From the NCBI GenBank assembly GCA_036505175.1, contig DASXTV010000049.1, positions 33,110-97,109 on the forward strand: DNA of 64,000 nucleotides, written 5' to 3'. Numbering within the stretch: position 1 is the first letter of the stretch; the number at the start of each line of letters is the position of its first letter. A program made the position numbers and the translations under genes. Shown here piece after piece: positions 1-64,000 of this stretch. Source of the stretch: Gemmatimonadales bacterium. GTDB taxonomy: Bacteria > Gemmatimonadota > Gemmatimonadetes > Gemmatimonadales > GWC2-71-9. The notes beneath the pieces were generated by a model that worked only from the letters and a program-made list of their open reading frames with translations, ran no database searches and had not been told where the DNA came from.

Positions 1-965
1 CGGACGCTCTGCGCGCTCTCGGGCACGTCTTCCATGCCAGGGCGCGTGAGCAGAATCGGGTTATCGAGGCGGGAGAGCATGTCGTGGACGACCAGCGTCG
101 GCACGATCGCCACCTTGGTCTGCGCGAGTGCGCGCGCGGTGCGCGCGACCACGCCCGAATCGAGCCCGGCCCACCCCTTTTCCTCGGTCGTCCATCCGGT
201 CAGGAAGTTGTTGTGCGCGGTGATGAACGCCGGATCTCGGGTTGCGGCCTGCACCACGCCGGCCATGTGCTCGATCGAGACGACGCCGGCGCGCGCCGCC
301 GTCAGCGCGTCGGTCTTGCCCAAGTGCGCCGCCACCGGAAGACGCAGTTTTTCGGCTTCGTCGAGCAGCGGCCGCAGCAGACTCGGCGTGATCTTGGTGT
401 AGACCTTGAGATAATCCACGCCGGCCACGGCATGCTGATCGACCGCGCGGCGTGCCTGGTCGGGTGTGGAGATGCCGGTCGCGTTGGGATACGTCGTCGG
501 CACTCCGTCGATCATGGCACCTGCGCTGAACATGCGCGGCCCGGTGATCGATCCCAAATTCACATCATTCCTGAGCGCGAGCACGGTATCACTACCACCG
601 TGCAGGTCGCGGACGGTCGTGACGCCCCAGACGATGTAGCGCCCCGCCGCCCAGCGTTCCACGTGCGCGTGGGCGTCGATCAACCCCGGGATGACCGTCT
701 TGCCGACTAGGCTGATGCGCTCGGCGCTTCTGGGAACCGGGATCTCGTTGACGTGCGCGATCGCTGCGACGTGGCCGTTGCGGATGATGATGAGCGCGTC
801 GGTCCTGGGCGCGCCGCCTGCACCGTCGATCAGCGTCGCGCCCTCGAGGGCAATCACGCGGTCACGGTGGACGCCGAGCTTGTCGGCAACCTTGCTGCAA
901 CCAGCGAGCAGAAACAGCAGCACCAACACAAGGGCCGTCCGGCCGTCGGGCCGTCCGACCGTCAC
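1..965 (-). CDS. Amidohydrolase-family metal-dependent hydrolase, lipoprotein-like N-terminus (3' end lies outside the window)
   Basis: Not in the ORF track because no stop lies inside the window. My translation of the minus strand from GTG at 965 gives VTVGRPDGRTALVLVLLFLLAGCSK... (signal plus LAGC lipobox-like). This is followed by ...ATLIDGAGGAPRTDALIIIRNGHVAAI...GKTVIPGLIDAHAHVE, the N-terminal HxH metal motif. The architecture matches the paralog at 11421-12737. The GTG overlaps the TGA of the upstream gene (GTGA). Confidence 0.75.
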   Translation of the reverse strand, partial: MTVGRPDGRTALVLVLLFLLAGCSKVADKLGVHRDRVIALEGATLIDGAGGAPRTDALIIIRNGHVAAIAHVNEIPVPRSAERISLVGKTVIPGLIDAHAHVERWAAGRYIVWGVTTVRDLHGGSDTVLALRNDVNLGSITGPRMFSAGAMIDGVPTTYPNATGISTPDQARRAVDQHAVAGVDYLKVYTKITPSLLRPLLDEAEKLRLPVAAHLGKTDALTAARAGVVSIEHMAGVVQAATRDPAFITAHNNFLTGWTTEEKGWAGLDSGVVARTARALAQTKVAIVPTLVVHDMLSRLDNPILLTRPGMEDVPESAQSV

Positions 966-1417
966 TTAGGATCGCTCGCCGTGTGATCGTGCAAGATTCT
1001 CCAGCGGTCACCCTGGCGCTGCAGTATCAACGTGAAGGGGCCACTCGCCACGACCGAGTCACGTCGCGACAGCTTGAATCGCGCTGTGGCGTAGGCGAAA
1101 TCGGGCGTCAGGACGCGCACATGTAGCTCGTCGAACGAGAGCGAGTCGCGCGCCTTGCCGGGTGCGAAGTAGTTGGCTTGATAGCGGTCGTACAGCGCCT
1201 GCCAGCCGTACTGGATGTGGCCGGCGGACATGTAGCTCGTCAGCGAATCATGCGCATAGTCGCTCATGAAGCCGGCGAGATCGCCGTGATTCCAATCGGA
1301 CGCCGAGCGCTGCAGCATGGCGGCGATTTCCTCGGACGGATTGCCGAGTGGGATTTTCGGAGCAGAGCATGCCATCACGAGCGAAACGGAAACCACACAC
1401 AACGTACCACGCACCAT
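962..1417 (-). CDS. SnoaL-like / DUF4440-like small lipoprotein
   Basis: 151-aa ORF with an N-terminal signal plus Cys (LVMACSAP). The body (DWNHGDLAGFMSDYA...ILQRQGDRWRILHDH) resembles the NTF2/SnoaL fold. AAGGAG lies 6 nt upstream of the ATG. Confidence 0.7.
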   Translation of the reverse strand: MVRGTLCVVSVSLVMACSAPKIPLGNPSEEIAAMLQRSASDWNHGDLAGFMSDYAHDSLTSYMSAGHIQYGWQALYDRYQANYFAPGKARDSLSFDELHVRVLTPDFAYATARFKLSRRDSVVASGPFTLILQRQGDRWRILHDHTASDPK

Positions 1418-1435
1418 TTTTTCTCCTTAACGTGG

Positions 1436-1468
1436 CCGCGGGAGCGTCTCGACGAGACGCTCCCGCGG
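1436..1468 (-). terminator. Perfect 16-bp-stem palindrome downstream of the lysine-rich gene (hairpin, no U-tract)
   Basis: CCGCGGGAGCGTCTCG-A-CGAGACGCTCCCGCGG read directly. It sits 19 nt after the stop at 1487 and just before the SD of the next minus-strand gene. Confidence 0.4.
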
Positions 1469-1486
1469 TGTCATAGCGAGCTCTAG

Positions 1487-1729
1487 TTAGCGGCGGCGTT
1501 TCTTCTTGGCTGTCTTTTTCTTTTTCTTCGCCGTCTTCTTCCGTGCCTTCGGCCGCGCCTTCTTCTTGGCGGCTTTCTTTTTCTTCTTGGCCTTCGGCTT
1601 GGAAGAGGGGCGCGACTCTTCCATCGGCATCGATGGGGTCGGCGCAGGCGTGGGCGCCGACGGGAACATCGGCTCCATGAACCCCGGGCCAGGCCAACTG
1701 CTTTCCGTTACATCCGTCTGCTCAAGCAT
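1487..1729 (-). CDS. Small protein with histone-H1-like Lys/Ala-rich C-terminal tail (putative nucleic-acid binding)
   Basis: 80 aa. The N-terminal half is Pro/Met/Glu-rich. The C-terminal 38 aa read KPKAKKKKKAAKKKARPKARKKTAKKKKKTAKKKRRR. AGGAG lies about 8 nt upstream of the ATG and a strong hairpin follows the gene. The plus-strand mirror ORF (poly-Phe) is implausible. Confidence 0.6.
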   Translation of the reverse strand: MLEQTDVTESSWPGPGFMEPMFPSAPTPAPTPSMPMEESRPSSKPKAKKKKKAAKKKARPKARKKTAKKKKKTAKKKRRR

Positions 1730-1903
1730 CGGATCTTCTCCTATGCTGGTAGGTGCGGGGGCGTCGTGGGTGGCCTATAGCTTACCGCGGGATTCTGACC
1801 TCGCAAGTGACACGGACGACCGCGTTTTGGGTCTCTCCAGTTGCGGCCCATTGTGACAAGTTGGCTTGACAACGCCATTTAGCCGGACACACATTCGCCA
1901 GCC

Positions 1904-4198
1904 ATGACTAGACGCGGACTCATCGTCGCCCTCGCCTCCCTCGCTCCGGGCGCAGCGGCGGCACAGAACGTTGCCGAAGTACAGGTGGCCCCTCCTTCGG
2001 TGACCATTCGCGTCGGGGAACGTAGCGGTTTGCTCGCCACGGCCTTCGATCGCATCGGCAATGTGATCCCCACCGTGCGCATTATCTGGTCGTCGAACAA
2101 CGTGAACATCGCAAAAGTGGACAACACCGGCACCGTCACGGGTGTCGGGGACGGCGTGGCAATCATCGAGGCCCGCGTAGGCGCGCGGCGCGGCCAGGCC
2201 GCCGTGCAGGTCGTGGGCGGCGGCGGGGGGGGGGGGCGGCCGCAGCCACCACCTGCCCCTCCCGGTGGTCCGCCGCCAGCCCCGCCACCTCCGGCGGGTC
2301 CTGACCCGTTCGCCGGACAGCCGCCCGGCAGCGGCCCCGCCGCCGCTCTGCGCCTCGAGCCCGGCGTGGTGTACTTGCTGCCGTCCGAGAACTCCCGGGT
2401 TTCCCCACGCGCGCTGCGGGAGGACGGCTCAGCGGCCGCGCCGGTCGTGGTCACATGGACGTCGCTGCGCGCCGACGTGGCGAGCGTCGATCAGAGTGGG
2501 AATGTCGTGGCGCTTGCCCCTGGGCAAGGCACGATCCAGGCGACCGCCACGGGCGGGCTCACCGCGACCGCGCCGGTGGTGGTGCAGCAGGCGGAGTTCA
2601 CGGTGCGCGAAGGCTCGCCGCTGATGCTCTCGCCCAATGAGATCGATACCCTGCACGTCATCGTCGCCTCCCAGAACAACCGGACGGTGAATCCACTGGT
2701 GCTCCAGTGGGCGTCGAGTGACCAGAGCGTGGCGCGCGTCAGCCTCGCCGGCGTGGTCACCGCCGCCGGACCGGGCAAGGCAATCCTGACCGTCTCAGGC
2801 CTGCTGCAGAGCAAGAGCATCGAAGTCTCGGTGCACCAGGTCGTGTCGAAACTCTCGGTGCGGCCGCCACGGGCGCCCGACGTTCAGGTGCCCCTCACCG
2901 GCACCGCGAAATTCGACGCACAGCCGCTCACCGCGGAAAACGTCCCGGTGCCGGAGGCACCGTTGCGGTGGAGCGTCGCAGATCCTTCCATCGCGACGTT
3001 CGACGCCCAAACCGGAACCCTCACGGGCCGGGCGGTTGGCAAGACACAGCTCACGGTGCGCGGTCCGGGTGCAGGCCTCGAAGTCAGCTGGAATGTCAAT
3101 GTGATCGCGGGGTCGGTGAAATTCACGCAGCCGCGCGTCGGCATGGGCCCTAATCAGCGACACACGCTGCGCGCGAACTATGCCGACGAACAGGGGAACG
3201 TGCTGGGACCCGCCACCAACCTCACATGGAGCAGCGACAATCCGCAGACCGCGAGCGTCGGCGAGGACGGCACCGTGGCCGGCGCGGCCTATGGTCATGC
3301 GAAGGTCACCGCGACCGCCCCTGGGGGAAAGACCGCCACGGCCGATGTGTACGTCGTGGGCGAGATCATCGTCGCAAGCTCGCGCGCTGCGCCGAATACG
3401 CCGGGCAAGTTCCAGCTGTACGCGATCGAACGGTCCAACCTGGCGCAGCTCACCAAGCTCACGCCGGACACGACCTCGGCCAGCGATCCCGCGTTCTCGC
3501 CTGATGGCTCGCGCATAGCCTTTGTGTCCATGCGCGACGGCAATGCCGAGATCTACGTCATGAATGCAGACGGCAGCGGCGCCACGCGCGTCACGAACGA
3601 TCCCCAGGCGGACGGCCGCCCGGCGTTTACGCCCGATGGTCAGTCGCTGGTCTTCCACTCGGCCCGCACCGTGGGAAAGCAGCAGATCTGGACCGTGAAT
3701 CTGGATGGCACAGGGCTCACCCAGCTGACGCGCGACTCGGTGAATGCTTCACCGACCGTGTCGCCGGACGGGCAGACGATCGCGTACGTCTCGACGCGCA
3801 ACAAAGACGTCGACATCTGGCTGATGGCGCGCGACGGCACGAATCAGCGGCAGTTCACGCGCTCGCCGCAGCAGCGCGAGACCGAGCCGCGCTTCCTGCG
3901 GGACGGCACCCTCGCGTACCTGATCGAGCGGCGGGAAAACAATCGTACCGTGCAACAGGTGATGCGGGCAGATCTCGCGACGGGCGCGACGACCGCCCTC
4001 ACCGGCACCGATCTGGCGATCGCGTCATTCGCGGTGTCGCCGTCCGGAGACCTCGTGGCGTTGGTCGTGAATGCCGAGCCGCAGAACCGCCGCAATCCCA
4101 CGTATCGCGTGTACATCCAGCCGGTCAGCTCAGCGACCCCGGTGCCGGTGCCCACCACCGGCACGGAGCAGATGATTACGCCGACGTTCCGGCCGTAA
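1904..4198 (+). CDS. Secreted protein: repeated bacterial Ig-like (Big_2-type) domains, Gly/Pro linker, C-terminal TolB-like PD40 beta-propeller
   Basis: 764 aa with a signal peptide (ALASLAPGAAAAQ). Repeated segments of the form G.VTA...G.A.I.A match Big_2. The C-terminal repeats (SPDGSRIAFVS, TPDGQSLVF, SPDGQTIAYVS, LRDGTLAY) match the PD40/WD40-like propeller. Confidence 0.85.
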   Translation: MTRRGLIVALASLAPGAAAAQNVAEVQVAPPSVTIRVGERSGLLATAFDRIGNVIPTVRIIWSSNNVNIAKVDNTGTVTGVGDGVAIIEARVGARRGQAAVQVVGGGGGGGRPQPPPAPPGGPPPAPPPPAGPDPFAGQPPGSGPAAALRLEPGVVYLLPSENSRVSPRALREDGSAAAPVVVTWTSLRADVASVDQSGNVVALAPGQGTIQATATGGLTATAPVVVQQAEFTVREGSPLMLSPNEIDTLHVIVASQNNRTVNPLVLQWASSDQSVARVSLAGVVTAAGPGKAILTVSGLLQSKSIEVSVHQVVSKLSVRPPRAPDVQVPLTGTAKFDAQPLTAENVPVPEAPLRWSVADPSIATFDAQTGTLTGRAVGKTQLTVRGPGAGLEVSWNVNVIAGSVKFTQPRVGMGPNQRHTLRANYADEQGNVLGPATNLTWSSDNPQTASVGEDGTVAGAAYGHAKVTATAPGGKTATADVYVVGEIIVASSRAAPNTPGKFQLYAIERSNLAQLTKLTPDTTSASDPAFSPDGSRIAFVSMRDGNAEIYVMNADGSGATRVTNDPQADGRPAFTPDGQSLVFHSARTVGKQQIWTVNLDGTGLTQLTRDSVNASPTVSPDGQTIAYVSTRNKDVDIWLMARDGTNQRQFTRSPQQRETEPRFLRDGTLAYLIERRENNRTVQQVMRADLATGATTALTGTDLAIASFAVSPSGDLVALVVNAEPQNRRNPTYRVYIQPVSSATPVPVPTTGTEQMITPTFRP
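2225..2236 (+). repeat. G12 homopolymer inside the Ig-like/TolB CDS
   Basis: Counted directly: 12 consecutive G at 2225-2236, encoding part of the GGGGGGG run. Confidence 0.9.
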
Positions 4199-4200
4199 TC

Positions 4201-4235
4201 GGAGTCAGGAGTTCGGAGTCGGGAGTCAGGGAGCC
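4201..4235 (+). repeat. Five tandem heptamers GGAGTCN (SD-like GGAG array) filling the intergenic gap before the MDR gene
   Basis: ggagtca ggagttc ggagtcg ggagtca gggagcc read directly. The last unit ends 2 nt before the ATG at 4238. Confidence 0.85.
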
Positions 4236-4237
4236 GA

Positions 4238-5293
4238 ATGCGTGCCTATGTCCTGACCGCGACCGGCGGTCTTGATCACCTCCAGATCACTGACGTGCCC
4301 GATGCGCCGGCACCGCAGGCGGGGCAGGTGCGCGTCGCAATCAAGGCTGCCGCCCTCAATCATCTCGATCTCTTCGTTGCGGCAGGGCTGCCCGGAGGTC
4401 CCGACCGGTTTCCCCATGTGGTGGGTGCGGATGGGGCAGGTGTTGTCGACGCGGTAGGGGCCGGTGTAACGGCAGTCCACCCCGGCGAGCGCGTCATGCT
4501 CAATCCCGGCATCTCGGATTACACGTGCGAATTCTGCCGCGCGGGTGAGCATTCGTTGTGCGTCAACTACCACATGTTGGGGGAGCATGTGGCCGGCACA
4601 CTGGCCGAATTCGTGACGGTCCCCGCCCACAACGTCGCGCGCATCCCCCCGACGTCGCCGGAATTGACCTGGCCGGAGGCCGCCGCGTTCTCGCTCGTCA
4701 CCCTCACCGCCTGGCGCATGCTCGTCACGCGCGCGCAGCTCAAAGCCGGCGAGACGGTGCTGATTTGGGGCATCGGAGGAGGCGTGTCGCTTGCGGCGCT
4801 GCGGATCGCCAAACTGCTCGGCGCCCGCGCCATCGTCACATCGTCCGACGACGCCAAACTGGCGGCTGCGAAGCAGCTCGGCGCCGACATCACGCTCAAT
4901 CATCGCACTGAAAAAGTCAGCCTGGAAATACGCGCGCTCACGAACAAGCGCGGCGTCGATGTGGTGGTCGATAATGTCGGCGCGGCGACCTGGGAGGACT
5001 CGCTGCGCAGCCTGCGACGCGGCGGACGACTCGTCATTTGCGGCGCCACGTCCGGCCCGCAGATCGGACTCGATCTGCGGCGGCTGTTCTGGCATCACTG
5101 GAGCATCCTGGGATCGACGATGGGGAACGCGGCGGAGTACGCGGAGGTCGTGCGGCGACTCGGTGAGGGACAGCTCCGGCCGATCGTGGATCGCGTCTAT
5201 CCCATAGCGCAGGCTCGACAAGCATTTGAGCGGCTCGCGAAAGGTGAACAGTTAGGCAAAGTCGTGGTGGAGGTCTCGTCCGGACGCCCGTAA
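4238..5293 (+). CDS. Zinc-type alcohol dehydrogenase / quinone oxidoreductase (MDR superfamily)
   Basis: 351 aa with a GroES-like N-terminus (PHVVGADGAGVV), CEFCRAGEHSLC, a Rossmann GIGGGVS motif, and a typical MDR C-terminus ending in LGKVVV. Confidence 0.9.
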   Translation: MRAYVLTATGGLDHLQITDVPDAPAPQAGQVRVAIKAAALNHLDLFVAAGLPGGPDRFPHVVGADGAGVVDAVGAGVTAVHPGERVMLNPGISDYTCEFCRAGEHSLCVNYHMLGEHVAGTLAEFVTVPAHNVARIPPTSPELTWPEAAAFSLVTLTAWRMLVTRAQLKAGETVLIWGIGGGVSLAALRIAKLLGARAIVTSSDDAKLAAAKQLGADITLNHRTEKVSLEIRALTNKRGVDVVVDNVGAATWEDSLRSLRRGGRLVICGATSGPQIGLDLRRLFWHHWSILGSTMGNAAEYAEVVRRLGEGQLRPIVDRVYPIAQARQAFERLAKGEQLGKVVVEVSSGRP

Positions 5294-5342
5294 CCCGTTG
5301 CCCGCGGTGCGTCTGCAACCTAGTTTTTGCATGTCCGCGCAG

Positions 5343-5371
5343 TTGTCTTTAGCCATCTAAGTAGTTAATTT
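5343..5371 (+). promoter_or_regulatory. Candidate sigma70-type promoter in the AT-rich gyrA leader (TTGTCT-17 nt-TAATTT)
   Basis: This is the only strongly AT-rich intergenic stretch (5294-5404). The hexamers and spacing were read by eye, with no experimental support. Confidence 0.3.
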
Positions 5372-5404
5372 TTCTCATCTTACACCTCCTCAACATCGAT
5401 CTCA

Positions 5405-7945
5405 ATGACTGGTCCTAACGTCCGAGAGCGGATCCTCCCGCGCCTCATCGAAGACGAATTAAAGGAATCGTTCCTCGACTATTCGATGAGCGTCATCGTG
5501 CAGCGCGCGCTGCCCGATGTGCGCGACGGCCTCAAGCCGGTTCACCGCCGCATCCTTTACGCCATGCACGAGCTCGGCCTCGTGCCGGGGCGGCCCTACA
5601 AGAAGGCCGCCACCGTCGTCGGCGATGTGCTCGGCAAGTACCACCCCCACGGCGACATCGCGGTCTACGACTCGCTCGTGCGGATGGTGCAGGACTTCTC
5701 CCTGCGCTATCCGCTGATCGACGGGCAGGGGAATTTCGGCTCGGTCGACGGCGACTCCGCGGCGGCCTACCGCTACACCGAGGCGCGGCTGACGCGCGTC
5801 GCGATGACGATGCTGGAGGACATCGACAAGAACACCGTCGCCTTCGTCCCCAACTTCGACGACCGGTTGCAGGAGCCGACGGTCCTCCCGGGCCGCCTCC
5901 CCAACCTGCTCGTGAACGGATCGGCGGGCATCGCTGTCGGGATGACCACCAATATCCCGCCGCACAATCTGAGCGAGGTCGTCCAGGCGATCGTCCATCT
6001 GGTCGATCACCCGAACGCGACGATCAAGGACATCCGGAAGTTCGTCAAAGGCCCCGATTTCCCGACCGGCGCCATCATCTACGGGCGCGAGGGGATCAAG
6101 GAGTGCTACGAAAAGGGCCGCGGCCGCATCGTGATCCGGGCGCGCGCCATCGCCGAGGAGAAGGAGTCGACCGGCAAGCAGCAGATCGTGGTGACGGAGT
6201 TCCCCTACCAGGTGAGCCCCGAGCGGGTGCACGAGCAGATCCGCGATCTCGTGCTGGCCAAGAAGCTCGAAGGCATCAGCGACGTCCGGAACGAGTCCGA
6301 TAAAGAGGGCATCCGGCTCGTCATCGAGCTGAAGCGCGACGTCATCCCTATGGTCGTGCTCAATCAGCTCTACAAGCACACGCAGATGCAGCAGACCTTC
6401 GGCGCCATCATGCTGGCGCTGGTGGACGGCACGCCCCGGGAGCTCACGCTCGTCGAGCTGCTGCAGCTCTTCATCGAGCACCGCCACACCGTCATCACGC
6501 GGCGCACCGAATTCGAGCTGCAGCGGGCGCAGGACCGCGAGCACATCCTCGAAGGCTTGAAGATCGCCGTCGACAACATCGACGAAGTGATCAAGCTCAT
6601 CAAGAAATCGAAGGACACGCCGTCCGCGGATGCGGCGCTGCGCAAGCGGTTCAAGCTGTCGGAGAAGCAAGCCGCTGAAATCCTCAACATGCGGCTCGCG
6701 CGGCTCACCGCGCTCGAGATCACCAAGCTCGAGGAAGAGCTGAAGGACGTCCGCAAGTTCATCAAGGAGTGCAAAGAGATCCTCGCGTCGAAGCCGCGGC
6801 GCATGAAGATCCTGAAGGAAGAGCTGACGGAGCTGGCGGCGGGCTTCGGCGACGAACGGCGGACCGAGATCGTGGCCGATCAGGGCGAATTCTCGATCGA
6901 GGACCTGATCGCCGAAGAGGACATGGTGATCACCGTGTCTCACGCCGGCTACATCAAGCGGTTGCCGGTGTCCGCCTATCGCCGGCAGCGGCGTGGCGGG
7001 AAGGGCGTGATCGCCGCGCATCAGAAGGAAGACGACTGGGTCGAGCACCTCTTCATCGCCTCGACGCACGACTACGTGATGTTCTTCACCGAGCAGGGCC
7101 AGTGTTACTGGCTCAAGGTCCACGAGATCCCGCAGGCCGCGCGCGCCGCGCGTGGCAAGCCGATTCTCAGCTGCGTGGCAATGAAGCCCGACGAGAAGGT
7201 CGCGGCGCTCGTCCCGGTGCGCGAGTTCTCCGAGGATCAGTTCCTGCTGTTCGCGACGAAAGCCGGCGTGGTGAAGAAGACGGTGCTGTCGGAGTTCGGG
7301 AATCCCCGCTCCGTCGGCATTCGCGCCATCAATATCGAAAAGGGCGACGAGCTGATCGACGTCCAGGTGACCGACGGCAAAAACGACATCGTGCTCGCCA
7401 CGGCGCACGGGATGAGCATCCGCTTCCACGAAAAAGACGTCCGGGACATGGGGCGGACGGCCACGGGTGTGAAGGGCATCGAGCTCGACAAGAAGGACAC
7501 GGTCATCGACATGGTCGTGGTACGCCGTAAGTCCACGCTGCTCACCGTGACCGAAAAGGGCATGGGCAAGCGATCCGAGCTCGACGAGTACCGCGTGCAG
7601 CACCGCGGCGGCCGTGGCATCATCACGCTGAAGCGCAGCGATAAGACGGGCGATATCGTGGCGCTGAAAGAGGTCCTGCCGGACGACGAGCTGATGATGA
7701 TTACCAAGAAGGGGATCATGATCCGCGTTCCGGTCGAGGGCATCCGGATCTCCGGCCGCAACACGCAGGGCGTGAAGGTCATGAACCTGACGCCCGGCGA
7801 CCTCGTCGTGGATGTCGCGCGCGTCGTGAAGGAAGACGAGGACGACGACGTCGAGGAGGGCGACGACGACGAGACGCCGGCTCCCGCGCCCAAGTCCAAG
7901 GCCAAGGCCAAGCCCAAGTCCCGAGCCCCGAAGCCCAAAAAGTAG
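5405..7945 (+). CDS. gyrA: DNA gyrase subunit A
   Basis: 846 aa with canonical motifs [24 protein letters not shown] and [11 protein letters not shown] (active-site Tyr region), plus C-terminal beta-pinwheel repeats. It ends in an unusual acidic-then-basic tail. Confidence 0.98.
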
Positions 7946-7946
7946 C

Positions 7947-8882
7947 GTGGTCACTTCCCAGGACATCAAGGACGCCGCAGAGGGTCTGCGGGGGGTCGCG
8001 CGCCGCACTTCGCTCATCTATGTCGAAGAGCTGGGTGCCCACCTCAAGCTTGAAAACGAGCAGCCCATCGGCGCGTTCAAGATCCGCGGCGCCTACAACG
8101 CGATCCGCAAGCTTCCCGATGCCGTACGCCAGCGCGGCGTGATCACGTTCTCGTCCGGCAATCACGGCCAGGCCGTCGCGTTTGCCGCGAAGCAATTCGG
8201 CGTGCGTGCGGTGATCGTCATGCCCGAAACGACGCCCGCCGTGAAGATCGAAGGCGTGAAGCGGTGGGGTGGCGAGGTGGTGTTCGGCGGACGTACGTCC
8301 GAGGATCGGCGCATCAAGGCGGAGGAGATTGCCCGACGCGAGCAGCTCGCGATCGTGCCGCCCTTCGATCATCCAGACATCGTGGCGGGCCAGGCGACGG
8401 TCGCGCTCGAAATCGTCGCACAGCTGCCCGACGTCGAGACCGTCGTCGTGCCGGTGGGCGGCGGCGGTCTCATTTCCGGCATCGTAACGGGGCTCGCGGC
8501 CGCAGGCAGCCGAGCCGGTGTGTGGGGGGTCGAGCCCGCCGGGGCGCCCAAGCTGCACCACTCGCTCGCCGCGGGCGCGCCGGTGCGGCTGGACAGTACC
8601 GCCAGCATCGCGGACGGTCTCATCACGCTCACCGTCGGCAACATCAATTTTGCGGAGCTGGCGCGCGCTGGGGACCGCCTGCGCGGCGTCGTGCTGGTCG
8701 AGGATGACAGCATTCGCGCCGCCGTGCAGTTTCTATGGCGCACCTGCCGGCTCGCCGTCGAGCCGTCGGGAGCAGCCACGACGGCTGCCCTCCTCGCCGG
8801 CGCGGTGCCACGCTCCAGGACCACGGTCCTCGTGGTCAGCGGTGGCAATGTGGATCGCTCGCTGCTCGAGGCAACAGACTGA
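7947..8882 (+). CDS. PLP-dependent threonine/serine dehydratase (serine racemase-like fold type II)
   Basis: 311 aa. Motifs: PIGAFKIRGAYN (PLP Lys), SSGNHGQAVAFAA, GGGGLISG. The GTG start is 1 nt after the gyrA stop. Confidence 0.88.
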   Translation: MVTSQDIKDAAEGLRGVARRTSLIYVEELGAHLKLENEQPIGAFKIRGAYNAIRKLPDAVRQRGVITFSSGNHGQAVAFAAKQFGVRAVIVMPETTPAVKIEGVKRWGGEVVFGGRTSEDRRIKAEEIARREQLAIVPPFDHPDIVAGQATVALEIVAQLPDVETVVVPVGGGGLISGIVTGLAAAGSRAGVWGVEPAGAPKLHHSLAAGAPVRLDSTASIADGLITLTVGNINFAELARAGDRLRGVVLVEDDSIRAAVQFLWRTCRLAVEPSGAATTAALLAGAVPRSRTTVLVVSGGNVDRSLLEATD

Positions 8883-10318
8883 TGCCTGGCTCCGCCACAC
8901 GCGTCCTGGTCGCCGACGACGACGCATCGCTGGTCCAAACGCTGACCTGGATCCTGAAGGAAAACGGGTACGAGGTCGCCGTGTGCCCCGGAGGCGACGG
9001 GCTGTTCGCCAAGCTCGAAGAGATCAAGCCCGCGATCCTGCTGCTCGACATCATGATGCCCAAGGTGGACGGACTGCAGCTGCTCGAGCGCCTCAAGCAG
9101 GACGAGCGCTACCGCGACCTGCCCGTGCTCATGGTGTCGTCCATGCCGCCCGAAGAAGCGACCGTGCGCGCCCTCGGCCTCGGCGCTGCCGATTTCATCT
9201 CGAAGCCGTTCCGCGTGCGCGAGCTGCTGGCGCGGGTGGAAGCGCACATCCGCGTGGGTCGCGCGCTCGCGCAGGCGCGCGAAGAGGCGCGCAGCCGTGC
9301 GGCGATGGTGGACATCCTGCACGAGGTCACCGACTCCCTCAAGCCGGACGAGATGTACCACATCCTCGCCCGCCGGGTGGCGCGCGCGCTCAACATCTCC
9401 AAGTGCTCGATGGTGCTCGCGAAACCGGGCGATCAGCAGGGCGTGGTGGTGGCGGCCTACGAGAACCCGATGCTGCGCAACCTCCAGATCGAGCTCGCGC
9501 GCTATCCCGAGATCCGCAAGGCGGTGTCGAGCGGGCGGCTCGTCCTGGTCGAAGACGTGGCGACCGATCCACTCTATGAAGAAGAACGGCGCCGCTGGGA
9601 ACGCGAAGCGATCAAGGTTCCCACCCGCTCCGCCGTCGCGCTGCCGTTCTGGATGAAGGATCAGCAGATCGGGGTCTTCTTCCTGCGGACCACCGGGGAC
9701 GATCCGCCGCTCACCCGCGCGGATGCGCAGTTCGCGGAGACGGTCATCAAGACGGCGGTGTCGGCGATCGAGAAAGCGTACGACTTCGAGAGCGCCGTGT
9801 CGGACAAGCAGCGGCTCGAGAAGCTCGCCTCCACGGACGCGCTGACCGGCTGCATGAACCGCCGCGCGCTGGCGGAGGCGCTGGCCCAGGAGCTGGACCG
9901 CGCGCGTCGTTACAACCTGGCACTGACGATCCTGCTCGCGGACATCGACCGTTTCAAATCGATCAACGACACGCGCGGCCACATCGCCGGCGACTCGGTG
10001 TTGCGGCAGGTCGGCGAGCTGCTGCGGCGCGAGGCGCGATCGGTGGACATCACGGCGCGCTACGGCGGCGAGGAGTTCGTCATCGTGATGCCGGAGACCG
10101 CGCCGCACGGGGCGGCGATCTTTGCCGAGCGCTTGCGGCGTCGCGTCATGGCGCGCGACTTCGCCGACCCCGGTGAAGATCCGCTCCACATGACGATCAG
10201 CATCGGACTCGCATCGTTTCCCGATGATCGCGTGCACAGCGCGGACAGCTTTGTATCGCTCGCCGATCAGGCCCTCTATCGCGCCAAGAACGAAGGGCGC
10301 AACTTGGTCCGGCAATGA
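8882..10318 (+). CDS. Response regulator receiver - GAF - GGDEF diguanylate cyclase
   Basis: The start was re-set from the track's 8735 to ATG 8882 (MPGSATRVLVADDD), which overlaps the previous stop (TGATG). REC: LLLDIMMPKVDG. There is a GAF-like middle region. The GGDEF domain carries RYGGEEF and an RSVD I-site 5 residues upstream. Confidence 0.9.
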   Translation: MPGSATRVLVADDDASLVQTLTWILKENGYEVAVCPGGDGLFAKLEEIKPAILLLDIMMPKVDGLQLLERLKQDERYRDLPVLMVSSMPPEEATVRALGLGAADFISKPFRVRELLARVEAHIRVGRALAQAREEARSRAAMVDILHEVTDSLKPDEMYHILARRVARALNISKCSMVLAKPGDQQGVVVAAYENPMLRNLQIELARYPEIRKAVSSGRLVLVEDVATDPLYEEERRRWEREAIKVPTRSAVALPFWMKDQQIGVFFLRTTGDDPPLTRADAQFAETVIKTAVSAIEKAYDFESAVSDKQRLEKLASTDALTGCMNRRALAEALAQELDRARRYNLALTILLADIDRFKSINDTRGHIAGDSVLRQVGELLRREARSVDITARYGGEEFVIVMPETAPHGAAIFAERLRRRVMARDFADPGEDPLHMTISIGLASFPDDRVHSADSFVSLADQALYRAKNEGRNLVRQ

Positions 10319-11424
10319 GCGAGCGCCGCTGCCCCAAGTGCGGGTCCGTGTATACCGACACGGGAGCACGGTTCTGTCCGAAGGACGGCAGCATGCTCGT
10401 GGAGATACAGGCACGAAAGCCCGCCGCCGGCGGGGGGGCGGCGGCGCCTGCGCCGCAGTCAGGCAGCGGGACGGGTGTGCGCACGCCGCTCCCGCCGGGA
10501 AAAGCGGGGCTGGACCGCGCCTCGAGTCTCTCCAATCAGATCCTCGATGCCCGCTATCAGGTGATGAAGAAGCTGGGCGAAGGCGGGATGTCGTACGTCT
10601 ATCTCGCCAAGGAGATCTCGTCGGGTGAGACGGTCGCCATCAAAGTCCTCTCGCCGCGCCTCGCTTCTGACAAGAGCTCGGTCGAGCGCCTGCGCCGTGA
10701 AGCAGGACTGGCGATGCGCCTCGATCATCCGAACGTGTGTCGCATCCTGCGGCTCGGCGAGTCGGAAGACGGGCTGATCTACCTGGTCATGCCCTTCCTG
10801 AAAGGCGAGCTGCTTTCGGATCGGGAAGTGCGCGGCGGGCCGATGGACATGGCGCTCGGCGTGACGCTGCTGAAGCAGATGTGCGCGGGGCTGCACCACG
10901 CGCACGAGCTGCAGATCATTCACCGCGACCTGAAGCCCGAGAACGTCATGCTGGTGACGGACGACCACGGCGGCGCCGAGCGCGCGGTCGTGATGGACTT
11001 CGGCCTGGCCAAGGAGCGGCGCGCCGATCCGGCGATCGCCAAGCTCACGGCGACCGGAATCATCCTCGGCACTCCCGAGTTCATGAGCCCCGAGCAGATC
11101 CGCGGCAGAACGCTCGACGCACGCAGCGACATCTACGCCCTCGGCATCGTGGCGTTCGAGATGTTCACCGGCAAGCTGCCGTTCCAGGGCCGCAACGCGC
11201 AGGAGATGATGATCGCGCGCCTCCGCAGCCAGCCGATCGCGATCCGGACCCTGCGCTCCGACGTCCCCGATGCGGTGGAAAAGGCGCTCACCAAGGCGCT
11301 GCAAACCAATCCCGACGACCGCTTCACGACCGCGCTCGAGTTTGGTGAGGCACTGACGGGCTCCACCGAATCCTCCGGAGGAGGTGGGGGGCTTCTCGGA
11401 AAACTCAAGGAGAGGTTCTCGTGA
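10315..11424 (+). CDS. Ser/Thr protein kinase with N-terminal zinc-ribbon
   Basis: 369 aa. CPKCGSVYTDTGARFCPKDG is followed by Hanks kinase motifs (VAIKVL, HRDLKPEN, DFGLA, GTPEFMSPE). ATGA overlap with the upstream gene. Confidence 0.9.
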   Translation: MSERRCPKCGSVYTDTGARFCPKDGSMLVEIQARKPAAGGGAAAPAPQSGSGTGVRTPLPPGKAGLDRASSLSNQILDARYQVMKKLGEGGMSYVYLAKEISSGETVAIKVLSPRLASDKSSVERLRREAGLAMRLDHPNVCRILRLGESEDGLIYLVMPFLKGELLSDREVRGGPMDMALGVTLLKQMCAGLHHAHELQIIHRDLKPENVMLVTDDHGGAERAVVMDFGLAKERRADPAIAKLTATGIILGTPEFMSPEQIRGRTLDARSDIYALGIVAFEMFTGKLPFQGRNAQEMMIARLRSQPIAIRTLRSDVPDAVEKALTKALQTNPDDRFTTALEFGEALTGSTESSGGGGGLLGKLKERFS

Positions 11425-12737
11425 TCGCACTCGCGCTGCTCTCCCTCCTCGCTCTCCAACAACCAGCTCAGACGACAACGGCAATTCGCGCCGGCACGCT
11501 CATCGACGGCACCGGTGCCGCGCCGGTGAAAAACGCGGTCATTCTGGTGCAAGGTGACCGCATCACCGCGGTCGGGACGAACGTGCAAGTGCCTGCCGGC
11601 GCGACCGTGATCGATTTGTCGGGCGAGACGGTGCTCCCCGGGTTCATCGACGCGCACGTGCATCTCGCCTCCCACACGATCGGCGATGGCGACTGGCAGC
11701 ATGCCGGGCTCACGGAGATGCCGAGCCAGATCGCGTTGCTGGGCGCGGCGCACGCGCAGCAGACGCTGGAGGCGGGCTTCACGACCGTCCGCGTCGTGGG
11801 CAGCGCCAATTTCGGCGACGTCGCCCTGCGCAATGCGATCAATGGGGGCTGGATTCAGGGGCCGCGGATCGTGGCCGCCGGGATTTCCTTCGGTATCCGC
11901 GGTGGGCACTGCGACGGCACGAACGGACTGCAGCCCTTCGCGCTCGGTCGTGAGGGCGGCGTCGAGGTCGGCGTGGCCGATGGCGTCGACGCGGTCCGCA
12001 ATGCGGTGCGCTATGCGGTCAAATACGGCGCCGACGTCATCAAGATCTGCGCGACGGGCGGCGTCCTGTCGCTCACCGATTCGGCCGGCGTGCAGCAGTA
12101 CACCGAAGAAGAAATGCGGGCGATCGTCGAGACTGCGACGCAGCTCGACCGGCGCGTGGCCGCGCACGCCCACGGCACCGCCGGGATCAAGGCCGCCGTG
12201 CGCGCCGGCGTTACGTCGATCGAGCACGGCTCGATTCTCGACGCGGAAGCCGTCGCCCTGATGAAGCAGAAGGGCACCTGGCTCGTGCCGACATTGTTGG
12301 CGGGATTCACAGTCGAATCACTGGCAACCGCGGGGCGTCTACCACCCCCCATCGCCGCCAAAGCGCTCGCGATCGCGCCGCGGATGCACAATTCGTTCAA
12401 GATGGCGCTCGACGGGGGCGTGAAGATCGCGCTCGGCACCGACGCCGGGGTCATGCACCACGGCACCAACGCCCGCGAATTCGGCCTGATGGTGCGCTAC
12501 GGCATGACGCCGATGCAGGCGATCGTGGCGGGAACGTCGAGCGGCGCGACGCTGCTCGGCCTCGAACGCGACATCGGCACCATCGCGGTCGGGAAACGAG
12601 CCGACGTCGTCGCGGTGCGCGGCGACCCGCTGCAGAGCATCCAGGTCCTCGAGCACGTCGACTTCGTCATGAAGGAAGGCAGAGTGTTCAAGCGCGACGG
12701 GCAAGTCCTCGGCCGGAGCGTCGCCGGAGTGCCGTGA
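11421..12737 (+). CDS. Amidohydrolase-family hydrolase (imidazolonepropionase/Xaa-Pro dipeptidase-like), secreted
   Basis: 438 aa with a signal peptide. Motifs: GFIDAHVHL, AAHAHG, IEHGS, GTDAGV. GTGA overlap. Confidence 0.9.
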   Translation: MIALALLSLLALQQPAQTTTAIRAGTLIDGTGAAPVKNAVILVQGDRITAVGTNVQVPAGATVIDLSGETVLPGFIDAHVHLASHTIGDGDWQHAGLTEMPSQIALLGAAHAQQTLEAGFTTVRVVGSANFGDVALRNAINGGWIQGPRIVAAGISFGIRGGHCDGTNGLQPFALGREGGVEVGVADGVDAVRNAVRYAVKYGADVIKICATGGVLSLTDSAGVQQYTEEEMRAIVETATQLDRRVAAHAHGTAGIKAAVRAGVTSIEHGSILDAEAVALMKQKGTWLVPTLLAGFTVESLATAGRLPPPIAAKALAIAPRMHNSFKMALDGGVKIALGTDAGVMHHGTNAREFGLMVRYGMTPMQAIVAGTSSGATLLGLERDIGTIAVGKRADVVAVRGDPLQSIQVLEHVDFVMKEGRVFKRDGQVLGRSVAGVP

Positions 12738-13825
12738 AGCGGTTCCCCGCCTTCGACCCACCGGAGTACGTCGACTGGAAGCCGGATCCCGCGCTCGTCC
12801 GGGGTTTTCGATCAACCATCGAGACGAATCCCGAGCGCGCCGAGATCGTGGCCGCCCTGACTCCTGACGCCAAGCTCCAGCTTTATCGCGGCCTGCTGCG
12901 GGCCCGGCTGCATGACATCGAGCTGAAGCGCTGGGTCCGCACCGGCGTCATCTCCAAGGCGTGGCTGGGGACAGGCGAAGAAGCCACGACGGTCGGGCCG
13001 GTGCACGCGCTCGAGCGGGGGATGGACATGGTCGCGCCGATGATCCGCAACGCCGCGGCCTGCTGCGAGATGGGCATGCCGATCGTCGACATGCTGCGCG
13101 CCTATCTCGCCACGGCCGACTCGCCGAGTGGTGGGCGCGATCTCCATGTCGGCTCGTTTGCGCACGGCGTGCTGCAGCCGATCTCGCATGTCGGCGACAT
13201 GGTGCCCGTGATCACCGGTATCGCGCTGACGTTCAAGATCAAACGCGAGCCGCGCGTGGCGCTCACCTGGGTTGGCGATGGATCTACCAAGACCGCCGCG
13301 GCGCATGAAGGGACCAACTTCGCGGCCGTCCAGCGCGTGCCGGCGATTTTCATCATCGAGAACAACCAGGTGGCACTGGGCACGCGGCTCGAGCAGCACC
13401 ATCTGCCTGCCGACTTCAAGGATTGGCCCGCCAGCTACGGTGTCTGGGGGGCGACGTTCGACGGTAACAACGTGCTGGACGCGTACGCGGTCACCCGAAT
13501 CGCGGCCGAGCGGTGTCGCAGTGGTAACGGGCCGGCGCTGTTGATTGCGGAGACGTTCCGGATGGGCGGTCACGCGACGCACGACGAGCGTGAGGCTCGG
13601 GAAACGTTTCCCGCCGAGCTGTTCAAGACATGGGGCAAGCGCGATCCCGTCGGCCTGTATGAGGAGTATTTGAAGGAAGACGGCGTGAAGGCCAAGCAAC
13701 TCGAGGAGATCGAAGCCGAGGTGACCGCCGTAGTGGCGCGTGCTGCTGAGGAGGCGATCGCGAGTCGGGAGAATATGCCGAAGGGGGAGACAGCGTTGGA
13801 TGGAGTGTATGCGAACGGTCGCTAG
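12734..13825 (+). CDS. Thiamine-diphosphate-dependent 2-oxoacid dehydrogenase E1 alpha-type subunit (no beta subunit nearby)
   Basis: 363 aa. The TPP motif is VGDGSTKTAAAHEGTNFAAVQRVPAIFIIENNQ (GDG...NN). GTGA overlap with the upstream gene. Confidence 0.8.
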   Translation: MKRFPAFDPPEYVDWKPDPALVRGFRSTIETNPERAEIVAALTPDAKLQLYRGLLRARLHDIELKRWVRTGVISKAWLGTGEEATTVGPVHALERGMDMVAPMIRNAAACCEMGMPIVDMLRAYLATADSPSGGRDLHVGSFAHGVLQPISHVGDMVPVITGIALTFKIKREPRVALTWVGDGSTKTAAAHEGTNFAAVQRVPAIFIIENNQVALGTRLEQHHLPADFKDWPASYGVWGATFDGNNVLDAYAVTRIAAERCRSGNGPALLIAETFRMGGHATHDEREARETFPAELFKTWGKRDPVGLYEEYLKEDGVKAKQLEEIEAEVTAVVARAAEEAIASRENMPKGETALDGVYANGR

Positions 13826-15386
13826 TGTTCTCCTTATGCTTCTCGTTACAAACGTTGCCGCGGGGCAACAGCCACACATTGATGCCAAAGCATATCTCTT
13901 TTCTGTAACGATTCCGGACACTGGACAGATCATCCACGGCAGGACCTCGGTCTCATTGAGCGTTTCCGGCTACGACACCGTGAAGCTGAATCTCTTGAAC
14001 ATGCAGGTCGACTCTGTCTGGCGCGGTAACGGCGGCGACGCATTCGTCTTGGTTCCGTTTCACTATGATGGCCGCGTTCTGTCCGTCGCGACTGAAGGGA
14101 AGAGTGTTGTGGAACTGATCATACAGTACCACGGCACACCAGAGGATGGTTTGATCATTGGTCCCAATTCGCGTGGCCGGCGCGTCGCTTTTGGGGATAA
14201 TTGGCCCGAGCGAGCGCGGTACTGGATCCCTACAATCGATCACCCTTCGGACAAGGCCCAAGTCATTTTTGCCGTTACGGCCCCCAGAACCTGGCGAGTT
14301 GTCGCGAACGGACAGGTCCGACCATCCGATCGCTGGGAAGAATCCCATCCAATACCCACCTACACTATGGTCATTGGCGCCGGTGAATTCACAGTCAGCA
14401 CGCACCGCCCGGTGATCAACGGCCGCGATACCATCCCCATCCAGGTTTGGACCTACCCCGAGGACTCGGCGTTCGCCGACTCGGTCCCGTTCCGTCGCGC
14501 CACGGAAATCGTCGAGGTGATGCAGCGCCTGATCGGGCCCTTCCCTTACGAGAAGCTCGCGCACGTGCAGTCATCCACGAAATTCGGCGGGATGGAGAAC
14601 GCGAGCGCCATCTTCTACGCCGAGAAGCCGTATGTCGAGCGCCGGATGGGCGAGGGGGTCGTGCGGCACGAGACAGCGCACCAGTGGTTCGGCGACGCGG
14701 TCACGGAGCGCGACTGGCCGCACCTCTGGCTTTCGGAAGGCTTCGCGACCTATTTCGACGGTGTCATCGGCGCGGCCCTGGACGGCGATTCCGTGTTGGC
14801 AAACGCGATGCGCGCCAACGCGCAGTCGTACTTCGCCTCCGACGTCACCGACCGGCCGATCGTGGATTCGGGATTTGCCGCCGATCCTATCAAGCTCTTG
14901 AACGCCAACAGCTATCCCAAAGGGGCGTGGGTGCTGCATATGCTGCGCGGCCTCATCGGCGACCGGCCGTTCTTCGACGGCCTGCGGACCTACTACCGTA
15001 CGTACCGGGATTCCACCGCGACGAGCGAAGAGTTCGAGCATGTCATGGAAGCCGCCTCTGGAAAGGACCTGAGATGGTTCTTTCACCAATGGCTCTACCA
15101 GCCGGGCTACCCGCAGCTCGACGTCGGTTGGCAGTACGACGGCGGAGCCCGACGGGTCGTCGTGGGTATCACGCAACGCCAAAAGCCCGAGTGGGGGCTG
15201 TTTCAGCTGCCCGTCGTGACACTCGAGTTCCGGGGAGCGAATGGCGTGATGCTGCGGCGTGACGTCCCACTGGGGAGCGGCCGTGAAACCGTCGCCCGCG
15301 TCGCCGTGCCATTCGCGCCGGCCGAGGTTCGCGTGGACCCGGACGGCAAGTTGCTGCTCAAAGTGATCACCATCGGTCGGAGGTAG
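13809..15386 (+). CDS. M1-family zinc aminopeptidase (aminopeptidase N-like), secreted
   Basis: The start was re-set to ATG 13809 (MRTVASVLLMLLVTNVAAGQQ signal). Motifs: GGMENA, HETAHQWFGD (HEXXH), and WLSEGFATY (the distal Glu). Confidence 0.85.
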   Translation: MRTVASVLLMLLVTNVAAGQQPHIDAKAYLFSVTIPDTGQIIHGRTSVSLSVSGYDTVKLNLLNMQVDSVWRGNGGDAFVLVPFHYDGRVLSVATEGKSVVELIIQYHGTPEDGLIIGPNSRGRRVAFGDNWPERARYWIPTIDHPSDKAQVIFAVTAPRTWRVVANGQVRPSDRWEESHPIPTYTMVIGAGEFTVSTHRPVINGRDTIPIQVWTYPEDSAFADSVPFRRATEIVEVMQRLIGPFPYEKLAHVQSSTKFGGMENASAIFYAEKPYVERRMGEGVVRHETAHQWFGDAVTERDWPHLWLSEGFATYFDGVIGAALDGDSVLANAMRANAQSYFASDVTDRPIVDSGFAADPIKLLNANSYPKGAWVLHMLRGLIGDRPFFDGLRTYYRTYRDSTATSEEFEHVMEAASGKDLRWFFHQWLYQPGYPQLDVGWQYDGGARRVVVGITQRQKPEWGLFQLPVVTLEFRGANGVMLRRDVPLGSGRETVARVAVPFAPAEVRVDPDGKLLLKVITIGRR

Positions 15387-15389
15387 CCA

Positions 15390-16478
15390 ATGCGCTTGCG
15401 TGTCCTGTCAATCGCCGTCATCGCCCTCGCCTGTCGCGACCCCGCTCCGGCAGCGGGACAAGGCGCGGACGACGCGCTGCGCCTGCCGGCGGGATTCAAG
15501 ATCTCGGTGTTCGCGGAGCATCTCCAAGGCGTCCGCTATCTCGCGCTCGGCCCGGGCAACGTGGTGTATGCCTCGCAGCCGGGCTCTGGCCTGATCGTTC
15601 GACTGCCCGATGCGAATCACGATGGTATCGCGGATAGCGCCGTGACGATCGCTGGTGGATTGAAGGGACCCTTCGGCATCGCTTTCCGCGGCGACACGAT
15701 GTACGTCGCTGAAGAAGGCGATATCAAACGCTTCGATCCGCGCGGCGCCGCGCCCGTGACGATCGTGCCCGACATTCCGGGTGGTGGTCACTCGACCCGC
15801 ACGATCGTGTTCGGGCCCGACGGCAAGCTGTATCTCGCGGTGGGCTCGTCCTGCAACCTGTGCGAAGAGCGCGACTCGCTGCGGGCCGCCGTGACGCAAT
15901 TCAATCCGAATGGTTCCGGAGGCCGTATCTTCGCGAAGGGACTGCGCAACACCGTCGGGATGGCGTTCAATCCGGCGACGGGCGAGCTCTGGGGCGGCAA
16001 TAACGATCGCGATAATCTGGGCGATGACGTACCGCCCGAGCACATCAACATCATCAAGGACGGCCGCAACTACGGCTGGCCCGACTGCTATCTCCCCGGC
16101 AGACCCAACCCCGAGTACGGATCGGCCGACTGCTCGAACGTCGAGCCGCCCGCCATCACAGTACAGGCGCATTCCGCTCCGCTCGGACTCGTGTTCTATA
16201 CGGGCTCGCAATTCCCGCGCGAATATCGCGGCGACGCGTTCGTCACATTGCACGGTTCGTGGAATCGCTCCGTGCCGACCGGGGCCAAGGTGGTGCGCGT
16301 CGAAGTGGACAGCGGCGGGCGTCGCGCAGTGGGCGTGGATGATTTCATCGTCGGCTGGCAGCGGCCCGACGGGACGCGCTGGGGCCGGCCGGTTGGTCTT
16401 CTGGTATTGCCGGATGGATCCTTGCTGGTAAGTGACGACATGGGTGGGAAAATCTGGAGGGTGAGCTATGGGCGGTAA
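15390..16478 (+). CDS. PQQ-dependent sugar (glucose/sorbosone) dehydrogenase-like beta-propeller
   Basis: 362 aa with a signal peptide. Segments typical of the soluble-GDH/sorbosone-DH family: GFKISVFAE, GPFGIAF, HSTRTIVFGPDGKLY, GLRNTVGMAFNP, GRNYGWP. Confidence 0.82.
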   Translation: MRLRVLSIAVIALACRDPAPAAGQGADDALRLPAGFKISVFAEHLQGVRYLALGPGNVVYASQPGSGLIVRLPDANHDGIADSAVTIAGGLKGPFGIAFRGDTMYVAEEGDIKRFDPRGAAPVTIVPDIPGGGHSTRTIVFGPDGKLYLAVGSSCNLCEERDSLRAAVTQFNPNGSGGRIFAKGLRNTVGMAFNPATGELWGGNNDRDNLGDDVPPEHINIIKDGRNYGWPDCYLPGRPNPEYGSADCSNVEPPAITVQAHSAPLGLVFYTGSQFPREYRGDAFVTLHGSWNRSVPTGAKVVRVEVDSGGRRAVGVDDFIVGWQRPDGTRWGRPVGLLVLPDGSLLVSDDMGGKIWRVSYGR

Positions 16479-17235
16479 GTGGGAACGTTGGAAAGTTGGA
16501 ATGTTGTTCGGGGCCGTGGCGATGGTTCTTTTCTTCGTTCCATCATTCCATCGTTCCGACATTCATTCGGAATACGTCAAGTTCCTCTCGGGCAAGGATA
16601 CAGTCACCGCCTACATCGCCTATCCGGAGCGGCCGCAGCCCGCGCCGGCAGTCATCGTCATCCACGAGATCTTCGGGATGTCGGATTTCATCCGGCAGAC
16701 GACCGAGCAGCTCGCCAAGGACGGCTTCGTCGCCATCGCGCCCGATCTCCTGTCGCGGCGCGGCGGCACACCAGCCACCCAGGACTCGGCCCGCAAGCTC
16801 ATCGCCACCTTGAATCCCGATACCGTCACGATGGACCTCGATGCGACGCGCGCCTATCTCAAGACGCTCAAGCCGGTGCGCACCAATGAGATCGGCGTGA
16901 TGGGCTTCTGTTGGGGTGGTGGGCAGAGCTTCCGTTACGCGACCAACGCGCCCGAGCTCAAGGCCTTCGTGGTGTGTTACGGTCCCAGCCCAAAGCCGGA
17001 GGATATGGCGAAGATCCGCGCCAAGGGCATGGGCGTGTATGCAGAGAATGATGCGCGCATCAATGCGGGCCTGCCCGACGCCGCGGCGGCCATGCGAGCC
17101 GCCGGCAAAGACTATCCGTACGCGATCTATCCAGGCGTGGGCCACGGATTCTTCCGGACGCGCGAGAAGCCGGAAGTGGCCGACAGCGCATGGAATGCGG
17201 TGATCCGCTTCTTCCGCGCGCAGCTGAAGCGTTAA
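16468..17235 (+). CDS. Dienelactone hydrolase family protein
   Basis: 255 aa. AVIVIHEIFG and GVMGFCWGG (nucleophile Cys) match the DLH fold, and GVGHGF is present. The N-terminal 30 aa are encoded by the repeat element, so the start is uncertain. Confidence 0.82.
   Translation: MGGKWERWKVGMLFGAVAMVLFFVPSFHRSDIHSEYVKFLSGKDTVTAYIAYPERPQPAPAVIVIHEIFGMSDFIRQTTEQLAKDGFVAIAPDLLSRRGGTPATQDSARKLIATLNPDTVTMDLDATRAYLKTLKPVRTNEIGVMGFCWGGGQSFRYATNAPELKAFVVCYGPSPKPEDMAKIRAKGMGVYAENDARINAGLPDAAAAMRAAGKDYPYAIYPGVGHGFFRTREKPEVADSAWNAVIRFFRAQLKR
16481..16564 (+). repeat. GTTGGAA-type inverted-repeat element, copy A (overlaps the 5' end of the dienelactone hydrolase gene)
   Basis: The left arm is GGGAACGTTGGAAAGTTGGAATGTTG. 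The right arm is GTTCCATCATTCCATCGTTCCGACATTC. It is homologous at DNA level to 58146-58242 and 57520-57579. Confidence 0.8.
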
Positions 17236-18578
17236 CGAGTAGGGCGCGCCTTGTCGCTCAGATAAGCGCGCGCCCGCTCGAGCGCGGCGTCGCATCCCGC
17301 GAGAACGTCCTCCACCCGTACCTCCTCCGGGAACTGCGGTGCGATGCCAGTTGGCACGAACTCCGTGCCGTCGGGGAACGCATCGCGGCTCACCGTTACG
17401 CGCAGCTTCCAGCCGGCAGCGAGCGCCAGGACGACCGTTTCCCCGGTGCTGCCGGCTGACGACTCGCCGATGAGGGGACCGCGGCCGCCGGCCTGGAACG
17501 CCACGAGAAAATCTTCGGCGGCGCCGCCGGTGCGCGGCGAGACGAGCACAGCCGCGGGACCGGTGTAGGCGAGCCGCTCCCGTCGTACCGGCGGCCAGAT
17601 TGTGTCGGACGGCAGGGCCAGCCAATCGCTGACGGAATCGGGCCGATATCGGGGAATGCGGCTGCGCGACGTGAGGAACGGACGCTCGATCAGACGCGAG
17701 AGCAGCGCATAGCCTTGGTCGCGGCCCCCCCGGCTCCCCCGGTCCCCCGGCGGCGCCGTCCCTGTCGTCTCCCGCAGGTCAATGATCAGGCCGCGATGCC
17801 GCCGTCCTTCGCGGGCTGCGTCTCCCAGTGCGCGATCGAACTGCGTCAGGATGTCTGGATCGGCGAACGAGTTGATGCGCACCCAGATCGCTCCGTCGGG
17901 GAGGGTGTCGGCTTCGAACGCGGGCCTTTCGAGTGGCGAGTGCGCCGTCATCGCCACGCTGCGCGTGACGCTGGCGCCGCGTTCGGCGCCGCCCGGGAGC
18001 TTGAGCAGCAGGTGCAACGCCGTGCCGCGTTCTCCTTCGAGCATCTGCGCGACGGCGCGATCCCAGCGACTCGTTTCGGTGGCCGCCGGGATCTCTGGCA
18101 GGACGGAATCACGGATCCATTCCGCCGCTGGAATGCCCTGCACGGCGAGAATCTCCGCCAGGCGCTCGGGGCGCGCCACACGCATCTCGTCGTTCGCGAC
18201 GTAGTCCATGATGAACGGCCGGCGTTCGATGCTGCGCAATATCAGGGGCGGGCGCGCGATGCGGTTCGCGATCGCCGCCGGCGGGATGATCTCGAGTTGA
18301 CCATCATTCAGCAGCGCGCCCCAGCGCCGCAGGCGGCGAAAGAACTGTAGATCGCTCGGCGCGGGGCGCTCTCCAGCGTAGGTGACCGTCGCCGCGAATG
18401 CCGAGTCCCAATTCGCGCGCACCGCGTCCCAGTAGGCATAGTTGTAGCGCGCTTCCGCCCATACGCCCGCGGCGATGAGCTGTCGATCGACGGGAGGGGG
18501 AGTCGCGCGCTGCGCCACGAGCGGTGCGACGAGGAGCGTCGGGAACCACGCTGACAACCACGGCGTACGGGATACCAT
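17232..18578 (-). CDS. S41 (tail-specific protease)-like secreted protein, possibly lacking the catalytic Ser
   Basis: 448 aa with a signal peptide. GLIIDLRETTG and VLVSPRTGGAAEDFLVAF...GESSAGSTGE resemble the S41 core, but the usual S-A-x-E stretch reads G-A-A-E. Confidence 0.7.
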   Translation of the reverse strand: MVSRTPWLSAWFPTLLVAPLVAQRATPPPVDRQLIAAGVWAEARYNYAYWDAVRANWDSAFAATVTYAGERPAPSDLQFFRRLRRWGALLNDGQLEIIPPAAIANRIARPPLILRSIERRPFIMDYVANDEMRVARPERLAEILAVQGIPAAEWIRDSVLPEIPAATETSRWDRAVAQMLEGERGTALHLLLKLPGGAERGASVTRSVAMTAHSPLERPAFEADTLPDGAIWVRINSFADPDILTQFDRALGDAAREGRRHRGLIIDLRETTGTAPPGDRGSRGGRDQGYALLSRLIERPFLTSRSRIPRYRPDSVSDWLALPSDTIWPPVRRERLAYTGPAAVLVSPRTGGAAEDFLVAFQAGGRGPLIGESSAGSTGETVVLALAAGWKLRVTVSRDAFPDGTEFVPTGIAPQFPEEVRVEDVLAGCDAALERARAYLSDKARPTR

Positions 18579-19770
18579 GGCCCTAATGTATCTGTTGCTG
18601 TTCGCATCGCCCCAATTGTTGCTGTTCCTCTACCTGCGCGAGCGCTTGCCGTTATCCGCGCGGCGGTGGCTCACCTTCGTCTTCGTCATCTTCAACATTC
18701 CCTGGGGCATCGTTGCCGTGCGGATGTTCTCCGGCAGCTTGTGGGGCATCAGTCGCGTCCCCTACATCGCGCCGTGGATCGCGTGGCAGTTTCTCGGCTG
18801 GATATTCTGTGCTCTGGTTGCCCTGTACATCGTCGCCAAAGGCGTGCGTAGTGCGTGGTACGTGGTGCGTGGGCGGTTGCTCAAGCAGTCCCACGCACCA
18901 CGCACCACGGACGACGCACGTTTGTCCAGACGACAGTTTCTCGCCCGTGCGACGTACGCCTACGGCGCGATCGGCGTCGGCTTCTCAGCCTATGGCATTT
19001 GGAGCGCCGAGCGGCTGCCGTCGATCACGCGGCGGACGCTCGTGTTCCCCGACCTCCCGCTGCCGCTCAACGGATTACGTATCGCCCATCTCTCGGACGT
19101 CCATGCCGGCATCCACATGTCCGAAGCGAAGATGCGGGAAATCGTCAAGCAGACGAACGCGCTTGGCGCGGACCTGATCGTGCAGACGGGAGACATGATC
19201 GACATCTCCCAATCGTTCATCCCCGACTACGTGCGCGCGTTTCGCGACCTGCACGCCCCCCTCGGCGTCGTCACGGTCCTCGGCAATCATGACCGCTACA
19301 CCGGCCAGGACGCGGTCATTCGCGGGGTCAAGGAAGCGGGACAGGTCTTTGTGAAGAACGGCGTGTATGTGATCGAGCGGGGCGGCGCGGCACTCGCGCT
19401 CGTCGGCATCGACGATCCGCGGAGCTGGCGCGCCGACGATCCCCAGGACACCGATCTCGATGAAGCACTGCGCGTCACGCCAGCCCCGCGCGACGCATTC
19501 CGTATCCTGCTCGCGCATCGCCCGGGCGCCTTCGACGGCGCCGCGCCCCGCGGCATTCCGCTCACCCTCGCCGGCCACATCCACGGCGGCCAGTTCTATC
19601 TGCCGGTGGTCGGTTGGTCACCCGGCCGGCTGATCACGAAGTACGTCATGGGCCACTTCACGCAGGGAACGAGCCAGTTGTACGTGAGCCGGGGGATCGG
19701 GGTAGTGGGCGTGCCGCTGCGCGTGTTTGTGCCGTCCGAAATCGCGGTGTTCGAGTTACGACGGGGGTAA
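18577..19770 (+). CDS. Membrane-anchored metallophosphoesterase (calcineurin-like)
   Basis: The start was re-set to ATG 18577 (MALMYLLLF..., several TM helices). Motifs: HLSDVHAG, GDMID, GNHD, GHIHGG. Confidence 0.85.
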   Translation: MALMYLLLFASPQLLLFLYLRERLPLSARRWLTFVFVIFNIPWGIVAVRMFSGSLWGISRVPYIAPWIAWQFLGWIFCALVALYIVAKGVRSAWYVVRGRLLKQSHAPRTTDDARLSRRQFLARATYAYGAIGVGFSAYGIWSAERLPSITRRTLVFPDLPLPLNGLRIAHLSDVHAGIHMSEAKMREIVKQTNALGADLIVQTGDMIDISQSFIPDYVRAFRDLHAPLGVVTVLGNHDRYTGQDAVIRGVKEAGQVFVKNGVYVIERGGAALALVGIDDPRSWRADDPQDTDLDEALRVTPAPRDAFRILLAHRPGAFDGAAPRGIPLTLAGHIHGGQFYLPVVGWSPGRLITKYVMGHFTQGTSQLYVSRGIGVVGVPLRVFVPSEIAVFELRRG

Positions 19771-19783
19771 TCGAGTGGTGCAG

Positions 19784-19811
19784 GTAGGGGCGCAGCATGC
19801 TGCGCCCCTAC
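19784..19811. repeat. 28-bp perfect palindrome GTAGGGGCGCAGCATGCTGCGCCCCTAC (REP-like), copy 1, followed by TTTTT
   Basis: Read directly. Identical copies lie at 26795-26822 and 47700-47727. On the plus strand it has the form of an intrinsic terminator. Confidence 0.85.
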
Positions 19812-19825
19812 TTTTTCCCCATCGC

Positions 19826-20401
19826 TCACACGCTAATTGCTTTCCATGCTGCATCGATCACGAGCCGCACACCTGCATCACCTGGCTTCCAGTCGCCGGC
19901 GACGACTCTCTCCACTGCATGACTGATCGTCGCGAGCCACACGCCTGCCCAGATCTCCACCGCGCCCGCCCGCACCGTACCTTGCGCTTTGCCTTCCGCA
20001 ATGAGCCGTTCGATCGCCACCCGAAACTCGCGCTCGGTCCTGCGACTCTCATCGTCGAGCACTGCCCCGAGGGGCTCGAGCAGTCCGAGCTTCACGACGG
20101 CGGTGTCATTGGCTGCTCCTTCGATCAGCCCGTGCGCCACCGCCGTGAGCTGCGCCCGGGCTGCTCCGGCATCGGGATCGCGGGCGGTTTCCTGCACGAC
20201 CTTCGTCGCCCACCGCTGCGCCGCCCGATACAGCTCATTCACGAGCTGCTGCTTGCTCGCGAAGTGGCGGTAAATCGTGCCCTCGGCGATGCCCGCCTTC
20301 TTCGCGATCTGCGCGGTGGTCGTGTCGTGGTAGCCGCGCGTCGTGAACAGCTCCAGCGCGGTGCGTATCAGGCGCTGCCGCGTGAGTTCGGTTGCGGTCA
20401 C
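19826..20401 (-). CDS. TetR-family transcriptional regulator
   Basis: 191 aa with the HTH segment TTTAQIAKKAGIAEGTIYRHFASKQQL. Confidence 0.9.
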   Translation of the reverse strand: MTATELTRQRLIRTALELFTTRGYHDTTTAQIAKKAGIAEGTIYRHFASKQQLVNELYRAAQRWATKVVQETARDPDAGAARAQLTAVAHGLIEGAANDTAVVKLGLLEPLGAVLDDESRRTEREFRVAIERLIAEGKAQGTVRAGAVEIWAGVWLATISHAVERVVAGDWKPGDAGVRLVIDAAWKAISV

Positions 20402-20466
20402 GGCTGCGAATCTACTAGCTTTCCGGCCGATTCATCTCCCATCAATCATTTGGAGACGTTGCCGCG

Positions 20467-21603
20467 ATGCGCATGCTCGTGCTGGGCGCTGGGCTGCAGG
20501 GTTCTGCCTGCGCATACGATCTACTGCAGCGCCCTGAGGTGAAGCGCGTCACGCTCGCCGACCTGAATCCCCGACGAGTGGCGGCCTTTCTCAAGAAGAA
20601 GAAAGACAAGCGGCTCGTCATGGCGCGCCTCGATGCGAAGAGTGGCCCGCGGCTGCGAAAACTGATGCGCGGCCACAACGCCGTCATGAACGCCCTGCCG
20701 TACTATTTCAATTATCCGGTGGCCAAAGCCGCCGTCGCGATGGGACTCCACTGCGCCGACCTCGGCGGCAACACCGAAATCGTGCAGAAACAGAAGACGC
20801 TCCACGCCGCCGCGCAGCAGCGACATGTCTCCGTCATTCCCGACTGCGGTCTCGCTCCGGGCATGGTCAACATCATTGCGGCCGAGGGGATCAGGCGAGT
20901 CGGAGAGGCCGAGAGCGTCAAGATTTTTGTGGGCGGCCTGCCGCAAAAGCCCGAGCCGCCGCTCAACTATCAGATCGTCTATTCTCTCGAAGGCGCGCTC
21001 GATTACTACACGACACCGTCCTGGGTGCTGCGCGAGGGCCGCCCCGAGCGCGTCGATGCGCTGTCGGAGCTCGAGGACGTGGAGTTCCCGAGCCCGGTCG
21101 GGACGCTCGAGGCGTTTCACACCGGCGGCGGGATCTCGACCATGCCCTGGGCGTACCGGGGCAAGGTGCGCACGATGGAATACAAGACGCTCCGCTATCC
21201 GGGCCACGTGGCGATCATGCGACCGATCCGCGAGATGGGACTCCTGTCGCTCGAGCCGGTGAAGATGAAAGGCACGGAGATCGTGCCGCGCGACGCGTTC
21301 ATCGCCGCGGTGTCGCCCCAGCTCACCAAACCGACCGGCCGCGACCTCGTCGCGTTGCGGGTGGAAGTGCAGGCACGCAACGGCCGCCGCGTAGCTTGGC
21401 AGCTGCTCGACTATTTCGACGAGGCGACGGGAATCAGTGCGATGATGCGGACGACCGGCTACTCGCTCGCGATCACGGGCGTCATGCAGGTGGATGGTCG
21501 CATCGCCTCGGCGGGTGTGTACACACCGGATGAGGCCGTGCCGTTTCAGGCGTATGTCGACGAATTGAAGCGTCGGGGCGTGGCGATTCGAGAAGTCCGC
21601 TAG
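20467..21603 (+). CDS. Saccharopine dehydrogenase-family NAD(P) oxidoreductase
   Basis: 378 aa with an N-terminal Rossmann motif (MLVLGAGLQGSACAYDL) and a saccharopine-DH-like C-terminal domain. It is divergent from the TetR gene. Confidence 0.8.
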   Translation: MRMLVLGAGLQGSACAYDLLQRPEVKRVTLADLNPRRVAAFLKKKKDKRLVMARLDAKSGPRLRKLMRGHNAVMNALPYYFNYPVAKAAVAMGLHCADLGGNTEIVQKQKTLHAAAQQRHVSVIPDCGLAPGMVNIIAAEGIRRVGEAESVKIFVGGLPQKPEPPLNYQIVYSLEGALDYYTTPSWVLREGRPERVDALSELEDVEFPSPVGTLEAFHTGGGISTMPWAYRGKVRTMEYKTLRYPGHVAIMRPIREMGLLSLEPVKMKGTEIVPRDAFIAAVSPQLTKPTGRDLVALRVEVQARNGRRVAWQLLDYFDEATGISAMMRTTGYSLAITGVMQVDGRIASAGVYTPDEAVPFQAYVDELKRRGVAIREVR

Positions 21604-22727
21604 AAGCTCCAGGCGCTCGCGAAGGTTACCTGTGTAGACTCGGTCCCTTTGCCCACTTCCAGCAGAATCAGCGTATTGCGCACCAGCGAGAGCGCCACAC
21701 CGCCGCCGGCGGCGGCATGCAGCCCCTCGAACGTGAGCCGAACCGTCTCGTTCCGGTCGAAGACTCGCCCTGCATCGTAAAACGCGATCAACTTGAGCTC
21801 GAGGAGCCGCGGCGCCCACATCAGTCCGTACCGCGCCTCGACGCCGTAGACGATCTTGCCCGGCCCCGCGAAGCGCCCGTCGTAGTAGCCGCGCAGCGAG
21901 CGCGCTCCGCCCAATGCGACCACAGGCCCTTCACTGGTTTCCATGGTTTGTTGCACCGCCAGGGGCGCCGTGCCGGTGATCGTTTCGCGACCGACGCGCG
22001 CGGCGAGAATGAGACGCTCGAGCGGATGCGCGTAGACGTGCAGCGACGTGCTGGTACGCGCGTACCCGCGGCCGCTGGCGGCGATCGCTTCGGCGAACAC
22101 GCCGCGATGCGGATCGATCTCCACATCCCGCGTGTCGAGCACGATCCCGGCGCGGGCGACGCGATCGACAAAAGGACCGATGCTATCGCGCTGGTAGCGG
22201 GTCACTCCGGGGAGCGCGCGGAACGCGGTGTACTCGAGCGAGCCACCGACGAGGACGCGGAGCGGGCCGGCGATCTTCCGCTGTATGGTGAGCCGCGCCG
22301 CGCGATTCACGCGACTGACACGGTAAAAGTACGAGCGTCCCGGTCCCGTCGTGCTGTCGCGATCGTAGACCGTGGTGTTGCCCTGGCCGTAGTAGCCGAG
22401 GCGATTCGCACGCGCCAGGCTGAGCGTCAGACCGAGCCGCCAGCCGTCCCAATAGGCGGGGGCCTGCGCGTCCGCCACGACCAGATAGCTGCCGTGGGTG
22501 CTCGCGCCGGCGTCGAACGCGACGCGGCCGAAGTACGGCTCCGGCCGGTCGGCGAAGCCCAGGGGACGCGACCAGTCGTAATGCCCGGCACCCCAGAATC
22601 CGTCGATCGAGCTGTAGTAGCCGAACGGGTACAGGTGATCGACCCAGTTGTGCTTTGGATTCGGCTCCTGCTGCGCGGCGAGTGGGGAGGCCAGCGCGAG
22701 GAGTAGAAGACCTACGCGCGCGTGAAT
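21600..22727 (-). CDS. Outer-membrane beta-barrel protein (Omp85/bacterial surface antigen-like), start codon uncertain
   Basis: The C-terminus ends in ...TFASAWSF (terminal Phe). The body has alternating beta-strand patterns. The signal peptide reads (I)HARVGLLLLALASPLAAQQ. No ATG/GTG/TTG lies in frame just upstream of it, so the 5' end is placed at ATT 22727. The track ORF to 22976 is over-extended. Confidence 0.65.
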   Translation of the reverse strand: MHARVGLLLLALASPLAAQQEPNPKHNWVDHLYPFGYYSSIDGFWGAGHYDWSRPLGFADRPEPYFGRVAFDAGASTHGSYLVVADAQAPAYWDGWRLGLTLSLARANRLGYYGQGNTTVYDRDSTTGPGRSYFYRVSRVNRAARLTIQRKIAGPLRVLVGGSLEYTAFRALPGVTRYQRDSIGPFVDRVARAGIVLDTRDVEIDPHRGVFAEAIAASGRGYARTSTSLHVYAHPLERLILAARVGRETITGTAPLAVQQTMETSEGPVVALGGARSLRGYYDGRFAGPGKIVYGVEARYGLMWAPRLLELKLIAFYDAGRVFDRNETVRLTFEGLHAAAGGGVALSLVRNTLILLEVGKGTESTQVTFASAWSF

Positions 22728-23767
22728 AGGTGTGCCGTGTCGCGAATCTTGGCGTCCGTGCCGTCGTGCACGGCGAAATGGTTGGGATAGAGCGACGCCG
22801 CCCCGAATTCCCCTCGTTTGGTGAGGGCGTAGAACACGAGATCGAACTTTGGCTTGCCCTGGGGATCCAGCAGCCGCGCTTCCGTTTCGGCGACGACGCG
22901 CTTCAACGTCTCGAGGCACGCGTCCGTCGGCTTCATGCCGCGCCGCATGTGCTCGACCGTCAAGAACCCGCCACACACTTTGATGTTTGCTTCACCCAGT
23001 CCGGTCGACCCCGCGGCCCCGACGTCGTTGTCGCAGTACTGCCCTGCGCCGATGATCGGGGAATCGCCGACCCGGCCGGGAATCTTCCACGAGAGGCCGC
23101 TCGTCGTTGTGACGGACGAGAGATCGCCCTGCGGAGTCACGGCGTCGCAGTTGATCGTTCCGGTTTTGGTGACAACGAGATGATCGGAATCGGGAACGTC
23201 GAGGTAGTTGTCGTTCGGGCTCAGGTTCGCCCGCCAGCGCAGCCACGCTTCGCGCGAATGCTCCGTCAACAGATCTTCCTCTTTAAAGCCGAACGAGAGC
23301 GCGAACCGCTTGGCCCCCTCACCGACCAGGAAGATGTGCGTCGTGTACTTGAGGATCAGCTTGGCGACTTCCGAAGGAGTCTTGATGCTTTCGAGCGCGC
23401 CGACCGCGCCCGCGCGCTTGGTCGGGCCGTGCATGCAGGAGGCGTCCAGCTGCACCACGCCCTCCGCGTTCGGCAGGCCGCCATAGCCGACCGAGTCGTC
23501 GTTGGGATCGAGCTCCTGGATCTTCACGCCTTCGACCACGGAGTCGAGCGTGTCGGCGCCCTGCATCAGCATGTCGAACGCTTTTTGCACGGCGCGCAGG
23601 CCGTTGGCGCTCGCGATCGCGACCGGCTTCGCCGCCCACCGGGACTCAGGTGGCAGCGGTCGCGGCGGCCGCATCGGATGGGGAATCCCCATGGCGGCAC
23701 TCGCGGCCATACCGCCGGCGGCGGAGCGGAGGAACTCGCGACGCGACCAAGATTCGGGCGGGGGCAT
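22712..23767 (-). CDS. Asparaginase-2 / glycosylasparaginase-isoaspartyl peptidase family Ntn-hydrolase with Tat signal
   Basis: 351 aa. The Tat-type leader is SRREFLRSAAGGMAASAAMG. Ntn-hydrolase family segments: DDSVGYGGLPN, GTINCDAV, GAGQYCDNDVGAAGSTGLGE. Confidence 0.82.
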   Translation of the reverse strand: MPPPESWSRREFLRSAAGGMAASAAMGIPHPMRPPRPLPPESRWAAKPVAIASANGLRAVQKAFDMLMQGADTLDSVVEGVKIQELDPNDDSVGYGGLPNAEGVVQLDASCMHGPTKRAGAVGALESIKTPSEVAKLILKYTTHIFLVGEGAKRFALSFGFKEEDLLTEHSREAWLRWRANLSPNDNYLDVPDSDHLVVTKTGTINCDAVTPQGDLSSVTTTSGLSWKIPGRVGDSPIIGAGQYCDNDVGAAGSTGLGEANIKVCGGFLTVEHMRRGMKPTDACLETLKRVVAETEARLLDPQGKPKFDLVFYALTKRGEFGAASLYPNHFAVHDGTDAKIRDTAHLFTRA

Positions 23768-23821
23768 GCACGGTTTTACCCACTCGTCTAGCGGCTGTCA
23801 ACTTGCTATCGTTCCCACCCC

Positions 23822-24529
23822 GTGGAGCTTTCGCTCGTGATCCCCGCGTATAACGAGCGGGAAAACCTCGCACCGCTGCTTGCCGAGATCGCGGCCGCCC
23901 TGAAAGGCCGGAGCTACGAGGTGATCGTCGTGGACGACGGCTCGACCGACGGCACACTCGACGCGCTCAAGGCGCTGCGGCAGCAGCATCCCCAGCTGCG
24001 CATCATCGCGTTCGAGCGCAATGCGGGGCAGACCGCGGCGTTCGCCGCCGGGTTTCGCTCGGCGCGCGCGCCCATTGTCGTCACGCTGGACGCCGACCTG
24101 CAAAACGACCCCGCCGACATCCCGACGCTCGTCGATACATTGCAGCGCACGGGGGCCACGGCCGTGGCCGGCTATCGTGCCACGCGACGAGATACCTCGT
24201 GGAAGCGGTTGCAGAGCCGCATCGCCAATGGCGTCCGCAACCGGCTCAACGGGGAAGTGATTCGGGACACCGGCTGCTCGCTCAAGGCGTTCCGGACCGA
24301 TGCCGTACGGGCCTTGCCGCTGTTCGCCGGGATGCATCGTTTCTTGCCGACGCTCATCAAGATGCAGGGCGGCACCGTGAGCGAAGTCCCGGTCGGCCAC
24401 CGGCCGCGGCAACACGGCGTCACCAAGTACGGGATGTGGAATCGTGTGCTGCGCTCGCTGGTGGACGCGTTTGCGGTGCGCTGGATGCAACGCCGCGCGC
24501 TGCGCTACCGCGTGCGGGAGGAGATCTGA
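23822..24529 (+). CDS. Family-2 glycosyltransferase (polyprenyl-phosphate glycosyltransferase-like)
   Basis: 235 aa. Motifs: SLVIPAYNEREN, VIVVDDGSTDGT, DADLQNDP (DxD). Confidence 0.9.
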   Translation: MELSLVIPAYNERENLAPLLAEIAAALKGRSYEVIVVDDGSTDGTLDALKALRQQHPQLRIIAFERNAGQTAAFAAGFRSARAPIVVTLDADLQNDPADIPTLVDTLQRTGATAVAGYRATRRDTSWKRLQSRIANGVRNRLNGEVIRDTGCSLKAFRTDAVRALPLFAGMHRFLPTLIKMQGGTVSEVPVGHRPRQHGVTKYGMWNRVLRSLVDAFAVRWMQRRALRYRVREEI

Positions 24530-24885
24530 TGGCAGGGGCCGACAACACTCACGAGCAGTGGCTGGCCCAGATCGACGCTGAGCTCGATGGCGAGCTGTCG
24601 TTGGTCGAGCGCGCGGCGCTGGCCAAACACCTGGCGACGTGCGGGCACTGCGCGGGCGCGCGCGCGAGCCAGCTCGAGGTCCGCGTCGCCCTCGCGCGCT
24701 CGGCCGGGAATCCGCACGCGTTCGTCGTGCCGCGCCCGGCGATCCGCGCGGGGACGCTCGCCCTCTGGGTCGCCGTCGCGCTGGCGGCCGGGCTCGTCGG
24801 GGGATGGGTTGCGAACCACCGCTGGGGTGGGCCGGGCGGGGGCGCACCACTCGAGGAAACGCGTGGCACCATCGTCGTTCAGTAG
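24529..24885 (+). CDS. zf-HC2 anti-sigma-factor-like membrane protein (no sigma gene adjacent)
   Basis: The start was re-set to ATG 24529 (TGATG overlap with the GT2 stop). HLATCGHC matches H-x3-C-x2-C. There is a single TM helix (LALWVAVALAAGLVGGWV). Confidence 0.65.
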   Translation: MAGADNTHEQWLAQIDAELDGELSLVERAALAKHLATCGHCAGARASQLEVRVALARSAGNPHAFVVPRPAIRAGTLALWVAVALAAGLVGGWVANHRWGGPGGGAPLEETRGTIVVQ

Positions 24886-25714
24886 CGTCATCCTCGTTCT
24901 GTCCGCTCTCCAGGGGCCGGGCACCCGGCTCAGTTATCGCATTCGGGTCGTCGAGCCTGCCGCGGTCACGCCGCGCGTCCTCGCCAGCGGTGCGGTCAGC
25001 GGCCCACTCGACAGCGACATGCGCCTTACCCTTCGTACCGACACCGCCGAGGTCGAGGCGTTGTTTCAGGTGACGCCGTTCGGCGACACCGTGACCATCG
25101 CTGGGGAGTTCTTGACGCGGCGGCTGGTGGGTCGGTCGCGCCGCGGCTTGCCGTTGTGGGAAGAGGACACCTACCGGCGGCAGGTTCGCATGCCGTGGAG
25201 CGATACGGCGCGGATCTATCCTTTCGGGACGGGCAAACTTGGACAGGGTGGCTCGCCGTGGGTGGAGCTGATTCTCGAGCGGGAGTTTGCCGGGGGCGAG
25301 GCGCGTCCTGCGGAAGCGTTCGACCTGGTGGATTCGACGCGCGATGTTCGCCTCGAAGCGGTGGTGCGGCCGCGGCGCGCCCGGGTAATCCTGAACCTGG
25401 TGCGCGGCGACACCGTCAGCGCGCCGAGGGGGATTGACCTGATCCCGGACGAACCGCCGCGCCTCATCCAGCTCGTGCTGAAGGGCCGCGCCACGACGCT
25501 GGTCGTGAGTCTCACCCGACCCGATCCCGCACGGTCCGCGCGCGACCGCGCGCTCGCGCGCGACGCCGACGTCGTCTGCCTGCGGGTCGGGCCGCCCGAC
25601 GCGCTCCAGCCGCTCGGCACGATCTGCGGGCGGCTCAACAACGTCGCGCGCCAGTTGCCGTTGCCAACCGGCGATACGCTGTCCGCGACATTCGCGTGGC
25701 CCGGCCCGCGCTGA
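24863..25714 (+). CDS. Hypothetical secreted protein
   Basis: The long in-frame ORF 24587-25714 overlaps the previous gene at its 5' end. A plausible start is GTG 24863, giving (M)APSSFSSVILVLSALQG. I recognise no domain. Confidence 0.45.
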   Translation: MAPSSFSSVILVLSALQGPGTRLSYRIRVVEPAAVTPRVLASGAVSGPLDSDMRLTLRTDTAEVEALFQVTPFGDTVTIAGEFLTRRLVGRSRRGLPLWEEDTYRRQVRMPWSDTARIYPFGTGKLGQGGSPWVELILEREFAGGEARPAEAFDLVDSTRDVRLEAVVRPRRARVILNLVRGDTVSAPRGIDLIPDEPPRLIQLVLKGRATTLVVSLTRPDPARSARDRALARDADVVCLRVGPPDALQPLGTICGRLNNVARQLPLPTGDTLSATFAWPGPR

Positions 25715-26775
25715 TGGCTTCCCGCAAAAAACGGCTCGATCCGTCGATCTTTCATCTTCCCGTCGACAAGATGCGGGAGGGCTATTACTCCGACAAATAC
25801 TTCGTACGCGCGCGCGAGCTGTTGCGCAAAGATCGCCACCGCCCCCGCGTGACGATGCAGGTGTTCGGAAAGGCGCACGCCTACCTGGGCGGCATCGACG
25901 AGGCGATCGCGATTCTGAAATTGTGCGCGGAACGCTGGGACGAGCTGGTGGTCCACGCGCTCTACGATGGAGACGAGATCCAGCCGTGGGAGACGGTACT
26001 CCTCATCGAAGGCCCGTACGACGCATTCGCCGTGCTGGAGACGCTCTATCTGGGCGTGCTCGCCCGGCGCACGCGCGTTGGGACGAACACGCGGCAGGTC
26101 GTCGAGGCGGCGAAGCCGAAGGAAGTGATGTTCTTCCCGGCGCGGCACGACCACTGGCTGGTGCAGACCGGCGACGGCTACGCCGCACACATCGCCGGCG
26201 CGATCGGCGTTTCCACCGACGCCCAGGCATCGTGGTGGGGCTCCGAAGGCATCGGCACCGTGCCCCACGCGCTCATCGCCGCCTACCACGGGGATACGGT
26301 CCTTGCCTCGCGCAAGTTCGCCGAGCAGAGCGATACCGCGATTCGGCTCATCACGCTGGTGGATTTCGACAACGATTGCGTGGGCACGTCACTCGCGGCG
26401 GCGCGTGAGCTGGGGGACCGGCTGTACGGCGTCCGGCTCGACACCTCTGAGACGCTCGTGGACAAATCGGTCATTCCCCAGATGGGGACGTTCAAGCCGA
26501 CCGGCGTGAATCCGCAATTGGTGCGAAACGTCCGCCACGCGCTCGACGCCGAGGGCTATCGGCGCGTCAAGATTGTGGTCTCCGGTGGCTTTACCGTCGA
26601 AAAGATCCGCCAGTTTGAGGACGAGGACGTTCCCGTGGACGCCTATGGCGTGGGATCGAGCCTGTTCCAGGGACGGTTCGATTTCACGGCCGACGTCGTG
26701 ATGCTCGAAGGGAAACCGTGCGCCAAGGTGGGGCGGTCGTATCGACCTAATCCACGATTGGAACGGGTGACGTAG
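25714..26775 (+). CDS. pncB: Nicotinate phosphoribosyltransferase (archaeal/type II PRTase-like)
   Basis: Family segments: YYSDKYF, GGIDEA, LIEGPY, TLYLG, FPARH, VRLDTS. I prefer the start at ATG 25714 (TGATG overlap). The track start is 25696. Confidence 0.78.
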   Translation: MASRKKRLDPSIFHLPVDKMREGYYSDKYFVRARELLRKDRHRPRVTMQVFGKAHAYLGGIDEAIAILKLCAERWDELVVHALYDGDEIQPWETVLLIEGPYDAFAVLETLYLGVLARRTRVGTNTRQVVEAAKPKEVMFFPARHDHWLVQTGDGYAAHIAGAIGVSTDAQASWWGSEGIGTVPHALIAAYHGDTVLASRKFAEQSDTAIRLITLVDFDNDCVGTSLAAARELGDRLYGVRLDTSETLVDKSVIPQMGTFKPTGVNPQLVRNVRHALDAEGYRRVKIVVSGGFTVEKIRQFEDEDVPVDAYGVGSSLFQGRFDFTADVVMLEGKPCAKVGRSYRPNPRLERVT

Positions 26776-26794
26776 GGCGCTGGAAGGGTTGGAT

Positions 26795-26822
26795 GTAGGG
26801 GCGCAGCATGCTGCGCCCCTAC
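26795..26822. repeat. 28-bp GTAG palindrome, copy 2, with a degenerate second hairpin at 26837-26852
   Basis: An exact copy, read directly. It is followed by GCGTAGCATGTTGCGC, the core with two C>T changes, which can still pair as G-U in RNA. Confidence 0.85.
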
Positions 26823-26872
26823 GTCAGACGCACCTTGCGTAGCATGTTGCGCCTGCATAATTTTCCGCTCAA

Positions 26873-27832
26873 ATGAATAATCATGCATCTATCCCGGTCG
26901 GCGTGCTGGGGGCGTCCGGCTATGTCGGTCAGGAATTGTTGCGCCTGTTGCACGGCCACCCCGGCGCCACCGTCGCCTTTGCGACCGCCGAGTCCGCGGC
27001 CGGCGAGTTTGTCGACGGTCATGAGCTCATCAAAGCCGATGACGCGCCCTGGCAGCAGGCGGAGATCATCTTGTCGGCGTTACCGCATGGCGTGTCCGCC
27101 CGCTACGTCCACGAGGCACGCGCCGGCGGCAAGCGGACCGTAGACCTTTCCGCCGATTTCCGGCTGTCGCCCGAGGCCGTGTACGGGCTCACGGAGTTCA
27201 CGCGCCCGCGTCTCGCCGCTGCGGAGCTCGTCGCTAATCCCGGATGCTATCCGACCGCCGCGCTGCTGGCGTTGATCCCGCTCGCGCAGCTCGGACTGAT
27301 CGATCCCTCGCGCGAGGTCATCATCGACGCGGCCTCCGGCGTCACCGGTGCGGGACGCAATCCCAAACGCGAGCTGCTGTTCGGAGAAGTCGCCGAGGAT
27401 TATCGCGCCTATGCGATCGGCAATACGCACCGTCATCTCGCCGAGCTGAAGCAGTCATTGTCGCGCGAGGGGGGCTTCACGGGCGATCTCGTGTTCACAC
27501 CGCACCTGTTGCCGGTGAAGCGCGGAATTCTCGAAACGATTCATGTCCCGCTGACGCGTGTGATCGATCAGGCGACCGCCGAAGGGCTCTACGACGCCGT
27601 CTACGATGACGAGCCGTGTGTGCAGGTCATGCATGGCGCGCTGCCGTCGCTCAAGGATGTGGTGTACCGCAACCGGGTCGCGATCGGCGTCGCGGAGGTT
27701 GCCGACGTGCGCCGGCCTCGCCTCACCGTCATCGCGGCGATCGACAACCTCGTGAAGGGCGCGGCGGGGCAAGCGATCCAGAACATGAACGTGATGCTCG
27801 GGCTGCCGGAGACGGCGGGCTTGGCGTGTTAA
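26873..27832 (+). CDS. argC: N-acetyl-gamma-glutamyl-phosphate reductase
   Basis: 319 aa. Motifs: VLGASGYVGQELLRLL, NPGCYPT (catalytic Cys), IDNLVKGAAGQA. Confidence 0.93.
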   Translation: MNNHASIPVGVLGASGYVGQELLRLLHGHPGATVAFATAESAAGEFVDGHELIKADDAPWQQAEIILSALPHGVSARYVHEARAGGKRTVDLSADFRLSPEAVYGLTEFTRPRLAAAELVANPGCYPTAALLALIPLAQLGLIDPSREVIIDAASGVTGAGRNPKRELLFGEVAEDYRAYAIGNTHRHLAELKQSLSREGGFTGDLVFTPHLLPVKRGILETIHVPLTRVIDQATAEGLYDAVYDDEPCVQVMHGALPSLKDVVYRNRVAIGVAEVADVRRPRLTVIAAIDNLVKGAAGQAIQNMNVMLGLPETAGLAC

Positions 27833-27843
27833 GGCGGCGTTCA

Positions 27844-27923
27844 ATTCACAGGCTAAAGCCTGTGCTCGGCACTGCAGTGTCCTCAAGGACAACGCGTACC
27901 GAGCACACCCTTGAGGGTGTGAA
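27844..27923 (+). repeat. 80-nt multi-hairpin element between argC and argB
   Basis: ATTCACA/TGTGAAT form the outer stem. There are two local hairpins, CACAGGCT-AA-AGCCTGTG and CACACCCT-TG-AGGGTGTG. The central pairing is GCTCGG...CCGAGC, which contains CACTG/CAGTG and GTCCT-CA-AGGAC. Confidence 0.75.
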
Positions 27924-27929
27924 TCACCT

Positions 27930-28712
27930 ATGCTGAACGTGCGCGTCGTGAAGATCGGCGGCAACGAGCTCGATCGGCCCGAATGGGTCGCCGAGTGCGC
28001 TCGCGCCTTGAGCACGATCGGTCATGCCGTCGTCGTCCACGGCGGTGGCCGGGCGGTGAGCGACTGGTCGCGCCGGCTCGGTCTTCCCGTCGAGCAACGG
28101 GATGGCCTGCGCGTGACGACGCCTGAGATTGCCCAGCTCGTGGAGATGGTGCTGGGAGGGCCGATGAATCGACTCCTGGTGACCGCGCTCCGCGCCGCCG
28201 GCCTGGATGCGATCGGCCTATCGGGTGTGGACGGCGGCCTGCTGAGTGCCCAGCCGCTCCAGAACGGAACGGCGCTCGGTGAGGTCGGCGAGATCGTGGA
28301 CGTGCGGGCGTCGCTGCTGCAGAGTCTCCTGCTTGCGGGGTTCACGCCCGTGCTGGCGCCGGTCGCTCCATCACTCACAGCGCCCGTCCGGCCCCTCAAC
28401 GTGAACGCCGACCAGGCGGCCGCGGCCATTGCCGCGGCCCTGGGCGCGCACGAGCTGGTGTTTGTGTCCGATGTTCCCGGCGTAACGATCGCAGGCGTCA
28501 CCCAGCCCACCCTTGCGGCGGCCGAAATCGAGACAATGATTGAGGCAGGCGTTGCGACCGGCGGCATGGCCGCCAAGTTGCGCGCCGCCGCGCAGGCATT
28601 GGGGGCGGGTGTACGGGCCGTCCGGATTGGCGATCTCGGCATGTTCGAGCATGCCACCGCCGGCACCCGCCTCCTCGCGACTCCTCCTGCAACCGCAGCG
28701 CAACCCGCGTGA
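27930..28712 (+). CDS. argB: Acetylglutamate kinase
   Basis: 260 aa in the amino-acid kinase fold. Motifs: VVKIGGNEL, VVVHGGG, NVNADQAA. Confidence 0.92.
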   Translation: MLNVRVVKIGGNELDRPEWVAECARALSTIGHAVVVHGGGRAVSDWSRRLGLPVEQRDGLRVTTPEIAQLVEMVLGGPMNRLLVTALRAAGLDAIGLSGVDGGLLSAQPLQNGTALGEVGEIVDVRASLLQSLLLAGFTPVLAPVAPSLTAPVRPLNVNADQAAAAIAAALGAHELVFVSDVPGVTIAGVTQPTLAAAEIETMIEAGVATGGMAAKLRAAAQALGAGVRAVRIGDLGMFEHATAGTRLLATPPATAAQPA

Positions 28713-29875
28713 CAATGCCGCTGACCACCGCCGACGCTTCGGCATTGCTGGGCGTCTATGCGCGCGTCGGCCCGCTCTTCGTCGCCGGCGAAGGGTCCGA
28801 GCTCATCGCCGAGGACGGCACTCGCTACCTCGACTTCGTCGCCGGCATCGCGGTCACCGCCCTGGGCTACAACAGCCCGGTCATTCGCGAAGCCGTCCTG
28901 CGCGCGCTCGACTCGGGGCTGGTCCACGTCTCGAACCTGTATCGCACGGAGCCGGGCGAGCGGCTCGCGGCCGAGCTCACGAAGTCGTGCGGCGGTCAGG
29001 CGTTCTTCTGTAATTCGGGCGCGGAAGCGAACGAGGGCGCGTTCAAGTTCGCGCGCAAGTGGTCGAAGAAAACCGAGATCGTCGCGTTCAGCGGCTCGTT
29101 TCATGGCCGGCTGTTCGCCTCCCTCGCCGCAACCGATCGCCCCGACTACAGGCGGGCCTTCGAGCCGCTGCTCGCCGGCGTGCAGATCGTGCCGCTCGGG
29201 GATCTCGAGGCGGCAAAGCGCGCCATCACGAGAGAGCGGACGGCCGCGGTCATCATCGAGCCGGTGCAGGGCGAAGGCGGTGTGCGTCCGGTACCCGCTG
29301 AGTTTCTGGTCTTCCTGCGGGAGCTCTGCAACGACACGGGAACCGCGTTGATCTTCGACGAAGTGCAGTGCGGCCTGGGCCGCACCGGGACATTTTTTGC
29401 CTCGGAGGCTTCGGGCGTCGTGCCCGACATGTACACGCTGGCGAAGCCGCTCGGCGGTGGACTGCCCATGGGCGCGATCCTCGTGAGTGATGCGATTGCT
29501 GCAACCCTCGCGCCCGGCGACCACGCGACCACATTCGGTGGCGGTCCCTTTGTCGCAACGGTGGCGCTCGACGTCGTGCGCACCATCGCCGAGCCGGACT
29601 TCCTCGCGGCCGTGAGAGAAAAGGGCGAGTGGCTCGGGGCGCGGTTGAATCGCCTCGCCGCCGGCTCTCGTCGCATTCGCGAAACCCGCGGCCTTGGACT
29701 CATGTGGGGCCTAGAGCTCAACGAGGTCGCGGCGCCGGTCATCGTCGCGGCGCGCGAGCGCCACCTGCTGGTTCTGACCGCCGGCCTGACGGTGATTCGC
29801 ATCGTGCCGCCGCTGACGATCACTCGCGCGGAGCTCGAGCGCGGTGTCACGATCCTCGAGGAGGTGCTCGCGTGA
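28709..29875 (+). CDS. argD: Acetylornithine aminotransferase (class III)
   Basis: 388 aa. Motifs: NSGAEANEGAFK, FDEVQCGLGRTG, and TLAKPLGGG (the PLP Lys). Confidence 0.9.
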   Translation: MTMPLTTADASALLGVYARVGPLFVAGEGSELIAEDGTRYLDFVAGIAVTALGYNSPVIREAVLRALDSGLVHVSNLYRTEPGERLAAELTKSCGGQAFFCNSGAEANEGAFKFARKWSKKTEIVAFSGSFHGRLFASLAATDRPDYRRAFEPLLAGVQIVPLGDLEAAKRAITRERTAAVIIEPVQGEGGVRPVPAEFLVFLRELCNDTGTALIFDEVQCGLGRTGTFFASEASGVVPDMYTLAKPLGGGLPMGAILVSDAIAATLAPGDHATTFGGGPFVATVALDVVRTIAEPDFLAAVREKGEWLGARLNRLAAGSRRIRETRGLGLMWGLELNEVAAPVIVAARERHLLVLTAGLTVIRIVPPLTITRAELERGVTILEEVLA

Positions 29876-30372
29876 CCGGTCTCTCGATCAAGCCACGTCG
29901 CGCTCCCCAACCGGAAACGACCCTGCGCCCGGCCACGCTCGCCGACGTCGCCGCGATGGAAACGCTGATGGCGCCGTTCGTGGCCACCGGCGATCTCCTG
30001 CCGCGCTCGAACTACGACCTGTGCCGGCACATCAAGGAATACGTCGTCGCGTTGGCGCCGGACGGCAGCATCGTCGGCACCGGAAGTCTCAAGGTGTACA
30101 GCACGCAGCTCGCCGAGATCGCCGGCCTCGCAGTGCGCGACGATCAGCAGGGGCGGGGTGTGGGAAAGGCGTTGGTCGAAGCGCTCCTCGTGGACGCGCG
30201 GGCGCTCGGATTGAACGAAGTTTTCGGCCTGACGCGTAAACCCCTTTTCTTTATGCGACTTGGCTTTCGCGTAGCAGAAAAGGAGCAATTCCCGCTCAAG
30301 GTCTGGGCTGACTGCGCCCGCTGCCCGCGCCAGCACGCCTGCGACGAAGTGGCCGTAGCGCTGACGCTTTAG
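29872..30372 (+). CDS. Single-domain GNAT acetyltransferase, candidate short N-acetylglutamate synthase
   Basis: The start was re-set to GTG 29872 (GTGA overlap with argD). The GNAT acetyl-CoA motif is QQGRGVGKALVEAL. Its position in the arg cluster suggests an ArgA-like role (inference). Confidence 0.7.
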   Translation: MTGLSIKPRRAPQPETTLRPATLADVAAMETLMAPFVATGDLLPRSNYDLCRHIKEYVVALAPDGSIVGTGSLKVYSTQLAEIAGLAVRDDQQGRGVGKALVEALLVDARALGLNEVFGLTRKPLFFMRLGFRVAEKEQFPLKVWADCARCPRQHACDEVAVALTL

Positions 30373-30399
30373 CCGCCCCCCGTCTAGATTTCCCGTCCC

Positions 30400-31071
30400 A
30401 TGCCCACTTCTCGCGTCATCTTTTGGGACGTCGACACCCAATACGACTTCATGAAGGCGGATGGCACGCTGTACGTGCCGGATGCCGAGCAGCTTATTCC
30501 CAATCTCAAGAAGCTCACGGACTTTGCCCACGGGCACGGCATCCGGATCGTGGCGAGCGCCGACGATCATGTCCGCGAGCACCCCGAGATCTCGGCAAAC
30601 CCGGACTGGAAGACCACGTTTCCCCCCCACTGCCTCCGGGGGACGGCCGGGCAGCGCAAAATCGCCGAAACTGCCCTACGGGATCCGCTCGTGATCGAGC
30701 CGGAGCCGCAGGACGGCGCAGCGCTTGCGACTCGGATCCACAACCATCGTGGCGACATCCTCTTTCACAAGCACCGGTTCGATGTCTTCTCTAATCCGAA
30801 TGTCCTCCCTGTGCTCGACGCTCTGAATCCGCACGACATCGTTTTGTATGGCGTCGCCCTCGACGTCTGCGACAAGTACGCCATCGAGGGCCTGCTCCAG
30901 CACCGGCCCCACGTTCGCCTCTTTGCGGTCGTGGACGCCATGAAGCCGATCGACCGTGACGTCGCTGAGCACCTCCTCAAGGAATGGGGCGAGGAGGGTG
31001 TGCGGCTGGTGAAGACGAGTGAGGTCGTGATGGGTGGTCTCGTCGAAGAGCTGGAGCGGGCCAGCGCATGA
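30400..31071 (+). CDS. pncA: Nicotinamidase/pyrazinamidase (isochorismatase-fold cysteine hydrolase)
   Basis: 223 aa. Motifs: WDVDTQYDF, SADDH, FPPHCLRGTAG, GVALDVCD (the nucleophile Cys). Confidence 0.75.
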   Translation: MPTSRVIFWDVDTQYDFMKADGTLYVPDAEQLIPNLKKLTDFAHGHGIRIVASADDHVREHPEISANPDWKTTFPPHCLRGTAGQRKIAETALRDPLVIEPEPQDGAALATRIHNHRGDILFHKHRFDVFSNPNVLPVLDALNPHDIVLYGVALDVCDKYAIEGLLQHRPHVRLFAVVDAMKPIDRDVAEHLLKEWGEEGVRLVKTSEVVMGGLVEELERASA

Positions 31072-32180
31072 CATCCACGGCATCCGTTCCGACACACGCA
31101 GTCGCTGTCCCCACATTCGGCAAGTTCTTCCTTCCCGGACCGACGGACGTTCATCCCGAGGTTCTGGAGGCCATGATCCGGCCGATGATCGGGCATCGCT
31201 CCTCGGCGATGGAAAAGCTGCTGCAGAACGTTGCCCCGAAGCTTGGCGCCGTATGCCGCACGGCGCGGCCCGTGTTCATCGGCACCAATTCCGCGACCGG
31301 CTTCATGGAGATGGCGGTGCGCAACGGCGTCCGCCGGCGGGCGCTGTCGCTCGTGAACGGCGCCTTCAGCGAGCGGTTCGCGGGGATCGTTGGTGCATGC
31401 GGCAAGGAGTGTATCCGGCTCGACGTGCCGCTCGGGGCGGCGGTCGAACCCGACATGCTGCGTGACGCGCTGAAGCGCACTCCGGTGGACGCGGTGACGT
31501 GCGTCCATTCCGAGACCTCCACCGGGGTGCTGCAGGACGTCGCCGCGTACGCCGAGGTGGTCCAAGAGTTCGATCAGGTGCTGCTGCTCGTCGATTGCGT
31601 GACGTCGATGGTGGGCTCGCCCGTAGAGACCGACGCTTGGAAGCTCGACTTCGCTTTCACCGGCTCTCAAAAAGCGCTGGCGTTGCCCCCGGGTCTCGCG
31701 CTCGGCGTGGCATCGGAGCGGATGGTCAATCGCGCCAAGACGCTCGACGAGCGCGGCGCGTACTTCGACCTGATCAGTTTCCTGACGGCCACGACCAGAT
31801 TTCAGCCGACCAACACGCCCGCCGTGTCGCTGCTCTACGCGCTCGAGGTGCAGCTTGCGCGGATCGAGCGCGAGGGCGGTATCGAAGCCCGCTGGAGACG
31901 GCATGACGCGATGCGGCGGCGCGTCGAGGAGTGGAGCGCCGAGCACGGCGTGAAGTTCCTGCCGCGCGAGGGCCACCACAGCTGGACTGTGTCCTGTCTC
32001 CGGCTGCCCGAAGGGAAGCATTCCAAGGACGTCGTCGGGGCGTTGAAGCAGCAGGGATGGACGATCGGGTCAGGGTATGGCGCCCTCAAGGGCTCGACGA
32101 TCCGCATCGGGCACATGGGAGACCACACCGTCGCGGCGCTGGACGAGCTGTTGCCGCTGATCGGCCAGGCCCTGGAATGA
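31068..32180 (+). CDS. Class-V aminotransferase (AGXT/phosphoserine aminotransferase-like)
   Basis: 370 aa. FTGSQKALALPPG carries the PLP Lys. ATGA overlaps on both sides, and the gene lies directly upstream of serA. Confidence 0.82.
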   Translation: MTSTASVPTHAVAVPTFGKFFLPGPTDVHPEVLEAMIRPMIGHRSSAMEKLLQNVAPKLGAVCRTARPVFIGTNSATGFMEMAVRNGVRRRALSLVNGAFSERFAGIVGACGKECIRLDVPLGAAVEPDMLRDALKRTPVDAVTCVHSETSTGVLQDVAAYAEVVQEFDQVLLLVDCVTSMVGSPVETDAWKLDFAFTGSQKALALPPGLALGVASERMVNRAKTLDERGAYFDLISFLTATTRFQPTNTPAVSLLYALEVQLARIEREGGIEARWRRHDAMRRRVEEWSAEHGVKFLPREGHHSWTVSCLRLPEGKHSKDVVGALKQQGWTIGSGYGALKGSTIRIGHMGDHTVAALDELLPLIGQALE

Positions 32181-33787
32181 CGCCGCCGTGGCGCGTCGTC
32201 GTCGCTGACCGCGTAGCGGGAAGCGGCCTGGACCTCCTCTCCAATACCCCCGACATCGAAGTCGTTGACGTCGCCGGCAAGCCGGCCGAGCTCGACAAGG
32301 CGGTCGCCGGCGCGCACGCGCTGATTGTCCGCAGCGAAACGCGCGTCACCGCGAGCCTGATGGCACGCGCGCCGCACCTGCGCGTGGTCGCGCGCGCGGG
32401 CACGGGCGTGGACACGATCGATGTGCCGGCGGCGACACGGCGCGGTATTGCCGTGATGAATACACCCGGCGCCAATACCGTCAGTGCGGGCGAGCATGCG
32501 ATGGGTCTGCTGCTGGCCCTCGTGCGCCGCATCTCCGACGCGGCGGCCGCGATGCGGCGCGGGGAATGGGACCGCAAGCGCTTCGAAGGCACCGAGCTGC
32601 GCGGCAAGACGATGGGCGTCGTGGGCCTGGGGCGCATCGGCGGCCATGTCGCTCAGTTGGCCCGCGCCTTCGGCATGCAGGTGGTTGGCCACGATCCCTA
32701 TCTGCTGCCTGAGCGCGCCGGCGAGCTGCACGTCCGGCTGCTGACGCTCGAGGCGCTGCTCCGCGCAGCCGACGTCGTCACGCTGCACGTCGCGCTGACC
32801 GATCAGACGCATCACCTCATCGACGCGACGCGCCTGAAGTTGATGAAACCGACTGCGGTGCTGATCAACACCGCGCGCGGCGAGCTGGTAGACGAAGCGG
32901 CGCTCGCGGACGCGATCAAAGAGAAGCGTATCGGCGGCGCGGCGATCGATGTCTTCGCCGTCGAGCCGCTCCCAGCGGACTCGCCGCTCCGGGCGCTCGA
33001 TCGCGTGATCCTGACGCCGCACCTCGCTGCGTCGACCGCGGAAGCGCAGGAGCGGGTCGCGATGGAGATCTGCAGCGCCGTGCGCGAGGCGCTGGTCGCC
33101 GGCGATCTGTCGTTCGCGATCAACGTACCCGGAATGGGCGGAGACCTGCTGCGGCGGCTCGCACCAATGCTCGATCTGGCACGCCGCCTGGGTCGCCTGG
33201 CGCTCGCTCTGGCAGAGGGACCGGTGAAAGCCGTCGAAGTGTTTTACGGCGGCAAGGAGGAGGCGGCACAACGGCCAGTTCTGGTCGCGGCGCTCGAAGG
33301 GTTGCTGTCGGCCATGAATGCGGGCCCGGTGAGCCTGGTGAACGCGCAGGTGCTCGCCGAGGAGAAGGGCATTCAGCTCGGCACGCGTACCGGCGCGCCG
33401 GAGACGGGGTTCGAAACGTCGATCGGCGTAAAGGTCGACACCGCGCGTGGCCGCGTGCGCGTCACCGGCGCGCTGATCGGCGACAGCCACGGACGCGTGA
33501 TCCGCATCGACGACTTCCATGTGGACGTCGTGCCGGATGGGTGGATGCTCGTCATCCGCAACCGCGACGTTCCCGGCGTGATCGGGCGCGTGGGGTCGGC
33601 GCTCGGCAGCGCCGGCATCAACATCGCGAGCTATCACCAGGCACGGAAGTCGCCGCAGAGCGGGGCAGGGCCCAGCGATGCCCTCGCGGCGATCAACGTC
33701 GATCAGGCATTGACCAACGGCGTGCTCGACAAGCTGCAGGGATTGCCGGACGTGCTCGAGGTCCGGTTGGCGAATTTCGGCGACTAG
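32177..33787 (+). CDS. serA: D-3-phosphoglycerate dehydrogenase with C-terminal ACT domain
   Basis: The start was re-set to ATG 32177 (MTPPWRVVVADR). Motifs: GVVGLGRIGGHVA, NTARGELVD, TPHLAAST. The C-terminal ACT-like segment is NRDVPGVIGRVGSALG. Confidence 0.92.
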   Translation: MTPPWRVVVADRVAGSGLDLLSNTPDIEVVDVAGKPAELDKAVAGAHALIVRSETRVTASLMARAPHLRVVARAGTGVDTIDVPAATRRGIAVMNTPGANTVSAGEHAMGLLLALVRRISDAAAAMRRGEWDRKRFEGTELRGKTMGVVGLGRIGGHVAQLARAFGMQVVGHDPYLLPERAGELHVRLLTLEALLRAADVVTLHVALTDQTHHLIDATRLKLMKPTAVLINTARGELVDEAALADAIKEKRIGGAAIDVFAVEPLPADSPLRALDRVILTPHLAASTAEAQERVAMEICSAVREALVAGDLSFAINVPGMGGDLLRRLAPMLDLARRLGRLALALAEGPVKAVEVFYGGKEEAAQRPVLVAALEGLLSAMNAGPVSLVNAQVLAEEKGIQLGTRTGAPETGFETSIGVKVDTARGRVRVTGALIGDSHGRVIRIDDFHVDVVPDGWMLVIRNRDVPGVIGRVGSALGSAGINIASYHQARKSPQSGAGPSDALAAINVDQALTNGVLDKLQGLPDVLEVRLANFGD

Positions 33788-33797
33788 CGGTCCTCAA

Positions 33798-34006
33798 CAG
33801 CAGGTCCTTCGCTACGCGCGCGTTCCGCGCGCTTCGCTCAGGATGACAAGCTGCGCGCGCTCTTGTTAGGGGATGGGAAAAAAGAGGGAGAGGGACAGGG
33901 GGTAGGAGCGTCCGCACTCTACCGTTCTAGTTCCTACTCCCTTTTTTCCACTCTCAGGAAGCGGGTGAGCCTGTTATCCTGAGCGCCGCAGGCGCGAAGG
34001 ACCTGC
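33798..34006. repeat. Composite nested inverted repeat (~210 bp) in the serA / DPP-IV intergenic region
   Basis: The outer arms are AGCAGGTCCTTCGC...CGCTCAGGAT (33798-33850) and ATCCTGAGCG...GCGAAGGACCTGCT (33971-34006). The inner inverted repeat is GGAAAAAAGAGGGAG...TAGGAG versus CCTACTCCCTTTTTTCC. There is also a local hairpin, GCGCGCG-ttc-CGCGCGC. Confidence 0.8.
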
Positions 34007-34042
34007 TTTCACCATGAATTCCTGTAAATCAAGGAGCGAAGC

Positions 34043-36301
34043 ATGAGACTCGTGTTCGGTCTGCTGACGCTGGTCACATCGGTGCTCCCCCCCGCGGTCG
34101 CGCAGCTGCCGGATCACGTCACTGAGACGCTGCGCCGCATTTTTGCATCGGCGGAATTCGCGCCGCAGCGCTTCGGACCGGCACGATGGATCGAAAACGG
34201 CACCGCCTACACCACCGTCGAGAAATCGGCAGCGATGCCGGATGCGTTCGACATCGTGCGCTACGAGACCGCCACCGGTGCCCGGAGCGTCTACATCTCG
34301 GCGCGTCAGCTGGTGCCTCCCGGTGCGACCGAAGCGCTGGACTTCGACGATTACGCGTGGTCGGCCGATGGCAACCTGTTGCTGCTGTTCACCAACACGC
34401 AACGGGTATGGCGGCAGAATACGCGCGGCGACTACTGGGTCCTCGACCGGAAATCCGGCGCGCTGAAGAAACTCGGCGGGCCGAACGCACCGCCATCTAC
34501 GCTCATGTACGCCAAGTTCTCCCCCGCCGGCGATCGCGTGGCCTACGTGCGGCAGGGAAACATCTACGTGGAACGACTCTCGGACGGCGCAGTCACGTCG
34601 CTCACGAGCGATGCGGACTCGCTCCACGTGAACGGCATGACCGATTGGGTTTACGAGGAGGAATTCGACCTCCGCGATGCCTTCCGCTGGTCACCCGACG
34701 GCTCGAAGATCGCGTATTGGCGGTTCGACATGACAGGCCTAGGAACCTATTACCTCATCAACGACACAGACTCGCTCTATCCGAAAATAACTCTCATTCA
34801 ATACCCCAAGGCGGGGACCAGGAACTCGGCGGTGACGGCCGGCGTCGTGAGCGCCGATGGCGGCCCCACGACGTGGCTGCAGATCCCTGACGCCCCCCGC
34901 GAGAACTATCTCCCGCGTATGGAATGGGCGGGACCGAACGAGCTGATTCTCCAGCGCATGAACCGGCTCCAGAACACCGACCGCGTCATGTTGGCGGATG
35001 CGGCGACGGGAGCGACCCGGACAGTCCTGACCGAGCGCGACAGTGCCTGGGTCGACGTGGTGGACGAAATCCAATGGCTTGCGAAAGGCACCGAGTTCCT
35101 GTGGACGAGTGAGCGCGACGGCTGGAGGCACGTGTATCGGGTCAGCCGCGACGGCAAGCGCGTCACGAACATCACGGCCGGCAACTTCGACGTCGTCTCG
35201 ATCGCGGCGGTGGACGAGCCCGGTCAGTCGCTCTACTACATCGCGTCTCCCGACAACGCGACCCAGCGCTATCTGTTTCGCACCCGGCTGGATGGAAAAC
35301 AGCGAGCTGTGCGAGTGTCGCCGGCGCAGGCGGCGGGTACGCACTCCTACCGGATTTCCCCCGACGCCCGCTGGGCCTTTCATACGTACTCGCAGTTCGA
35401 CAGCCCGTCGCTGATCGAGCTGGTGCAGCTGCCGTCTCACCGGGTCGTCCGGAGCCTAATCGACAATGCCAAACAGCGGGCGGCGGTGGCACCGCTCATC
35501 GCGGGTCACGGTGAGTTCTTCAAGGTGACGGTGTCCGATGGAGTCTCACTCGATGGTTGGATGATCAAGCCCGCAAACTTCGATTCGACCAAAGTCTATC
35601 CGTTGCTGATGTACGTCTACGGTGAGCCGGCGGGTCAGACTGTCCAGGACTCCTGGGGCGGCGGTCATCTGTGGGAGCACATGATCGCGGATCAGGGCTA
35701 CGTGGTGGCCACGGTCGACAATCGCGGTACGCCGGCGCCGCGCGGGCGCGCGTGGCGCAAGGTCGTCTACGGGGCGATCGGCGTGTTGTCGAGCCGCGAG
35801 CAAGCGGACGCGGCGCGCGCCCTCACCGGATCACGCCACTATCTCGATCCGACGCGCGTCGCGATCTGGGGATGGAGCGGCGGCGGATCGAGCACGCTGC
35901 AGGCGATGTTTCGTTACCCCGACGTTTACCAAGTCGGTATGTCCGTGGCGCCGGTGCCGGACGAGCGTCTCTACGACACGATCTATCAGGAGCGTTACAT
36001 GGGTCTCCTGAACGGCCCGGCCGACAGCGCGCGCTACTACCGTGCCTCGCCGATCAGTCAGGCCGAGGGCCTCAAGGGACGACTCTTGGTCGTGCACGGC
36101 TCCGGTGACGACAACGTGCATTACCAGGGCACGGAACGCCTGGTGAACCGCCTGGTCGCGCTCGGCAAGCCCTTCGATTTCATGGCGTACCCCAACCGCT
36201 CACACTGCATCTGCGAGGGCCGCGGCACGACGCTCCACATCTACTCGCTGCTCACCCGGTACTTGATGGAGCATCTCCCCGCCGGGCCGCGGAGCCGTTG
36301 A
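34043..36301 (+). CDS. Dipeptidyl-peptidase IV (S9B prolyl oligopeptidase family), secreted
   Basis: 752 aa with a signal peptide and a DPP-IV N-terminal propeller (DWVYEEEF). Catalytic features: GWSGGG Ser motif, GSGDDNVH Asp, NRSHC His. AAGGAG SD upstream. Confidence 0.9.
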   Translation: MRLVFGLLTLVTSVLPPAVAQLPDHVTETLRRIFASAEFAPQRFGPARWIENGTAYTTVEKSAAMPDAFDIVRYETATGARSVYISARQLVPPGATEALDFDDYAWSADGNLLLLFTNTQRVWRQNTRGDYWVLDRKSGALKKLGGPNAPPSTLMYAKFSPAGDRVAYVRQGNIYVERLSDGAVTSLTSDADSLHVNGMTDWVYEEEFDLRDAFRWSPDGSKIAYWRFDMTGLGTYYLINDTDSLYPKITLIQYPKAGTRNSAVTAGVVSADGGPTTWLQIPDAPRENYLPRMEWAGPNELILQRMNRLQNTDRVMLADAATGATRTVLTERDSAWVDVVDEIQWLAKGTEFLWTSERDGWRHVYRVSRDGKRVTNITAGNFDVVSIAAVDEPGQSLYYIASPDNATQRYLFRTRLDGKQRAVRVSPAQAAGTHSYRISPDARWAFHTYSQFDSPSLIELVQLPSHRVVRSLIDNAKQRAAVAPLIAGHGEFFKVTVSDGVSLDGWMIKPANFDSTKVYPLLMYVYGEPAGQTVQDSWGGGHLWEHMIADQGYVVATVDNRGTPAPRGRAWRKVVYGAIGVLSSREQADAARALTGSRHYLDPTRVAIWGWSGGGSSTLQAMFRYPDVYQVGMSVAPVPDERLYDTIYQERYMGLLNGPADSARYYRASPISQAEGLKGRLLVVHGSGDDNVHYQGTERLVNRLVALGKPFDFMAYPNRSHCICEGRGTTLHIYSLLTRYLMEHLPAGPRSR

Positions 36302-37071
36302 CGCTCATCGCCGTCACACGCGCCGTCAGTCCCGCGCTGGCGGAATGCGAGCTGACCCACCTCCCGCGCGATCCCATCGATGTCGCCAAGGCGATCGCCG
36401 ACCACGAGCGTTACGAGGCGGCGCTGCGCTCGCTTGGCGCCACGGTTGTCCGGGCGCCGGAAGAGCCGACGCTGCCGGACGCAGTCTTTGTCGAGGATAC
36501 CGCGCTCGTGCTCGACGACGTCGCGATCATCACGAGACCCGGCGCTCCCTCGCGGCGGCCGGAAATCGAATCCATGGCGAAGGTCTTGCGCGCGTACAAG
36601 TCGCTGCAACGGATCCAGCCACCTGGCACGCTCGATGGCGGTGACGTGCTCGCAGTGGGCCGAACGATCTACGTGGGTCTCTCCTCACGCACGAATCACG
36701 ATGGGCGGGCTCAGCTCGAGGCACTCCTCAGCGAGAAGGGCTATGAGGTAATCCCTGTTCCGGTCACCGGCTGTCTCCACCTCAAAAGCGCAGTCACGCA
36801 GGTCGCGGACAATCTGCTCCTGATCAATGCCCAGTGGGTGCGTCCGGAGTGCTTCGCGTCCCTCGAGTTAATGACCGTTGCCGCGTCGGAACCGGCTGGC
36901 GCCAATGCCCTGCGGATCGGGACGGCGGTTATCTATCCAGCGCATCATCCAGAGACAGCAGAACGTCTGGAGCGCGCCGGGGTGCGTGTGGTCCCCGTCC
37001 CATGTACAGAGCTCGCCAAAGCCGAGGGTGGGGTGACATGCTGTAGTGTGGTGTTTGACGCGGAGCCTTAA
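36298..37071 (+). CDS. Dimethylarginine dimethylaminohydrolase / amidinotransferase-fold enzyme
   Basis: 257 aa. Motifs typical of the DDAH/arginine deiminase superfamily: [19 protein letters not shown], and a C-terminal GGVTCCS (the nucleophile Cys). TTG start overlapping the previous stop. Confidence 0.78.
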
Positions 37072-39197
37072 TCAGCGGCCTGCTGCGTCTCCGGAGGGGA
37101 GCCCCCTCCAACTTCGTCGGCCAACAATCGGAATGATTTCACGGCGCCGGTAAGGCGATCGGCCGCTTCGGCGAGCTGATTCGCCGACGACGCGATCTCT
37201 TCCGTCGAGGCGCTCTGTTCCTGGCCCGACGCGGCCAGCTCTTCTGCCGAGGCAAGGAGACTGTCGGTCTGGCCGGCGACCGTGCCCAGCCGGTTGGCGA
37301 TCTCTTCGACGAGCGCGCGCATCTCGGCCGCCGACTGCGCGATCTCGCGGCTCCAGGCATCGTTCGCATCGGCCTCGCTCGCCACGGTCGCCAACCCTTG
37401 CGCGGCGGTCTGCGACGCTTCGCGGACCGCCGTGCCGCCTTCGGCCAGTCGCACCAGCCGGTCGCGGGTCGCCTGCACGCGGGCGAGCACGCCGCGCACT
37501 GTCTCGGCGGTCTCGCCGGCCGCCGCTGCGGCCACCGACGCGAGCTTGCGCACCTCGTCGGCGACGACGGCGAAGCCGCGTCCCTGCGGTCCGGCACGGG
37601 CCGCTTCGATTGCGGCATTGAGCGCCAGCATGTTCGTCTGCGTCGCCACGGCCTTCGTCTGGGCCACAAATGTCTGAATCCTTGCCGTGGCCTGCGCCAG
37701 CGCCGTTGCTTCCTCCGCACCCTTCGCGACCTCGTCGGCGAGCTTGGCGAGACGGATCGTGCTCTGGTCCAGCCCCTCCTTGTGACGTCGTGCCAGCGCC
37801 GCCAGATCGGCGTTGCGACGGGCCGCTTCTTCGGCGCCTTGCGCGAGCTTCGCGGCGATCTGGAGGATCCGCGCGGCGTCGTCCGCCGCGGCGCGGACGA
37901 CGTGGGCCTGCTCCCCGGCGCGCCGCGAGAGGTCCTGCGAGGTCGCGGCCATCTCTTCGGTCGAGGCGCTCATCTCCTCGGTCGCGGCGGAAATTTCCGT
38001 CGCCATGGCGGCGGCCTCATCGGCCGCGGCGCGGATCGCGCCGACGAGGCGTCGGAGCGCCACGACCATCGAATGCACGGACGACAGCAGGTCGGCGACT
38101 TCGCTCGCTTCGGCGCGATGGGTCGTGACCGTCACCGAGAGATCGCCCCCCGCCACGCGGCTGGCGATCGCGCCCGCGGCACGCACTGGGTCGGTGACCA
38201 GCCGGCCAAGTCGTTGCGACAGCCAGAACATCGCGCCGATCGCCACCGCCGCGACGAGCAACGCCCCGACCCAGATCGTCAGCTGCGTGGATCGCATGGC
38301 GGCAAATGCGGTCGCTGCGGGCTCGCGATAGAGCACCCACCACTCGCCCTGGTTCGCGGGGACGGATACGACGAGCTCACGGCCGCCGGCGGTCGTCGTG
38401 ATGTGGCTCGTGGTGGGGTCCGGCGCCAGGGGAATGCGGTCCTTGTCCGCGAGCACCTGCAGGAGCAGGGTCCGATCGCGCGAGAGGAGCATCGTGCCGT
38501 CCCGCGCCACGACTTCGAGATAGGCGCGGCCGGTGAGCTCTTCGGAGCCGAGCAGGCTGGTCAGCCGCTCCAGGCTGAAGAGCGTTTGCAGCACGCCCAC
38601 TGGCCGATTCTGGCGCGGCGCCCGAATCGCGACGTCGAATTCCAGCTCCGCCACGGTGCCGGTCGTGTCGGACTGCGGTTCGCCCTGATACGATCCATCC
38701 GCCATCGTGCGCTGCCACCACGTCTCGTCGCGCTGCACGAAATCCGGCGCCTGCCCCGCGACGAGCACGTTGAGGCCGTGGCTTTCGGTCACAATGATGT
38801 TTGAAAAGTCCGAAACGGTGACGTAAGCGCGCAGGAAGTCACGTAACTCGGGGTCGGCGCCCAGACCTCGTGAGGGGTCGAACTGACCTTCGAGCGTCGC
38901 GACGGAAAGCTTGTCGAGGCCGCGCGCGCTGGCCTCCTGACCCGCCTCGCGCACCCGCGTGACGAGCTGGGGCATGCTCGCGAGCGAGGCGACTTCGCGA
39001 CGGCGCTCCTTCATGTACTGCGTAACGATCGCCGCGACTCGCGTGGCGACGTCCCGGCCACGCACATCGGCTTGCTGCTCGAGCACGTGGCCGACGCGAT
39101 TGCTGGCGAGCCAGGCGACGAAGACGACGAGGAGGACCGCGGCGCCGGCCCCGGAAATCAGAAAACTCTGCCGCAGTTGCTGTGACTTGATGGCCAT
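37068..39197 (-). CDS. Methyl-accepting chemotaxis protein with periplasmic Cache-like sensor and HAMP
   Basis: 709 aa with two TM helices flanking a ~270-aa sensor. The conserved MCP signalling hairpin is [33 protein letters not shown]. Confidence 0.9.
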
Positions 39198-39219
39198 TCG
39201 GGTTTAGTTTTACCACCGT

Positions 39220-41628
39220 ATGCGAGACATCCCAACCTACGATCCGGCTGCGCTCGAAGCAAAGTGGCAGGCCCATTGGGCTGAGCGGCGCACTAACGAG
39301 CCCGACCTCGACGGCGCCAAGCGGCCCTTCTACAACCTCATGATGTTTCCGTATCCCTCGGCCGAGGGGTTGCACGTCGGCAACATGTTCGCGTTCACGG
39401 GCGCCGACATCTACGGTCGCTTCAAGCGGCTCCAGGGCTTCGACGTGTTCGAGCCGATGGGGTTCGACGCCTTCGGCATCCATTCCGAGAATTACGCGCT
39501 CAATATCGGCACCAATCCGGCCAAGCTCATCCCACAGAACATCGCCACATTCCGGCGCCAGCTGCGGCGCTTCGGCGGCATGTTCGACTGGCGCCATGAG
39601 CTCTCGACCACCGATCCCGCTTACTACACGTGGACGCAGTGGCTCTTTCTGCAGCTCTTCAAGGCGGGACTCGCCTACAAGAAGCGCGCGGCGGTGAACT
39701 GGTGTCCCAAGGACAAGACCGTGCTCGCCAACGAGCAGGTCATCGACGGCCGCTGCGAGCGTTGCGACACGCCGGTCGAGCAGCGTTTCCTCGACCAATG
39801 GTTCTTCCGCATCACGAACTACGCGGAGCGCCTCCTCGAGAGCCTCCAGAACCTCGACTGGTCTTCCTCCACCGTCCTGCTGCAGCGGAACTGGATCGGC
39901 CGCAGCGACGGGGCGGAGCTCATCTTCGAGACGCCGAGCGGTAAGAAGATCACGGTCTTCACGACCCGGCCCGATACGGTGTTTGGCGCGACCTATTTGG
40001 TGCTCGCGCCCGAGCACCCACTCGTCGACGAGCTCACCGCCGTCGAGCAGCGGTCGGCCGTCAAGACATATCAGCGGGAGGTGCAGTCCAAGGACATCGT
40101 GTCGCGCCGGGTAGGTGACAAGACGAAGACCGGTGTCTTCATCGGCTCCTATGCCCGAAACCCGGCCACTTCAGAAGCGATCCCGATCTGGATCGCCGAC
40201 TACGTCCTGATGGAGTACGGGACCGGCGCCATCATGGCGGTTCCCGCGCACGACAAGCGGGACTTCGAGTTCGCCACGCAGTTCAAGCTCCCGATCCGCC
40301 AGGTCGTCGCGGTCGAGGGAGAAACGTTGCCGAGTGTGTCCGAGAACGGCGTACTGATGAACTCGGCTGCGTTCGACGGCACGCCGTGCGTCGCAGGCGC
40401 TCGCAAGATCGTCGCATGGCTCTCGAGCCGTGGATTGGCAACCGCGCGGGTGCAGTACCGGCTGCACGACTGGTGCATCTCGCGGCAGCGCTATTGGGGT
40501 CCGCCGATCCCCATCCTCTATTGCGAAAAATGCGGCGTCGTCCCGGTGCCCGAGAAGGATTTGCCGGTCGAGCTGCCACTCATCGAGGATTTTCGTCCCG
40601 ACGACACCGGCGTGAGCCCGCTTGCCCGGCATGAAGAGTGGTACTTCGTGAAGTGCCCCCAGTGCGGCCGCCAGGCGCGCCGCGAGACGGACGTCTCCGA
40701 TACGTTCCTCGATTCGGCGTGGTATCACCTTCGCTACCCGTCGACGGAGTTCCACGACCGGCCGTTCGACGCCGCCCGGACCAAGAAGTGGCTCCCCGTC
40801 AGCAGCTACATCGGCGGGAACGAACACGCCGTACTGCATCTGTTGTATTCGCGCTTCATCTGCATGGTGTTGTCTGACCTCGGCCATCTGCATTTCGACA
40901 CCCCGTACCCGAAATTCCGCGCTCACGGCCTGATCGTGAAGGACGGCGCCAAGATGTCGAAGTCGCGCGGCAACGTGGTCGTTCCAGACACCTACATCCA
41001 GCAGTGGGGCGCGGACACATTCCGGATGTACCTGATGTTCCTCGGGCCTTTCCAGGATGGCGGTGATTTCCGTGATTCAGGAATCGTCGGCCAGCGTAGG
41101 TTTTTGGAGAAAGTATGGGCCTCGGTGCACGAAGCGGCGGCGAGGGGCGGCGAAGGGGCGGCGCCTGACTCCGTCGCGCAGAAGCTTCATCGCACGATCC
41201 GCAAGGTGACTGCGGACACCGAAGCGTTACAGTACAACACCGCGATCGCGGCGATGATGGAGTACGTCAACGAACTGCGGGAGCAAGGAGCCGGGAGCCG
41301 GGAGCTCGTGGAGCCGCTCGTGATCATGCTCGCGCCCTACGCGCCGCACATTGCTGAAGAATTGTGGGACGTCTTAGGCCACCAGGACTCCGTGTTCCAG
41401 GCGCGCTGGCCAGCCTATGACGAGCGCCTCGCTTCGGCAGGCGACGTCGAGATCGCGGTGCAGGTCAACGGCAAGTTGCGCTCGCGCCTCACGGTGCCAC
41501 GCGGCATGGCGGAGAAAGACGTGCTCGCGCGTGTGCTCGCGGATGAGGCGGTGAAGAAGTTTGTCGATGGGCAGAAGGTGAAGAAGGTGATTTACGTGCA
41601 GGACCGGCTGGTGAATCTGGTCGTCTAA
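39220..41628 (+). CDS. leuS: Leucyl-tRNA synthetase
   Basis: 802 aa. Motifs: FPYPSAEGLHVGN (HIGH-type) and KMSKSRGN (KMSKS), plus Zn-knuckle CERCDT/CPQCG segments. Confidence 0.97.
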   Translation: MRDIPTYDPAALEAKWQAHWAERRTNEPDLDGAKRPFYNLMMFPYPSAEGLHVGNMFAFTGADIYGRFKRLQGFDVFEPMGFDAFGIHSENYALNIGTNPAKLIPQNIATFRRQLRRFGGMFDWRHELSTTDPAYYTWTQWLFLQLFKAGLAYKKRAAVNWCPKDKTVLANEQVIDGRCERCDTPVEQRFLDQWFFRITNYAERLLESLQNLDWSSSTVLLQRNWIGRSDGAELIFETPSGKKITVFTTRPDTVFGATYLVLAPEHPLVDELTAVEQRSAVKTYQREVQSKDIVSRRVGDKTKTGVFIGSYARNPATSEAIPIWIADYVLMEYGTGAIMAVPAHDKRDFEFATQFKLPIRQVVAVEGETLPSVSENGVLMNSAAFDGTPCVAGARKIVAWLSSRGLATARVQYRLHDWCISRQRYWGPPIPILYCEKCGVVPVPEKDLPVELPLIEDFRPDDTGVSPLARHEEWYFVKCPQCGRQARRETDVSDTFLDSAWYHLRYPSTEFHDRPFDAARTKKWLPVSSYIGGNEHAVLHLLYSRFICMVLSDLGHLHFDTPYPKFRAHGLIVKDGAKMSKSRGNVVVPDTYIQQWGADTFRMYLMFLGPFQDGGDFRDSGIVGQRRFLEKVWASVHEAAARGGEGAAPDSVAQKLHRTIRKVTADTEALQYNTAIAAMMEYVNELREQGAGSRELVEPLVIMLAPYAPHIAEELWDVLGHQDSVFQARWPAYDERLASAGDVEIAVQVNGKLRSRLTVPRGMAEKDVLARVLADEAVKKFVDGQKVKKVIYVQDRLVNLVV

Positions 41629-42731
41629 AGCGTCTTCGCCACCAGCTCGCCGACAAAGTAACCGACGGCGGCGACCCCGACTCCGATGACAAACATATCG
41701 ATCCCGCTGCGGATTACGCCGCGGCCGGTAAAGAAACTACGCGCCGCTCCCACGATGAAGTGCGACAGCATCGCGATCGTGAACGCCGCCCAGATGGCGG
41801 TGCGACCGTGCAGCAGGAGAAATGGCGCCACCGGGATGAACGCGCCCACCGCCGTCGCCACACCGGTGATCCACCCCTCGCGAAACGGCGTCGCGTGCGC
41901 CTCGCCGATCTTCAGCTCCTCGCGCACCTGTTCGCCGAGCGCGCGCTCCGGGTCGCGCATGACCTCTTCGGCCATGCGGCGCGCGGTGCGAGGGTCGACG
42001 CCCTTCGCCTGATACTGTAGCTCCATCTCTTCCATCTCTATGTCCGGCATCAGGCGAATCTCTTCTTTTTCCATCGCGATCTCGTGCTCCCACACCTCCT
42101 GCTCGCTCTTCGCCGCCAAATAGCCGGACGAGCCCATGGACAACGCGTCCGCGATCATGCCGGCGACGCCCGAGATCATGATCACGTGCGGCTGCACGGC
42201 CGCGCCGATCACACCGGCCACCAGACCGAAGTTCGCCGTCAGCCCGTCGTTGAAGCCGTACACGACGTTGCGCAGAAAGCCGCCCGAGCCCGTCTTGTGC
42301 CACGGCTCGGCGCCTTTGCCCGCCAGATCGGCGAGGGTCCCGGCGTGGGCCGCGGATTCCTTCGCGAGCTGGAGCGAGACCTGCCGCGCGTCGGCGAAGG
42401 TCGATGCCTTGTGGAGATTGAGGTATCCCTTGACCTCCTCACCCTCTTCGCGCAGCAGCATCGGCAGTAAGTAGCGCGTCCCGAAGCGCCGTCCGAACCA
42501 GGCCCGGAGCTTGGCGTTCAGAGACGGCCGCGCGTGATCGACCTCGTGGCCGTGCTGGGCGAGGAGCTTGCTCCACATCTGCACGTGTTTCTCTTCGACG
42601 CCCGCCAGCTTGATGTAGACGTCCTTCCGGTGCGGATCGGATTCCTGGCCGGCGAGCGCGAGGTAGAGGTAGGCCGCGTCCGCTTCATCCTGCCAGTGAT
42701 GGAGCCATTCGTGGACGTCGGGCTTGAGCAT
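41625..42731 (-). CDS. Ferritin-like (erythrin) domain fused to VIT1/CCC1 iron transporter (MbfA-like)
   Basis: 368 aa. The N-terminal four-helix ferritin-like region contains EADAAYLY and EEKHVQMW. The C-terminal VIT1 membrane domain contains NVVYGFNDGLTANFGLV. Confidence 0.82.
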   Translation of the reverse strand: MLKPDVHEWLHHWQDEADAAYLYLALAGQESDPHRKDVYIKLAGVEEKHVQMWSKLLAQHGHEVDHARPSLNAKLRAWFGRRFGTRYLLPMLLREEGEEVKGYLNLHKASTFADARQVSLQLAKESAAHAGTLADLAGKGAEPWHKTGSGGFLRNVVYGFNDGLTANFGLVAGVIGAAVQPHVIMISGVAGMIADALSMGSSGYLAAKSEQEVWEHEIAMEKEEIRLMPDIEMEEMELQYQAKGVDPRTARRMAEEVMRDPERALGEQVREELKIGEAHATPFREGWITGVATAVGAFIPVAPFLLLHGRTAIWAAFTIAMLSHFIVGAARSFFTGRGVIRSGIDMFVIGVGVAAVGYFVGELVAKTL

Positions 42732-42808
42732 CCGGCAAGCTACTACCTCGCAATGCCTTATGTAACCATGCGTTCCCCTAGGACGAATTCGCGACGTTCC
42801 ACGTAGTT

Positions 42809-43360
42809 ATGGCATCATACCTTTCGGACATGACCGTGGCCTTCGCCGTTCCGGACGTCCTCGTCGCCCGCGCGCAAGCCGGAGATGAAGCAGCCCTCGA
42901 AGCCCTGTACCGGGCCTTCGAGACGCCGGTCTACAATCTCGTGCGGCGCATGCTGCGGCGGCCGGAAGATGCGGAGGACGTGCTGCAGGAGACGTTTCTC
43001 GAGGTGGTGCGCAACATCAAGCAGTACCGCGGCGAAGGTCATCTCTGGGGCTGGGTCCGCCGCATCGCCTCGACCAAGGCATTGATGCGGATTCGTCGCG
43101 ATCAGGTGCGGGCGACGGAGTCGCTGGACGACGAGCCGGGAAAGCCAGGGATGCATGTCGGCGCGAACATCGATCTGGAGCGCGCGTTCGATCTGCTTTC
43201 CGAGACGTCGCGGTCGGTGGTGTGGCTGCACGACGTCGAAGGGTACACCCACGAAGAGATTGCGGAGCAGATGGGTAAATCGGTGAGCTTTTCCAAGTCG
43301 CAGCTGGCGCGAGCCCACGCGCGGCTGCGGCGGATGCTCGATGAAGGAGCGAATGCATGA
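42809..43360 (+). CDS. ECF-type RNA polymerase sigma-70 factor
   Basis: 183 aa. Region 2 is EDAEDVLQETFLEV...WGWVRRIA. Region 4 is WLHDVEGYTHEEIAEQMGKSVSFSKSQLARAHARLR. Confidence 0.9.
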   Translation: MASYLSDMTVAFAVPDVLVARAQAGDEAALEALYRAFETPVYNLVRRMLRRPEDAEDVLQETFLEVVRNIKQYRGEGHLWGWVRRIASTKALMRIRRDQVRATESLDDEPGKPGMHVGANIDLERAFDLLSETSRSVVWLHDVEGYTHEEIAEQMGKSVSFSKSQLARAHARLRRMLDEGANA

Positions 43361-43932
43361 TGCACTGCACGATGGAAGATCTGGGAGCCCTGCGGGCAGG
43401 TGAGGCGTCGGTCTGGGCGCGCCGGCACATCGCCACCTGCGCTGCGTGTCAGGCGGAGCTGGAAGCGCTGTACCAGCGAGTCGCGCAGCTCAAGGCGTTG
43501 CCGGCGCTGCGCCCGCCTCGCGACCGCTGGCCCGCCGTGCAGGCGGTGCTGCGCGCCGAGCGCACCCGCCGCCGCCGCACGTGGGGAACGTGGACCGGCA
43601 GTCTCGCCCTCGCCGCCACGATCGCCGCACTCCTGCTGCTCCAGCCGTCGGGCCAGGGCCTCCACGCCGAGCTGAGCCAGGTGAAGCAGCAGTCGGCGAC
43701 GCTCGAAGATTCCCTGCAGCAATACGACATCGACGGCCGCGTGTTGAGCGGTCACGCGGCGGCCCTGGTGGCCGAGCTGGAAGACCGCATTTCGATTCTC
43801 GACGGCACGCTCGCGCAGCAGGAACAGCGCGCACAGGACGCCGAGCTCGTAAAACTCTGGCAGGAGCGCGTCGGACTGATGCGGGAGCTGGTGAACGCCC
43901 ACGTGACGCGCGCTCGCTACATCGGGCTCTAA
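43357..43932 (+). CDS. Anti-sigma factor (zf-HC2) with one TM helix and coiled-coil C-terminus
   Basis: ATGA overlap with the sigma gene. HIATCAAC matches H-x3-C-x2-C. The TM helix is LALAATIAALLLL. Confidence 0.75.
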   Translation: MMHCTMEDLGALRAGEASVWARRHIATCAACQAELEALYQRVAQLKALPALRPPRDRWPAVQAVLRAERTRRRRTWGTWTGSLALAATIAALLLLQPSGQGLHAELSQVKQQSATLEDSLQQYDIDGRVLSGHAAALVAELEDRISILDGTLAQQEQRAQDAELVKLWQERVGLMRELVNAHVTRARYIGL

Positions 43933-43951
43933 GGGCCCGGAGGAGAACTAG

Positions 43952-44923
43952 ATGATTCGCAATTGGACTGTGGCAGTCCTCGCCGTCAGCCTGGCCCTAC
44001 CGGCCGTATCGGCCGCGCAGGCGTCGCCGCGCCGGCCGAGCACGCGACCGCGCGTGCGGGTCGAGACGCAGGGTGGACCGTTCGGTGTGTACGCGTTCGG
44101 CGACAAGCGCGGCCGCATCGGCGTGATCGTGGATCCCAAGGCGAACACCGCGAGCGACAAGATCGGCGCGCGCATCGAAGGGATCACACCGGGCGGACCA
44201 GCTGAGAAGGCGGGCATCAAGGCCGGTGACGTCATCACCCGCTTCAACGGCACGGCGCTCGGTGGATCGGAGTCGGAGGACGACGAGCGGTCAGGGCCGG
44301 GCATGAAGCTGATCGATCTCGCGCATGAGCTGGAGCCCGGCGACACGGTGCAGGTCGAGTACCGCCGCGGCAACGATACGCGGAAGGCGACGCTCGTGGC
44401 TGAAGACCTCGGCGGTGGTGTCTGGACCGGATCGATGGACATGCCCGAGATGGGCAAGTTCAGGGAATTGATGCCCCAGATGGAGATGGGACCGGGCGAG
44501 TTCATGATCGGGGGGGTGTGGGGGGGGATCGAGCTCGTCAAGCTCAACCCCGATCTCGGCGAATACTTCGGCACCCGCGAGGGCGTGCTGGTAGTCCGGG
44601 CGCCGGAAGATTCGTCTTTGACGCTGAAGGGCGGCGACGTCATCATCTCGATTGGTGACCGCAAGCCGACATCACCCGAGCAGGCGATGCGGATCCTCCG
44701 CTCCTACGACGCCGGGGAGACCGTCACGCTCGACGTGCTCCGCAAGCAGAGGCATGTCACCGTGAGCTGGAAGGTCCCGGATCGTGAGACTACGATCTTC
44801 CGCCGGACGCCGCGGATGCATGAGGAGCCGAGCTGGTTCCGGATCGCGCCGAAGATCCGGCAGCAACTCGAGCTGCCGGTCCGGAAGATCAGGGACGTGA
44901 TCCGGACGAGCCGAGCGATCTAA
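43952..44923 (+). CDS. Secreted protein with two PDZ-like domains
   Basis: 323 aa with a signal peptide (AVSLALPAVSAAQA). The segments GITPGGPAEKAGIKAGDVITRFNG and LKGGDVIISIG are PDZ-like. GGAGGAG SD upstream. Confidence 0.7.
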   Translation: MIRNWTVAVLAVSLALPAVSAAQASPRRPSTRPRVRVETQGGPFGVYAFGDKRGRIGVIVDPKANTASDKIGARIEGITPGGPAEKAGIKAGDVITRFNGTALGGSESEDDERSGPGMKLIDLAHELEPGDTVQVEYRRGNDTRKATLVAEDLGGGVWTGSMDMPEMGKFRELMPQMEMGPGEFMIGGVWGGIELVKLNPDLGEYFGTREGVLVVRAPEDSSLTLKGGDVIISIGDRKPTSPEQAMRILRSYDAGETVTLDVLRKQRHVTVSWKVPDRETTIFRRTPRMHEEPSWFRIAPKIRQQLELPVRKIRDVIRTSRAI

Positions 44924-44925
44924 CT

Positions 44926-44990
44926 GTAGGGCGGTAGGAGGCGGTAGGAGGCGGTACCGCCCCCTACCGCCCCTTTACCGCCTCCTACCG
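44926..44990. terminator. Long hairpin built from 10-bp units (GGCGGTAGGA x2, centre GGTACC) between convergent genes
   Basis: GTAGGGCGGTAGGAGGCGGTAGGAGGCGGTA|CCGCCCCCTACCGCCCCTTTACCGCCTCCTACCG read directly. The inner ~17 bp pair with one mismatch. The right arm covers the stop codon of the M14 gene. Confidence 0.6.
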
Positions 44991-47672
44991 ATTCGGCCCT
45001 ATCAGTATCGCATTCGTCAGCAGCTTCGCCGGTCCCCGCCAGAACGCCCTGAATAACGGATCACTCAGAAACAGCACGACCCTGCCGGAGCCTTGATTCT
45101 CAACCGCCGCCCACGTCGTCCCCTTCAGCAGCCGGGCGGTGTTGTCGGGCCATGTAAAGCCCGAAAGCACCAGGGAGTCTACCGGATCAGTGAACGTGAC
45201 GGCGTTGGCTCCGGCTTTGGATGGGCGCCAGAACGTGTCGCCGTCGATGAATACCGGCATCCGGTTGCGATCGTATCCCAGCGTTAACCAGTGGGTGGTG
45301 TCGAGCGTCGCCCGGAAGATCGCGCCCGGGATCCACTCCGGCCGATCACGCGCCGGCGCGGTGCTCGAGATCAAGGCGGGCTCGTTTCCGGCGACAGTCG
45401 TGTCGGCTTTCGCGCCGCTGTCGGGCGCGACGCTCGCGATGCTCGATAACCCCACGTCCTTGAGTGCGGCGAGGTCTCCCGCGCCGCCGTAGCCGATCAG
45501 CACGCTGCCAGAGCGTACCCACGCCTTCAGCCTTTCGACGCCATCATCGCCCAGCTCGCGACGCATCCGGCTGCCGCTACCATCGGGGACGATGATCACG
45601 TTGAAAGTGTGGAGGTCATTCATGCGCCCGATCGCGCGGAGCGGTACAGGGGTGAACGCGACGTTGAGCTCACGAGCGAGGTAGTACCAGAGCCAGCCGT
45701 AACTCGTCTCTGAAATACCATCGCCGGCGGCCACCAGGATCTTGGGAGCGTGCAGTCCCCCGACATCTTCGGAGCCGATTCCGGCATCCCCCGTGTCGGG
45801 AAACGCCGTCTGCAACGTGAAAACGGGGACGCCCATGGCAGGCCCCAACGCCGCGATCCGCTCATGCAGACTCGCGGGGTTGCGTTGCGCGCGCGCGACG
45901 AACGAGCCGCGCGGATAGGTGCGACCGCCGCTGAGGATCGGTTGCCGCGTGACCGCGAGCTTGAAGTCTTCGGCTTCGAGCGCGAGCGCGAGCCGGGCCG
46001 CCCCCGGCCTGTCGTTGGTGAAGACGTAGGCACTGGCACCGCGCGCCGGCGCGGCGGGAGGCGGCACGATCGAGTCGGTGACCGGGTCCCCGGCGGGGCC
46101 GGCATCCTCAGTCCAATACGCATCGAGATTGAACGACAACGGCAGCGACCACGCCGTGATGTCGTAGAAGCCGTAGTCCTCCTTCTCGGCATCTTCGCCG
46201 CGGCGCCGGTTCCGCTGGAACTTCCCGATCTCCCGCTGGACGAACGACCGCTCCATGCTCGGCTGCGGTTCGAGGATGGCCTTGGCGATTCGCCGCTGCG
46301 GCTGGTTCAGGTCGATCACGTAGCTGCCGGCAGGAAAGGTTCTCGCCGTCGCCGTCGTGCCCGGGCTGATGTAGGCGTGCGCGACACGCGAGGGCAACGG
46401 CTGGCGCAGGCGCGTGACCTCGATCCCGTTTCGGAGCAGCAAGCCGACCACGTGCGCCGCCGACTGCGGGTCGCTGCCCGGCACGATCACGACGCGTTTC
46501 ATGCGATCGGTCGCCGCTTCCGCCATCGCCGAGTGGCGGAACTCATAGTAGTCCTGCAGGCGGCTCTGCCGGTTCTTCTCCGTCGTCTCCAGCGTGGCCA
46601 GGGAAGCCACGAAGTGGTGTGAGATGCCGTCGCGGAAGGTGGTGATACTGCCGTCGTCGCGGCGCTTGCGGAATTCAGGCCCGCCGTCGGTCTCGTATGT
46701 CATGCCGGTGGCGCCCTGAAACGTGGTCCATTCGTCCCAATAGCCGACGTAGAAGAAGTCGAATACTCCGCCCACGTAATACTGCCAGCCATACCGGTCG
46801 AACGCCGCGGCGTTGCCGCGGCCATACGTCGCGAACCACTTGGTCGTCTGCGGGGGCAGGTTCATGTTCACCGCCTGCGCGACCGGTGGGAAGAAGAACG
46901 ACGATGTCGTCGAGTGATGGTCCACGAACACCTGGGGGCGCCAGCGCAGGATGCCGTCCATCATCGCGCGAACTTCCGGCTGGCTCTGGGCGAGCAAGTC
47001 GCGATTCATGTCGAAGCGGTAGTGGCTGTAGCGGCCGGTGATGCTCCAGGGCTCATTCTGTTCGAAGGCCCAGGGATGATCCGCGCCGATGCCGACGGAG
47101 TTGTACCAGGCGGCGAAGCGCTCATGTCCATCGGGATTGGCCGATGGGTTGAGCACCACGACCACCGACTTCAGGATCTCGAGGGTCTGCGGCTCGTCCG
47201 ACGCCGCGAGCTGATAGGCGACCTGCATGGCGGCCTCGAATCCCGCCGGTTCGTCCCCGTGGACGGAGTACTGGAACACCGCGACGGCCGGGCTCTGCGC
47301 GGCGATCGCCGCGGCGCGCGCGGCCGACGTCTTGCGCGGATCTGCCAGCTCGGCGAGACCCGCGCGGATTTGATCGAGCTTGGCGAGGTTCGCGGGATCG
47401 GAAATGATCAACGCCCGGATGGGCCGGTACTCGCTCGTGCGTCCCCAAGTCTCGATCCGCACACGGTCGCTCGCAGTGGCGACCAAGGTGTCGAGATAGT
47501 GCTGCATCACTGCGTACATGGTGTGCTGGTCGCCGGCCGGGTAACCGGTGATCGCCTCGGGGCGTGGGACGGTCGGGCGATAGGGGCCGCGGGAGTAGAA
47601 GTCGAAGGGTTCCTGGGAGGCGAGGGGCGATCCCAGAGACAGTACGTACAACGCAACGAGAATCGGGCGCAT
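44985..47672 (-). CDS. Large secreted M14-family zinc carboxypeptidase-like protein
   Basis: The start was re-set to ATG 47672 (MRPILVALYVLSLGSPLASQ). The track start at 47714 lies inside the REP palindrome. VHGDEPAG matches the HxxE zinc motif of M14. Confidence 0.82.
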   Translation of the reverse strand: MRPILVALYVLSLGSPLASQEPFDFYSRGPYRPTVPRPEAITGYPAGDQHTMYAVMQHYLDTLVATASDRVRIETWGRTSEYRPIRALIISDPANLAKLDQIRAGLAELADPRKTSAARAAAIAAQSPAVAVFQYSVHGDEPAGFEAAMQVAYQLAASDEPQTLEILKSVVVVLNPSANPDGHERFAAWYNSVGIGADHPWAFEQNEPWSITGRYSHYRFDMNRDLLAQSQPEVRAMMDGILRWRPQVFVDHHSTTSSFFFPPVAQAVNMNLPPQTTKWFATYGRGNAAAFDRYGWQYYVGGVFDFFYVGYWDEWTTFQGATGMTYETDGGPEFRKRRDDGSITTFRDGISHHFVASLATLETTEKNRQSRLQDYYEFRHSAMAEAATDRMKRVVIVPGSDPQSAAHVVGLLLRNGIEVTRLRQPLPSRVAHAYISPGTTATARTFPAGSYVIDLNQPQRRIAKAILEPQPSMERSFVQREIGKFQRNRRRGEDAEKEDYGFYDITAWSLPLSFNLDAYWTEDAGPAGDPVTDSIVPPPAAPARGASAYVFTNDRPGAARLALALEAEDFKLAVTRQPILSGGRTYPRGSFVARAQRNPASLHERIAALGPAMGVPVFTLQTAFPDTGDAGIGSEDVGGLHAPKILVAAGDGISETSYGWLWYYLARELNVAFTPVPLRAIGRMNDLHTFNVIIVPDGSGSRMRRELGDDGVERLKAWVRSGSVLIGYGGAGDLAALKDVGLSSIASVAPDSGAKADTTVAGNEPALISSTAPARDRPEWIPGAIFRATLDTTHWLTLGYDRNRMPVFIDGDTFWRPSKAGANAVTFTDPVDSLVLSGFTWPDNTARLLKGTTWAAVENQGSGRVVLFLSDPLFRAFWRGPAKLLTNAILIGPNR

Positions 47673-47699
47673 GGATGTACCGGATGTGAGTTCATAGGA

Positions 47700-47727
47700 G
47701 TAGGGGCGCAGCATGCTGCGCCCCTAC
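47700..47727. repeat. 28-bp GTAG palindrome, copy 3
   Basis: An exact copy, read directly, between the stop of the hybrid kinase gene and the start of the M14 gene (both on the minus strand). Confidence 0.85.
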
Positions 47728-47746
47728 GCGACAATCGACCGTTCGA

Positions 47747-49666
47747 CTACGCCCGGCGGCGCGCCGCCGGCAATGCCTGGTCGAAAGAAGCGAACTCGAA
47801 TGGCTTGGGGACGCAAGGCCGGCCGGTCCCATCGAGGAACCGGCGCATTTGCTCGTTCACGAGGTCACCCGTCGTGAAGATCACGCGCTCGGCATGGCCG
47901 GGGTCGTTGCTGCGGAGCCGCTCGAAGAGCTGCTCGCCGGAGAGGTCCGGCATGCGCATATCCACGATCACCGCGTCGTATTTCGATCCCTTGAGACGAA
48001 CGAGGGCATCCTCGCCGCTCGCGGTCGTCTCGACCTCGTGTCCCTTACCGGCGAGATAGCGCTGCAGCGACACGCGGACCGAGGCCTCGTCGTCCACCAC
48101 CAACACGCGCAGGCGGTCGCTCCCGACCGTCTGGACGTGTTCAATGGTCGCGTGCTCTCCAGCGCTCCGCGGCGCGGTGATCGGGACCTCGACCACGAAG
48201 CGGGCGCCGCCCTGGGGCGGATTCTCGGCCCAGATCCGGCCCTCGTGCTCACGCACGATCCCCAGCGAGATCGAGAGTCCCAGACCCGTCCCCGAACCGG
48301 TCGGCTTGGTCGTGAAGAAGGGGTTGAAGATGCGCTCGATCAGGTTCGGCGGAATGCCGCTCCCGGAGTCCTCGACTTCAATCCGGATCGCGTCGCCACT
48401 GCGTCGCGTGCGCACGGTCAGCCGATGATGTTGCCCTTCCTTCTGCTCCATCGCCTGCTCGGCATTGGTGATGAGGTTCAGGAACACCTGCTGTAGCTGG
48501 TGTGCGTCGGCCATCGTGTCCGGTAGCGAGTCGTCGTATTCGCGGCGGACGTCGATGCCGCGCACGCGGAGCTCGTACCCGCGCAGCTCGAGCGTGTCGT
48601 CGAGCACCTGGTTGATCGCGGTGGGGACCTTCTCGGCCTTATGCTGGCGCGCAAAGGTGAGCAAGTTCTGGACGATGCGGCTCGCGCGGCGCGCCTCGCT
48701 GTAAATCGTTTCCGCCGCCGTCCGCTGATCGGGCGGAAACCGCTTCTCTGCGAGCAGGAGCTGGGCGAACGCCGAGATGCCGGCGAGCGGATTGTTGAGC
48801 TCGTGCGCGACGCCCGAAACCAGCTGTCCAATCGCCGACATTTTTTCCGACTGTATGAGCTGCTCCTGCAGCATCTTTTGATCGGTGACGTCGCGAATGA
48901 GGCACAGCACCTCCTCGTCTTTCTGCGGCGTCGAGTACGTGATCGAGATGGTGCGGACCTCGCCGTCTTTGCGATAGAACTGCGATTCGAACAACCCCGT
49001 CTCACCGGCGAGCGCCTGCTGGAAGTGCCCCAGCGCCCGCGGGAGGTCGTCGTCGTGGAGCATGGGGGCGAACCACTGGCCCACCAGCTCGTCGCGCTTA
49101 TAGCCGGAGATGTTCTCGGCGGCATGGTTCACGGTGGTGAAACGGCCGTTGGCATCCAGCGTGACAATCGCGTCGGAGGCCGACTCCACGAGGTGACGGT
49201 AGCGAGCCTCGGAGCGGGCCAGGGTGTCCTGGGCGCGCTTGGGGTCGGTGATATCGCGAAGGACGGCGACCGTGCCGATGATCTCGTCGTGCATCCGGAA
49301 CGGGCCGCTCGAGACCGAGACATCCCGCTCTTCACCGGTGCGGTGATTGACGATCCGCGTCTCGTACCGCTGCGTTTCGCCGCCCAAGACGCGGTCTTCG
49401 CGTGAGGCGACGTGCGCCCGCTCGCCGGGGGACAGGTTGTCGGCGATTGCCTGGCCGACGATTTCGCCCACCTGCCAGCCCAGCATTTCCGCGCCGACGT
49501 CGTTTACCGCGAGCACCCGCCGATCTGCGCCCGTGACGACGACGGCATCCGGTAGCGCGGCGACGATGTCGGCTGCTGCCTGCAGCAAGTCCACCCGCGG
49601 ACTCTTGCCTGCCGCAGTGCTTGCCCCAGCCGTCCGGGTCGGCGAGATGCGACGAGTTTTAGTCAC
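47747..49666 (-). CDS. PAS-PAS hybrid sensor histidine kinase with C-terminal receiver
   Basis: 639 aa with two PAS-like segments. Features: H-box SGVAHELNNPLAGI, HATPase N/G boxes (LNLITNA, DSGSGIP, GTGLGLS), and REC (RVLVVDDE...VIVDMRMPDLSG). The GTG start overlaps the upstream stop (GTGA). Confidence 0.9.
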   Translation of the reverse strand: MTKTRRISPTRTAGASTAAGKSPRVDLLQAAADIVAALPDAVVVTGADRRVLAVNDVGAEMLGWQVGEIVGQAIADNLSPGERAHVASREDRVLGGETQRYETRIVNHRTGEERDVSVSSGPFRMHDEIIGTVAVLRDITDPKRAQDTLARSEARYRHLVESASDAIVTLDANGRFTTVNHAAENISGYKRDELVGQWFAPMLHDDDLPRALGHFQQALAGETGLFESQFYRKDGEVRTISITYSTPQKDEEVLCLIRDVTDQKMLQEQLIQSEKMSAIGQLVSGVAHELNNPLAGISAFAQLLLAEKRFPPDQRTAAETIYSEARRASRIVQNLLTFARQHKAEKVPTAINQVLDDTLELRGYELRVRGIDVRREYDDSLPDTMADAHQLQQVFLNLITNAEQAMEQKEGQHHRLTVRTRRSGDAIRIEVEDSGSGIPPNLIERIFNPFFTTKPTGSGTGLGLSISLGIVREHEGRIWAENPPQGGARFVVEVPITAPRSAGEHATIEHVQTVGSDRLRVLVVDDEASVRVSLQRYLAGKGHEVETTASGEDALVRLKGSKYDAVIVDMRMPDLSGEQLFERLRSNDPGHAERVIFTTGDLVNEQMRRFLDGTGRPCVPKPFEFASFDQALPAARRRA

Positions 49667-50340
49667 GCGTGATAAGACGCCTCCATGGAGAAGCGCATCA
49701 GCTCGAGGCTTTCCAGGGCGGACTGGGTGACTTGCTCGGGACTATCGCTGCCCCGTTTCACGCAATCCTTGATGATCTCGAGCGCATGGATCGGATGCTC
49801 ATCGTCGTACTTGGCATGCTCCTCGAGCCACCAGCGGCCGCGCGGGCCGATTTTCTCGTTCTTGGCGAGTCCTCGCAGGGCCTTTTCGGAAATCTTCTGC
49901 GCGACGCCTTCGACGGCATAATTGGTGGCGGAGACCGCCTGGCCAAACTCCGCGTTGCGGCACATGTCGGTCAGGTAGGCGTGGAACTTCTTGACCTCCG
50001 GAAGCATCGGCTCCGGTTCCTGGAACCGTTTCTTATGCACGTTGAAGCCGTCCCCCATGGCCCGCCACATCGCGTCGTGCCGGCGCTCGACGCGAATGTT
50101 ATCCGTGAAAAACTCCCGGCCCATCGCCGGTGAGCGATCCAGCAGCATCTGCAGCCACTGCGGGAAGTCTCGGATAATAGGATAGAACGCGACGAGAAAG
50201 TTCTGGATCTGGCCGTCGACCAGTTGATTCTCGGACGCGTCGATGATGACCGGCGTATCGAGGATCGCCTGACGGCGGGGCTCCAGCGTCGTATCGAGTT
50301 CCGCTACCCAGGACGGGTGCGGGGTGATTTCGACTGCCAT
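49663..50340 (-). CDS. Heme-oxygenase-like fold (PqqC/TenA/CADD-type) iron-containing redox enzyme family protein
   Basis: The start was re-set to ATG 50340 (MAVEITPHPSW...), giving 225 aa. Candidate di-iron ligand pattern: VERRH (ExxH), YAVEG, and EEHAKYDDEH (HxxxDxxH). Confidence 0.7.
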   Translation of the reverse strand: MAVEITPHPSWVAELDTTLEPRRQAILDTPVIIDASENQLVDGQIQNFLVAFYPIIRDFPQWLQMLLDRSPAMGREFFTDNIRVERRHDAMWRAMGDGFNVHKKRFQEPEPMLPEVKKFHAYLTDMCRNAEFGQAVSATNYAVEGVAQKISEKALRGLAKNEKIGPRGRWWLEEHAKYDDEHPIHALEIIKDCVKRGSDSPEQVTQSALESLELMRFSMEASYHA

Positions 50341-50466
50341 TGCAGCTCCTCTCACGGGCGCGGCGTGCGTTACTAGGGGTGCAGCGTGGCCTGAATGTAC
50401 GGGTGAGCGTCGAACATGCAAGCTTAAGTCGGATAGTGACTTGGCGCACAGCGCGAAAATGGTGTC

Positions 50467-50496
50467 TTGACAAGATATATCGTTCAAGAATATCGT
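50467..50496 (+). promoter_or_regulatory. Candidate padR promoter/operator: TTGACA-17 nt-ATATCG with direct repeat CAAGATATATCG / CAAGAATATCG
   Basis: Read by eye in the 182-bp divergent intergenic region. There is no experimental support. Confidence 0.3.
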
Positions 50497-50522
50497 GGCG
50501 TAACATCTCACAAGAGGCCAAG

Positions 50523-51062
50523 ATGGGCAGGAAGTTCGGCTGGGAAGGCTTTTGGGGTTTCCGGGGCGGTCGAGCGTGGAGGGGGGGAAGGCGGCAGTGG
50601 TTCGGCGCCGGCGACATGAAGTACGTGATTCTGAAGCTGGTGCGGGATAAGCCACGTCATGGATACGAAGTCATGAAGGAGTTGGAGGAGCGCATGCACG
50701 GCTGCTACTCGCCGTCGCCGGGCACCGTGTATCCGACGTTGCAGTGGCTCGAGGATGAAGGACTCGTCGTCGCGCGGGACGTGGAAGGCAAGAAGGTTTA
50801 CGAAATCACCGACACAGGACGGACTTTTTTGGACGAGCACAAGGACATCGTCGAAGACATCTTCGATCGCGTGACCGAAACCGTCGAGCGCACCGTGGGT
50901 GGCTCGATGGTCGAGGTGAACCGGGCGTTAGGCCAGCTCGTGAAGACGGTCTATCGTACCGGCTGGAAGGCCGAGAGTGATGCCGCGCGCAAGCGCGTCG
51001 CCGAGGCGCTCGCGAAGGCTACGGCGGAGATTGAAGCGCTAGCGACCTCGTCGGTCGCGTAA
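50523..51062 (+). CDS. PadR-family transcriptional regulator with Gly/Arg/Trp-rich N-terminal extension
   Basis: The start was re-set to ATG 50523. The winged-helix segment is KYVILKLVRDKPRHGYEVMKELEERMHGCYSPSPGTVYPTLQWLEDEGLV. Confidence 0.85.
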   Translation: MGRKFGWEGFWGFRGGRAWRGGRRQWFGAGDMKYVILKLVRDKPRHGYEVMKELEERMHGCYSPSPGTVYPTLQWLEDEGLVVARDVEGKKVYEITDTGRTFLDEHKDIVEDIFDRVTETVERTVGGSMVEVNRALGQLVKTVYRTGWKAESDAARKRVAEALAKATAEIEALATSSVA

Positions 51063-52031
51063 TTCCTCGATGGCCCGCGTCACGTAGACGCGGGTCATCT
51101 GCTTTCTCCACGACAAATCAAAGTCGGTGTTGTCCATCGGCTTCGAAGGACGGTAGGCCGCTTCAGCGGCAGCGGCGATGGACTCGTCCGAGAGCGGCGC
51201 TCCTGTGAGCGCCGCACCCGCCTCCACAATCTCCTGCGGATGGCTTGCGACTCCACCCAACACGATGCGGGCGTCCGAGACGTTCGTGCCGTTCCACTGA
51301 ATCCATGCCGCCACGCCGAGGACCGGGAAATCGAAGGAACCGCGGCGCCGCAGCTTGTGGTAGACCGCGTCCCAGCCGTTCGGACCGGGAAGACGGACGT
51401 CTACCAGAATCTCATCGGGTTGCTTCGTGAGATAATTGATCCCGTCGTTGTGATAAAACCTGCCGGCGGGGACCACGCGCTCGCCCTGCGGCCCAACGAG
51501 CCGATACTCCGCACCGATCGCCACCATCACCGGCGCGACGTCGGACGAGCTCACCGCCCAGCAGCGCGGCGACGACGGCGCCACCCAGCAGATCTTGCCG
51601 TCTTTCTTCATGCAGAAGTCGATGGACTTCCGCCACTCGTAGCTCTGATTGTAGTAATTGCAGCGCGTGTCGAGACACAGGTTGCCGCCGAGGGTGCCCA
51701 TGTTGCGGAGCAGCGGGGTAGAGACAACGCGGGCGGCGGTACCGACGGCGGATCGCCGGATTGTCGGATGGTCGGATAGCTTCGTCAACGTCACGCCAGC
51801 TCCGAACACCATTCGATCCGCCGATCCGCCGATCCGACCATCCGTCATAAGCTCGGGGATCGCCATCAGCGAGATGACGGTCTTCGGCTCCTGGTGTCGG
51901 CGCTTCATGTTGGGATACAGGTCAGTGCCGCCGGCGACGAACATCCCGTCGGGGCCGGCGTCGGCCTTCATGCGAACGGCTTCGCTGAGCGTGCGCGGCT
52001 GCAGATACGTGAAGCTGGGAAGGCGCAGCAT
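51039..52031 (-). CDS. FAD-binding subunit of a xanthine-dehydrogenase-family molybdoenzyme, with a Cys-rich insertion (HcrB-like)
   Basis: 330 aa. AGGTDLYPNMK is the FAD-binding motif. The insertion CNYYNQSYEWRKSIDFCMKKDGKICWVAPSSPRC has spacing C124-x15-C140-x7-C148-x8-C157. Confidence 0.85.
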   Translation of the reverse strand: MLRLPSFTYLQPRTLSEAVRMKADAGPDGMFVAGGTDLYPNMKRRHQEPKTVISLMAIPELMTDGRIGGSADRMVFGAGVTLTKLSDHPTIRRSAVGTAARVVSTPLLRNMGTLGGNLCLDTRCNYYNQSYEWRKSIDFCMKKDGKICWVAPSSPRCWAVSSSDVAPVMVAIGAEYRLVGPQGERVVPAGRFYHNDGINYLTKQPDEILVDVRLPGPNGWDAVYHKLRRRGSFDFPVLGVAAWIQWNGTNVSDARIVLGGVASHPQEIVEAGAALTGAPLSDESIAAAAEAAYRPSKPMDNTDFDLSWRKQMTRVYVTRAIEELRDRRGR

Positions 52032-52066
52032 GAGTGACCTTACTCAACGGCGTCCGGGCCGTCCAG

Positions 52067-53128
52067 TCACGGAGACTGTGTCCCGGGGCGTCCGTTGAGG
52101 AATTCCACCCGTAGCAACCGCTGCTCTTCGTGCGCTGTGGGCGGTGGATGCCGGCGATCGCGCCGCGCCTCAGATTTCGACGCAATGTGGACCGGAACAG
52201 TCACGGCGGGAAGCAGATCGCCGAACGCGACGGTCACTTCGAGGTTCTTGAGCGACCGCTGCGCTCGCTCGGGCCGCGTGAGACGGAAGATCAGCTGGCG
52301 CAGCTGATAGGTATCGGAGTCCAGCCACGCGCTCCCGGCCACGTCGGGCGAGCCCAACCGCTCGGCGGCGAGGAAATCGACGCGCCACTCGGAGCGACCC
52401 GCGAGCGTGTCAATCCCGCCGAAGGAGAAACAATGCGCCTTGTGAAACACCGAGTCGGCGAGATCGATCACCGTCGGGAGCCGGAGTGTCCGCTCGAGCC
52501 GCCCTCGTGGTCCTGGTTGATTGATGATGAGCCCGCCGGGCTTGTAGGGTATGCGGGCATCGCTGCGCCGTTCGACGGTATCGACTACGAGTGCCGGCCC
52601 GCGCGCCGGCGGCGGGTCGTCCGAATGCTGGCGCTCGATCCAGTACCTGAACGGGTACGCGTCGGACAATAAGCGATAGCGCGCCGCGTTCTCGCGCAGC
52701 TGGTCGAAGATTGCCGCCAGCTCGGGCTCTGAGTCGCGCTGGGGGGGGCCGGGTTGCAGGCATGCGCGAGCGAGCACGATGACGGGAGGCAGCTCGATGG
52801 CCAGCGACCGCAGCAGGACGTGGAGCACGAGTGGATCGCCCGCCACCGAGATTACGGTATCGAACGGGAGGTAGCCGATGGAGCGAACCACGATCCGGTA
52901 ATCGCCCCGGGCGAGGTCGGGGAATGAGAACGCCCCCGAGTCGTTCGTGAACCGTCCTGCGACACCCGGTTCGATGGCGATCGTGCTGTACGAAAGGGGG
53001 AGGTTCGATTCGCGAGCGCGCACGTCACCGCGCAGGGCCTGAGCGGCAGCGGCTGCGCAACACGTCAACGCGAGAACCGGCACCGCACACGCGATCGCCT
53101 GTACGTGGAGCCGCGGCATACACGTCAC
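52067..53128 (-). CDS. Secreted protein with N-terminal carboxypeptidase-regulatory-like (CarboxypepD_reg) domain, remainder unknown
   Basis: 353 aa with a signal peptide. GDVRARESNLPL...TNDSGAFSFPDLARGDYRIVVRSIGY matches the CarboxypepD_reg pattern. Confidence 0.6.
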   Translation of the reverse strand: MTCMPRLHVQAIACAVPVLALTCCAAAAAQALRGDVRARESNLPLSYSTIAIEPGVAGRFTNDSGAFSFPDLARGDYRIVVRSIGYLPFDTVISVAGDPLVLHVLLRSLAIELPPVIVLARACLQPGPPQRDSEPELAAIFDQLRENAARYRLLSDAYPFRYWIERQHSDDPPPARGPALVVDTVERRSDARIPYKPGGLIINQPGPRGRLERTLRLPTVIDLADSVFHKAHCFSFGGIDTLAGRSEWRVDFLAAERLGSPDVAGSAWLDSDTYQLRQLIFRLTRPERAQRSLKNLEVTVAFGDLLPAVTVPVHIASKSEARRDRRHPPPTAHEEQRLLRVEFLNGRPGTQSP

Positions 53129-53157
53129 CTTATGCCGCGGCTCCTGGCTCGTCCAGG

Positions 53158-55095
53158 CTAGTGCGAGCTCTCTATCCGAGCCAACCCCATGCCGCGCACC
53201 GCCTCCGCCAATCGCACGAACTCGGCGCGATAGCCGTCCGGGTCCTTGCCGCGTGCTTCGCGAGCGGCGGCAATCACATGGCCGAGGTCGGCCTTTCCGC
53301 GGAAGTCCGAGTTCCGCAGCAACAGGCCAAACTCCGCGACCGCGGCCTGGAACTGGAAGTCTATCGAGGGCGCCTGACCTGCTTGGGCCGGCACCGGTTG
53401 CGAGATCAACCGGCTCTCATCGCCGTCGGGCCGCTTGTAGCGCACCTTCACGAACACGAGCTCAGGGCCCGCGGCGGTAGTCGACACCGCGTTGCGACGC
53501 TGGTAGCGGAGCGAATCAGGCATGCGAATCGTCACGTCGGTGTTCACACCGACCGGCACGACTTCGTAGAGAGCGGTGACGGAATGCCCGGAGCCGACTT
53601 CGCCGGCATCCTTCTTGTCGTCGGCGAAATCCTCGTTGCGCAGCATCCGGTTCTCATAGCCGATCAGCCGGTACGCGCGCACGCGCGCCGGGTTCCATTC
53701 CACCTGGATCTTCACGTCTTTCGCGACGGTGTAGAGCGTGCCGCCGAGCTCGTGTACCAGGACCTTCTGCGCCTCGGCAATGTTGTCGAGATAGGCGTAG
53801 TTGCCGTTGCCCTTGTCGGCGAGCTTTTCCATCTTGGCCGCCTGCAGGTTGCCTTCGCCCACGCCCAGCACTGTGAGGAAGACGCCGGTGCGGCGTTTCT
53901 CCTGGATCAGCTGCACCATCTCGGCATCGCTGGAGGCGCCGACGTTGAAGTCGCCGTCGGTGGCGAGAATCACGCGGTTGTTGCCGCCGCGGATGAAGTT
54001 GGCGACTGCCTCGTCGTAGGCGCGGCGAATCCCTTCGCCGCCTGCCGTGCTCCCGCCAGCCTCCAACCGCTCGATGGCGTCGAGGATCTTGTCCTTCTGG
54101 TCGCCCGGCGTGGACGGAAGGACCAGGCCGGCAGAACCGGCGTACACGACCATCGCGACCCGGTCCTTGGTGCGGAGCTGATTCACGAGCAACCGCATCG
54201 CCGATTTCACGAGGGGCAGCTTGTTCGCCGGCATCATTGAGCCGGAGACGTCGAGCAGGAACACGAAATTCGACGCCGGGAGGTTCTCTACCTTGACGCG
54301 TCGTGCTTGGAGGCCAATGCGCACCAGCTGGTGTTGCGGCTTCCAGGGCGCGGGTGCGACCTCGGTGTGGATCGCGAGCGGGTCGTCGCCGTCGGGCTCG
54401 GCGTAGTCGTAGGGGAAATAGTTCACCAGCTCTTCGATGCGGACCGCGTCGCGCGGCGGCAGCTGGCCGTCCTGCATGATGAAGCGCCGCATGTTGCTGT
54501 AGGACGCGCGGTCGACGTCGATCGAGAAGGTCGACAGGGGATCGGCGGCGACGGCGATGAAGGAGTTCTCGACGATCTCGTCGTACTGCTCGCGGTTGCC
54601 GGGCTGGCGTTGGTAGCGCCAGGCCTCAGTGCTGTCGTATGCCACACCGTCTACGACATAGAGTGCATCGGCGCGTGACGCCGCGGCGGCTCCGCGTATG
54701 CGGACGACACCATTAGCCGCACGCGCCCCATAGAGTCCAGTCACGACGACTTCCTGCAAGGCGACCGGGCTCGACGCGATCGTCAGATCCGCGACCACCG
54801 TCGCGTTTGCCGTGACGCGAAGCCCCTTTTTCTCGCCGGACGTGTAGCCGATGAACCGCGCAACCACCGTGTAGGTCCCAACCGGGACGTTCGCGATCAC
54901 GTAATGACCGTTGCCGTCGGTCATCGTCGCAAGGGACGTCCCGACCACGAGGACATTCGCTCCGACAATGGGCTGGCCGGTGGTCGCATCGCGGACGTTC
55001 CCCGCGATACTTCCGGTTTCGACGACGGCGAGGGTGGTTGGCGCGATGAGTGCGCCGATGAGCAATAGAATGAGACGAACGGGATAGACCGGCAT
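53158..55095 (-). CDS. Secreted von Willebrand factor type A protein (CarboxypepD_reg + YfbK-like vWA + C-terminal domain)
   Basis: 645 aa with a signal peptide. The N-terminal region is GNVRDATTGQPIVGANVLVVGT...GTYTVVARFIGY. The MIDAS motif is FLLDVSGSM. There is a YfbK-like C-terminal region. Confidence 0.85.
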   Translation of the reverse strand: MPVYPVRLILLLIGALIAPTTLAVVETGSIAGNVRDATTGQPIVGANVLVVGTSLATMTDGNGHYVIANVPVGTYTVVARFIGYTSGEKKGLRVTANATVVADLTIASSPVALQEVVVTGLYGARAANGVVRIRGAAAASRADALYVVDGVAYDSTEAWRYQRQPGNREQYDEIVENSFIAVAADPLSTFSIDVDRASYSNMRRFIMQDGQLPPRDAVRIEELVNYFPYDYAEPDGDDPLAIHTEVAPAPWKPQHQLVRIGLQARRVKVENLPASNFVFLLDVSGSMMPANKLPLVKSAMRLLVNQLRTKDRVAMVVYAGSAGLVLPSTPGDQKDKILDAIERLEAGGSTAGGEGIRRAYDEAVANFIRGGNNRVILATDGDFNVGASSDAEMVQLIQEKRRTGVFLTVLGVGEGNLQAAKMEKLADKGNGNYAYLDNIAEAQKVLVHELGGTLYTVAKDVKIQVEWNPARVRAYRLIGYENRMLRNEDFADDKKDAGEVGSGHSVTALYEVVPVGVNTDVTIRMPDSLRYQRRNAVSTTAAGPELVFVKVRYKRPDGDESRLISQPVPAQAGQAPSIDFQFQAAVAEFGLLLRNSDFRGKADLGHVIAAAREARGKDPDGYRAEFVRLAEAVRGMGLARIESSH

Positions 55096-55128
55096 GGTCC
55101 CTCCGGATGGTGTGTTCAGGAGAGACGT

Positions 55129-57597
55129 TCAGACCTTGGCGAGCGACACAGCCTTTCCGTCCCCACCTTCTTGAGGTGTGGGTACGCGCGTCGGTTCGGG
55201 CCACGCGATGTCGGGGAAATGCTCGGGACCGTACCGTCCAGCTTCGCCTTTCTGCTTTCTGCGCAACGCTTTGAGCACCTTCTCGGGCGTGATCGGCACT
55301 TCGTCGATGCGAACCCCGACGGCATCGTACACGGCATTTGCCACGGCTGGCATCACCGGCAACAGCGGGCCCTGGCCGACTTCCTTCGCCCCGAACGGGC
55401 CGTTCGGGTCAGGATCCTCGATCAAGTACGTGATGACGTCGCACATCTCCAGCGTCGTGGGACTCTTGTATTCGAGCAGGGAAGGGATCTTGTGGACCAC
55501 TTTGAGGTCGCCGCGGTAAGCCATCTCCTCCATGAGCGCCTCGCCGAGCCCCATGTAGATCGAGCCTTCGACCTGCCCGATCACGGCGGCGGAATTGATC
55601 GATCGGCCCACGTCATGCGCGATCCAAATCGTCGGCACGCGCACGATGCCGGTTTCGGGATCGACGTCCACCGCAGCGACACAGGCGCTGTAGGAATAGG
55701 CAGGCGACGGCCCGACGCCGGCGCCGCGGTATGTTCCGGCGCTCTTGGGCGGCGTGTACGATCCCACCGTACCGACCGTCCCCTCCGCGGCTTCCGCCAG
55801 CTGGACCGCTTCGGCAAACAACATCCTGCGCTTCGGATCCTTGGTGTCGAAGACGCGGCCGCCCGCGAACGTCAGCCGCTCGACGGGCACCTCGAGCTTC
55901 TTTCCCGCATGGAGCGCGAGGATCTGACGCGCGCGCTCGGCGGCTTGCAATGCGGCGTTCCCGGTCATGAGCGTGACGCGGCTCGAGTAGCTGCCGAGGT
56001 CGACTGGGGTGAGGTCGGTGTCGGCGGTGACGACCGCGATGTCGAACGGATCGATGCCGAGCACTTCCGCGACGATGTAGGCGAGGATGGAATCCGATCC
56101 CTGCCCGATCTCCGTCGAGCCGCAGAACACCGTCACCCCGCCGCCGCGGTCGCATTTCAGCTGCACGCCCGAATGCGGCATGTTGTTCCAGTAGATCGGC
56201 AGGCCGGCGCCCGAGATGTAGCTCGAGCAGGCGAGTCCGACGCCGCGGCCCTCGGGAAGCTTGCGGAATTTCTTCTTCCACTCCGATCCCTCGACCACCT
56301 TCGCGATGCATTTGCCGAGCCCCATCGAGCCCACGCGCAGATAGTTCGCGGTGAGGGAGTTGGGGGGTACGAGGGTCTTCAAGCGCAGCTCCGCGGGGTC
56401 GATGCCCAGCTGTTCGGCGATCTTGTCGAGATGCACCTCGAGCGCGAACCGCGGCTGCGGCGTGCCGTGCCCGCGCTTGGGGCCGCACGGTGCCTTGTTC
56501 GTGAAGGCGCGCGCGCCCTGGAAGTGATAGCGCGGGACATTGTAGGTGACGGTCTGGAGGGCGCCCGTGTAGTACGTGCTCGCCACGCCGTACGAGCCGT
56601 AGGCGCCGCCGTCGAGCAGCGAGCGGAAGTGCATGCCCGTGATCGCGCCGTCGCGCTTCACGCCGGTCTTCACCCACATCAGCGTCGGGTGACGGCCGCG
56701 ATGACAGTAGAAGACTTCTTCGCGCGTCAGCGTGATCTTCACCGGGCGGCCGGTGATCATCGCGAGCTTCGCGACCGCAATCTCGTGACTGAACGGATCG
56801 CTCTTGCCGCCGAATCCACCCCCGTTCGGCGTTGCGATGACGCGAATTCGTGCGGCGGGCAGCTCCAGCACCTTGGCGAGGGCGCGATGGACGTAATGGG
56901 GTGTCTGCGTCGAGCTCCACAGCGTCAGCTTGCCATCTGGCGACCACGTCGCCACGGCGGCATGCTGCTCCATCGGCAGGTGCGTGCTCCCTTCAAAGAA
57001 GAAGAGATCCTCCCGCACCAGATCGGCCTCAGCGATGCCGGTTGCGGCGTCGCCGAATTCGAGATTGATCAGCTTATGGAGATTGCCGCTGTCGGCGTAC
57101 TCGTGAATCTGTGGCTCGGCATGCGTGACGGCGGTTGCGGCGGAGTCGAAGGACTTGAGCGGCTCGTAGACGACCTTGATGAGATCGAGCGCGGCCGTCG
57201 CGGTTTCTTCAGTCGTCGCGGCCACCGCCGCCACTGGATCGCCGATGAAGCGGACCTTCTCGAGGCACAGCGTATGCTCGTCCTGGGAGACGGGCAGGAT
57301 CCCGAACGGAATCGGCAGGTCGCGACCGGTGAGCACCGCTTGGACGCCTTCCAGTCCTTTTGCGGCCGTCGTATCGATCGAGATGATGCGTGCGTGCGGC
57401 TCGGTACTACGCAGCAGCTTGCAGTACAGCATGCGGGGGAACGCGAGATCGTCGGCGAAACGGGTCGCGCCCGTCACTTTCGCGACGGCGTCGACTTTGC
57501 GCAGCGCCTTGCCGATAATGGAATGTTGGACGGTTGGAATGTTGGAAGGAGAATTACCTTCCAACTTTCCAACCTCCCCACGTTTACGAGTGGCCAT
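55129..57597 (-). CDS. Molybdopterin-binding large subunit of a xanthine dehydrogenase/aldehyde oxidoreductase-family enzyme
   Basis: The start was re-set to ATG 57597 because the track ORF to 57975 overlaps the 2Fe-2S gene out of frame. Motifs: IGKALRKVDAVAKVTGATRFADD, GGGFGGK, GAKEVGQG. The N-terminal 25 aa are encoded by repeat copy C. Confidence 0.88.
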   Translation of the reverse strand: MATRKRGEVGKLEGNSPSNIPTVQHSIIGKALRKVDAVAKVTGATRFADDLAFPRMLYCKLLRSTEPHARIISIDTTAAKGLEGVQAVLTGRDLPIPFGILPVSQDEHTLCLEKVRFIGDPVAAVAATTEETATAALDLIKVVYEPLKSFDSAATAVTHAEPQIHEYADSGNLHKLINLEFGDAATGIAEADLVREDLFFFEGSTHLPMEQHAAVATWSPDGKLTLWSSTQTPHYVHRALAKVLELPAARIRVIATPNGGGFGGKSDPFSHEIAVAKLAMITGRPVKITLTREEVFYCHRGRHPTLMWVKTGVKRDGAITGMHFRSLLDGGAYGSYGVASTYYTGALQTVTYNVPRYHFQGARAFTNKAPCGPKRGHGTPQPRFALEVHLDKIAEQLGIDPAELRLKTLVPPNSLTANYLRVGSMGLGKCIAKVVEGSEWKKKFRKLPEGRGVGLACSSYISGAGLPIYWNNMPHSGVQLKCDRGGGVTVFCGSTEIGQGSDSILAYIVAEVLGIDPFDIAVVTADTDLTPVDLGSYSSRVTLMTGNAALQAAERARQILALHAGKKLEVPVERLTFAGGRVFDTKDPKRRMLFAEAVQLAEAAEGTVGTVGSYTPPKSAGTYRGAGVGPSPAYSYSACVAAVDVDPETGIVRVPTIWIAHDVGRSINSAAVIGQVEGSIYMGLGEALMEEMAYRGDLKVVHKIPSLLEYKSPTTLEMCDVITYLIEDPDPNGPFGAKEVGQGPLLPVMPAVANAVYDAVGVRIDEVPITPEKVLKALRRKQKGEAGRYGPEHFPDIAWPEPTRVPTPQEGGDGKAVSLAKV
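57520..57579 (-). repeat. GTTGGAA-type hairpin element, copy C (compact: 17-bp stem, 7-nt loop)
   Basis: GTTGGAATGTTGGAAGG-agaatta-CCTTCCAACTTTCCAAC (57533-57573), with 16 of 17 positions paired. It is flanked by further GTTGGA units and lies at the 2Fe-2S / large-subunit gene junction. Confidence 0.8.
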
Positions 57598-58114
57598 ACA
57601 ACGATTCCCGGGTGGGCTGCGCGACTTCCCCCCGCATCCGAGCCGCGGCCAGCTCCACCGCCTCGTAAATCTTGATGTAGCCGGTGCACCGGCACAGGTT
57701 GCCGGCCAGCGCGTCTTTGATCTCGTCTCGCGTCGGCTTGGGATTGGCGGCGAGCAGGGCCTCGGCGGCGAGCAAGAACGCGGGCGTGCAGTAGCCGCAT
57801 TGTGCCGCGCCGAGGTCGGCGAAAGTCTCTTGCAGGGGATGGAGCTTGCCGCCCTGCGCCATTCCCTCGACGGTGCGCACGGCATGACCGGCGCATGCGA
57901 GCCCCAGCACCAGGCACGACAGCACCGGCGTTCCATCCAGCAGCACGGTGCATGTACCGCACTCACCGAGCTCACAGCCGTGCTTCGTTCCCGTAAGACC
58001 CAGATCCTCGCGCACGACCTCGAGCAGCGTCTTGTGCGGCGCGAATGCTACTTCAGCCGCTTCGCCGTTCACGGTGAGCGCGATTTTGACTTTCGATTCG
58101 TTGCCCATGAGCAC
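57584..58114 (-). CDS. [2Fe-2S]-binding small subunit of the xanthine-dehydrogenase-family enzyme
   Basis: 176 aa. CELGECGTCTV is the plant-type cluster motif. CGYCTPAF...CRCTGY is the second cluster motif. ATG at 58108 is an alternative start. Confidence 0.9.
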   Translation of the reverse strand: MLMGNESKVKIALTVNGEAAEVAFAPHKTLLEVVREDLGLTGTKHGCELGECGTCTVLLDGTPVLSCLVLGLACAGHAVRTVEGMAQGGKLHPLQETFADLGAAQCGYCTPAFLLAAEALLAANPKPTRDEIKDALAGNLCRCTGYIKIYEAVELAAARMRGEVAQPTRESLYGHS

Positions 58115-58145
58115 GAGGTAATCTAGCTTTTGGGCCGGAAGGAGA

Positions 58146-58242
58146 GGGAACGATGGAAAGTTGCAATGTTGGAAAGTGGGTGTGGCGGAGAGCCTCGGTG
58201 GGGATGGTCATTCTTTCCATCATTCCATCATTCCAACTTTCC
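58146..58242 (+). repeat. GTTGGAA-type inverted-repeat element, copy B (overlaps the 5' end of the dipeptidase gene)
   Basis: The left arm is GGGAACGATGGAAAGTTGCAATGTTGGAAAG. The right arm is CTTTCCATCATTCCATCATTCCAACTTTCC. About 24 of 26 left-arm positions match copy A. Confidence 0.8.
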
Positions 58243-59382
58243 GCCCAGGATTACCGAGCTCAAGCCATTCGTATCCTCGGCACGGTGCCCCTCATCGACG
58301 GCCACAACGACCTCCCCGACGCGATTCGCGAACGGGGGGGCCTCGACTCGGTCAACCTGGGGGTGCACCAGCCGAAACTGATGACCGACCTCGCGCGGCT
58401 GCGCGCCGGCCGGGTCGGCGGGCAGTTTTGGGCCGCCTATGTCCCCGTGACGACGATGGACTCAGGACCCGGCCCAGCCGTCTACGCGCTCGAGCAGATC
58501 GATCTTACGCAGCGATTCTGCGCCAAATATCCGAACGTCATGGCGCTGGCGACGACGGCCGCGCAGGTCGAACGCAATTTCGCGGCCGCGAAGATCTCCT
58601 GCCTCATCGGGATCGAGGGCGGGCACGCGATTCAGAACTCCCTTGGCGCGCTACGGATGTTCTCCCGCCTCGGCGTGCGCTACATGACGCTGACGCATTG
58701 GCGCAGCCTCGATTGGGCAGTCGCGTCCACCGACACCTCACACCGCGGTCTATCGGACTTCGGTAAGCAGGTTGTGCTCGAGATGAACCGGCTCGGGATG
58801 CTGGTGGATCTGTCGCACGTCAACGATCAAACGATGTCCGATGCGCTGCACACATCGCGCGCGCCGATCATTTTCTCACATTCGTCCGCGCGGGCCCTCA
58901 CGAACCACGCGCGCGACGTGCCCGACTCGATTCTGAAGCTCGTGCCCGCGAACGGCGGCGTGGTGATGGTGAACTTCAACCCGGGATTTGTTTCGGAGCC
59001 CGTCCGCGCCTACCAGGACAGCATGAACGCATGGTCGAGCGCGCTGCGCGCGACAGGCGCCGACTCCGCCACGCGCGCGGACTCGATGCGCGCCTGGGAG
59101 GCGCGGGCGCCGCATGCAACGCTTGCGCAAGTGGCCGACCACATCGAGTACATCCGGAAGGTGGCCGGCGTCGATCACGTCGGGATCGGCTCCGATTTCG
59201 ATGGCATCACGGAGGTGCCGGTCGGCCTGGAAGACGTCTCCAAGTTCCCCGACTTGATTGCGGAGCTGCTGCGGCGCGGCTGGAGTGAGATGGACGTGAA
59301 GAAGGTCGCCGGCCTGAATACACTGCGAGTGCTGCGGGAGGCAGAGCGCGTCGCGGGCCTGATGCGGCGGACGCACCGGTAG
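58153..59382 (+). CDS. Membrane/renal-type dipeptidase (M19 family)
   Basis: 409 aa. Motifs: PLIDGHNDLP, GIEGGHAI, DLSHV, FSHSSA, GIGSDFDG. The start is ambiguous (58153 or ATG 58204) because the 5' end lies inside repeat copy B. Confidence 0.85.
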   Translation: MESCNVGKWVWRRASVGMVILSIIPSFQLSAQDYRAQAIRILGTVPLIDGHNDLPDAIRERGGLDSVNLGVHQPKLMTDLARLRAGRVGGQFWAAYVPVTTMDSGPGPAVYALEQIDLTQRFCAKYPNVMALATTAAQVERNFAAAKISCLIGIEGGHAIQNSLGALRMFSRLGVRYMTLTHWRSLDWAVASTDTSHRGLSDFGKQVVLEMNRLGMLVDLSHVNDQTMSDALHTSRAPIIFSHSSARALTNHARDVPDSILKLVPANGGVVMVNFNPGFVSEPVRAYQDSMNAWSSALRATGADSATRADSMRAWEARAPHATLAQVADHIEYIRKVAGVDHVGIGSDFDGITEVPVGLEDVSKFPDLIAELLRRGWSEMDVKKVAGLNTLRVLREAERVAGLMRRTHR

Positions 59383-59438
59383 ACAGTCGCGTTCGGCGTC
59401 GCCATGTTAGCAGGAGGCCTTTTCCCGAGGTCGAGACG

Positions 59439-60398
59439 ATGAGGCGACCCGCACAAGCAGTGATCGTCCACGGCGTGATCGGTGGACTCCTCGCCGGACT
59501 CGTAGTCGCGCTGTGGTTCCTCGTTGCGGATACCGTAGCCGGGCATCCGTTTCGTACGCCCGCACTGCTCGCCGGGGTTCTGCTGAACCGCGAGTTCTCG
59601 GAAGTCACCTTCCGACTCATCGCCGTCTACACGGTCCTGCACTTCGGGGTTTTCGCGATCTTGGGGGTGGGGACGGCGTGGGTCAGCGCGGCGTTCACAG
59701 CCCCTCCCCGTCTACTGCTCGCCCTGGGCTTCGGAGTGCTGCTTCAGGAAGCGACGTTCTACGTCGGGCTGGTCCTCCTGCATGCGCCGCGCCTCGGCAT
59801 CGTCGCGTGGCCGCACGTTGTCGGCGCCAACATCGCCGCCGGCCTGGTGCTCATGGGCTACCTCCACTACGCCGAGCACGATCCCCGTCCGCTGGGATTC
59901 ACGACGCTCCGAGATCATCCCGCGCTGCTGCGCGGCGTGGTCACGGGCCTCATCGGAGCCGCCGTGGTGGCGGCCTGGTTCTTCGTCCTGGATGTCACCG
60001 GTGGGACGCCGTTCCACACGCCCGCGGCGCTCGGCTCCGCGTTGTTGCTCGGCGCGTCCGGTCCCGGAGAGATCGTAGTCACGTTCGGTTTGGTCGCGGT
60101 CTACACCGTGGTGCACGTCGCCGCGTTCGTCGTCGCCGGGGTCGTGTTCGTCGCGCTCGCGGAGCAAGTAGAGCGCGTCCCGGCGATGGCGCTGCTCGTG
60201 CTGCTCACCGCAATCCTGCTCGAGGGCCTGGTCCTGGCTACGATCGGGGTCGGGGCCCAATGGGTCCTGGGGACGGTCGGTTGGTGGTCAGTGGCTGCGG
60301 CAAACGTGCTCGCGGTGCTGGCCATGGGGTGGCAGGTGTGGCGGACGCATCCGATGCTGCAGCGCCGGTTGCTGGAGCATCCACAGCTGCGCGTGTAG
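59439..60398 (+). CDS. Polytopic membrane protein of unknown function with internal tandem duplication
   Basis: 319 aa. The two halves align, for example VHGVIGGLLAGLVVALWFLVADTVAGHPFRTPALL versus VTGLIGAAVVAAWFFVLDVTGGTPFHTPAAL, and FRLIAVYTVLHFGVF versus FGLVAVYTVVHVAAF. Confidence 0.6.
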   Translation: MRRPAQAVIVHGVIGGLLAGLVVALWFLVADTVAGHPFRTPALLAGVLLNREFSEVTFRLIAVYTVLHFGVFAILGVGTAWVSAAFTAPPRLLLALGFGVLLQEATFYVGLVLLHAPRLGIVAWPHVVGANIAAGLVLMGYLHYAEHDPRPLGFTTLRDHPALLRGVVTGLIGAAVVAAWFFVLDVTGGTPFHTPAALGSALLLGASGPGEIVVTFGLVAVYTVVHVAAFVVAGVVFVALAEQVERVPAMALLVLLTAILLEGLVLATIGVGAQWVLGTVGWWSVAAANVLAVLAMGWQVWRTHPMLQRRLLEHPQLRV

Positions 60399-60498
60399 GC
60401 TCAGAGCGCTCGTTCTACGCCAATCGCGGGGGCCCAGTCCAAGGCGAGCGCTGCGCCGCCCTGGACGATCGCCACCACGGTCAGGAAGTCGCGCGCCG

Positions 60499-61326
60499 TC
60501 ATCGGCCCACCCAGCGCCGGATCTTCTCGAGCGCGACGCGCAGGCTCATCGGCTTCACCATGTAGTCCATCGCGCCCGCCTCGAGCCCGCGCAGCTGCTC
60601 CGTCTCGCTGCCGTGCACCGTCGTGAACACGACGCGAAATTTTCCCGGGCACTCCTGTTGCAGCTCTTCGAAGATGGAATAGCCGTCGAGTGCGGGAAGA
60701 TCGATATCGAGCAGCAGCAGCGGAGGCTGCGGGCTGCCGTGCGTGTCCATCGTCTTGAGCAGGTCCAACGCCTCGCGGCCGTTGCGAAAATGGAGGAACC
60801 GATAGCCCCGCGCTTCGAGGCCGAACGTGAGCAGCTCGGCAAGCGCGGGATCGTCCTCGACAACAATTACTTCGGGGACCTCGGAAGCACCGGGTGCGTC
60901 GGAGGTTGGTGGAGGTTGGTCGAGGTTGGTGGAGGTTGGTGGAGGTTCGAGCGCGAGCGCGGTGGGCGTAGGTGCCGCTTGCTTCGTGAACAAGGCCGCT
61001 GCCAGCCGCCGCACGAAGCTCCGTGCAGCCTGACCCCGACCCAGGACGCCGTTCGCTGGCTTCTCCAGCCACTGCTTAGCCGCTTCTTCGAGCTCGGCGG
61101 CGACGACGGACGCTTGCGGGAATCCGAACGATCCGGCAGAGCCACGCAGACGATGAGCATCGCGGCGCAGCGCTTCGATTGCAGCCGTGTCGTCGCCCGC
61201 GGCGATCAGCCGTTCGGCCAGCTCTGCGATCGCCCCCAACTGATCGCGGGCTCCTTTGAGGTACTCGTCGCGGACTCCGGGTGGTAGCCCGAAGTCGTCG
61301 ACTCCTCCTGGGCTCACGGGCTCCAA
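60499..61326 (-). CDS. Hpt (histidine phosphotransfer) - Pro/Thr linker - receiver domain protein
   Basis: 275 aa. The Hpt motif is DAHRLRGSAGSFG. REC: VIVVEDDPALAELL...LLLLDIDLPALDG...MVKP. The start is a TTG at 61326, with GTG 61317 as an alternative. Confidence 0.8.
   Translation of the reverse strand: MEPVSPGGVDDFGLPPGVRDEYLKGARDQLGAIAELAERLIAAGDDTAAIEALRRDAHRLRGSAGSFGFPQASVVAAELEEAAKQWLEKPANGVLGRGQAARSFVRRLAAALFTKQAAPTPTALALEPPPTSTNLDQPPPTSDAPGASEVPEVIVVEDDPALAELLTFGLEARGYRFLHFRNGREALDLLKTMDTHGSPQPPLLLLDIDLPALDGYSIFEELQQECPGKFRVVFTTVHGSETEQLRGLEAGAMDYMVKPMSLRVALEKIRRWVGR
60901..60947. repeat. 10-bp tandem repeat GGAGGTTGGT x4.7 inside the Hpt-REC linker coding region
   Basis: ggaggttggt ggaggttggt cgaggttggt ggaggttggt ggaggtt read directly. 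It encodes PPPTSTNLDQPPPTS on the minus strand. Confidence 0.9.
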
Positions 61327-61353
61327 GATATAACTACCTTGTCTTTCGACCTA

Positions 61354-61560
61354 ATGACCGAGCCAACCGTAGGTCTTTGCGCGACCTGCCAGTGGGTGCG
61401 GATCGCGACGAACCGGCGGGGATCCGTGTTCTACCGGTGCCTGCGCGCCGACACAGACCCCCGCTTCGTTCGCTACCCGCCGCTACCGATGCTGCAGTGC
61501 CCCGGGTACGACCGGAGAGACCCGCTTGCTCAGCCCGAGCGCGATCGTGACAAGGGCTAG
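61354..61560 (+). CDS. Small Cys-rich protein (CxxC...C...C), unknown function
   Basis: MTEPTVGLCATCQWVRIATNRRGSVFYRCLRADTDPRFVRYPPLPMLQCPGY... looks like a compact zinc-ribbon-like small protein. The start is ATG 61354, or TTG 61339 as in the track. Confidence 0.55.
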   Translation: MTEPTVGLCATCQWVRIATNRRGSVFYRCLRADTDPRFVRYPPLPMLQCPGYDRRDPLAQPERDRDKG

Positions 61561-61752
61561 CGCGTCGCATACCTCGGCGATGACGTGTGCGAACAAGAAG
61601 TGCGTCAGGCGAGCGTGGTAGGTGATATAGGAAACCTCGGCGATGACAAATAGCAGGAATCCGTTCAGCTTGGTTTTCCGCGCGAGCCAGAAGCCGACGA
61701 CGACGAGGACGCTATGAATAATGATGAAAGCCCAGTGTGGCATGGCTTCCAT
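61483..61752 (-). CDS. Small three-helix membrane protein (hypothetical)
   Basis: MEAMPHWAFIIIHSVLVVVGFWLARKTKLNGFLLFVIAEVSYITYHARLTHFLFAHVIAEVCDALALVTIALGL. The hydrophobic periodicity and locally lower GC argue for a real gene. Its 3' end overlaps the convergent Cys-rich ORF. Confidence 0.45.
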   Translation of the reverse strand: MEAMPHWAFIIIHSVLVVVGFWLARKTKLNGFLLFVIAEVSYITYHARLTHFLFAHVIAEVCDALALVTIALGLSKRVSPVVPGALQHR

Positions 61753-61937
61753 AAACGACCCGAATGGCGCGGCGACGTCTTCGTCCTGCAGCAAACCGGC
61801 GAGGAAGAACCTTGAAGGATCCCGGGTTGAGTGGCGCCACAACATAGCAGACGACTCCCCGAGACCGGGGGGGGCCTCCAGGACGCGACAGGCCGTCCCC
61901 CCGCACCACTCCTAAGCGATTTCCATGCCGAACGCTC

Positions 61938-62930
61938 GTGCATGCTCGTCTTGTGCTCAGTTGTGACGCGTCTCACTTGCAGATTGCCTACCGGTCGCTC
62001 ACTTTGGTGCCCGACGCGCTCTATCTCCTTAGCGGAAAGGATTTTGTGACTCAGCGGTTTGTGTTGAAGTACTTCGAGCGCATCCTCGTGCTTCTGCTCG
62101 TTGCTTCCATGTTCGTCATCAATTCCTTGATCGAGCAGAAGTTTGCGTTTCTCAGCTTCTATTATCTGCCGATCATCCTGGCGGGGTTTTACGGTGGCCG
62201 GCGTTTTGCCGTAGGGTCCGGGCTGTTCGTTGTCATGCTCGTCCTCTACTTCCAGACGACTCAAGGGATGGGGATGGAAGAGGGGCTGACCCAGGACGCG
62301 TTGTTGACGCTGGTCCCGTGGGGTGGCTTTCTGATCCTGACCGGCTACGTGGTCGGTGGGCTCGCCGAGCAGCGCGCGGCCCGGCTGGCGGACCTGAAGA
62401 ATGCCTATCTGGCGACGTTGGAAGTGCTCACCTTCCACATCGAATCTGCCGAGAGCAATCAGGAGGGCCACTCGACGCGCGTCGCCGAGCTGGCGGCGGC
62501 GATGGGCGTCGAATTGAAGCTGTCCGAGGGCGAGCTGGAGAACCTCCGCATCGGGGCACTGCTCCACGAAGTGGGGACCGCCGATCAACGGCTGCTCAGA
62601 CTGCTGTCGCGGTCCGTCACCGACGAGTCGCTGGCGGTCGCGCGCGCGCTGCGAGGGGCCGCCGAGATCATCGCCGAGTACTCGCACTACTACGAGATCG
62701 TGGGCGACGACTGGGATATCGAAGCGCTGCCGATGGCGATCACGGTGAAGGTGCTGGCGGTCGCCGATGCGTTCGAGACGCTGCAGATGGCGACGCCGGT
62801 GCGGCCGGCGTTTACGCGCTGGAGCGCGTTGGAAGAGGTCGAAAAGGGCGCCGGGAAAACGTTCGCGCGCGAAGCGGTGCGCGCGTTACGGGTCGTTGCG
62901 GGACGTCCTGAGGCGCTGCGCGCTAGCTAG
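61938..62930 (+). CDS. Membrane-anchored HD-GYP-like domain protein with degenerate catalytic motifs
   Basis: The N-terminal ~130 aa contain TM helices. GHSTRVAELAAAMG and RIGALLHEVG (HE in place of HD) are followed by no GYP motif (HYYEIVGDDWD). LAVADAFETL resembles the family's ADxxDA segment. The start is uncertain. Confidence 0.7.
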   Translation: MHARLVLSCDASHLQIAYRSLTLVPDALYLLSGKDFVTQRFVLKYFERILVLLLVASMFVINSLIEQKFAFLSFYYLPIILAGFYGGRRFAVGSGLFVVMLVLYFQTTQGMGMEEGLTQDALLTLVPWGGFLILTGYVVGGLAEQRAARLADLKNAYLATLEVLTFHIESAESNQEGHSTRVAELAAAMGVELKLSEGELENLRIGALLHEVGTADQRLLRLLSRSVTDESLAVARALRGAAEIIAEYSHYYEIVGDDWDIEALPMAITVKVLAVADAFETLQMATPVRPAFTRWSALEEVEKGAGKTFAREAVRALRVVAGRPEALRAS

Positions 62931-63192
62931 TCGAAGGCGGCGGCGCGTTGCGGCCGCTGGCAACTCCACCTGCTACACCCACGCCAAGCGCGACCGCGGT
63001 ACCGAGCCCGATGGCTGGAAGGATCGTCGCGGGGAGTAACGCGACCGCCGCGACCGCGCCGGCAATGATCGGCGCCGACGGTCTCTGCACCGCATCCACG
63101 AAGCGCAGGCGGCGACGCACGAAGTTCTTTGTGATGACAAAGCCGCCGACGAGTGCCGTGGCAGCCACTGCGATTCCCAGCGTGACGAACAT
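62923..63192 (-). CDS. Small membrane protein (hypothetical)
   Basis: 89 aa with 2-3 hydrophobic helices separated by an RRRLR loop. AGGAG lies 6 nt upstream of the ATG. Confidence 0.5.
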   Translation of the reverse strand: MFVTLGIAVAATALVGGFVITKNFVRRRLRFVDAVQRPSAPIIAGAVAAVALLPATILPAIGLGTAVALGVGVAGGVASGRNAPPPSTS

Positions 63193-63263
63193 GTTGTTCT
63201 CCTGTGAATACGGCCTCTACGCAACTTGCGCAGGGGGCGTTTCACGCGCAATCGTGGGGCGGG

Positions 63264-63938
63264 ATGGCCAAAGGACCTGAGTACACCGATGCGAGTGATG
63301 CCATTCGCTTGTTCCGCGTTGCGATCTGGTTCGGGCCGGCGTGTTTCATCCTGCTGTCGTTCTTGTGGGGCTTCCTGTGGAACAAGGGGTGGATCTCGGG
63401 CGGGGTCTTCGTCTTTCTGCTCATCCTGAATGTCCCGCTTACCATCGCCGGCATCTTTCTCATTCACCGCGCGGTCGGCGACGTTTCCGTGTTTATGGTC
63501 AAGACCATCTTCGCCGATGGCGACATCCCCCCTCCGCCCACGTATCCGCGACAGGATGTGTTGATCGTCCAGGGAAAGTATGCCGAAGCGGCGGACTGGT
63601 TTCGCGATCATCTGCGGATCGAGCCCGGCGATCATGAGGCGCGGCTCCAATTGGCGCACCTGCTGGAGACGCAGCTCAAAGGCTATGACGAGGCGGAGCG
63701 ACTCTATCTCGAGATTCGCACCGCACAGCCTCCTGCCGCCCCGCGCGAACAGATGCGTGCGAGCAACGGGTTGATCGACATCTATCGTAAACTGGGGCGG
63801 ACCGGTCGCCTGAAGGTCGAGCTGGCGCGTTTCGTGGAGCGCTACCGGGGGTCGCCGCTGGCGTCTGGGGCGGCGCGCGAGCTCAAGGAGTTGAAGGAGA
63901 TCGATGCTACCAGCGAATTGCCGCGCTCCCCCACGTAA
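63264..63938 (+). CDS. Membrane-anchored TPR-like protein (hypothetical)
   Basis: Two TM helices ([45 protein letters not shown]) are followed by TPR-like helices ([30 protein letters not shown]...). The start is either 63204 (GTG) or 63264 (ATG). Confidence 0.5.
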
Positions 63939-64000
63939 ACCCCGATCCGAATGCCGTCAGGATGAGCAGGTCGCCCCGCTGCAGCCGTCCTGCGGCGAGG
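63907..64000 (-). CDS. C-terminal end of a 3-oxoacyl-ACP synthase III (FabH/KAS III-like) gene (5' part lies outside the window)
   Basis: My translation of the minus strand gives ...[30 protein letters not shown]. The G.G.TWG ending is typical of KAS III. It is not in the ORF track because it is truncated at the window edge. Confidence 0.6.

Follow-up and report, generated by a model that had tools for sequence, protein, structure and literature searches.

The question raised by this locus is whether a small heme-oxygenase-like protein serves the histidine kinase encoded immediately downstream of it. Both genes lie on the minus strand of a stretch of 64,000 nucleotides from a Gemmatimonadales bacterium, hereafter the window. 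An earlier note on this DNA had proposed that the small protein is an input to the kinase, either as a maker or breaker of its ligand or as a co-sensor. The analysis described below supports that reading, and the mechanism behind it is set out here as a proposal.

The gene at 49663..50340 (−) encodes a protein of 225 aa assigned to the UndA-like branch of the heme-oxygenase-like di-metal oxidase/oxygenase (HDO) family, with a 3-His/3-carboxylate (3H/3C) site. It matches Pfam PF14518 (Haem_oxygenas_2) with 60.7 bits against a cut-off of 28.9 (E 2e-16). The closest solved structures by sequence are UndA (E 2e-13), the Pseudomonas 1-undecene synthase and founding heme-oxygenase-like di-iron oxidase, and then CADD (E 1e-5). 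The AF2 model (pLDDT 93.8) shows Foldseek TM values of 0.85 to UndA and 0.84 to CADD, and the heme-oxygenase-like di-iron-type assignment made earlier is thus confirmed, with UndA as the best match by both sequence and fold. The ligand residues E85-x2-H88, E144, and H175-x3-D179-x2-H182 correspond residue for residue to E101/H104, E159, and H194/D198/H201 of UndA in phmmer alignments (chain numbering +2), and are also aligned with the ligands of CADD. All six residues of the predicted ExxH, E, and HxxxDxxH motifs fall on the core helices that bind the metals in UndA and CADD, and they are invariant in 33 orthologs and in 25 relatives from the PilZ clade described below. These results show an UndA-like fold for HDO, with the di-metal 3H/3C site intact.

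HDO and UndA also have invariant P9, W11, N81, R83, W92, Y141, W171, and Y178 in common, and both fall in the 3H/3C class and lack the additional aux-helix Glu that N-oxygenases have. The alkyl-contact residues of UndA are V65 and F68 (PMC7848743), and their counterparts I56 and F59 are conserved in HDO. Unlike these features, the overall identity is just ~21–22% in the structural alignment, HDO is ~35 residues shorter, and UndA has no known link to a kinase.

Existing labels for this protein are PqqC (JGI) and "TenA family transcriptional regulator" (an NCBI submitter), and both were rejected. There was no PqqC family match, and TENA_THI-4 scored 17.2 bits against a cut-off of 22; the PqqC and TenA families are both devoid of the 3H/3C site. 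The self-sacrificing p-aminobenzoate synthases (CADD, which is Chlamydia CT610, and NePabS) share the fold and the 3H/3C ligand set. The sacrificial residues of CADD are Tyr27 and Lys152 (PMC13108848). HDO is placed outside the CADD family, because TIGR04305 scored 29 bits, far below its cut-off of 200, and the Tyr and Lys are replaced by Ile32 and Ala154. A longer ORF of 330 aa was also considered, and the ATG start giving 225 aa was preferred because homologs span 222–226 aa. The RBS GAGGAG read upstream of this ATG (50346..50351, −) has a 5-nt spacer, and an AGAGGAG block is conserved at the site in the alignment of 79 orthologous spacers.

The kinase gene (47747..49666, −) encodes a soluble hybrid histidine kinase of 639 aa. 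Pfam recovered the five domains predicted in the earlier note, namely PAS (36–143), PAS (155–260), HisKA (280–341), HATPase_c (387–497), and REC (521–630), with the H-box, G-boxes, and REC Asp motifs all conserved. Among 73 orthologs, conservation is 0.98 in DHp, 0.91 in PAS2, 0.89 in CA, 0.84 in REC, and 0.75 in PAS1. The kinase was below the cut-off for every NCBIfam equivalog, and its two PAS domains are generic and fit no recognisable class of cofactor or ligand.

On the minus strand, the junction of the two genes reads ...CAC GCG TGA, in which the GTG start of the kinase overlaps the TGA stop of HDO (GTGA, 49663..49666). The same 4-nt (G/A)TGA overlap was found in 76 of 80 orthologous Gemmatimonadales loci (38 GTGA and 38 ATGA), and the overlap is also seen in two further truncated loci, giving 76–78/80. 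The kinase start changes from GTG to ATG at the same codon with the overlap kept. The sole purine-rich stretch before the kinase, GGAGG, located 13 nt from the GTG, lies within Met-Glu-Ala codons and is missing in the ATGA group; thus, the kinase has no well-spaced RBS of its own. The conserved start/stop overlap shows that HDO and a catalytically intact soluble hybrid kinase are made in a fixed ratio, and the overlap behind the proposed co-translation is kept well beyond the window.

The ortholog set represents 80 species genomes/loci of soil Gemmatimonadales, and the kinase is the immediate downstream gene of HDO in 76–78 of the 80 loci. The syntenic block of MoCoBD/CoxM, PadR, HDO-kinase, PDZ-antisigma-ECF sigma, and VIT1 is preserved in 56–68 of them, and because the whole block is syntenic, the pairing inside Gemmatimonadales alone is weak evidence. 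The nearest outgroup clade of HDO (~37% identity) comes from other phyla and often carries an N-terminal PilZ fusion (PF07238), unlike the HDO in the window. In metagenomes, HDO of this PilZ clade is followed by a same-strand kinase in 47 of 50 evaluable loci, and the kinase is directly 3' of HDO in 5/5 looked-up contigs; some loci lack PilZ yet have the kinase. The kinase of this clade (7TM-GAF-HisKA-HATPase) has no sensor domain in common with the PAS-PAS kinase, the kinase cores of the two groups are 30–34% identical, and the neighbourhoods are otherwise unrelated to the Gemmatimonadales block. Kinases account for ~1–2% of bacterial genes, so chance would give fewer than one adjacency of this kind in 50. 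The order of HDO and then kinase is therefore maintained in a second, ~37% identical clade with a different kinase, and the pairing is not a chance juxtaposition in one genome.

Translational coupling is not universal, because the gap between HDO and the kinase in the PilZ clade is 0–408 nt (median ~210). The RxxxR and [D/N]xSxxG motifs are intact in only 9/25 PilZ domains, which are often degenerate. In a subset of PilZ-clade loci, the operon continues into genes for a sigma-54 response regulator and a REC-HD-GYP c-di-GMP phosphodiesterase. Distant standalone relatives of HDO have no kinase neighbour, and other relatives are tied to transcription factors, one of them overlapping a TetR gene. 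The two kinase-linked clades have 35 invariant positions in common; most of these also occur in UndA and standalone relatives, and no "signalling" signature sets the clades apart.

Most likely, HDO is an input module of the kinase: it would act as a co-sensor or trigger enzyme, or else make or destroy the ligand that the kinase binds. It is tentatively proposed, with confidence somewhat short of even, that HDO and the kinase constitute a two-gene signalling unit in which HDO is the dedicated input module. HDO would bind Fe(II), possibly Fe/Mn, and would probably need a bound carboxylate-type ligand before it reacts with O2, as in UndA-type 3H/3C HDOs. Cofactor lability is a documented property of HDOs, as is the folding and unfolding of core helix alpha-3, which carries metal ligands, in response to metal loading (PMC7848743); in 3H/3C HDOs, O2 activation is triggered by the substrate (PMC13108848). 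Because of this lability and the metal dependence of alpha-3, the state of HDO (apo, Fe(II)-loaded, substrate-bound, or oxidised) could be readable by the kinase, which may sense it through direct contact and switch its autophosphorylation. HDO would then be a "trigger enzyme", a heme-free counterpart of the sensors in H-NOX/HnoK and NosP/NahK pairs. The phosphoryl group would pass to the kinase's own REC and then to an Hpt/response regulator. An Hpt-REC protein of 275 aa (60499..61326, −; Pfam Hpt 20–84, Response_reg 153–269), earlier named as a possible downstream partner, is indeed encoded in the window and is a possible phosphorelay partner, tied to the kinase only by proximity (~10–11 kb). 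In the sister clade, the N-terminal PilZ(-like) domain may add c-di-GMP or adaptor control, and given the sigma-54 regulator and REC-HD-GYP genes in a subset of operons, PilZ could close a feedback loop.

An input rather than an output role is suggested by analogy, since HDO lies 5' of the kinase as do the accessory-sensor genes hnoX, nosP, and bphO (PMC8738867, PMC6769237, PMC6932827). Against the input module are the variable gap and the rarity of intact c-di-GMP motifs in the PilZ clade, and the missing "signalling" signature; with kinase cores so diverged, no shared docking surface is apparent. All HDOs characterised to date are enzymes of metabolism or biosynthesis (PMC13108848), an argument for catalysis, and the retained UndA-like pocket residues would fit a real substrate.

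In a possible but less probable alternative, a small carboxylate is oxidised by HDO, such as a fatty-acid-like compound of the kind that UndA oxidises, and the substrate or product is a diffusible ligand of PAS2, following the logic of bphO-bphP. The ligand would be bound by the 7TM-GAF module in the sister clade, and the kinase would report O2-/Fe-dependent metabolite turnover. The retention of the six catalytic ligands and the alkyl-contact positions is consistent with this, as are the enzymatic nature of all known HDOs and the better conservation of PAS2 than PAS1, which would be in keeping with a ligand pocket; a membrane 7TM sensor would also be well suited to a hydrophobic product. There is a precedent in BphO, a heme oxygenase that produces the chromophore of the kinase BphP and shares an operon with it (PMC6932827, PMC5654926). 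However, the PAS domains belong to no recognisable ligand class, conservation around the pair extends to no further biosynthetic or transport genes, and a catalyst and its receptor are not usually coupled in translation at a strict 1:1 ratio. One diffusible product for both kinases is also awkward, because their sensor modules are unrelated although the HDO pocket residues are alike.

PilZ fusions typically put an enzyme or machine under c-di-GMP control (BcsA, YcgR). The frequent PilZ-HDO fusions, together with relatives tied to transcription factors such as the one overlapping TetR, could accordingly mean that HDO is a regulated effector that gives no signal, its activity or level being set by the kinase in Gemmatimonadales or by c-di-GMP via PilZ in the sister clade. 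This is unlikely, as output genes normally run via a response regulator and are not usually 5' of, and translationally coupled to, the kinase; moreover, the Gemmatimonadales unit has no DNA-binding response regulator, and PilZ is dispensable while the kinase stays. Least probable is that the two genes are operon mates without functional coupling, HDO being an unrelated oxidative enzyme retained by inherited synteny. The syntenic block would allow this, but the recurrence of the order in other phyla with a different kinase and the survival of the overlap through a start-codon change argue against it.

Among known systems, bphO-bphP follows a similar logic: the gene of a small helical, O2-dependent enzyme from the heme-oxygenase fold class lies directly 5' of that of a cytoplasmic histidine kinase in one operon, and the enzyme supplies the signal-perceiving cofactor of that kinase (PMC6932827, PMC5654926). 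It is an analogy and not a homology of system, as BphO is a true heme-degrading oxygenase instead of a 3H/3C di-metal protein, and BphP has a PAS-GAF-PHY photosensory core with a biliverdin-binding Cys instead of two generic PAS domains. The standalone sensors H-NOX and NosP, likewise encoded beside kinases, control their co-cistronic kinases by protein contact; the kinases are often hybrid and relay via Hpt to c-di-GMP enzymes (PMC8738867, PMC6769237), which parallels the REC-HD-GYP genes of PilZ-clade operons. These sensors are heme proteins of unrelated folds, in contrast to the non-heme di-iron site predicted for HDO from its sequence. The sister clade resembles PilZ c-di-GMP receptors/adaptors in its N-terminal domain, and a PilZ survey (10.1101/814665) makes no mention of the PilZ-HDO architecture. 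In the literature library searched, no paper connects an HDO with a histidine kinase, and kinases, sensors, and signalling roles go unmentioned in a 2026 HDO review. The earlier statement that no pairing of an O2/iron-dependent enzyme with a kinase had been described therefore stands for HDOs, but not in general, since the bphO-bphP and H-NOX/NosP-kinase operons are functional analogues, though not homologues. The HDO-kinase pairing points to an undescribed oxygen-, iron-, or metabolite-dependent input into bacterial two-component signalling.

The divergent gene claimed across a 182-bp spacer from the HDO ATG is indeed a PadR-family regulator (50523..51062, +; 179 aa; PF03551, 78.8 bits). Its promoter (TTGACA, 18-nt spacer, TATCGT; 50467..50496, +) agrees with sigma-70 at 10/12 positions, is conserved in orthologs, and is the only sigma-70-like site found in 47500–51300 by a consensus scan. 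The direct-repeat motif noticed earlier is real: the repeats GATATATCGT (50474–83) and GAATATCGTG (50488–97) are conserved in 79 aligned orthologous spacers, and their consensus CACGATAT-N5-CACGATATATCGTG holds a perfect 14-bp palindrome, with one occurrence of the pattern in the window. This putative PadR-type operator (50474..50497), however, is located within the promoter of PadR itself and travels with that gene. At locus L087 it is at the PadR promoter, 1.2 kb from HDO, and where two DoxX genes part PadR from HDO, the repeat stays with PadR. Divergent PadR is present in essentially all 80 Gemmatimonadales loci, an adjacency conserved no better than that of unrelated neighbours in the syntenic block, and it was not present in the PilZ-clade loci examined. 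For these reasons, PadR is not counted as part of the system, and its link to the pair is weaker than that between HDO and the kinase. PadR is, as judged from the sequence, an autoregulated neighbour of the HDO-kinase unit, putatively via the operator in its own promoter. The PF03551 winged helix and the palindromic operator overlapping its own promoter are as in autoregulated PadR-family repressors, while the N-terminal tail rich in Gly, Arg, Trp, and Phe is unusual among them.

A candidate HDO-kinase promoter was recognized at 50394..50421 (−), with TTGCAT (50416–21) as −35, a 16-nt spacer, and TACATT (50394–99) as −10. Its TTG and GTACAT are ≥95% conserved in the 79-sequence spacer alignment, and it remains a candidate because the consensus scan placed it under its threshold. 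The two divergent promoters flank a 10-bp box, GTGACTTGGC (50436..50445), for which GCCAAGTCAC is conserved in the spacer alignment. The box has no second exact copy within the 64-kb window and is absent 5' of HDO in L087. Downstream of PadR, a scan detected a terminator-like hairpin (51069..51099, +) with 13 paired bases, nine of them G-C.

By sequence comparison and structure prediction, the heme-oxygenase-like di-metal oxidase/oxygenase (HDO) encoded in the window is UndA-like with an intact di-metal site, and its gene is deeply conserved as a pair with that of a hybrid histidine kinase. The HDO gene (49663-50340, minus strand) is an ORF of 225 aa, with a ribosome-binding site (GAGGAG and a 5-nt spacer) before the ATG. 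The earlier note had placed the protein in a heme-oxygenase-like family, and the profile search agrees: it matches Haem_oxygenas_2 (PF14518) of Pfam with 60.7 bits against a gathering cut-off of 28.9. The AlphaFold2 model, calculated from 33 orthologs, is all-helical (pLDDT 93.8, pTM 0.91), and the Foldseek comparison of this model with the PDB ranked UndA (4wwj and 6p5q; TM 0.85) and CADD (8va9; TM 0.84) at the top, with TenA and PqqC proteins below them. The closest solved structures by sequence are UndA and its homolog from P. syringae (E 2e-13), followed by CADD/CT610, the 4-aminobenzoate synthase (E ~1e-5). The protein is nearest to UndA, which is not demonstrably its ortholog.

The six-ligand site proposed from the sequence was checked by alignment and on the model. 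E85/H88, E144, and H175/D179/H182 of the HDO all fall on the ligands E101/H104, E159, and H194/D198/H201 of UndA (the deposited chain is numbered +2) and on the ligands of CADD, and they sit in the core helices, predicted at residues 72-98, 132-158, and 165-196. The positions of the UndA ligands other than D198 follow the assignments in the UndA papers. All six ligands are invariant across the 33 orthologs and 25 homologs from the PilZ clade, a group of distant relatives described below. D198 of UndA is a metal ligand (PMC7848743). A 2026 review defines the superfamily by the 3-His/3-carboxylate (3H/3C) motif, carried by core helices alpha-1 to alpha-3 (PMC13108848). Predicted fold, ligand motif, and profile match all place the protein in the HDO superfamily. 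V65 and F68 in the auxiliary helix alpha-2 of UndA touch the alkyl chain of the substrate (PMC7848743), and they correspond to the conserved I56 and F59 of the HDO. This match, of two positions only at an overall identity of ~22%, is a weak hint at a hydrophobic carboxylate ligand.

Several other identities were rejected. The assignment as CADD or pABA synthase fails because TIGR04305 gives 29 bits where 200 are required, and the CADD-type self-sacrifice is contradicted by the replacement of Tyr27 with Ile32 and of Lys152 with Ala154 in the HDO. "PqqC" and "TenA regulator" are labels attached by some sources. With TENA_THI-4 the score is 17.2 bits (cut-off 22), no PqqC family is seen among the NCBIfam matches, and no pqq genes are located nearby. 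The protein is not a canonical heme oxygenase either, as it matches PF14518 instead.

The kinase gene (47747-49666, minus strand) is an ORF of 639 aa. PAS, PAS, HisKA, HATPase_c, and Response_reg domains were recognized in this order, the last three above their Pfam cut-offs, and the protein contains no transmembrane segment. Its ATP-lid motifs and the acidic pocket of its receiver are intact. Over 73 orthologs, the AHELNNP sequence of the H-box is kept, as are the G-boxes and the DD...D...T...K residues of REC; the mean column conservation is 0.98 in DHp, 0.91 in PAS2, 0.89 in CA, 0.84 in REC, and 0.75 in PAS1. From these motifs, it looks like a functional hybrid histidine kinase. Its NCBIfam equivalog scores are far under every cut-off, and the search of solved structures for a cofactor class of its PAS domains returned only generic PAS.

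The stop codon of the HDO gene overlaps the start codon of the kinase gene at GTGA (49666-49663, minus strand), where the minus strand reads CAC GCG TGA. The arrangement described in the earlier note, with the HDO, the overlapping kinase, and a divergent PadR gene across a 182-bp spacer, is present in every element. Among 80 Gemmatimonadales loci, the 4-nt overlap is kept in 76-78: GTGA is found in 38 and ATGA in 38, two truncated loci also have the motif, and of the last two, one has TGATG and the other a different junction. The change from GTG to ATG at the identical codon confirms the true start of the kinase. Since the kinase gene has no properly spaced Shine-Dalgarno sequence, its translation is likely to depend on termination-reinitiation coupling. 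The HDO and an intact kinase are co-expressed in a stoichiometric ratio.

These loci come from a scan of 185,579 species, each represented by one genome, which returned 116 relatives. The best 80 of the 116, which were used here, are all from Gemmatimonadales/Gemmatimonadota MAGs and are 73-94% identical; a cultured host was sought, and every named homolog is from a MAG. With tblastn, PadR, HDO, and kinase are arranged alike in essentially all 80 genomes. A longer block, MoCoBD/CoxM, PadR, HDO-kinase, (M14 peptidase), PDZ-antisigma-ECF sigma, and VIT1, is syntenic in 56-68 of them, and because the whole block is syntenic, gene-order conservation within Gemmatimonadales is insufficient alone as evidence for a link between HDO and kinase.

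Two apparent extensions of this distribution were rejected. A spread to Rokuibacteriota was indicated by the homolog P0088, and its "Candidatus Rokuibacteriota" contig (L159, JBOHSV010000128.1) carries the complete Gemmatimonadales block (MoCoBD-CoxM, PadR, HDO-kinase-M14, and PDZ) and is probably mis-binned. A homolog of 386 aa, P0119, resembles a natural fusion of HDO and PAS, with residues 1-~193 of the HDO joined to the kinase from residue ~95 onward. It is an internal-deletion chimera, known from one source in a record with a single member, and is probably an artefact of assembly or deletion. Direct HDO-kinase fusions were absent among 150 cluster representatives.

Downstream of the kinase (41625-47714), an M14 carboxypeptidase gene starts 32 nt past the kinase stop codon on the same strand, and beyond it lie a convergent ECF sigma/anti-sigma/PDZ operon and a gene for a VIT1 iron/manganese transporter. 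Most of the 80 genomes keep the synteny of ECF-PDZ-VIT1, and the M14 gene is found in the closer genomes only. A search of Rfam over 47-52 kb of the window found nothing.

The HDO sub-family is small: across 1.84 billion cluster representatives, searched exhaustively with phmmer, only 190 clusters reached E <= 1e-3. Members of the Gemmatimonadota clade are at least 61% identical, and the next relatives, designated as the PilZ clade, are 365-443 aa long and 31-42% identical. Their HDO domain is C-terminal and in most cases preceded by an N-terminal PilZ domain, all six ligands are kept, and they carry the NCBI names of Nitrospiraceae and "Deltaproteobacteria" MAGs. In all five distinct PilZ-clade contigs that were looked up, the gene that follows in the same direction encodes a HisKA_7TM-GAF-HisKA-HATPase kinase of ~960 aa. 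A metagenome scan with a PilZ-clade profile found 67 loci, 50 of which are evaluable with at least 600 nt of downstream sequence. The recurrent adjacency to a kinase, a point raised in the earlier note, is borne out by this neighbourhood check, with the 76-78 overlaps among 80 Gemmatimonadales loci and the HisKA_7TM-GAF type of kinase directly downstream in 47 of the 50 sister-clade loci. The PilZ domain is missing and the kinase retained in ~10 metagenome loci, and the PilZ-clade neighbourhoods otherwise differ. The order of HDO then kinase is therefore clade-defining and long-maintained, and it has outlasted the replacement of the sensor architecture of the kinase. The order argues for functional coupling of the pair, whether the arrangement arose once or twice.

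The boundary of the kinase association is set by standalone relatives. P0158, P0160, P0167, and P0169 have no kinase neighbours; P0158 is surrounded by ATP-grasp, FGE-sulfatase, and MFS genes, P0160 by polysaccharide genes, and P0169 is next to a gene for a zf-PARP protein. P0167 (L155, 5001-5687), which is 37% identical, overlaps a TetR-family gene (5665-6405) by 23 nt, which is one more instance of coupling between a regulator and an HDO on this branch. No residues specific to the kinase-linked HDO clades stood out, and the invariants shared by these clades are also found in UndA and the standalone relatives. A shared kinase core was considered as a docking surface and rejected, as the cores of the Gemmatimonadales and PilZ-clade kinases are 30-34% identical, which is unremarkable.

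The c-di-GMP-binding motifs of PilZ, RxxxR and [D/N]xSxxG, were inspected in the N-terminal ~170 residues of the PilZ-clade protein P0140 and 24 relatives. Both motifs are kept with correct spacing in 9 of the 25, and the remaining PilZ domains are degenerate or missed by the Pfam model; from these sequences, the PilZ domain may often be a plain adaptor. A subset of the sister clade has a four-gene operon, PilZ-HDO, HisKA_7TM-GAF-HisKA-HATPase kinase, REC-sigma54 activator, and REC-HD-GYP, as in L083 (7001-14016) and also in L088, L089, L091, L093-L097, L136, and L143. The presence of PilZ on the HDO and of a kinase-controlled c-di-GMP phosphodiesterase in one operon suggests a feedback loop, and the sigma-54 response regulator and REC-HD-GYP after the kinase make c-di-GMP turnover a recurring output theme around the HDO clade. 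Three PilZ-HDO loci have no kinase downstream; one of them, L141 (1364-4418), instead has a convergent gene for an FHA-domain protein and a single-domain response regulator, and its context is still signalling.

The Hpt-REC protein (275 aa; 60499-61326, minus strand), suggested in the earlier note as a downstream partner of the kinase, does exist; it is a reasonable relay candidate for the hybrid kinase, by proximity (~10 kb) only. Its gene adjoins that of an HD_5 (HD-GYP-like) protein (61938-62930, plus strand), and this pair parallels the REC-HD-GYP genes of the PilZ-clade operons.

The HDO would serve as the input module of the kinase. As a co-sensor or "trigger enzyme", it would convert the availability of Fe(II), O2, and a ligand into a conformational signal, and the kinase would read the state of the HDO by contact, just as H-NOX and NosP act on the kinases paired with them. 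The cofactors of HDOs are labile, and core helix alpha-3, which bears three of the ligands, folds only upon metal loading (PMC7848743); O2 activation in 3H/3C enzymes such as UndA is triggered by ligation of the substrate to Fe1 (PMC13108848). This co-sensor role is tentative and carries somewhat less than even confidence. It is slightly preferred because the kinases of the two clades share no sensor domain, because the coupling is 1:1, and because PilZ domains, many of them degenerate here, typically act as adaptors. Against it, a clade-specific surface signature was sought and none was found, and the HDOs characterised so far are all enzymes. The HDO might instead make or break a ligand of the kinase, as BphO does for BphP; this is slightly less probable, and the absence of a sensor domain common to the two kinase types favours the co-sensor over it.

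It is improbable that the HDO is a regulated effector, controlled by the signalling proteins rather than supplying the signal. A pair without any functional link, for which the synteny of the whole Gemmatimonadales block leaves room, is the least probable explanation, given the order kept across the change of sensor architecture. Beyond the preferred co-sensor role, it is less likely than not that the HDO fold was recruited as a heme-free receptor for O2/Fe(II) (plus a carboxylate ligand) that docks on and gates histidine kinases, with the PilZ-fused clade also integrating c-di-GMP in a loop with a kinase-controlled HD-GYP phosphodiesterase.

The HDO-kinase pair may work like bphO-bphP and is not homologous to it. 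The bphO-bphP kinase has a PAS-GAF-PHY photosensory core, whereas the Pfam search of the sensor region of the window kinase found PAS families only and neither GAF nor PHY; the enzyme of bphO-bphP is a canonical heme oxygenase, whereas that of the window belongs to PF14518. In H-NOX-HnoK and NosP-NahK, the sensor gene is co-cistronic with the kinase gene, and the same is true of HDO and kinase. The H-NOX and NosP sensors are heme-based and regulate their kinases physically, whereas the HDO has no match to H-NOX, NosP, or heme-binding families in Pfam and NCBIfam. The pair may thus operate like these operons, being neither a member nor a homolog of them.

The HDO superfamily has more than 10,000 members, is fast-growing, and is known so far for natural-product and cofactor chemistry only (PMC13108848). 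No paper combining HDOs with histidine kinases was found in a full-text literature search. The HDO review (PMC13108848) does not mention kinase, sensor, signal, or PadR; an HDO-kinase link is likewise not treated in the papers that cite PF14518, and the PilZ-HDO fusion is unmentioned in a PilZ survey. The only listing of HisKA_7TM is as a sensor family with few members. What is new here is the signalling context of an enzyme fold that is itself known. With an HDO clade nearly always wired to histidine kinases, by translational coupling in Gemmatimonadales and with a PilZ fusion in MAGs labelled Nitrospirota and Deltaproteobacteria, the superfamily would gain a signalling role. The link would also supply an input for soluble PAS-PAS hybrid kinases and for HisKA_7TM-GAF kinases, two types with no assigned stimulus. 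Being labile and reactive with O2, the di-iron cofactor could plausibly report on oxygen, iron, or redox conditions in soil bacteria. If the receptor proposal is true, it would add a new class of bacterial gas/metal sensor beside H-NOX, NosP, FixL-type PAS-heme, and hemerythrin, and would give HDOs their first role outside biosynthesis.

The PadR regulator (179 aa; 50523-51062, plus strand) matches PF03551 with 78.8 bits against a cut-off of 27, and its start codon is separated from that of the HDO by 182 bp. The direct-repeat, operator-like motif noticed in this spacer is indeed present and conserved; the consensus from an alignment of 79 spacers is CACGATAT-N5-CACGATATATCGTG, with a perfect 14-bp palindrome. 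It sits at the own promoter of PadR, overlapping TTGACA-18-TATCGT (50467-50496, plus strand), the sole sigma-70-like site in the scan, which reads into PadR. In L087 (4132-6681), the most divergent locus of the Gemmatimonadota type (HDO 61% and kinase 60% identical), PadR is separated from the HDO by two genes for DoxX membrane proteins, and the motif stays at the PadR promoter, 1.2 kb from the HDO. As the motif is located at this promoter and moves with PadR, it is best read as an operator for PadR autoregulation. PadR is absent from the PilZ clade, and its membership of the HDO-kinase system, as implied in the earlier note, is unproven.

A weaker candidate promoter of the HDO gene, TTGCAT-16-TACATT (50394-50421, minus strand), is conserved in the 79 spacers, as is a 10-bp box, GTGACTTGGC (50436-50445), between the divergent -35 elements and ~50-58 nt ahead of the point where HDO transcription is inferred to begin. 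Both are closer to the HDO than the PadR operator is. The box is absent from L087. Within the window, the PadR operator has no other copy and the box no exact second copy. The G+C content is slightly lowered, at 0.59-0.61, over the 5' half of the HDO gene, the spacer, and PadR (50000-51000), against ~0.65 in the flanks. The N-terminal tail of PadR (50523-50615, plus strand), MGRKFGWEGFWGFRGGRAWRGGRRQWFGAGD, is unusual in being rich in Gly, Arg, Trp, and Phe, and in the aligned coding region its length varies among orthologs via insertions.

Follow-up and report, generated by a model that had tools for sequence, protein, structure and literature searches.

Tandem-octamer palindromes of Gemmatimonadales: a dispersed repeat family translated in frame and probably recruited as signal peptides

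Three unrelated genes in a 64,000-nt stretch of a Gemmatimonadales genome (the window) carry inverted repeats of GTTGGAA-type units around their starts, which raises the question of whether these palindromes regulate the genes or are dispersed repeats that have come to be translated. The initial annotation had proposed either a hairpin that sequesters the start codon, or a REP/MITE-like element that seeds N-terminal extensions, or both. The positions and units of all three elements were confirmed (Table 1), and the second proposal survives, the elements being translated as N-terminal extensions or putative signal peptides. The copies probably represent a palindromic repeat family resembling REPs and Rickettsia palindromic elements (RPEs), which is translated passively, has been co-opted as a signal peptide at copies A and B and forms a polymorphic 19-codon insertion at copy C.

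Architecture of the repeat and its host genes

The repeat unit is the octamer GGAANGTT, or GTTGGAAN when rotated, and its eighth base is free. Each of copies A, B and C consists of three to four tandem octamers, a unique spacer and three to four inverted octamers, so arranged that the GTTGGAAN array stands 5′, the inverted NTTCCAAC array 3′ and the locus-specific spacer between them. GTTGGAA occurs 10 times in the window against 3.35 expected, a count that none of 100 shuffles reached, and a two-unit pattern has 18 matches against 3.5 expected, 17 of which fall in the three loci. The unit is stop-free in all six frames for every choice of the free base, as only 29% of its shuffles are, and the encoded peptide is the same cyclic 8-mer whichever frame is used. 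Because no frame contains a stop codon, the elements are read through as protein.

Table 1. Coordinates of the repeat elements and their host genes in the window
Feature	Position	Strand	Description
Copy A	16474..16565	+	4 units, 28-nt spacer, 4 inverted units
Copy A left arm	16474-16505	+	GGTAAGTG GGAACGTT GGAAAGTT GGAATGTT
Copy A spacer; right arm	16506-16533; 16534-16565	+	right arm TTCGTTCC ATCATTCC ATCGTTCC GACATTCA
Dienelactone hydrolase (DLH) gene	16468..17235	+	PF01738 domain from residue 47
Copy B	58147..58242	+	4 units, 32-nt spacer, 4 inverted units
Copy B left arm	58147-58178	+	GGAACGAT GGAAAGTT GCAATGTT GGAAAGTG
Copy B spacer; right arm	58179-58210; 58211-58242	+	right arm TTCTTTCC ATCATTCC ATCATTCC AACTTTCC
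M19 dipeptidase gene	58153..59382	+	PF01244 domain from residue 43
Copy C	57520..57579	-	compact hairpin; 57520-57578 made up of 3.75 units, 7-nt loop (57550-57556) and 2.75 inverted units
Molybdopterin-binding large subunit gene	55129..57597	-	Ald_Xan_dh_C, MoCoBD_1, MoCoBD_2
2Fe-2S small subunit gene	57584..58108	-	copies B and C on its two sides
GGATCGGC-type element	51746..51846	-	GGATCGGC x4 ... inverted x4; in frame, codons ~62-95 of CoxM/HcrB-like FAD-binding subunit
GTGCGTGG-type element	18830..18933	+	44-nt arms, 80% complementary
GGCCGTCN half-array	931..964	-	four tandem octamers (minus strand GACGGNCN), without inverted partner
GC-rich hairpin CTCAACGGCGTCCGGGCCGTCC...GGGGCGTCCGTTGAG	52040..52096	.	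spans stop (52067-52069) of ORF 52067-53128; z -3.0

Direct reading of the arms agrees with the first description: A and B match at 24 of 26 left-arm positions, which the two genes read in different frames, and their right arms share a reading frame. The frame difference of the left arms, together with conservation at synonymous sites, upholds the claim that constraint acts on the nucleotides and not on the peptide. Across orthologues, identity at third codon positions is 0.88 within the element vs 0.62 in flanking sequence, with GC3 values of 0.55 vs 0.83. The three elements do share an orientation relative to their genes, as had been noted, which is automatic because the element is a palindrome; the true polarity is that the G-rich arm lies 5′ on both strands. 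The predicted RNA fold of copy A has an energy of -42.2 kcal/mol (z -3.2), and copy C forms the described 17-bp stem (9+8 bp) with a 7-nt loop, beginning 18 nt after the ATG at 57597 (z = -5.2 and -6.1). The fold of copy B is no better than that of its shuffles (z = -0.6).

The start of copy A coincides with the TAA stop (16476-16478) of an upstream GSDH-like gene, whose end is overlapped by the DLH ATG by 11 nt; a GGAGG Shine-Dalgarno (SD) sequence lies 7 nt upstream of this ATG, and the copy encodes DLH residues 3-33 (MGGKWERWKVGMLFGAVAMVLFFVPSFHRSD). The M19 dipeptidase ATG (58153) is located inside the first octamer of the left arm of copy B, which encodes the putative signal peptide MESCNVGKWVWRRASVGMVILSIIPSFQLSAQ/DYRAQA. 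Copy C begins 5 nt past the end of the 2Fe-2S subunit gene (TAA stop, 57584-57586) and adds 19 codons in frame (EVGKLEGNSPSNIPTVQHS) to the Mo-enzyme large subunit, directly behind its codon 7. Signal-peptide features were judged by sequence, as a basic n-region, a hydrophobic core of 10-16 residues and small residues at -1/-3. The copy B peptide has an n-region, a hydrophobic core and an LSA/QD site common to orthologues with unrelated N-terminal sequences, and the copy A peptide has an n-region and a hydrophobic core in all 120 orthologues, with no clear cleavage site.

Besides the three copies, the 64-kb window holds three to four sister elements. At the FAD-subunit site, where the window carries the GGATCGGC-type element, nine syntenic relatives bear a GTTGGAAN hairpin at the identical position; the FAD subunit of the window is 100% identical to a protein from a Gemmatimonadales MAG. 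The GTGCGTGG-type element is translated as a metallophosphoesterase linker (VRSAWYVVRGR...SHAPRTTDDAR) directly before the SRRQFLA motif. The half-array starts at a GTG overlapping an upstream TGA stop, and its translation (MTVGRPDGRTALVLVLLFLLAGC) supplies a lipoprotein signal peptide with its n-region. The GC-rich hairpin, which ends upstream of the FAD-subunit ATG (52031), is possibly a further sister element with weaker periodicity.

Genomic distribution and orthologous sites

Among GTDB species representatives, the GTTGGAAN family was found at 88 loci, most of them in MAGs of Gemmatimonadales, and these loci and the sister copies in the window bear out the dispersed, REP/MITE-like palindromic family suggested at first. 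The family is abundant in soil Gemmatimonadales, together with sister families that have other units of 7-10 nt (GGCGGTTN, GACGGAAN, GGATCGGC and GGACGGNC), and several related dialects of the motif occur in single genomes. Arms most often comprise three to four units and differ by at most one unit in 99 of 122 hairpins. The non-unit loop measures 0-38 nt and the spacing of the two arrays 7-40 nt, and loops are unique to each locus even within one genome (seven copies of one MAG, 13 of another). An unbiased array sample contained 55 elements with the G-rich arm first and none with the C-rich arm first; further counts gave 94 of 94 G-first, and 43 of 49 G-first with five C-first, for other motifs.

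Position was assessed for 63 independent GTTGGAAN hairpin sites from public genomes, with 3150 random positions as control. The hairpin starts between -10 and +20 nt of a stop codon at 29 sites (46%), compared with 2.5% of random positions, so that the post-stop position is dominant and the supposed specificity for 5′ ends does not hold. Further copies lie mid-gene and in frame within the coding sequence of conserved proteins, namely Tgt, GlcF, a Y-family polymerase and the CoxM-like FAD subunit, and others form in-frame parts of M42 and S9 peptidase signal peptides. Non-coding copies, located past stops or between convergent genes, make up about half of the total. Tandem-only arrays, which have no partner, share the post-stop position and are found upstream of canonical terminators.

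When relatives were checked for the hairpin, orthologues with it and orthologues without it were found for all three genes. Site C is filled in four of ten syntenic genomes and cleanly empty in the other six, patchily across the tree, and filled sites differ from empty ones by a 57-nt insertion between CGT-GGG and ATT-ATC, with no target-site duplication. At site B, all orthologues end in ...AQ/DYRAQA, preceded by plain signal peptides in two cases, a relic of the right arm only in one, GGCGGTTN arms in two and GACGGAAN arms in one. The 120 orthologues compared at site A share 77-91% identity from DIHSEYVK on, and their N-termini are hypervariable and palindrome-encoded; of eight orthologues inspected as DNA, two have no hairpin and six have strong ones, which belong to six different motif families. 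The FAD site has a homologous, protein-constrained loop that is surrounded by arms of at least five families, with no net gain in length relative to the solved homologue HcrB. Because orthologues of all three genes occur with the hairpin, without it or with hairpins of other motifs, the hairpin is dispensable; the constant feature at sites A and B is a putative signal peptide. No transposase or RAYT gene was found beside the inspected copies (those of the window, and the ORFs near the arrays in loci L115 and L141), and no IS element in the inspected loci.

Candidate explanations

Any account has to accommodate the observed architecture, distribution, positional bias, polarity, in-frame translation, presence and absence among orthologues and nucleotide-level constraint. 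In the reading considered probable here, copies A, B and C are members of a dispersed short-palindrome family, REP-like in position (past stops and at operon junctions) and RPE-like in being tolerated in frame within ORFs. A copy at an overlapping stop/start junction or in a permissive loop would simply be read through. At A and B, co-option would have turned the translated element into a Sec-type signal peptide, with a K/R/W-rich n-region from the G-rich arm and a hydrophobic core from the spacer and right arm; in the right arm AAC has changed to ATC (Asn to Ile) at the cost of base pairing. Copy C adds 19 dispensable residues to the N-terminal tail of a cytoplasmic Mo-enzyme subunit. We infer that the repeats are, in the main, selfish or neutral and that some sequence-specific factor keeps the 7-nt core intact. 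Any RNA-level effect would be secondary, such as a post-stop hairpin just within the downstream cistron that damps independent initiation and favours translational coupling, or that stabilises or stalls the upstream message as REPs do.

Several observations stand against this reading. The loops are unique, and a classical MITE, RPE or REPIN should carry its loop along; the lack of a target-site duplication at site C and of a transposase or RAYT beside the inspected copies weighs in the same direction. Conservation of the core at synonymous sites and the strict G-first polarity hint at active function or directed writing and not at passive junk, and the keeping of some hairpin at the junction in most DLH orthologues could reflect selection for structure.

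A possible, though doubtful, alternative is a functional inter-cistronic RNA hairpin, in which a post-stop stem, 6-18 nt into the downstream cistron, blocks 30S loading and permits coupled translation only, or in which, alternatively or additionally, the stem acts by REP-like stalling or protection from 3′ exonucleases. Consistent with this are the strong enrichment near stops, the location of A and C exactly at overlapping stop/start junctions, and the strong folds predicted for A, C and five of eight DLH orthologues with wholly different arms; REPs within 15 nt of a stop are reported, on the basis of earlier work, to stall ribosomes (PMC12306157). However, orthologues lacking the hairpin exist at all three sites, B has neither an upstream stop nor a significant fold, mid-gene copies in conserved genes cannot play such a part, and the partnerless arrays also stand directly past stops, ahead of canonical terminators. 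Free eighth bases are paired in 44% of cases vs 33% by chance, so pairing is not tightly maintained.

It is unlikely that the elements are instead arrays of double-stranded DNA binding sites, where the 7-nt core would be the putative site of a nucleoid protein, regulator or transposase and two convergent arrays would be bound cooperatively. The conserved core with its free eighth base, the strict relative orientation of arrays at variable spacing, the related dialects per genome and the constraint on the core at synonymous sites would all fit, as would the precedent of Geobacter metallireducens, with IS elements at a fixed distance (PMC2700814), but an 8-bp spacing places successive sites on different helix faces, and positions past stops and within ORFs are odd for a transcriptional regulator.

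More speculative, and improbable as it stands, is the idea that a dedicated activity writes the arrays in situ, adding short G-rich tandem repeats to the 3′ ends of both strands at a break or at staggered nicks. A telomerase-like or target-primed reverse transcriptase might do the writing, or the arrays could be a repair or transposase footprint. If true, this would explain why the G-rich strand runs 5′ to 3′ toward the centre, like two telomeres fused head to head, why copies share arms only, why the spacer in the FAD subunit is native and protein-constrained, and why there are one free base per unit and partnerless arrays. It would also mean that, in several bacterial phyla, the ends of genes are continually rewritten and signal peptides with them.

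Very unlikely, and largely refuted by the distribution, is a control hairpin specific to the three genes that sequesters the start codon or SD sequence, as proposed in the initial annotation. The position of the copy B ATG within the first octamer would suit it, as would the minimum-energy fold of B, which pairs an SD-like GGAAGGAG with the distal right arm, but that fold is not significant, the ATG and SD sequence lie outside the stems of A and C, and the hairpin is missing in many orthologues. Because the dominant site is post-stop and other copies are mid-gene, the check set in the initial annotation, whether copies are scattered without a preference for gene 5′ ends, goes largely against such a regulatory role. 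Protein-level selection on a signal-peptide or linker motif (WNVGTLER / PTFQxSN), with the DNA repeat as a by-product, is hardly credible. In its favour, translated copies are numerous, and a shared ...LSAQ cleavage-like context closes several of them, but the reading of the same DNA in different frames in A and B and the non-coding half of the copies refute it, rare AT-ending codons are kept at synonymous positions of the element in a genome of 65% GC, and orthologous signal peptides are made of unrelated peptides.

Relation to known repeats and significance

The closest published description is that of the class 1-3 paired tandem-octamer sites of G. metallireducens (Aklujkar et al., 2009; PMC2700814). 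These are arrays of three to five tandem units of 7-9 nt (consensus GTTGCTYN, TCTCCGTS and MTYCTGA), class 1 having four GTTGCTYN octamers with degenerate outer units, and IHF/HU or another global regulator was proposed as their binder (PMC2700814). They are described as intergenic regulator sites, and the paper contains no report of in-frame translation, stop-codon proximity, G-first polarity or turnover at orthologous sites (PMC2700814). The likeness lies in paired arrays on opposite strands at variable distance, several related classes per genome, a location beside and between genes and absence from the sister species. The unit here, in contrast, is GTTGGAAN, which has only GTTG in common with the Geobacter unit, and the host belongs to another phylum.

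The REP, BIME and REPIN sequences are repetitive extragenic palindromes mobilised by RAYT (Y1) transposases. As in these, the present elements are short imperfect palindromes in many dispersed copies; as in REPs and BIMEs, they are enriched directly past stop codons and at operon junctions, with different families at orthologous sites of related genomes and no target-site duplication. However, REPs are extragenic by definition, whereas A, B, C and the Tgt, GlcF, polymerase and FAD copies lie inside ORFs. The arms of REPs are not tandem arrays like the octamers here, REPINs have a conserved spacer where these loops are unique, and the present elements have no GTAG-type 5′ tetranucleotide. Stop-proximal REPs can influence translation and mRNA stability (PMC12306157).

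The RPEs (Ogata et al., 2000, as summarised in PMC10969869) resemble the present family as palindromic repeats in frame in unrelated functional genes, where the added peptide segment is tolerated by the fold and kept at orthologous positions. RPEs measure ~100-150 bp, have a conserved internal sequence and peptide and occur in Rickettsia only, whereas the elements here are 55-100 nt, share periodic arms alone without a full-length consensus and, at the FAD subunit, replace native sequence instead of adding to it. Unlike MITEs, they show no target-site duplication at site C and no conserved internal sequence. The cyanobacterial STRR heptamer arrays and small dispersed repeats, reportedly treated by Mazel and co-workers in 1990 and Elhai and co-workers in 2008, are said to be similar as dispersed tandem arrays with hairpin potential and a unit length that is not a multiple of three, but to be mainly simple direct intergenic arrays, for which polar inverted pairing, stop proximity and translated signal peptides are reportedly not described. 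Integron attC sites were rejected: their order is R″(RYYYAAC)...R′(GTTRRRY), and here it is reversed, the GTTRRR-type sequence coming first and the YYYAAC-type last.

No characterised bacterial repeat family combines strict G-first polarity with the sharing of arms only, or matches the way in which arm families turn over while the loop between them is conserved. These three features point to a recognition or copying system, and with the motif, its dialects and hundreds of loci now defined, that system can be tested. For annotation, the elements create recurrent WNVGTLER / PTFQRSNV termini in soil MAGs (Gemmatimonadales, Chloroflexi and others), and stop-free repeats can shift the called starts and ends of genes. 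For protein evolution, they provide a clear case outside Rickettsia of palindromic repeats within functional genes, conserved enzymes included, and of a non-coding repeat recruited as a putative signal peptide; among orthologues whose mature proteins are 80-90% identical, this peptide has been rebuilt from different repeat families.

Structure of the tandem-octamer palindromes

The tandem-octamer palindromes are a real and statistically robust feature of the window. The initial annotation had described three elements built of GTTGGAA at the start of a dienelactone hydrolase (DLH) gene (copy A), of an M19 dipeptidase gene (copy B) and within the gene of a Mo-enzyme large subunit (copy C), and a direct check of the sequence found all three in place (Table), the gene identities being confirmed by Pfam. 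The unit is the octamer GGAANGTT, or GTTGGAAN when rotated, with a free eighth base; units in tandem form the left arm, and inverted units the right arm. GTTGGAA occurs 10 times in the window against 3.35 expected, a count reached by none of the shuffles, and the two-unit pattern is matched 18 times (3.5 expected), with 17 of the matches in the A, B and C loci. As described, A and B have left arms that agree at 24 of 26 positions and are read in different frames, their right arms share one frame, and C is a compact stem of 9+8 bp around a 7-nt loop, starting 18 nt past the ATG. Compared with shuffles, the predicted RNA folding is very good for C (z = -5.2) and good for A (z = -3.2), and no better than shuffles for B (z = -0.6). 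An Rfam scan of the entire window at gathering thresholds gave zero matches, including for these elements. The same orientation of the copies relative to their genes follows automatically from their being palindromes; the actual asymmetry is that the G-rich arm is 5' on both strands.

Copy A starts at the TAA that closes a GSDH-like gene; the end of this gene overlaps the DLH start (ATG at 16468, with GGAGG upstream), and the DLH domain begins at residue 47. The first unit of B holds the ATG of the M19 dipeptidase, whose domain begins at residue 43. Copy C starts 5 nt past the stop of the 2Fe-2S subunit gene; in the Mo large subunit it follows codon 7. For A, B and C, direct reading of the sequence revealed no alternative in-frame start downstream of the element and ahead of the conserved domain. 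Both A and C represent the usual junction type; copy B is N-terminal and lies at a divergent promoter.

Positions of the repeat elements and neighbouring genes in the window
Feature	Position	Strand	Description
Half-array	931-964		Four tandem GGCCGTCN units, minus-strand reading GACGGNCN; no inverted partner
80-aa ORF	1487-1729	minus	Lysine/alanine-rich C-terminal tail
Copy A	16474-16565		4 units + 28-nt spacer + 4 inverted units
Hairpin in metallophosphoesterase linker	18830-18933		GTGCGTGG-type periodic 44-nt arms; translated
FAD-binding subunit gene	51039-52031	minus	GGATCGGC-type hairpin at codons ~62-95 (51746-51846)
CarboxypepD_reg-like gene	within 52067-55095	minus	353 aa
CarboxypepD_reg + vWF_A/VWA + YfbK_C gene	within 52067-55095	minus	645 aa
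Copy C	57520-57578		~3.75 units + 7-nt loop + 2.75 inverted units
Copy B	58147-58242		4 units + 32-nt spacer + 4 inverted units

Periodic arms of other motifs are also present. One such hairpin is in the metallophosphoesterase linker that joins an N-terminal membrane domain to a twin-arginine-like SRRQFLA motif. The half-array forms the n-region of a putative lipoprotein signal peptide, and the GTG start overlaps the upstream TGA. As a separate observation, the tail of the 80-aa ORF (…KPKAKKKKKAAKKKARPKARKKTAKKKKKTAKKKRRR) is extremely rich in lysine and alanine and resembles a histone-H1-type tail; this ORF overlaps several alternative ORFs.

Turnover at orthologous sites

When the homologous genes of relatives were compared, the element was present in some and absent in others at each of the sites A, B and C. 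Ten syntenic Gemmatimonadales loci were aligned to 47-60 kb of the window at 75-85% identity. Site C is filled in the window, L082, L075 and L037, and six others are cleanly empty, reading M-A-x-x-R-[IV]-IGK. In the neighbour-joining tree of the Mo gene, every genome with a filled site C groups beside an empty one, and no target-site duplication is visible between filled and empty sites. The L037 copy is built of GACGGAAN/NTTCCGTC units, so both arms changed together. At site B, the N-terminal peptides of all orthologues end in ...AQ followed by DYRAQA, and the encoding DNA differs: the arms are GGAANGTT in the window and L107, GGCGGTTN/NAACCGCC with unchanged layout in L031 and L089, and GACGGAAN in L037; L082 holds a relic of the right arm only, and the repeat is absent from L064 and L075.

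At site A, the closest 120 DLH orthologues are 77-91% identical from DIHSEYVK on. Their N-termini (35-45 residues) are hypervariable. They can be sorted into at least eight classes, and in these the peptide of the n-region corresponds to the c-region peptide read from the reverse complement. Strong hairpins of six motif families, with periods of 8-11 nt, were found in six of the eight orthologues checked at the DNA level; five have z = -4.3 to -9.9, and in the sixth (L234) the left arm is upstream of the called start. The remaining two have plain putative signal peptides and no hairpin. The M[DG]GK reading frame is retained in most of the 120 orthologues (a few are called from a later start), and its retention despite the turnover argues that the region is translated. 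The hairpin at site A is accordingly optional, and the conserved feature is the putative signal peptide. Separately, comparison with the window and P0026 identified the DLH N-terminus of P0004 as a left/right chimera of two families, with a GGACGGNC-type left arm (SDGLTVGRSVG) and a right half identical to that of the window (AMVLFFVPSFHRSD), which implies recombination inside the loop between alleles of different repeat families.

The CoxM/HcrB-like FAD-binding subunit carries its hairpin within a conserved domain. In nine syntenic relatives these codons hold a GTTGGAAN hairpin (RLDGWNVGTCVTLSALSNLPTFQHS), and 120 orthologues display at least five arm families around the conserved loop (I/V)G-x-x-(V/L)TL. 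The window protein differs by only 2 residues in length here from its solved homologue HcrB (1RM6 chain B), and the right-arm peptide SDHPTIRRS aligns to AEHDAIRTT of HcrB. This comparison and the conserved loop indicate that the arms replace native sequence, rather than being added to it, and that the loop is host sequence. In eight GTTGGAAN orthologues, considering only codons with an invariant amino acid, third-position identity is 0.88 in the element and 0.62 in the flanks, and GC3 is 0.55 and 0.83, respectively, a pattern of nucleotide-level constraint or homogenisation.

In one lineage, represented by L082 (6601-6638) and 14 orthologous proteins (e.g., P0149), the FAD site has the right-side array alone (GACCGCCN x4, peptide TARPPDRLTA); the left arm is not recognisable, and the gene is intact according to the protein family. 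Two further genes separate the Mo large subunit from the FAD subunit in the window (Table). Both are absent, with the subunit genes ~20-70 nt apart, from seven of the syntenic relatives (L066, L107, L089, L064, L075, L042 and L082). They are missing from L037 too, where ~840 nt lie between the subunit genes, and L031 and L081 each keep part of the insert. The operon thus contains an insertion or deletion polymorphism of ~3.1 kb.

Distribution and polarity of the arrays

The family was scanned in one genome per species (GTDB representatives) as two units, a gap of 7-37 nt and two inverted units. This gave 88 loci, mainly in soil Gemmatimonadales MAGs, with further clusters in a Chloroflexia MAG, a 'Roseobacter' MAG, Anaerolineae, Lewinellaceae and others. 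The window genome is not among the GTDB representatives matched by the pattern; a protein of a Gemmatimonadales MAG matches the window FAD subunit with 100% identity. Clustering by flank sequence reduced the loci to 63 independent sites, with genes called by GC3. The hairpin begins -10 to +20 nt from a stop codon at 29 of the 63 (46%), compared with 2.5% of 3150 positions drawn at random from these loci; several of these sites lie between convergent gene pairs, and a degenerate outer unit sometimes contains the stop (TGA or TAG). Other copies are in frame within conserved proteins (Tgt, a GlcF-like Fe-S protein and a Y-family/ImuB-like polymerase) or in putative N-terminal signal peptides (M42 peptidase, S9 peptidase and others). 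The stop-proximal enrichment and the mid-protein copies show that the family is not specific to gene 5' ends.

Arrays of GTTGGAAN contain zero stop codons in all six frames whatever the free base, which is true of just 29% of unit shuffles, and three frames give one identical cyclic peptide. The (GGAAGGTT)n arm offers an SD-like GGAAGG as well as TTG codons in every frame. This arm, which resembles the thrombin aptamer GGTTGGTGTGGTTGG, could form a two-tetrad G-quadruplex. The arms usually have 3-4 units, and in 99 of 122 hairpins the two arms are within one unit of each other in length. Free positions are Watson-Crick paired in 44% against 33% in shuffles, so an RNA structure has little support from classical covariation. 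Each locus has its own unique loop, even among many copies within one MAG.

A motif-blind scan of 1.53 Mb recovered 143 hairpins whose arms are periodic. The GTTGGAAN type accounts for 94, every one of them G-first, and the 49 of other motifs (GTGAAACG, GCGGATT, GAAGGAT, GGAACGCG and others) comprise 43 G-first, 5 C-first and 1 neutral. In an unbiased metagenome sample of 134 arrays of at least 3 units, the inverted partner is downstream in 55 and upstream in 0, and 79 have no partner; some partnerless arrays have a stop codon on one side and a canonical terminator on the other. Tandem-only arrays weakly prefer the G-rich reading with respect to the gene before them (15 vs 7), which is not decisive.

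Metagenome contigs provided additional observations. Tandem-only GTTGGAAN arrays begin right at the stop of the orthologous gene in L170 (2977-3007), L190 and L221, where the array is not itself the terminator, since a canonical GC-stem and T-run terminator comes after it. Very long pure GTTGGAAN arrays (up to ~39 units) occur without inverted partners in L229 (1085-1395), L197 (1360-1558), L191 and L204, which have 37-54% GC. In the viral-labelled contigs L002 and L019, GTTGGAAN arrays adjoin the short arrays GGACACGAA, ATGGACACAG and GGTGGAAT, which suggests that arrays of several short units can occur in clusters.

Relation to known repeats and possible roles

The closest published description is that of the paired octamer sites of Geobacter metallireducens, where 24 pairs of four tandem octamers (GTTGCTYN) lie on opposite strands at variable distance, along with two further site classes, and IS elements stand at a fixed distance from the sites; the sites were taken, without tests, to bind IHF/HU or a global regulator (PMC2700814). 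The Gemmatimonadales elements resemble REP/BIME in position and in the absence of a target-site duplication, whereas REP/BIME differ in their extragenic restriction and arm structure, and a known RAYT is missing here. The in-frame lifestyle is shared with RPE (PMC10969869), but not their conserved full-length consensus. Literature searches with the motif string and for palindromic repeats in Gemmatimonadetes found nothing relevant, a search on STRR added nothing specific, and no published description was found of the motif, its occurrence in Gemmatimonadales or its use as signal-peptide-coding sequence.

The regulatory role first proposed for the hairpins proved mostly wrong, and sequestration of the start codon is not supported. 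An RNA-level role at gene junctions is plausible as a secondary effect, through translational coupling or REP-like stalling or stabilisation, and REPs within 15 nt of a stop have been reported to stall ribosomes (PMC12306157); it is not essential, as orthologues without the hairpin exist. The arm-only sharing, the strict polarity, the eighth base being free, the core being conserved at synonymous sites and the half-arrays leave two options, a candidate sequence-specific DNA- or RNA-binding protein that may read the arms, as guessed for Geobacter, and a candidate in-situ writing activity that may add G-rich repeats to 3' ends. In a classical mobile element the loop should travel along, yet only the arms are common to the copies, and the arms can flank native coding sequence; no transposase was found in the ORFs between closely spaced arrays (L141, L115) or around the window copies. 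Integron attC sites (core-site order reversed), CRISPR (repeat-spacer units at regular spacing are absent), a protein-level motif (differing frames and many non-coding copies) and an assembly artefact (same sites in many independent MAGs and metagenomes) were considered and rejected.

How the polar tandem-repeat arms are generated and maintained is of interest. The elements belong to the palindromic interspersed repeats, a known kind, and a REP/RPE-like family is the best-supported reading; the other suggestion of the initial annotation, a REP that seeds N-terminal extensions, was right. Such palindromes would accumulate at gene boundaries and be passively translated, being tolerated within ORFs because they are stop-free. 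Copy C is a dispensable N-terminal insertion. At A and B, the element may have been co-opted as a putative signal peptide: AAC to ATC (Asn to Ile) changes in the right arms raise hydrophobicity and break pairing, and the fold of B is no longer significant, which would fit protein-level selection taking over.
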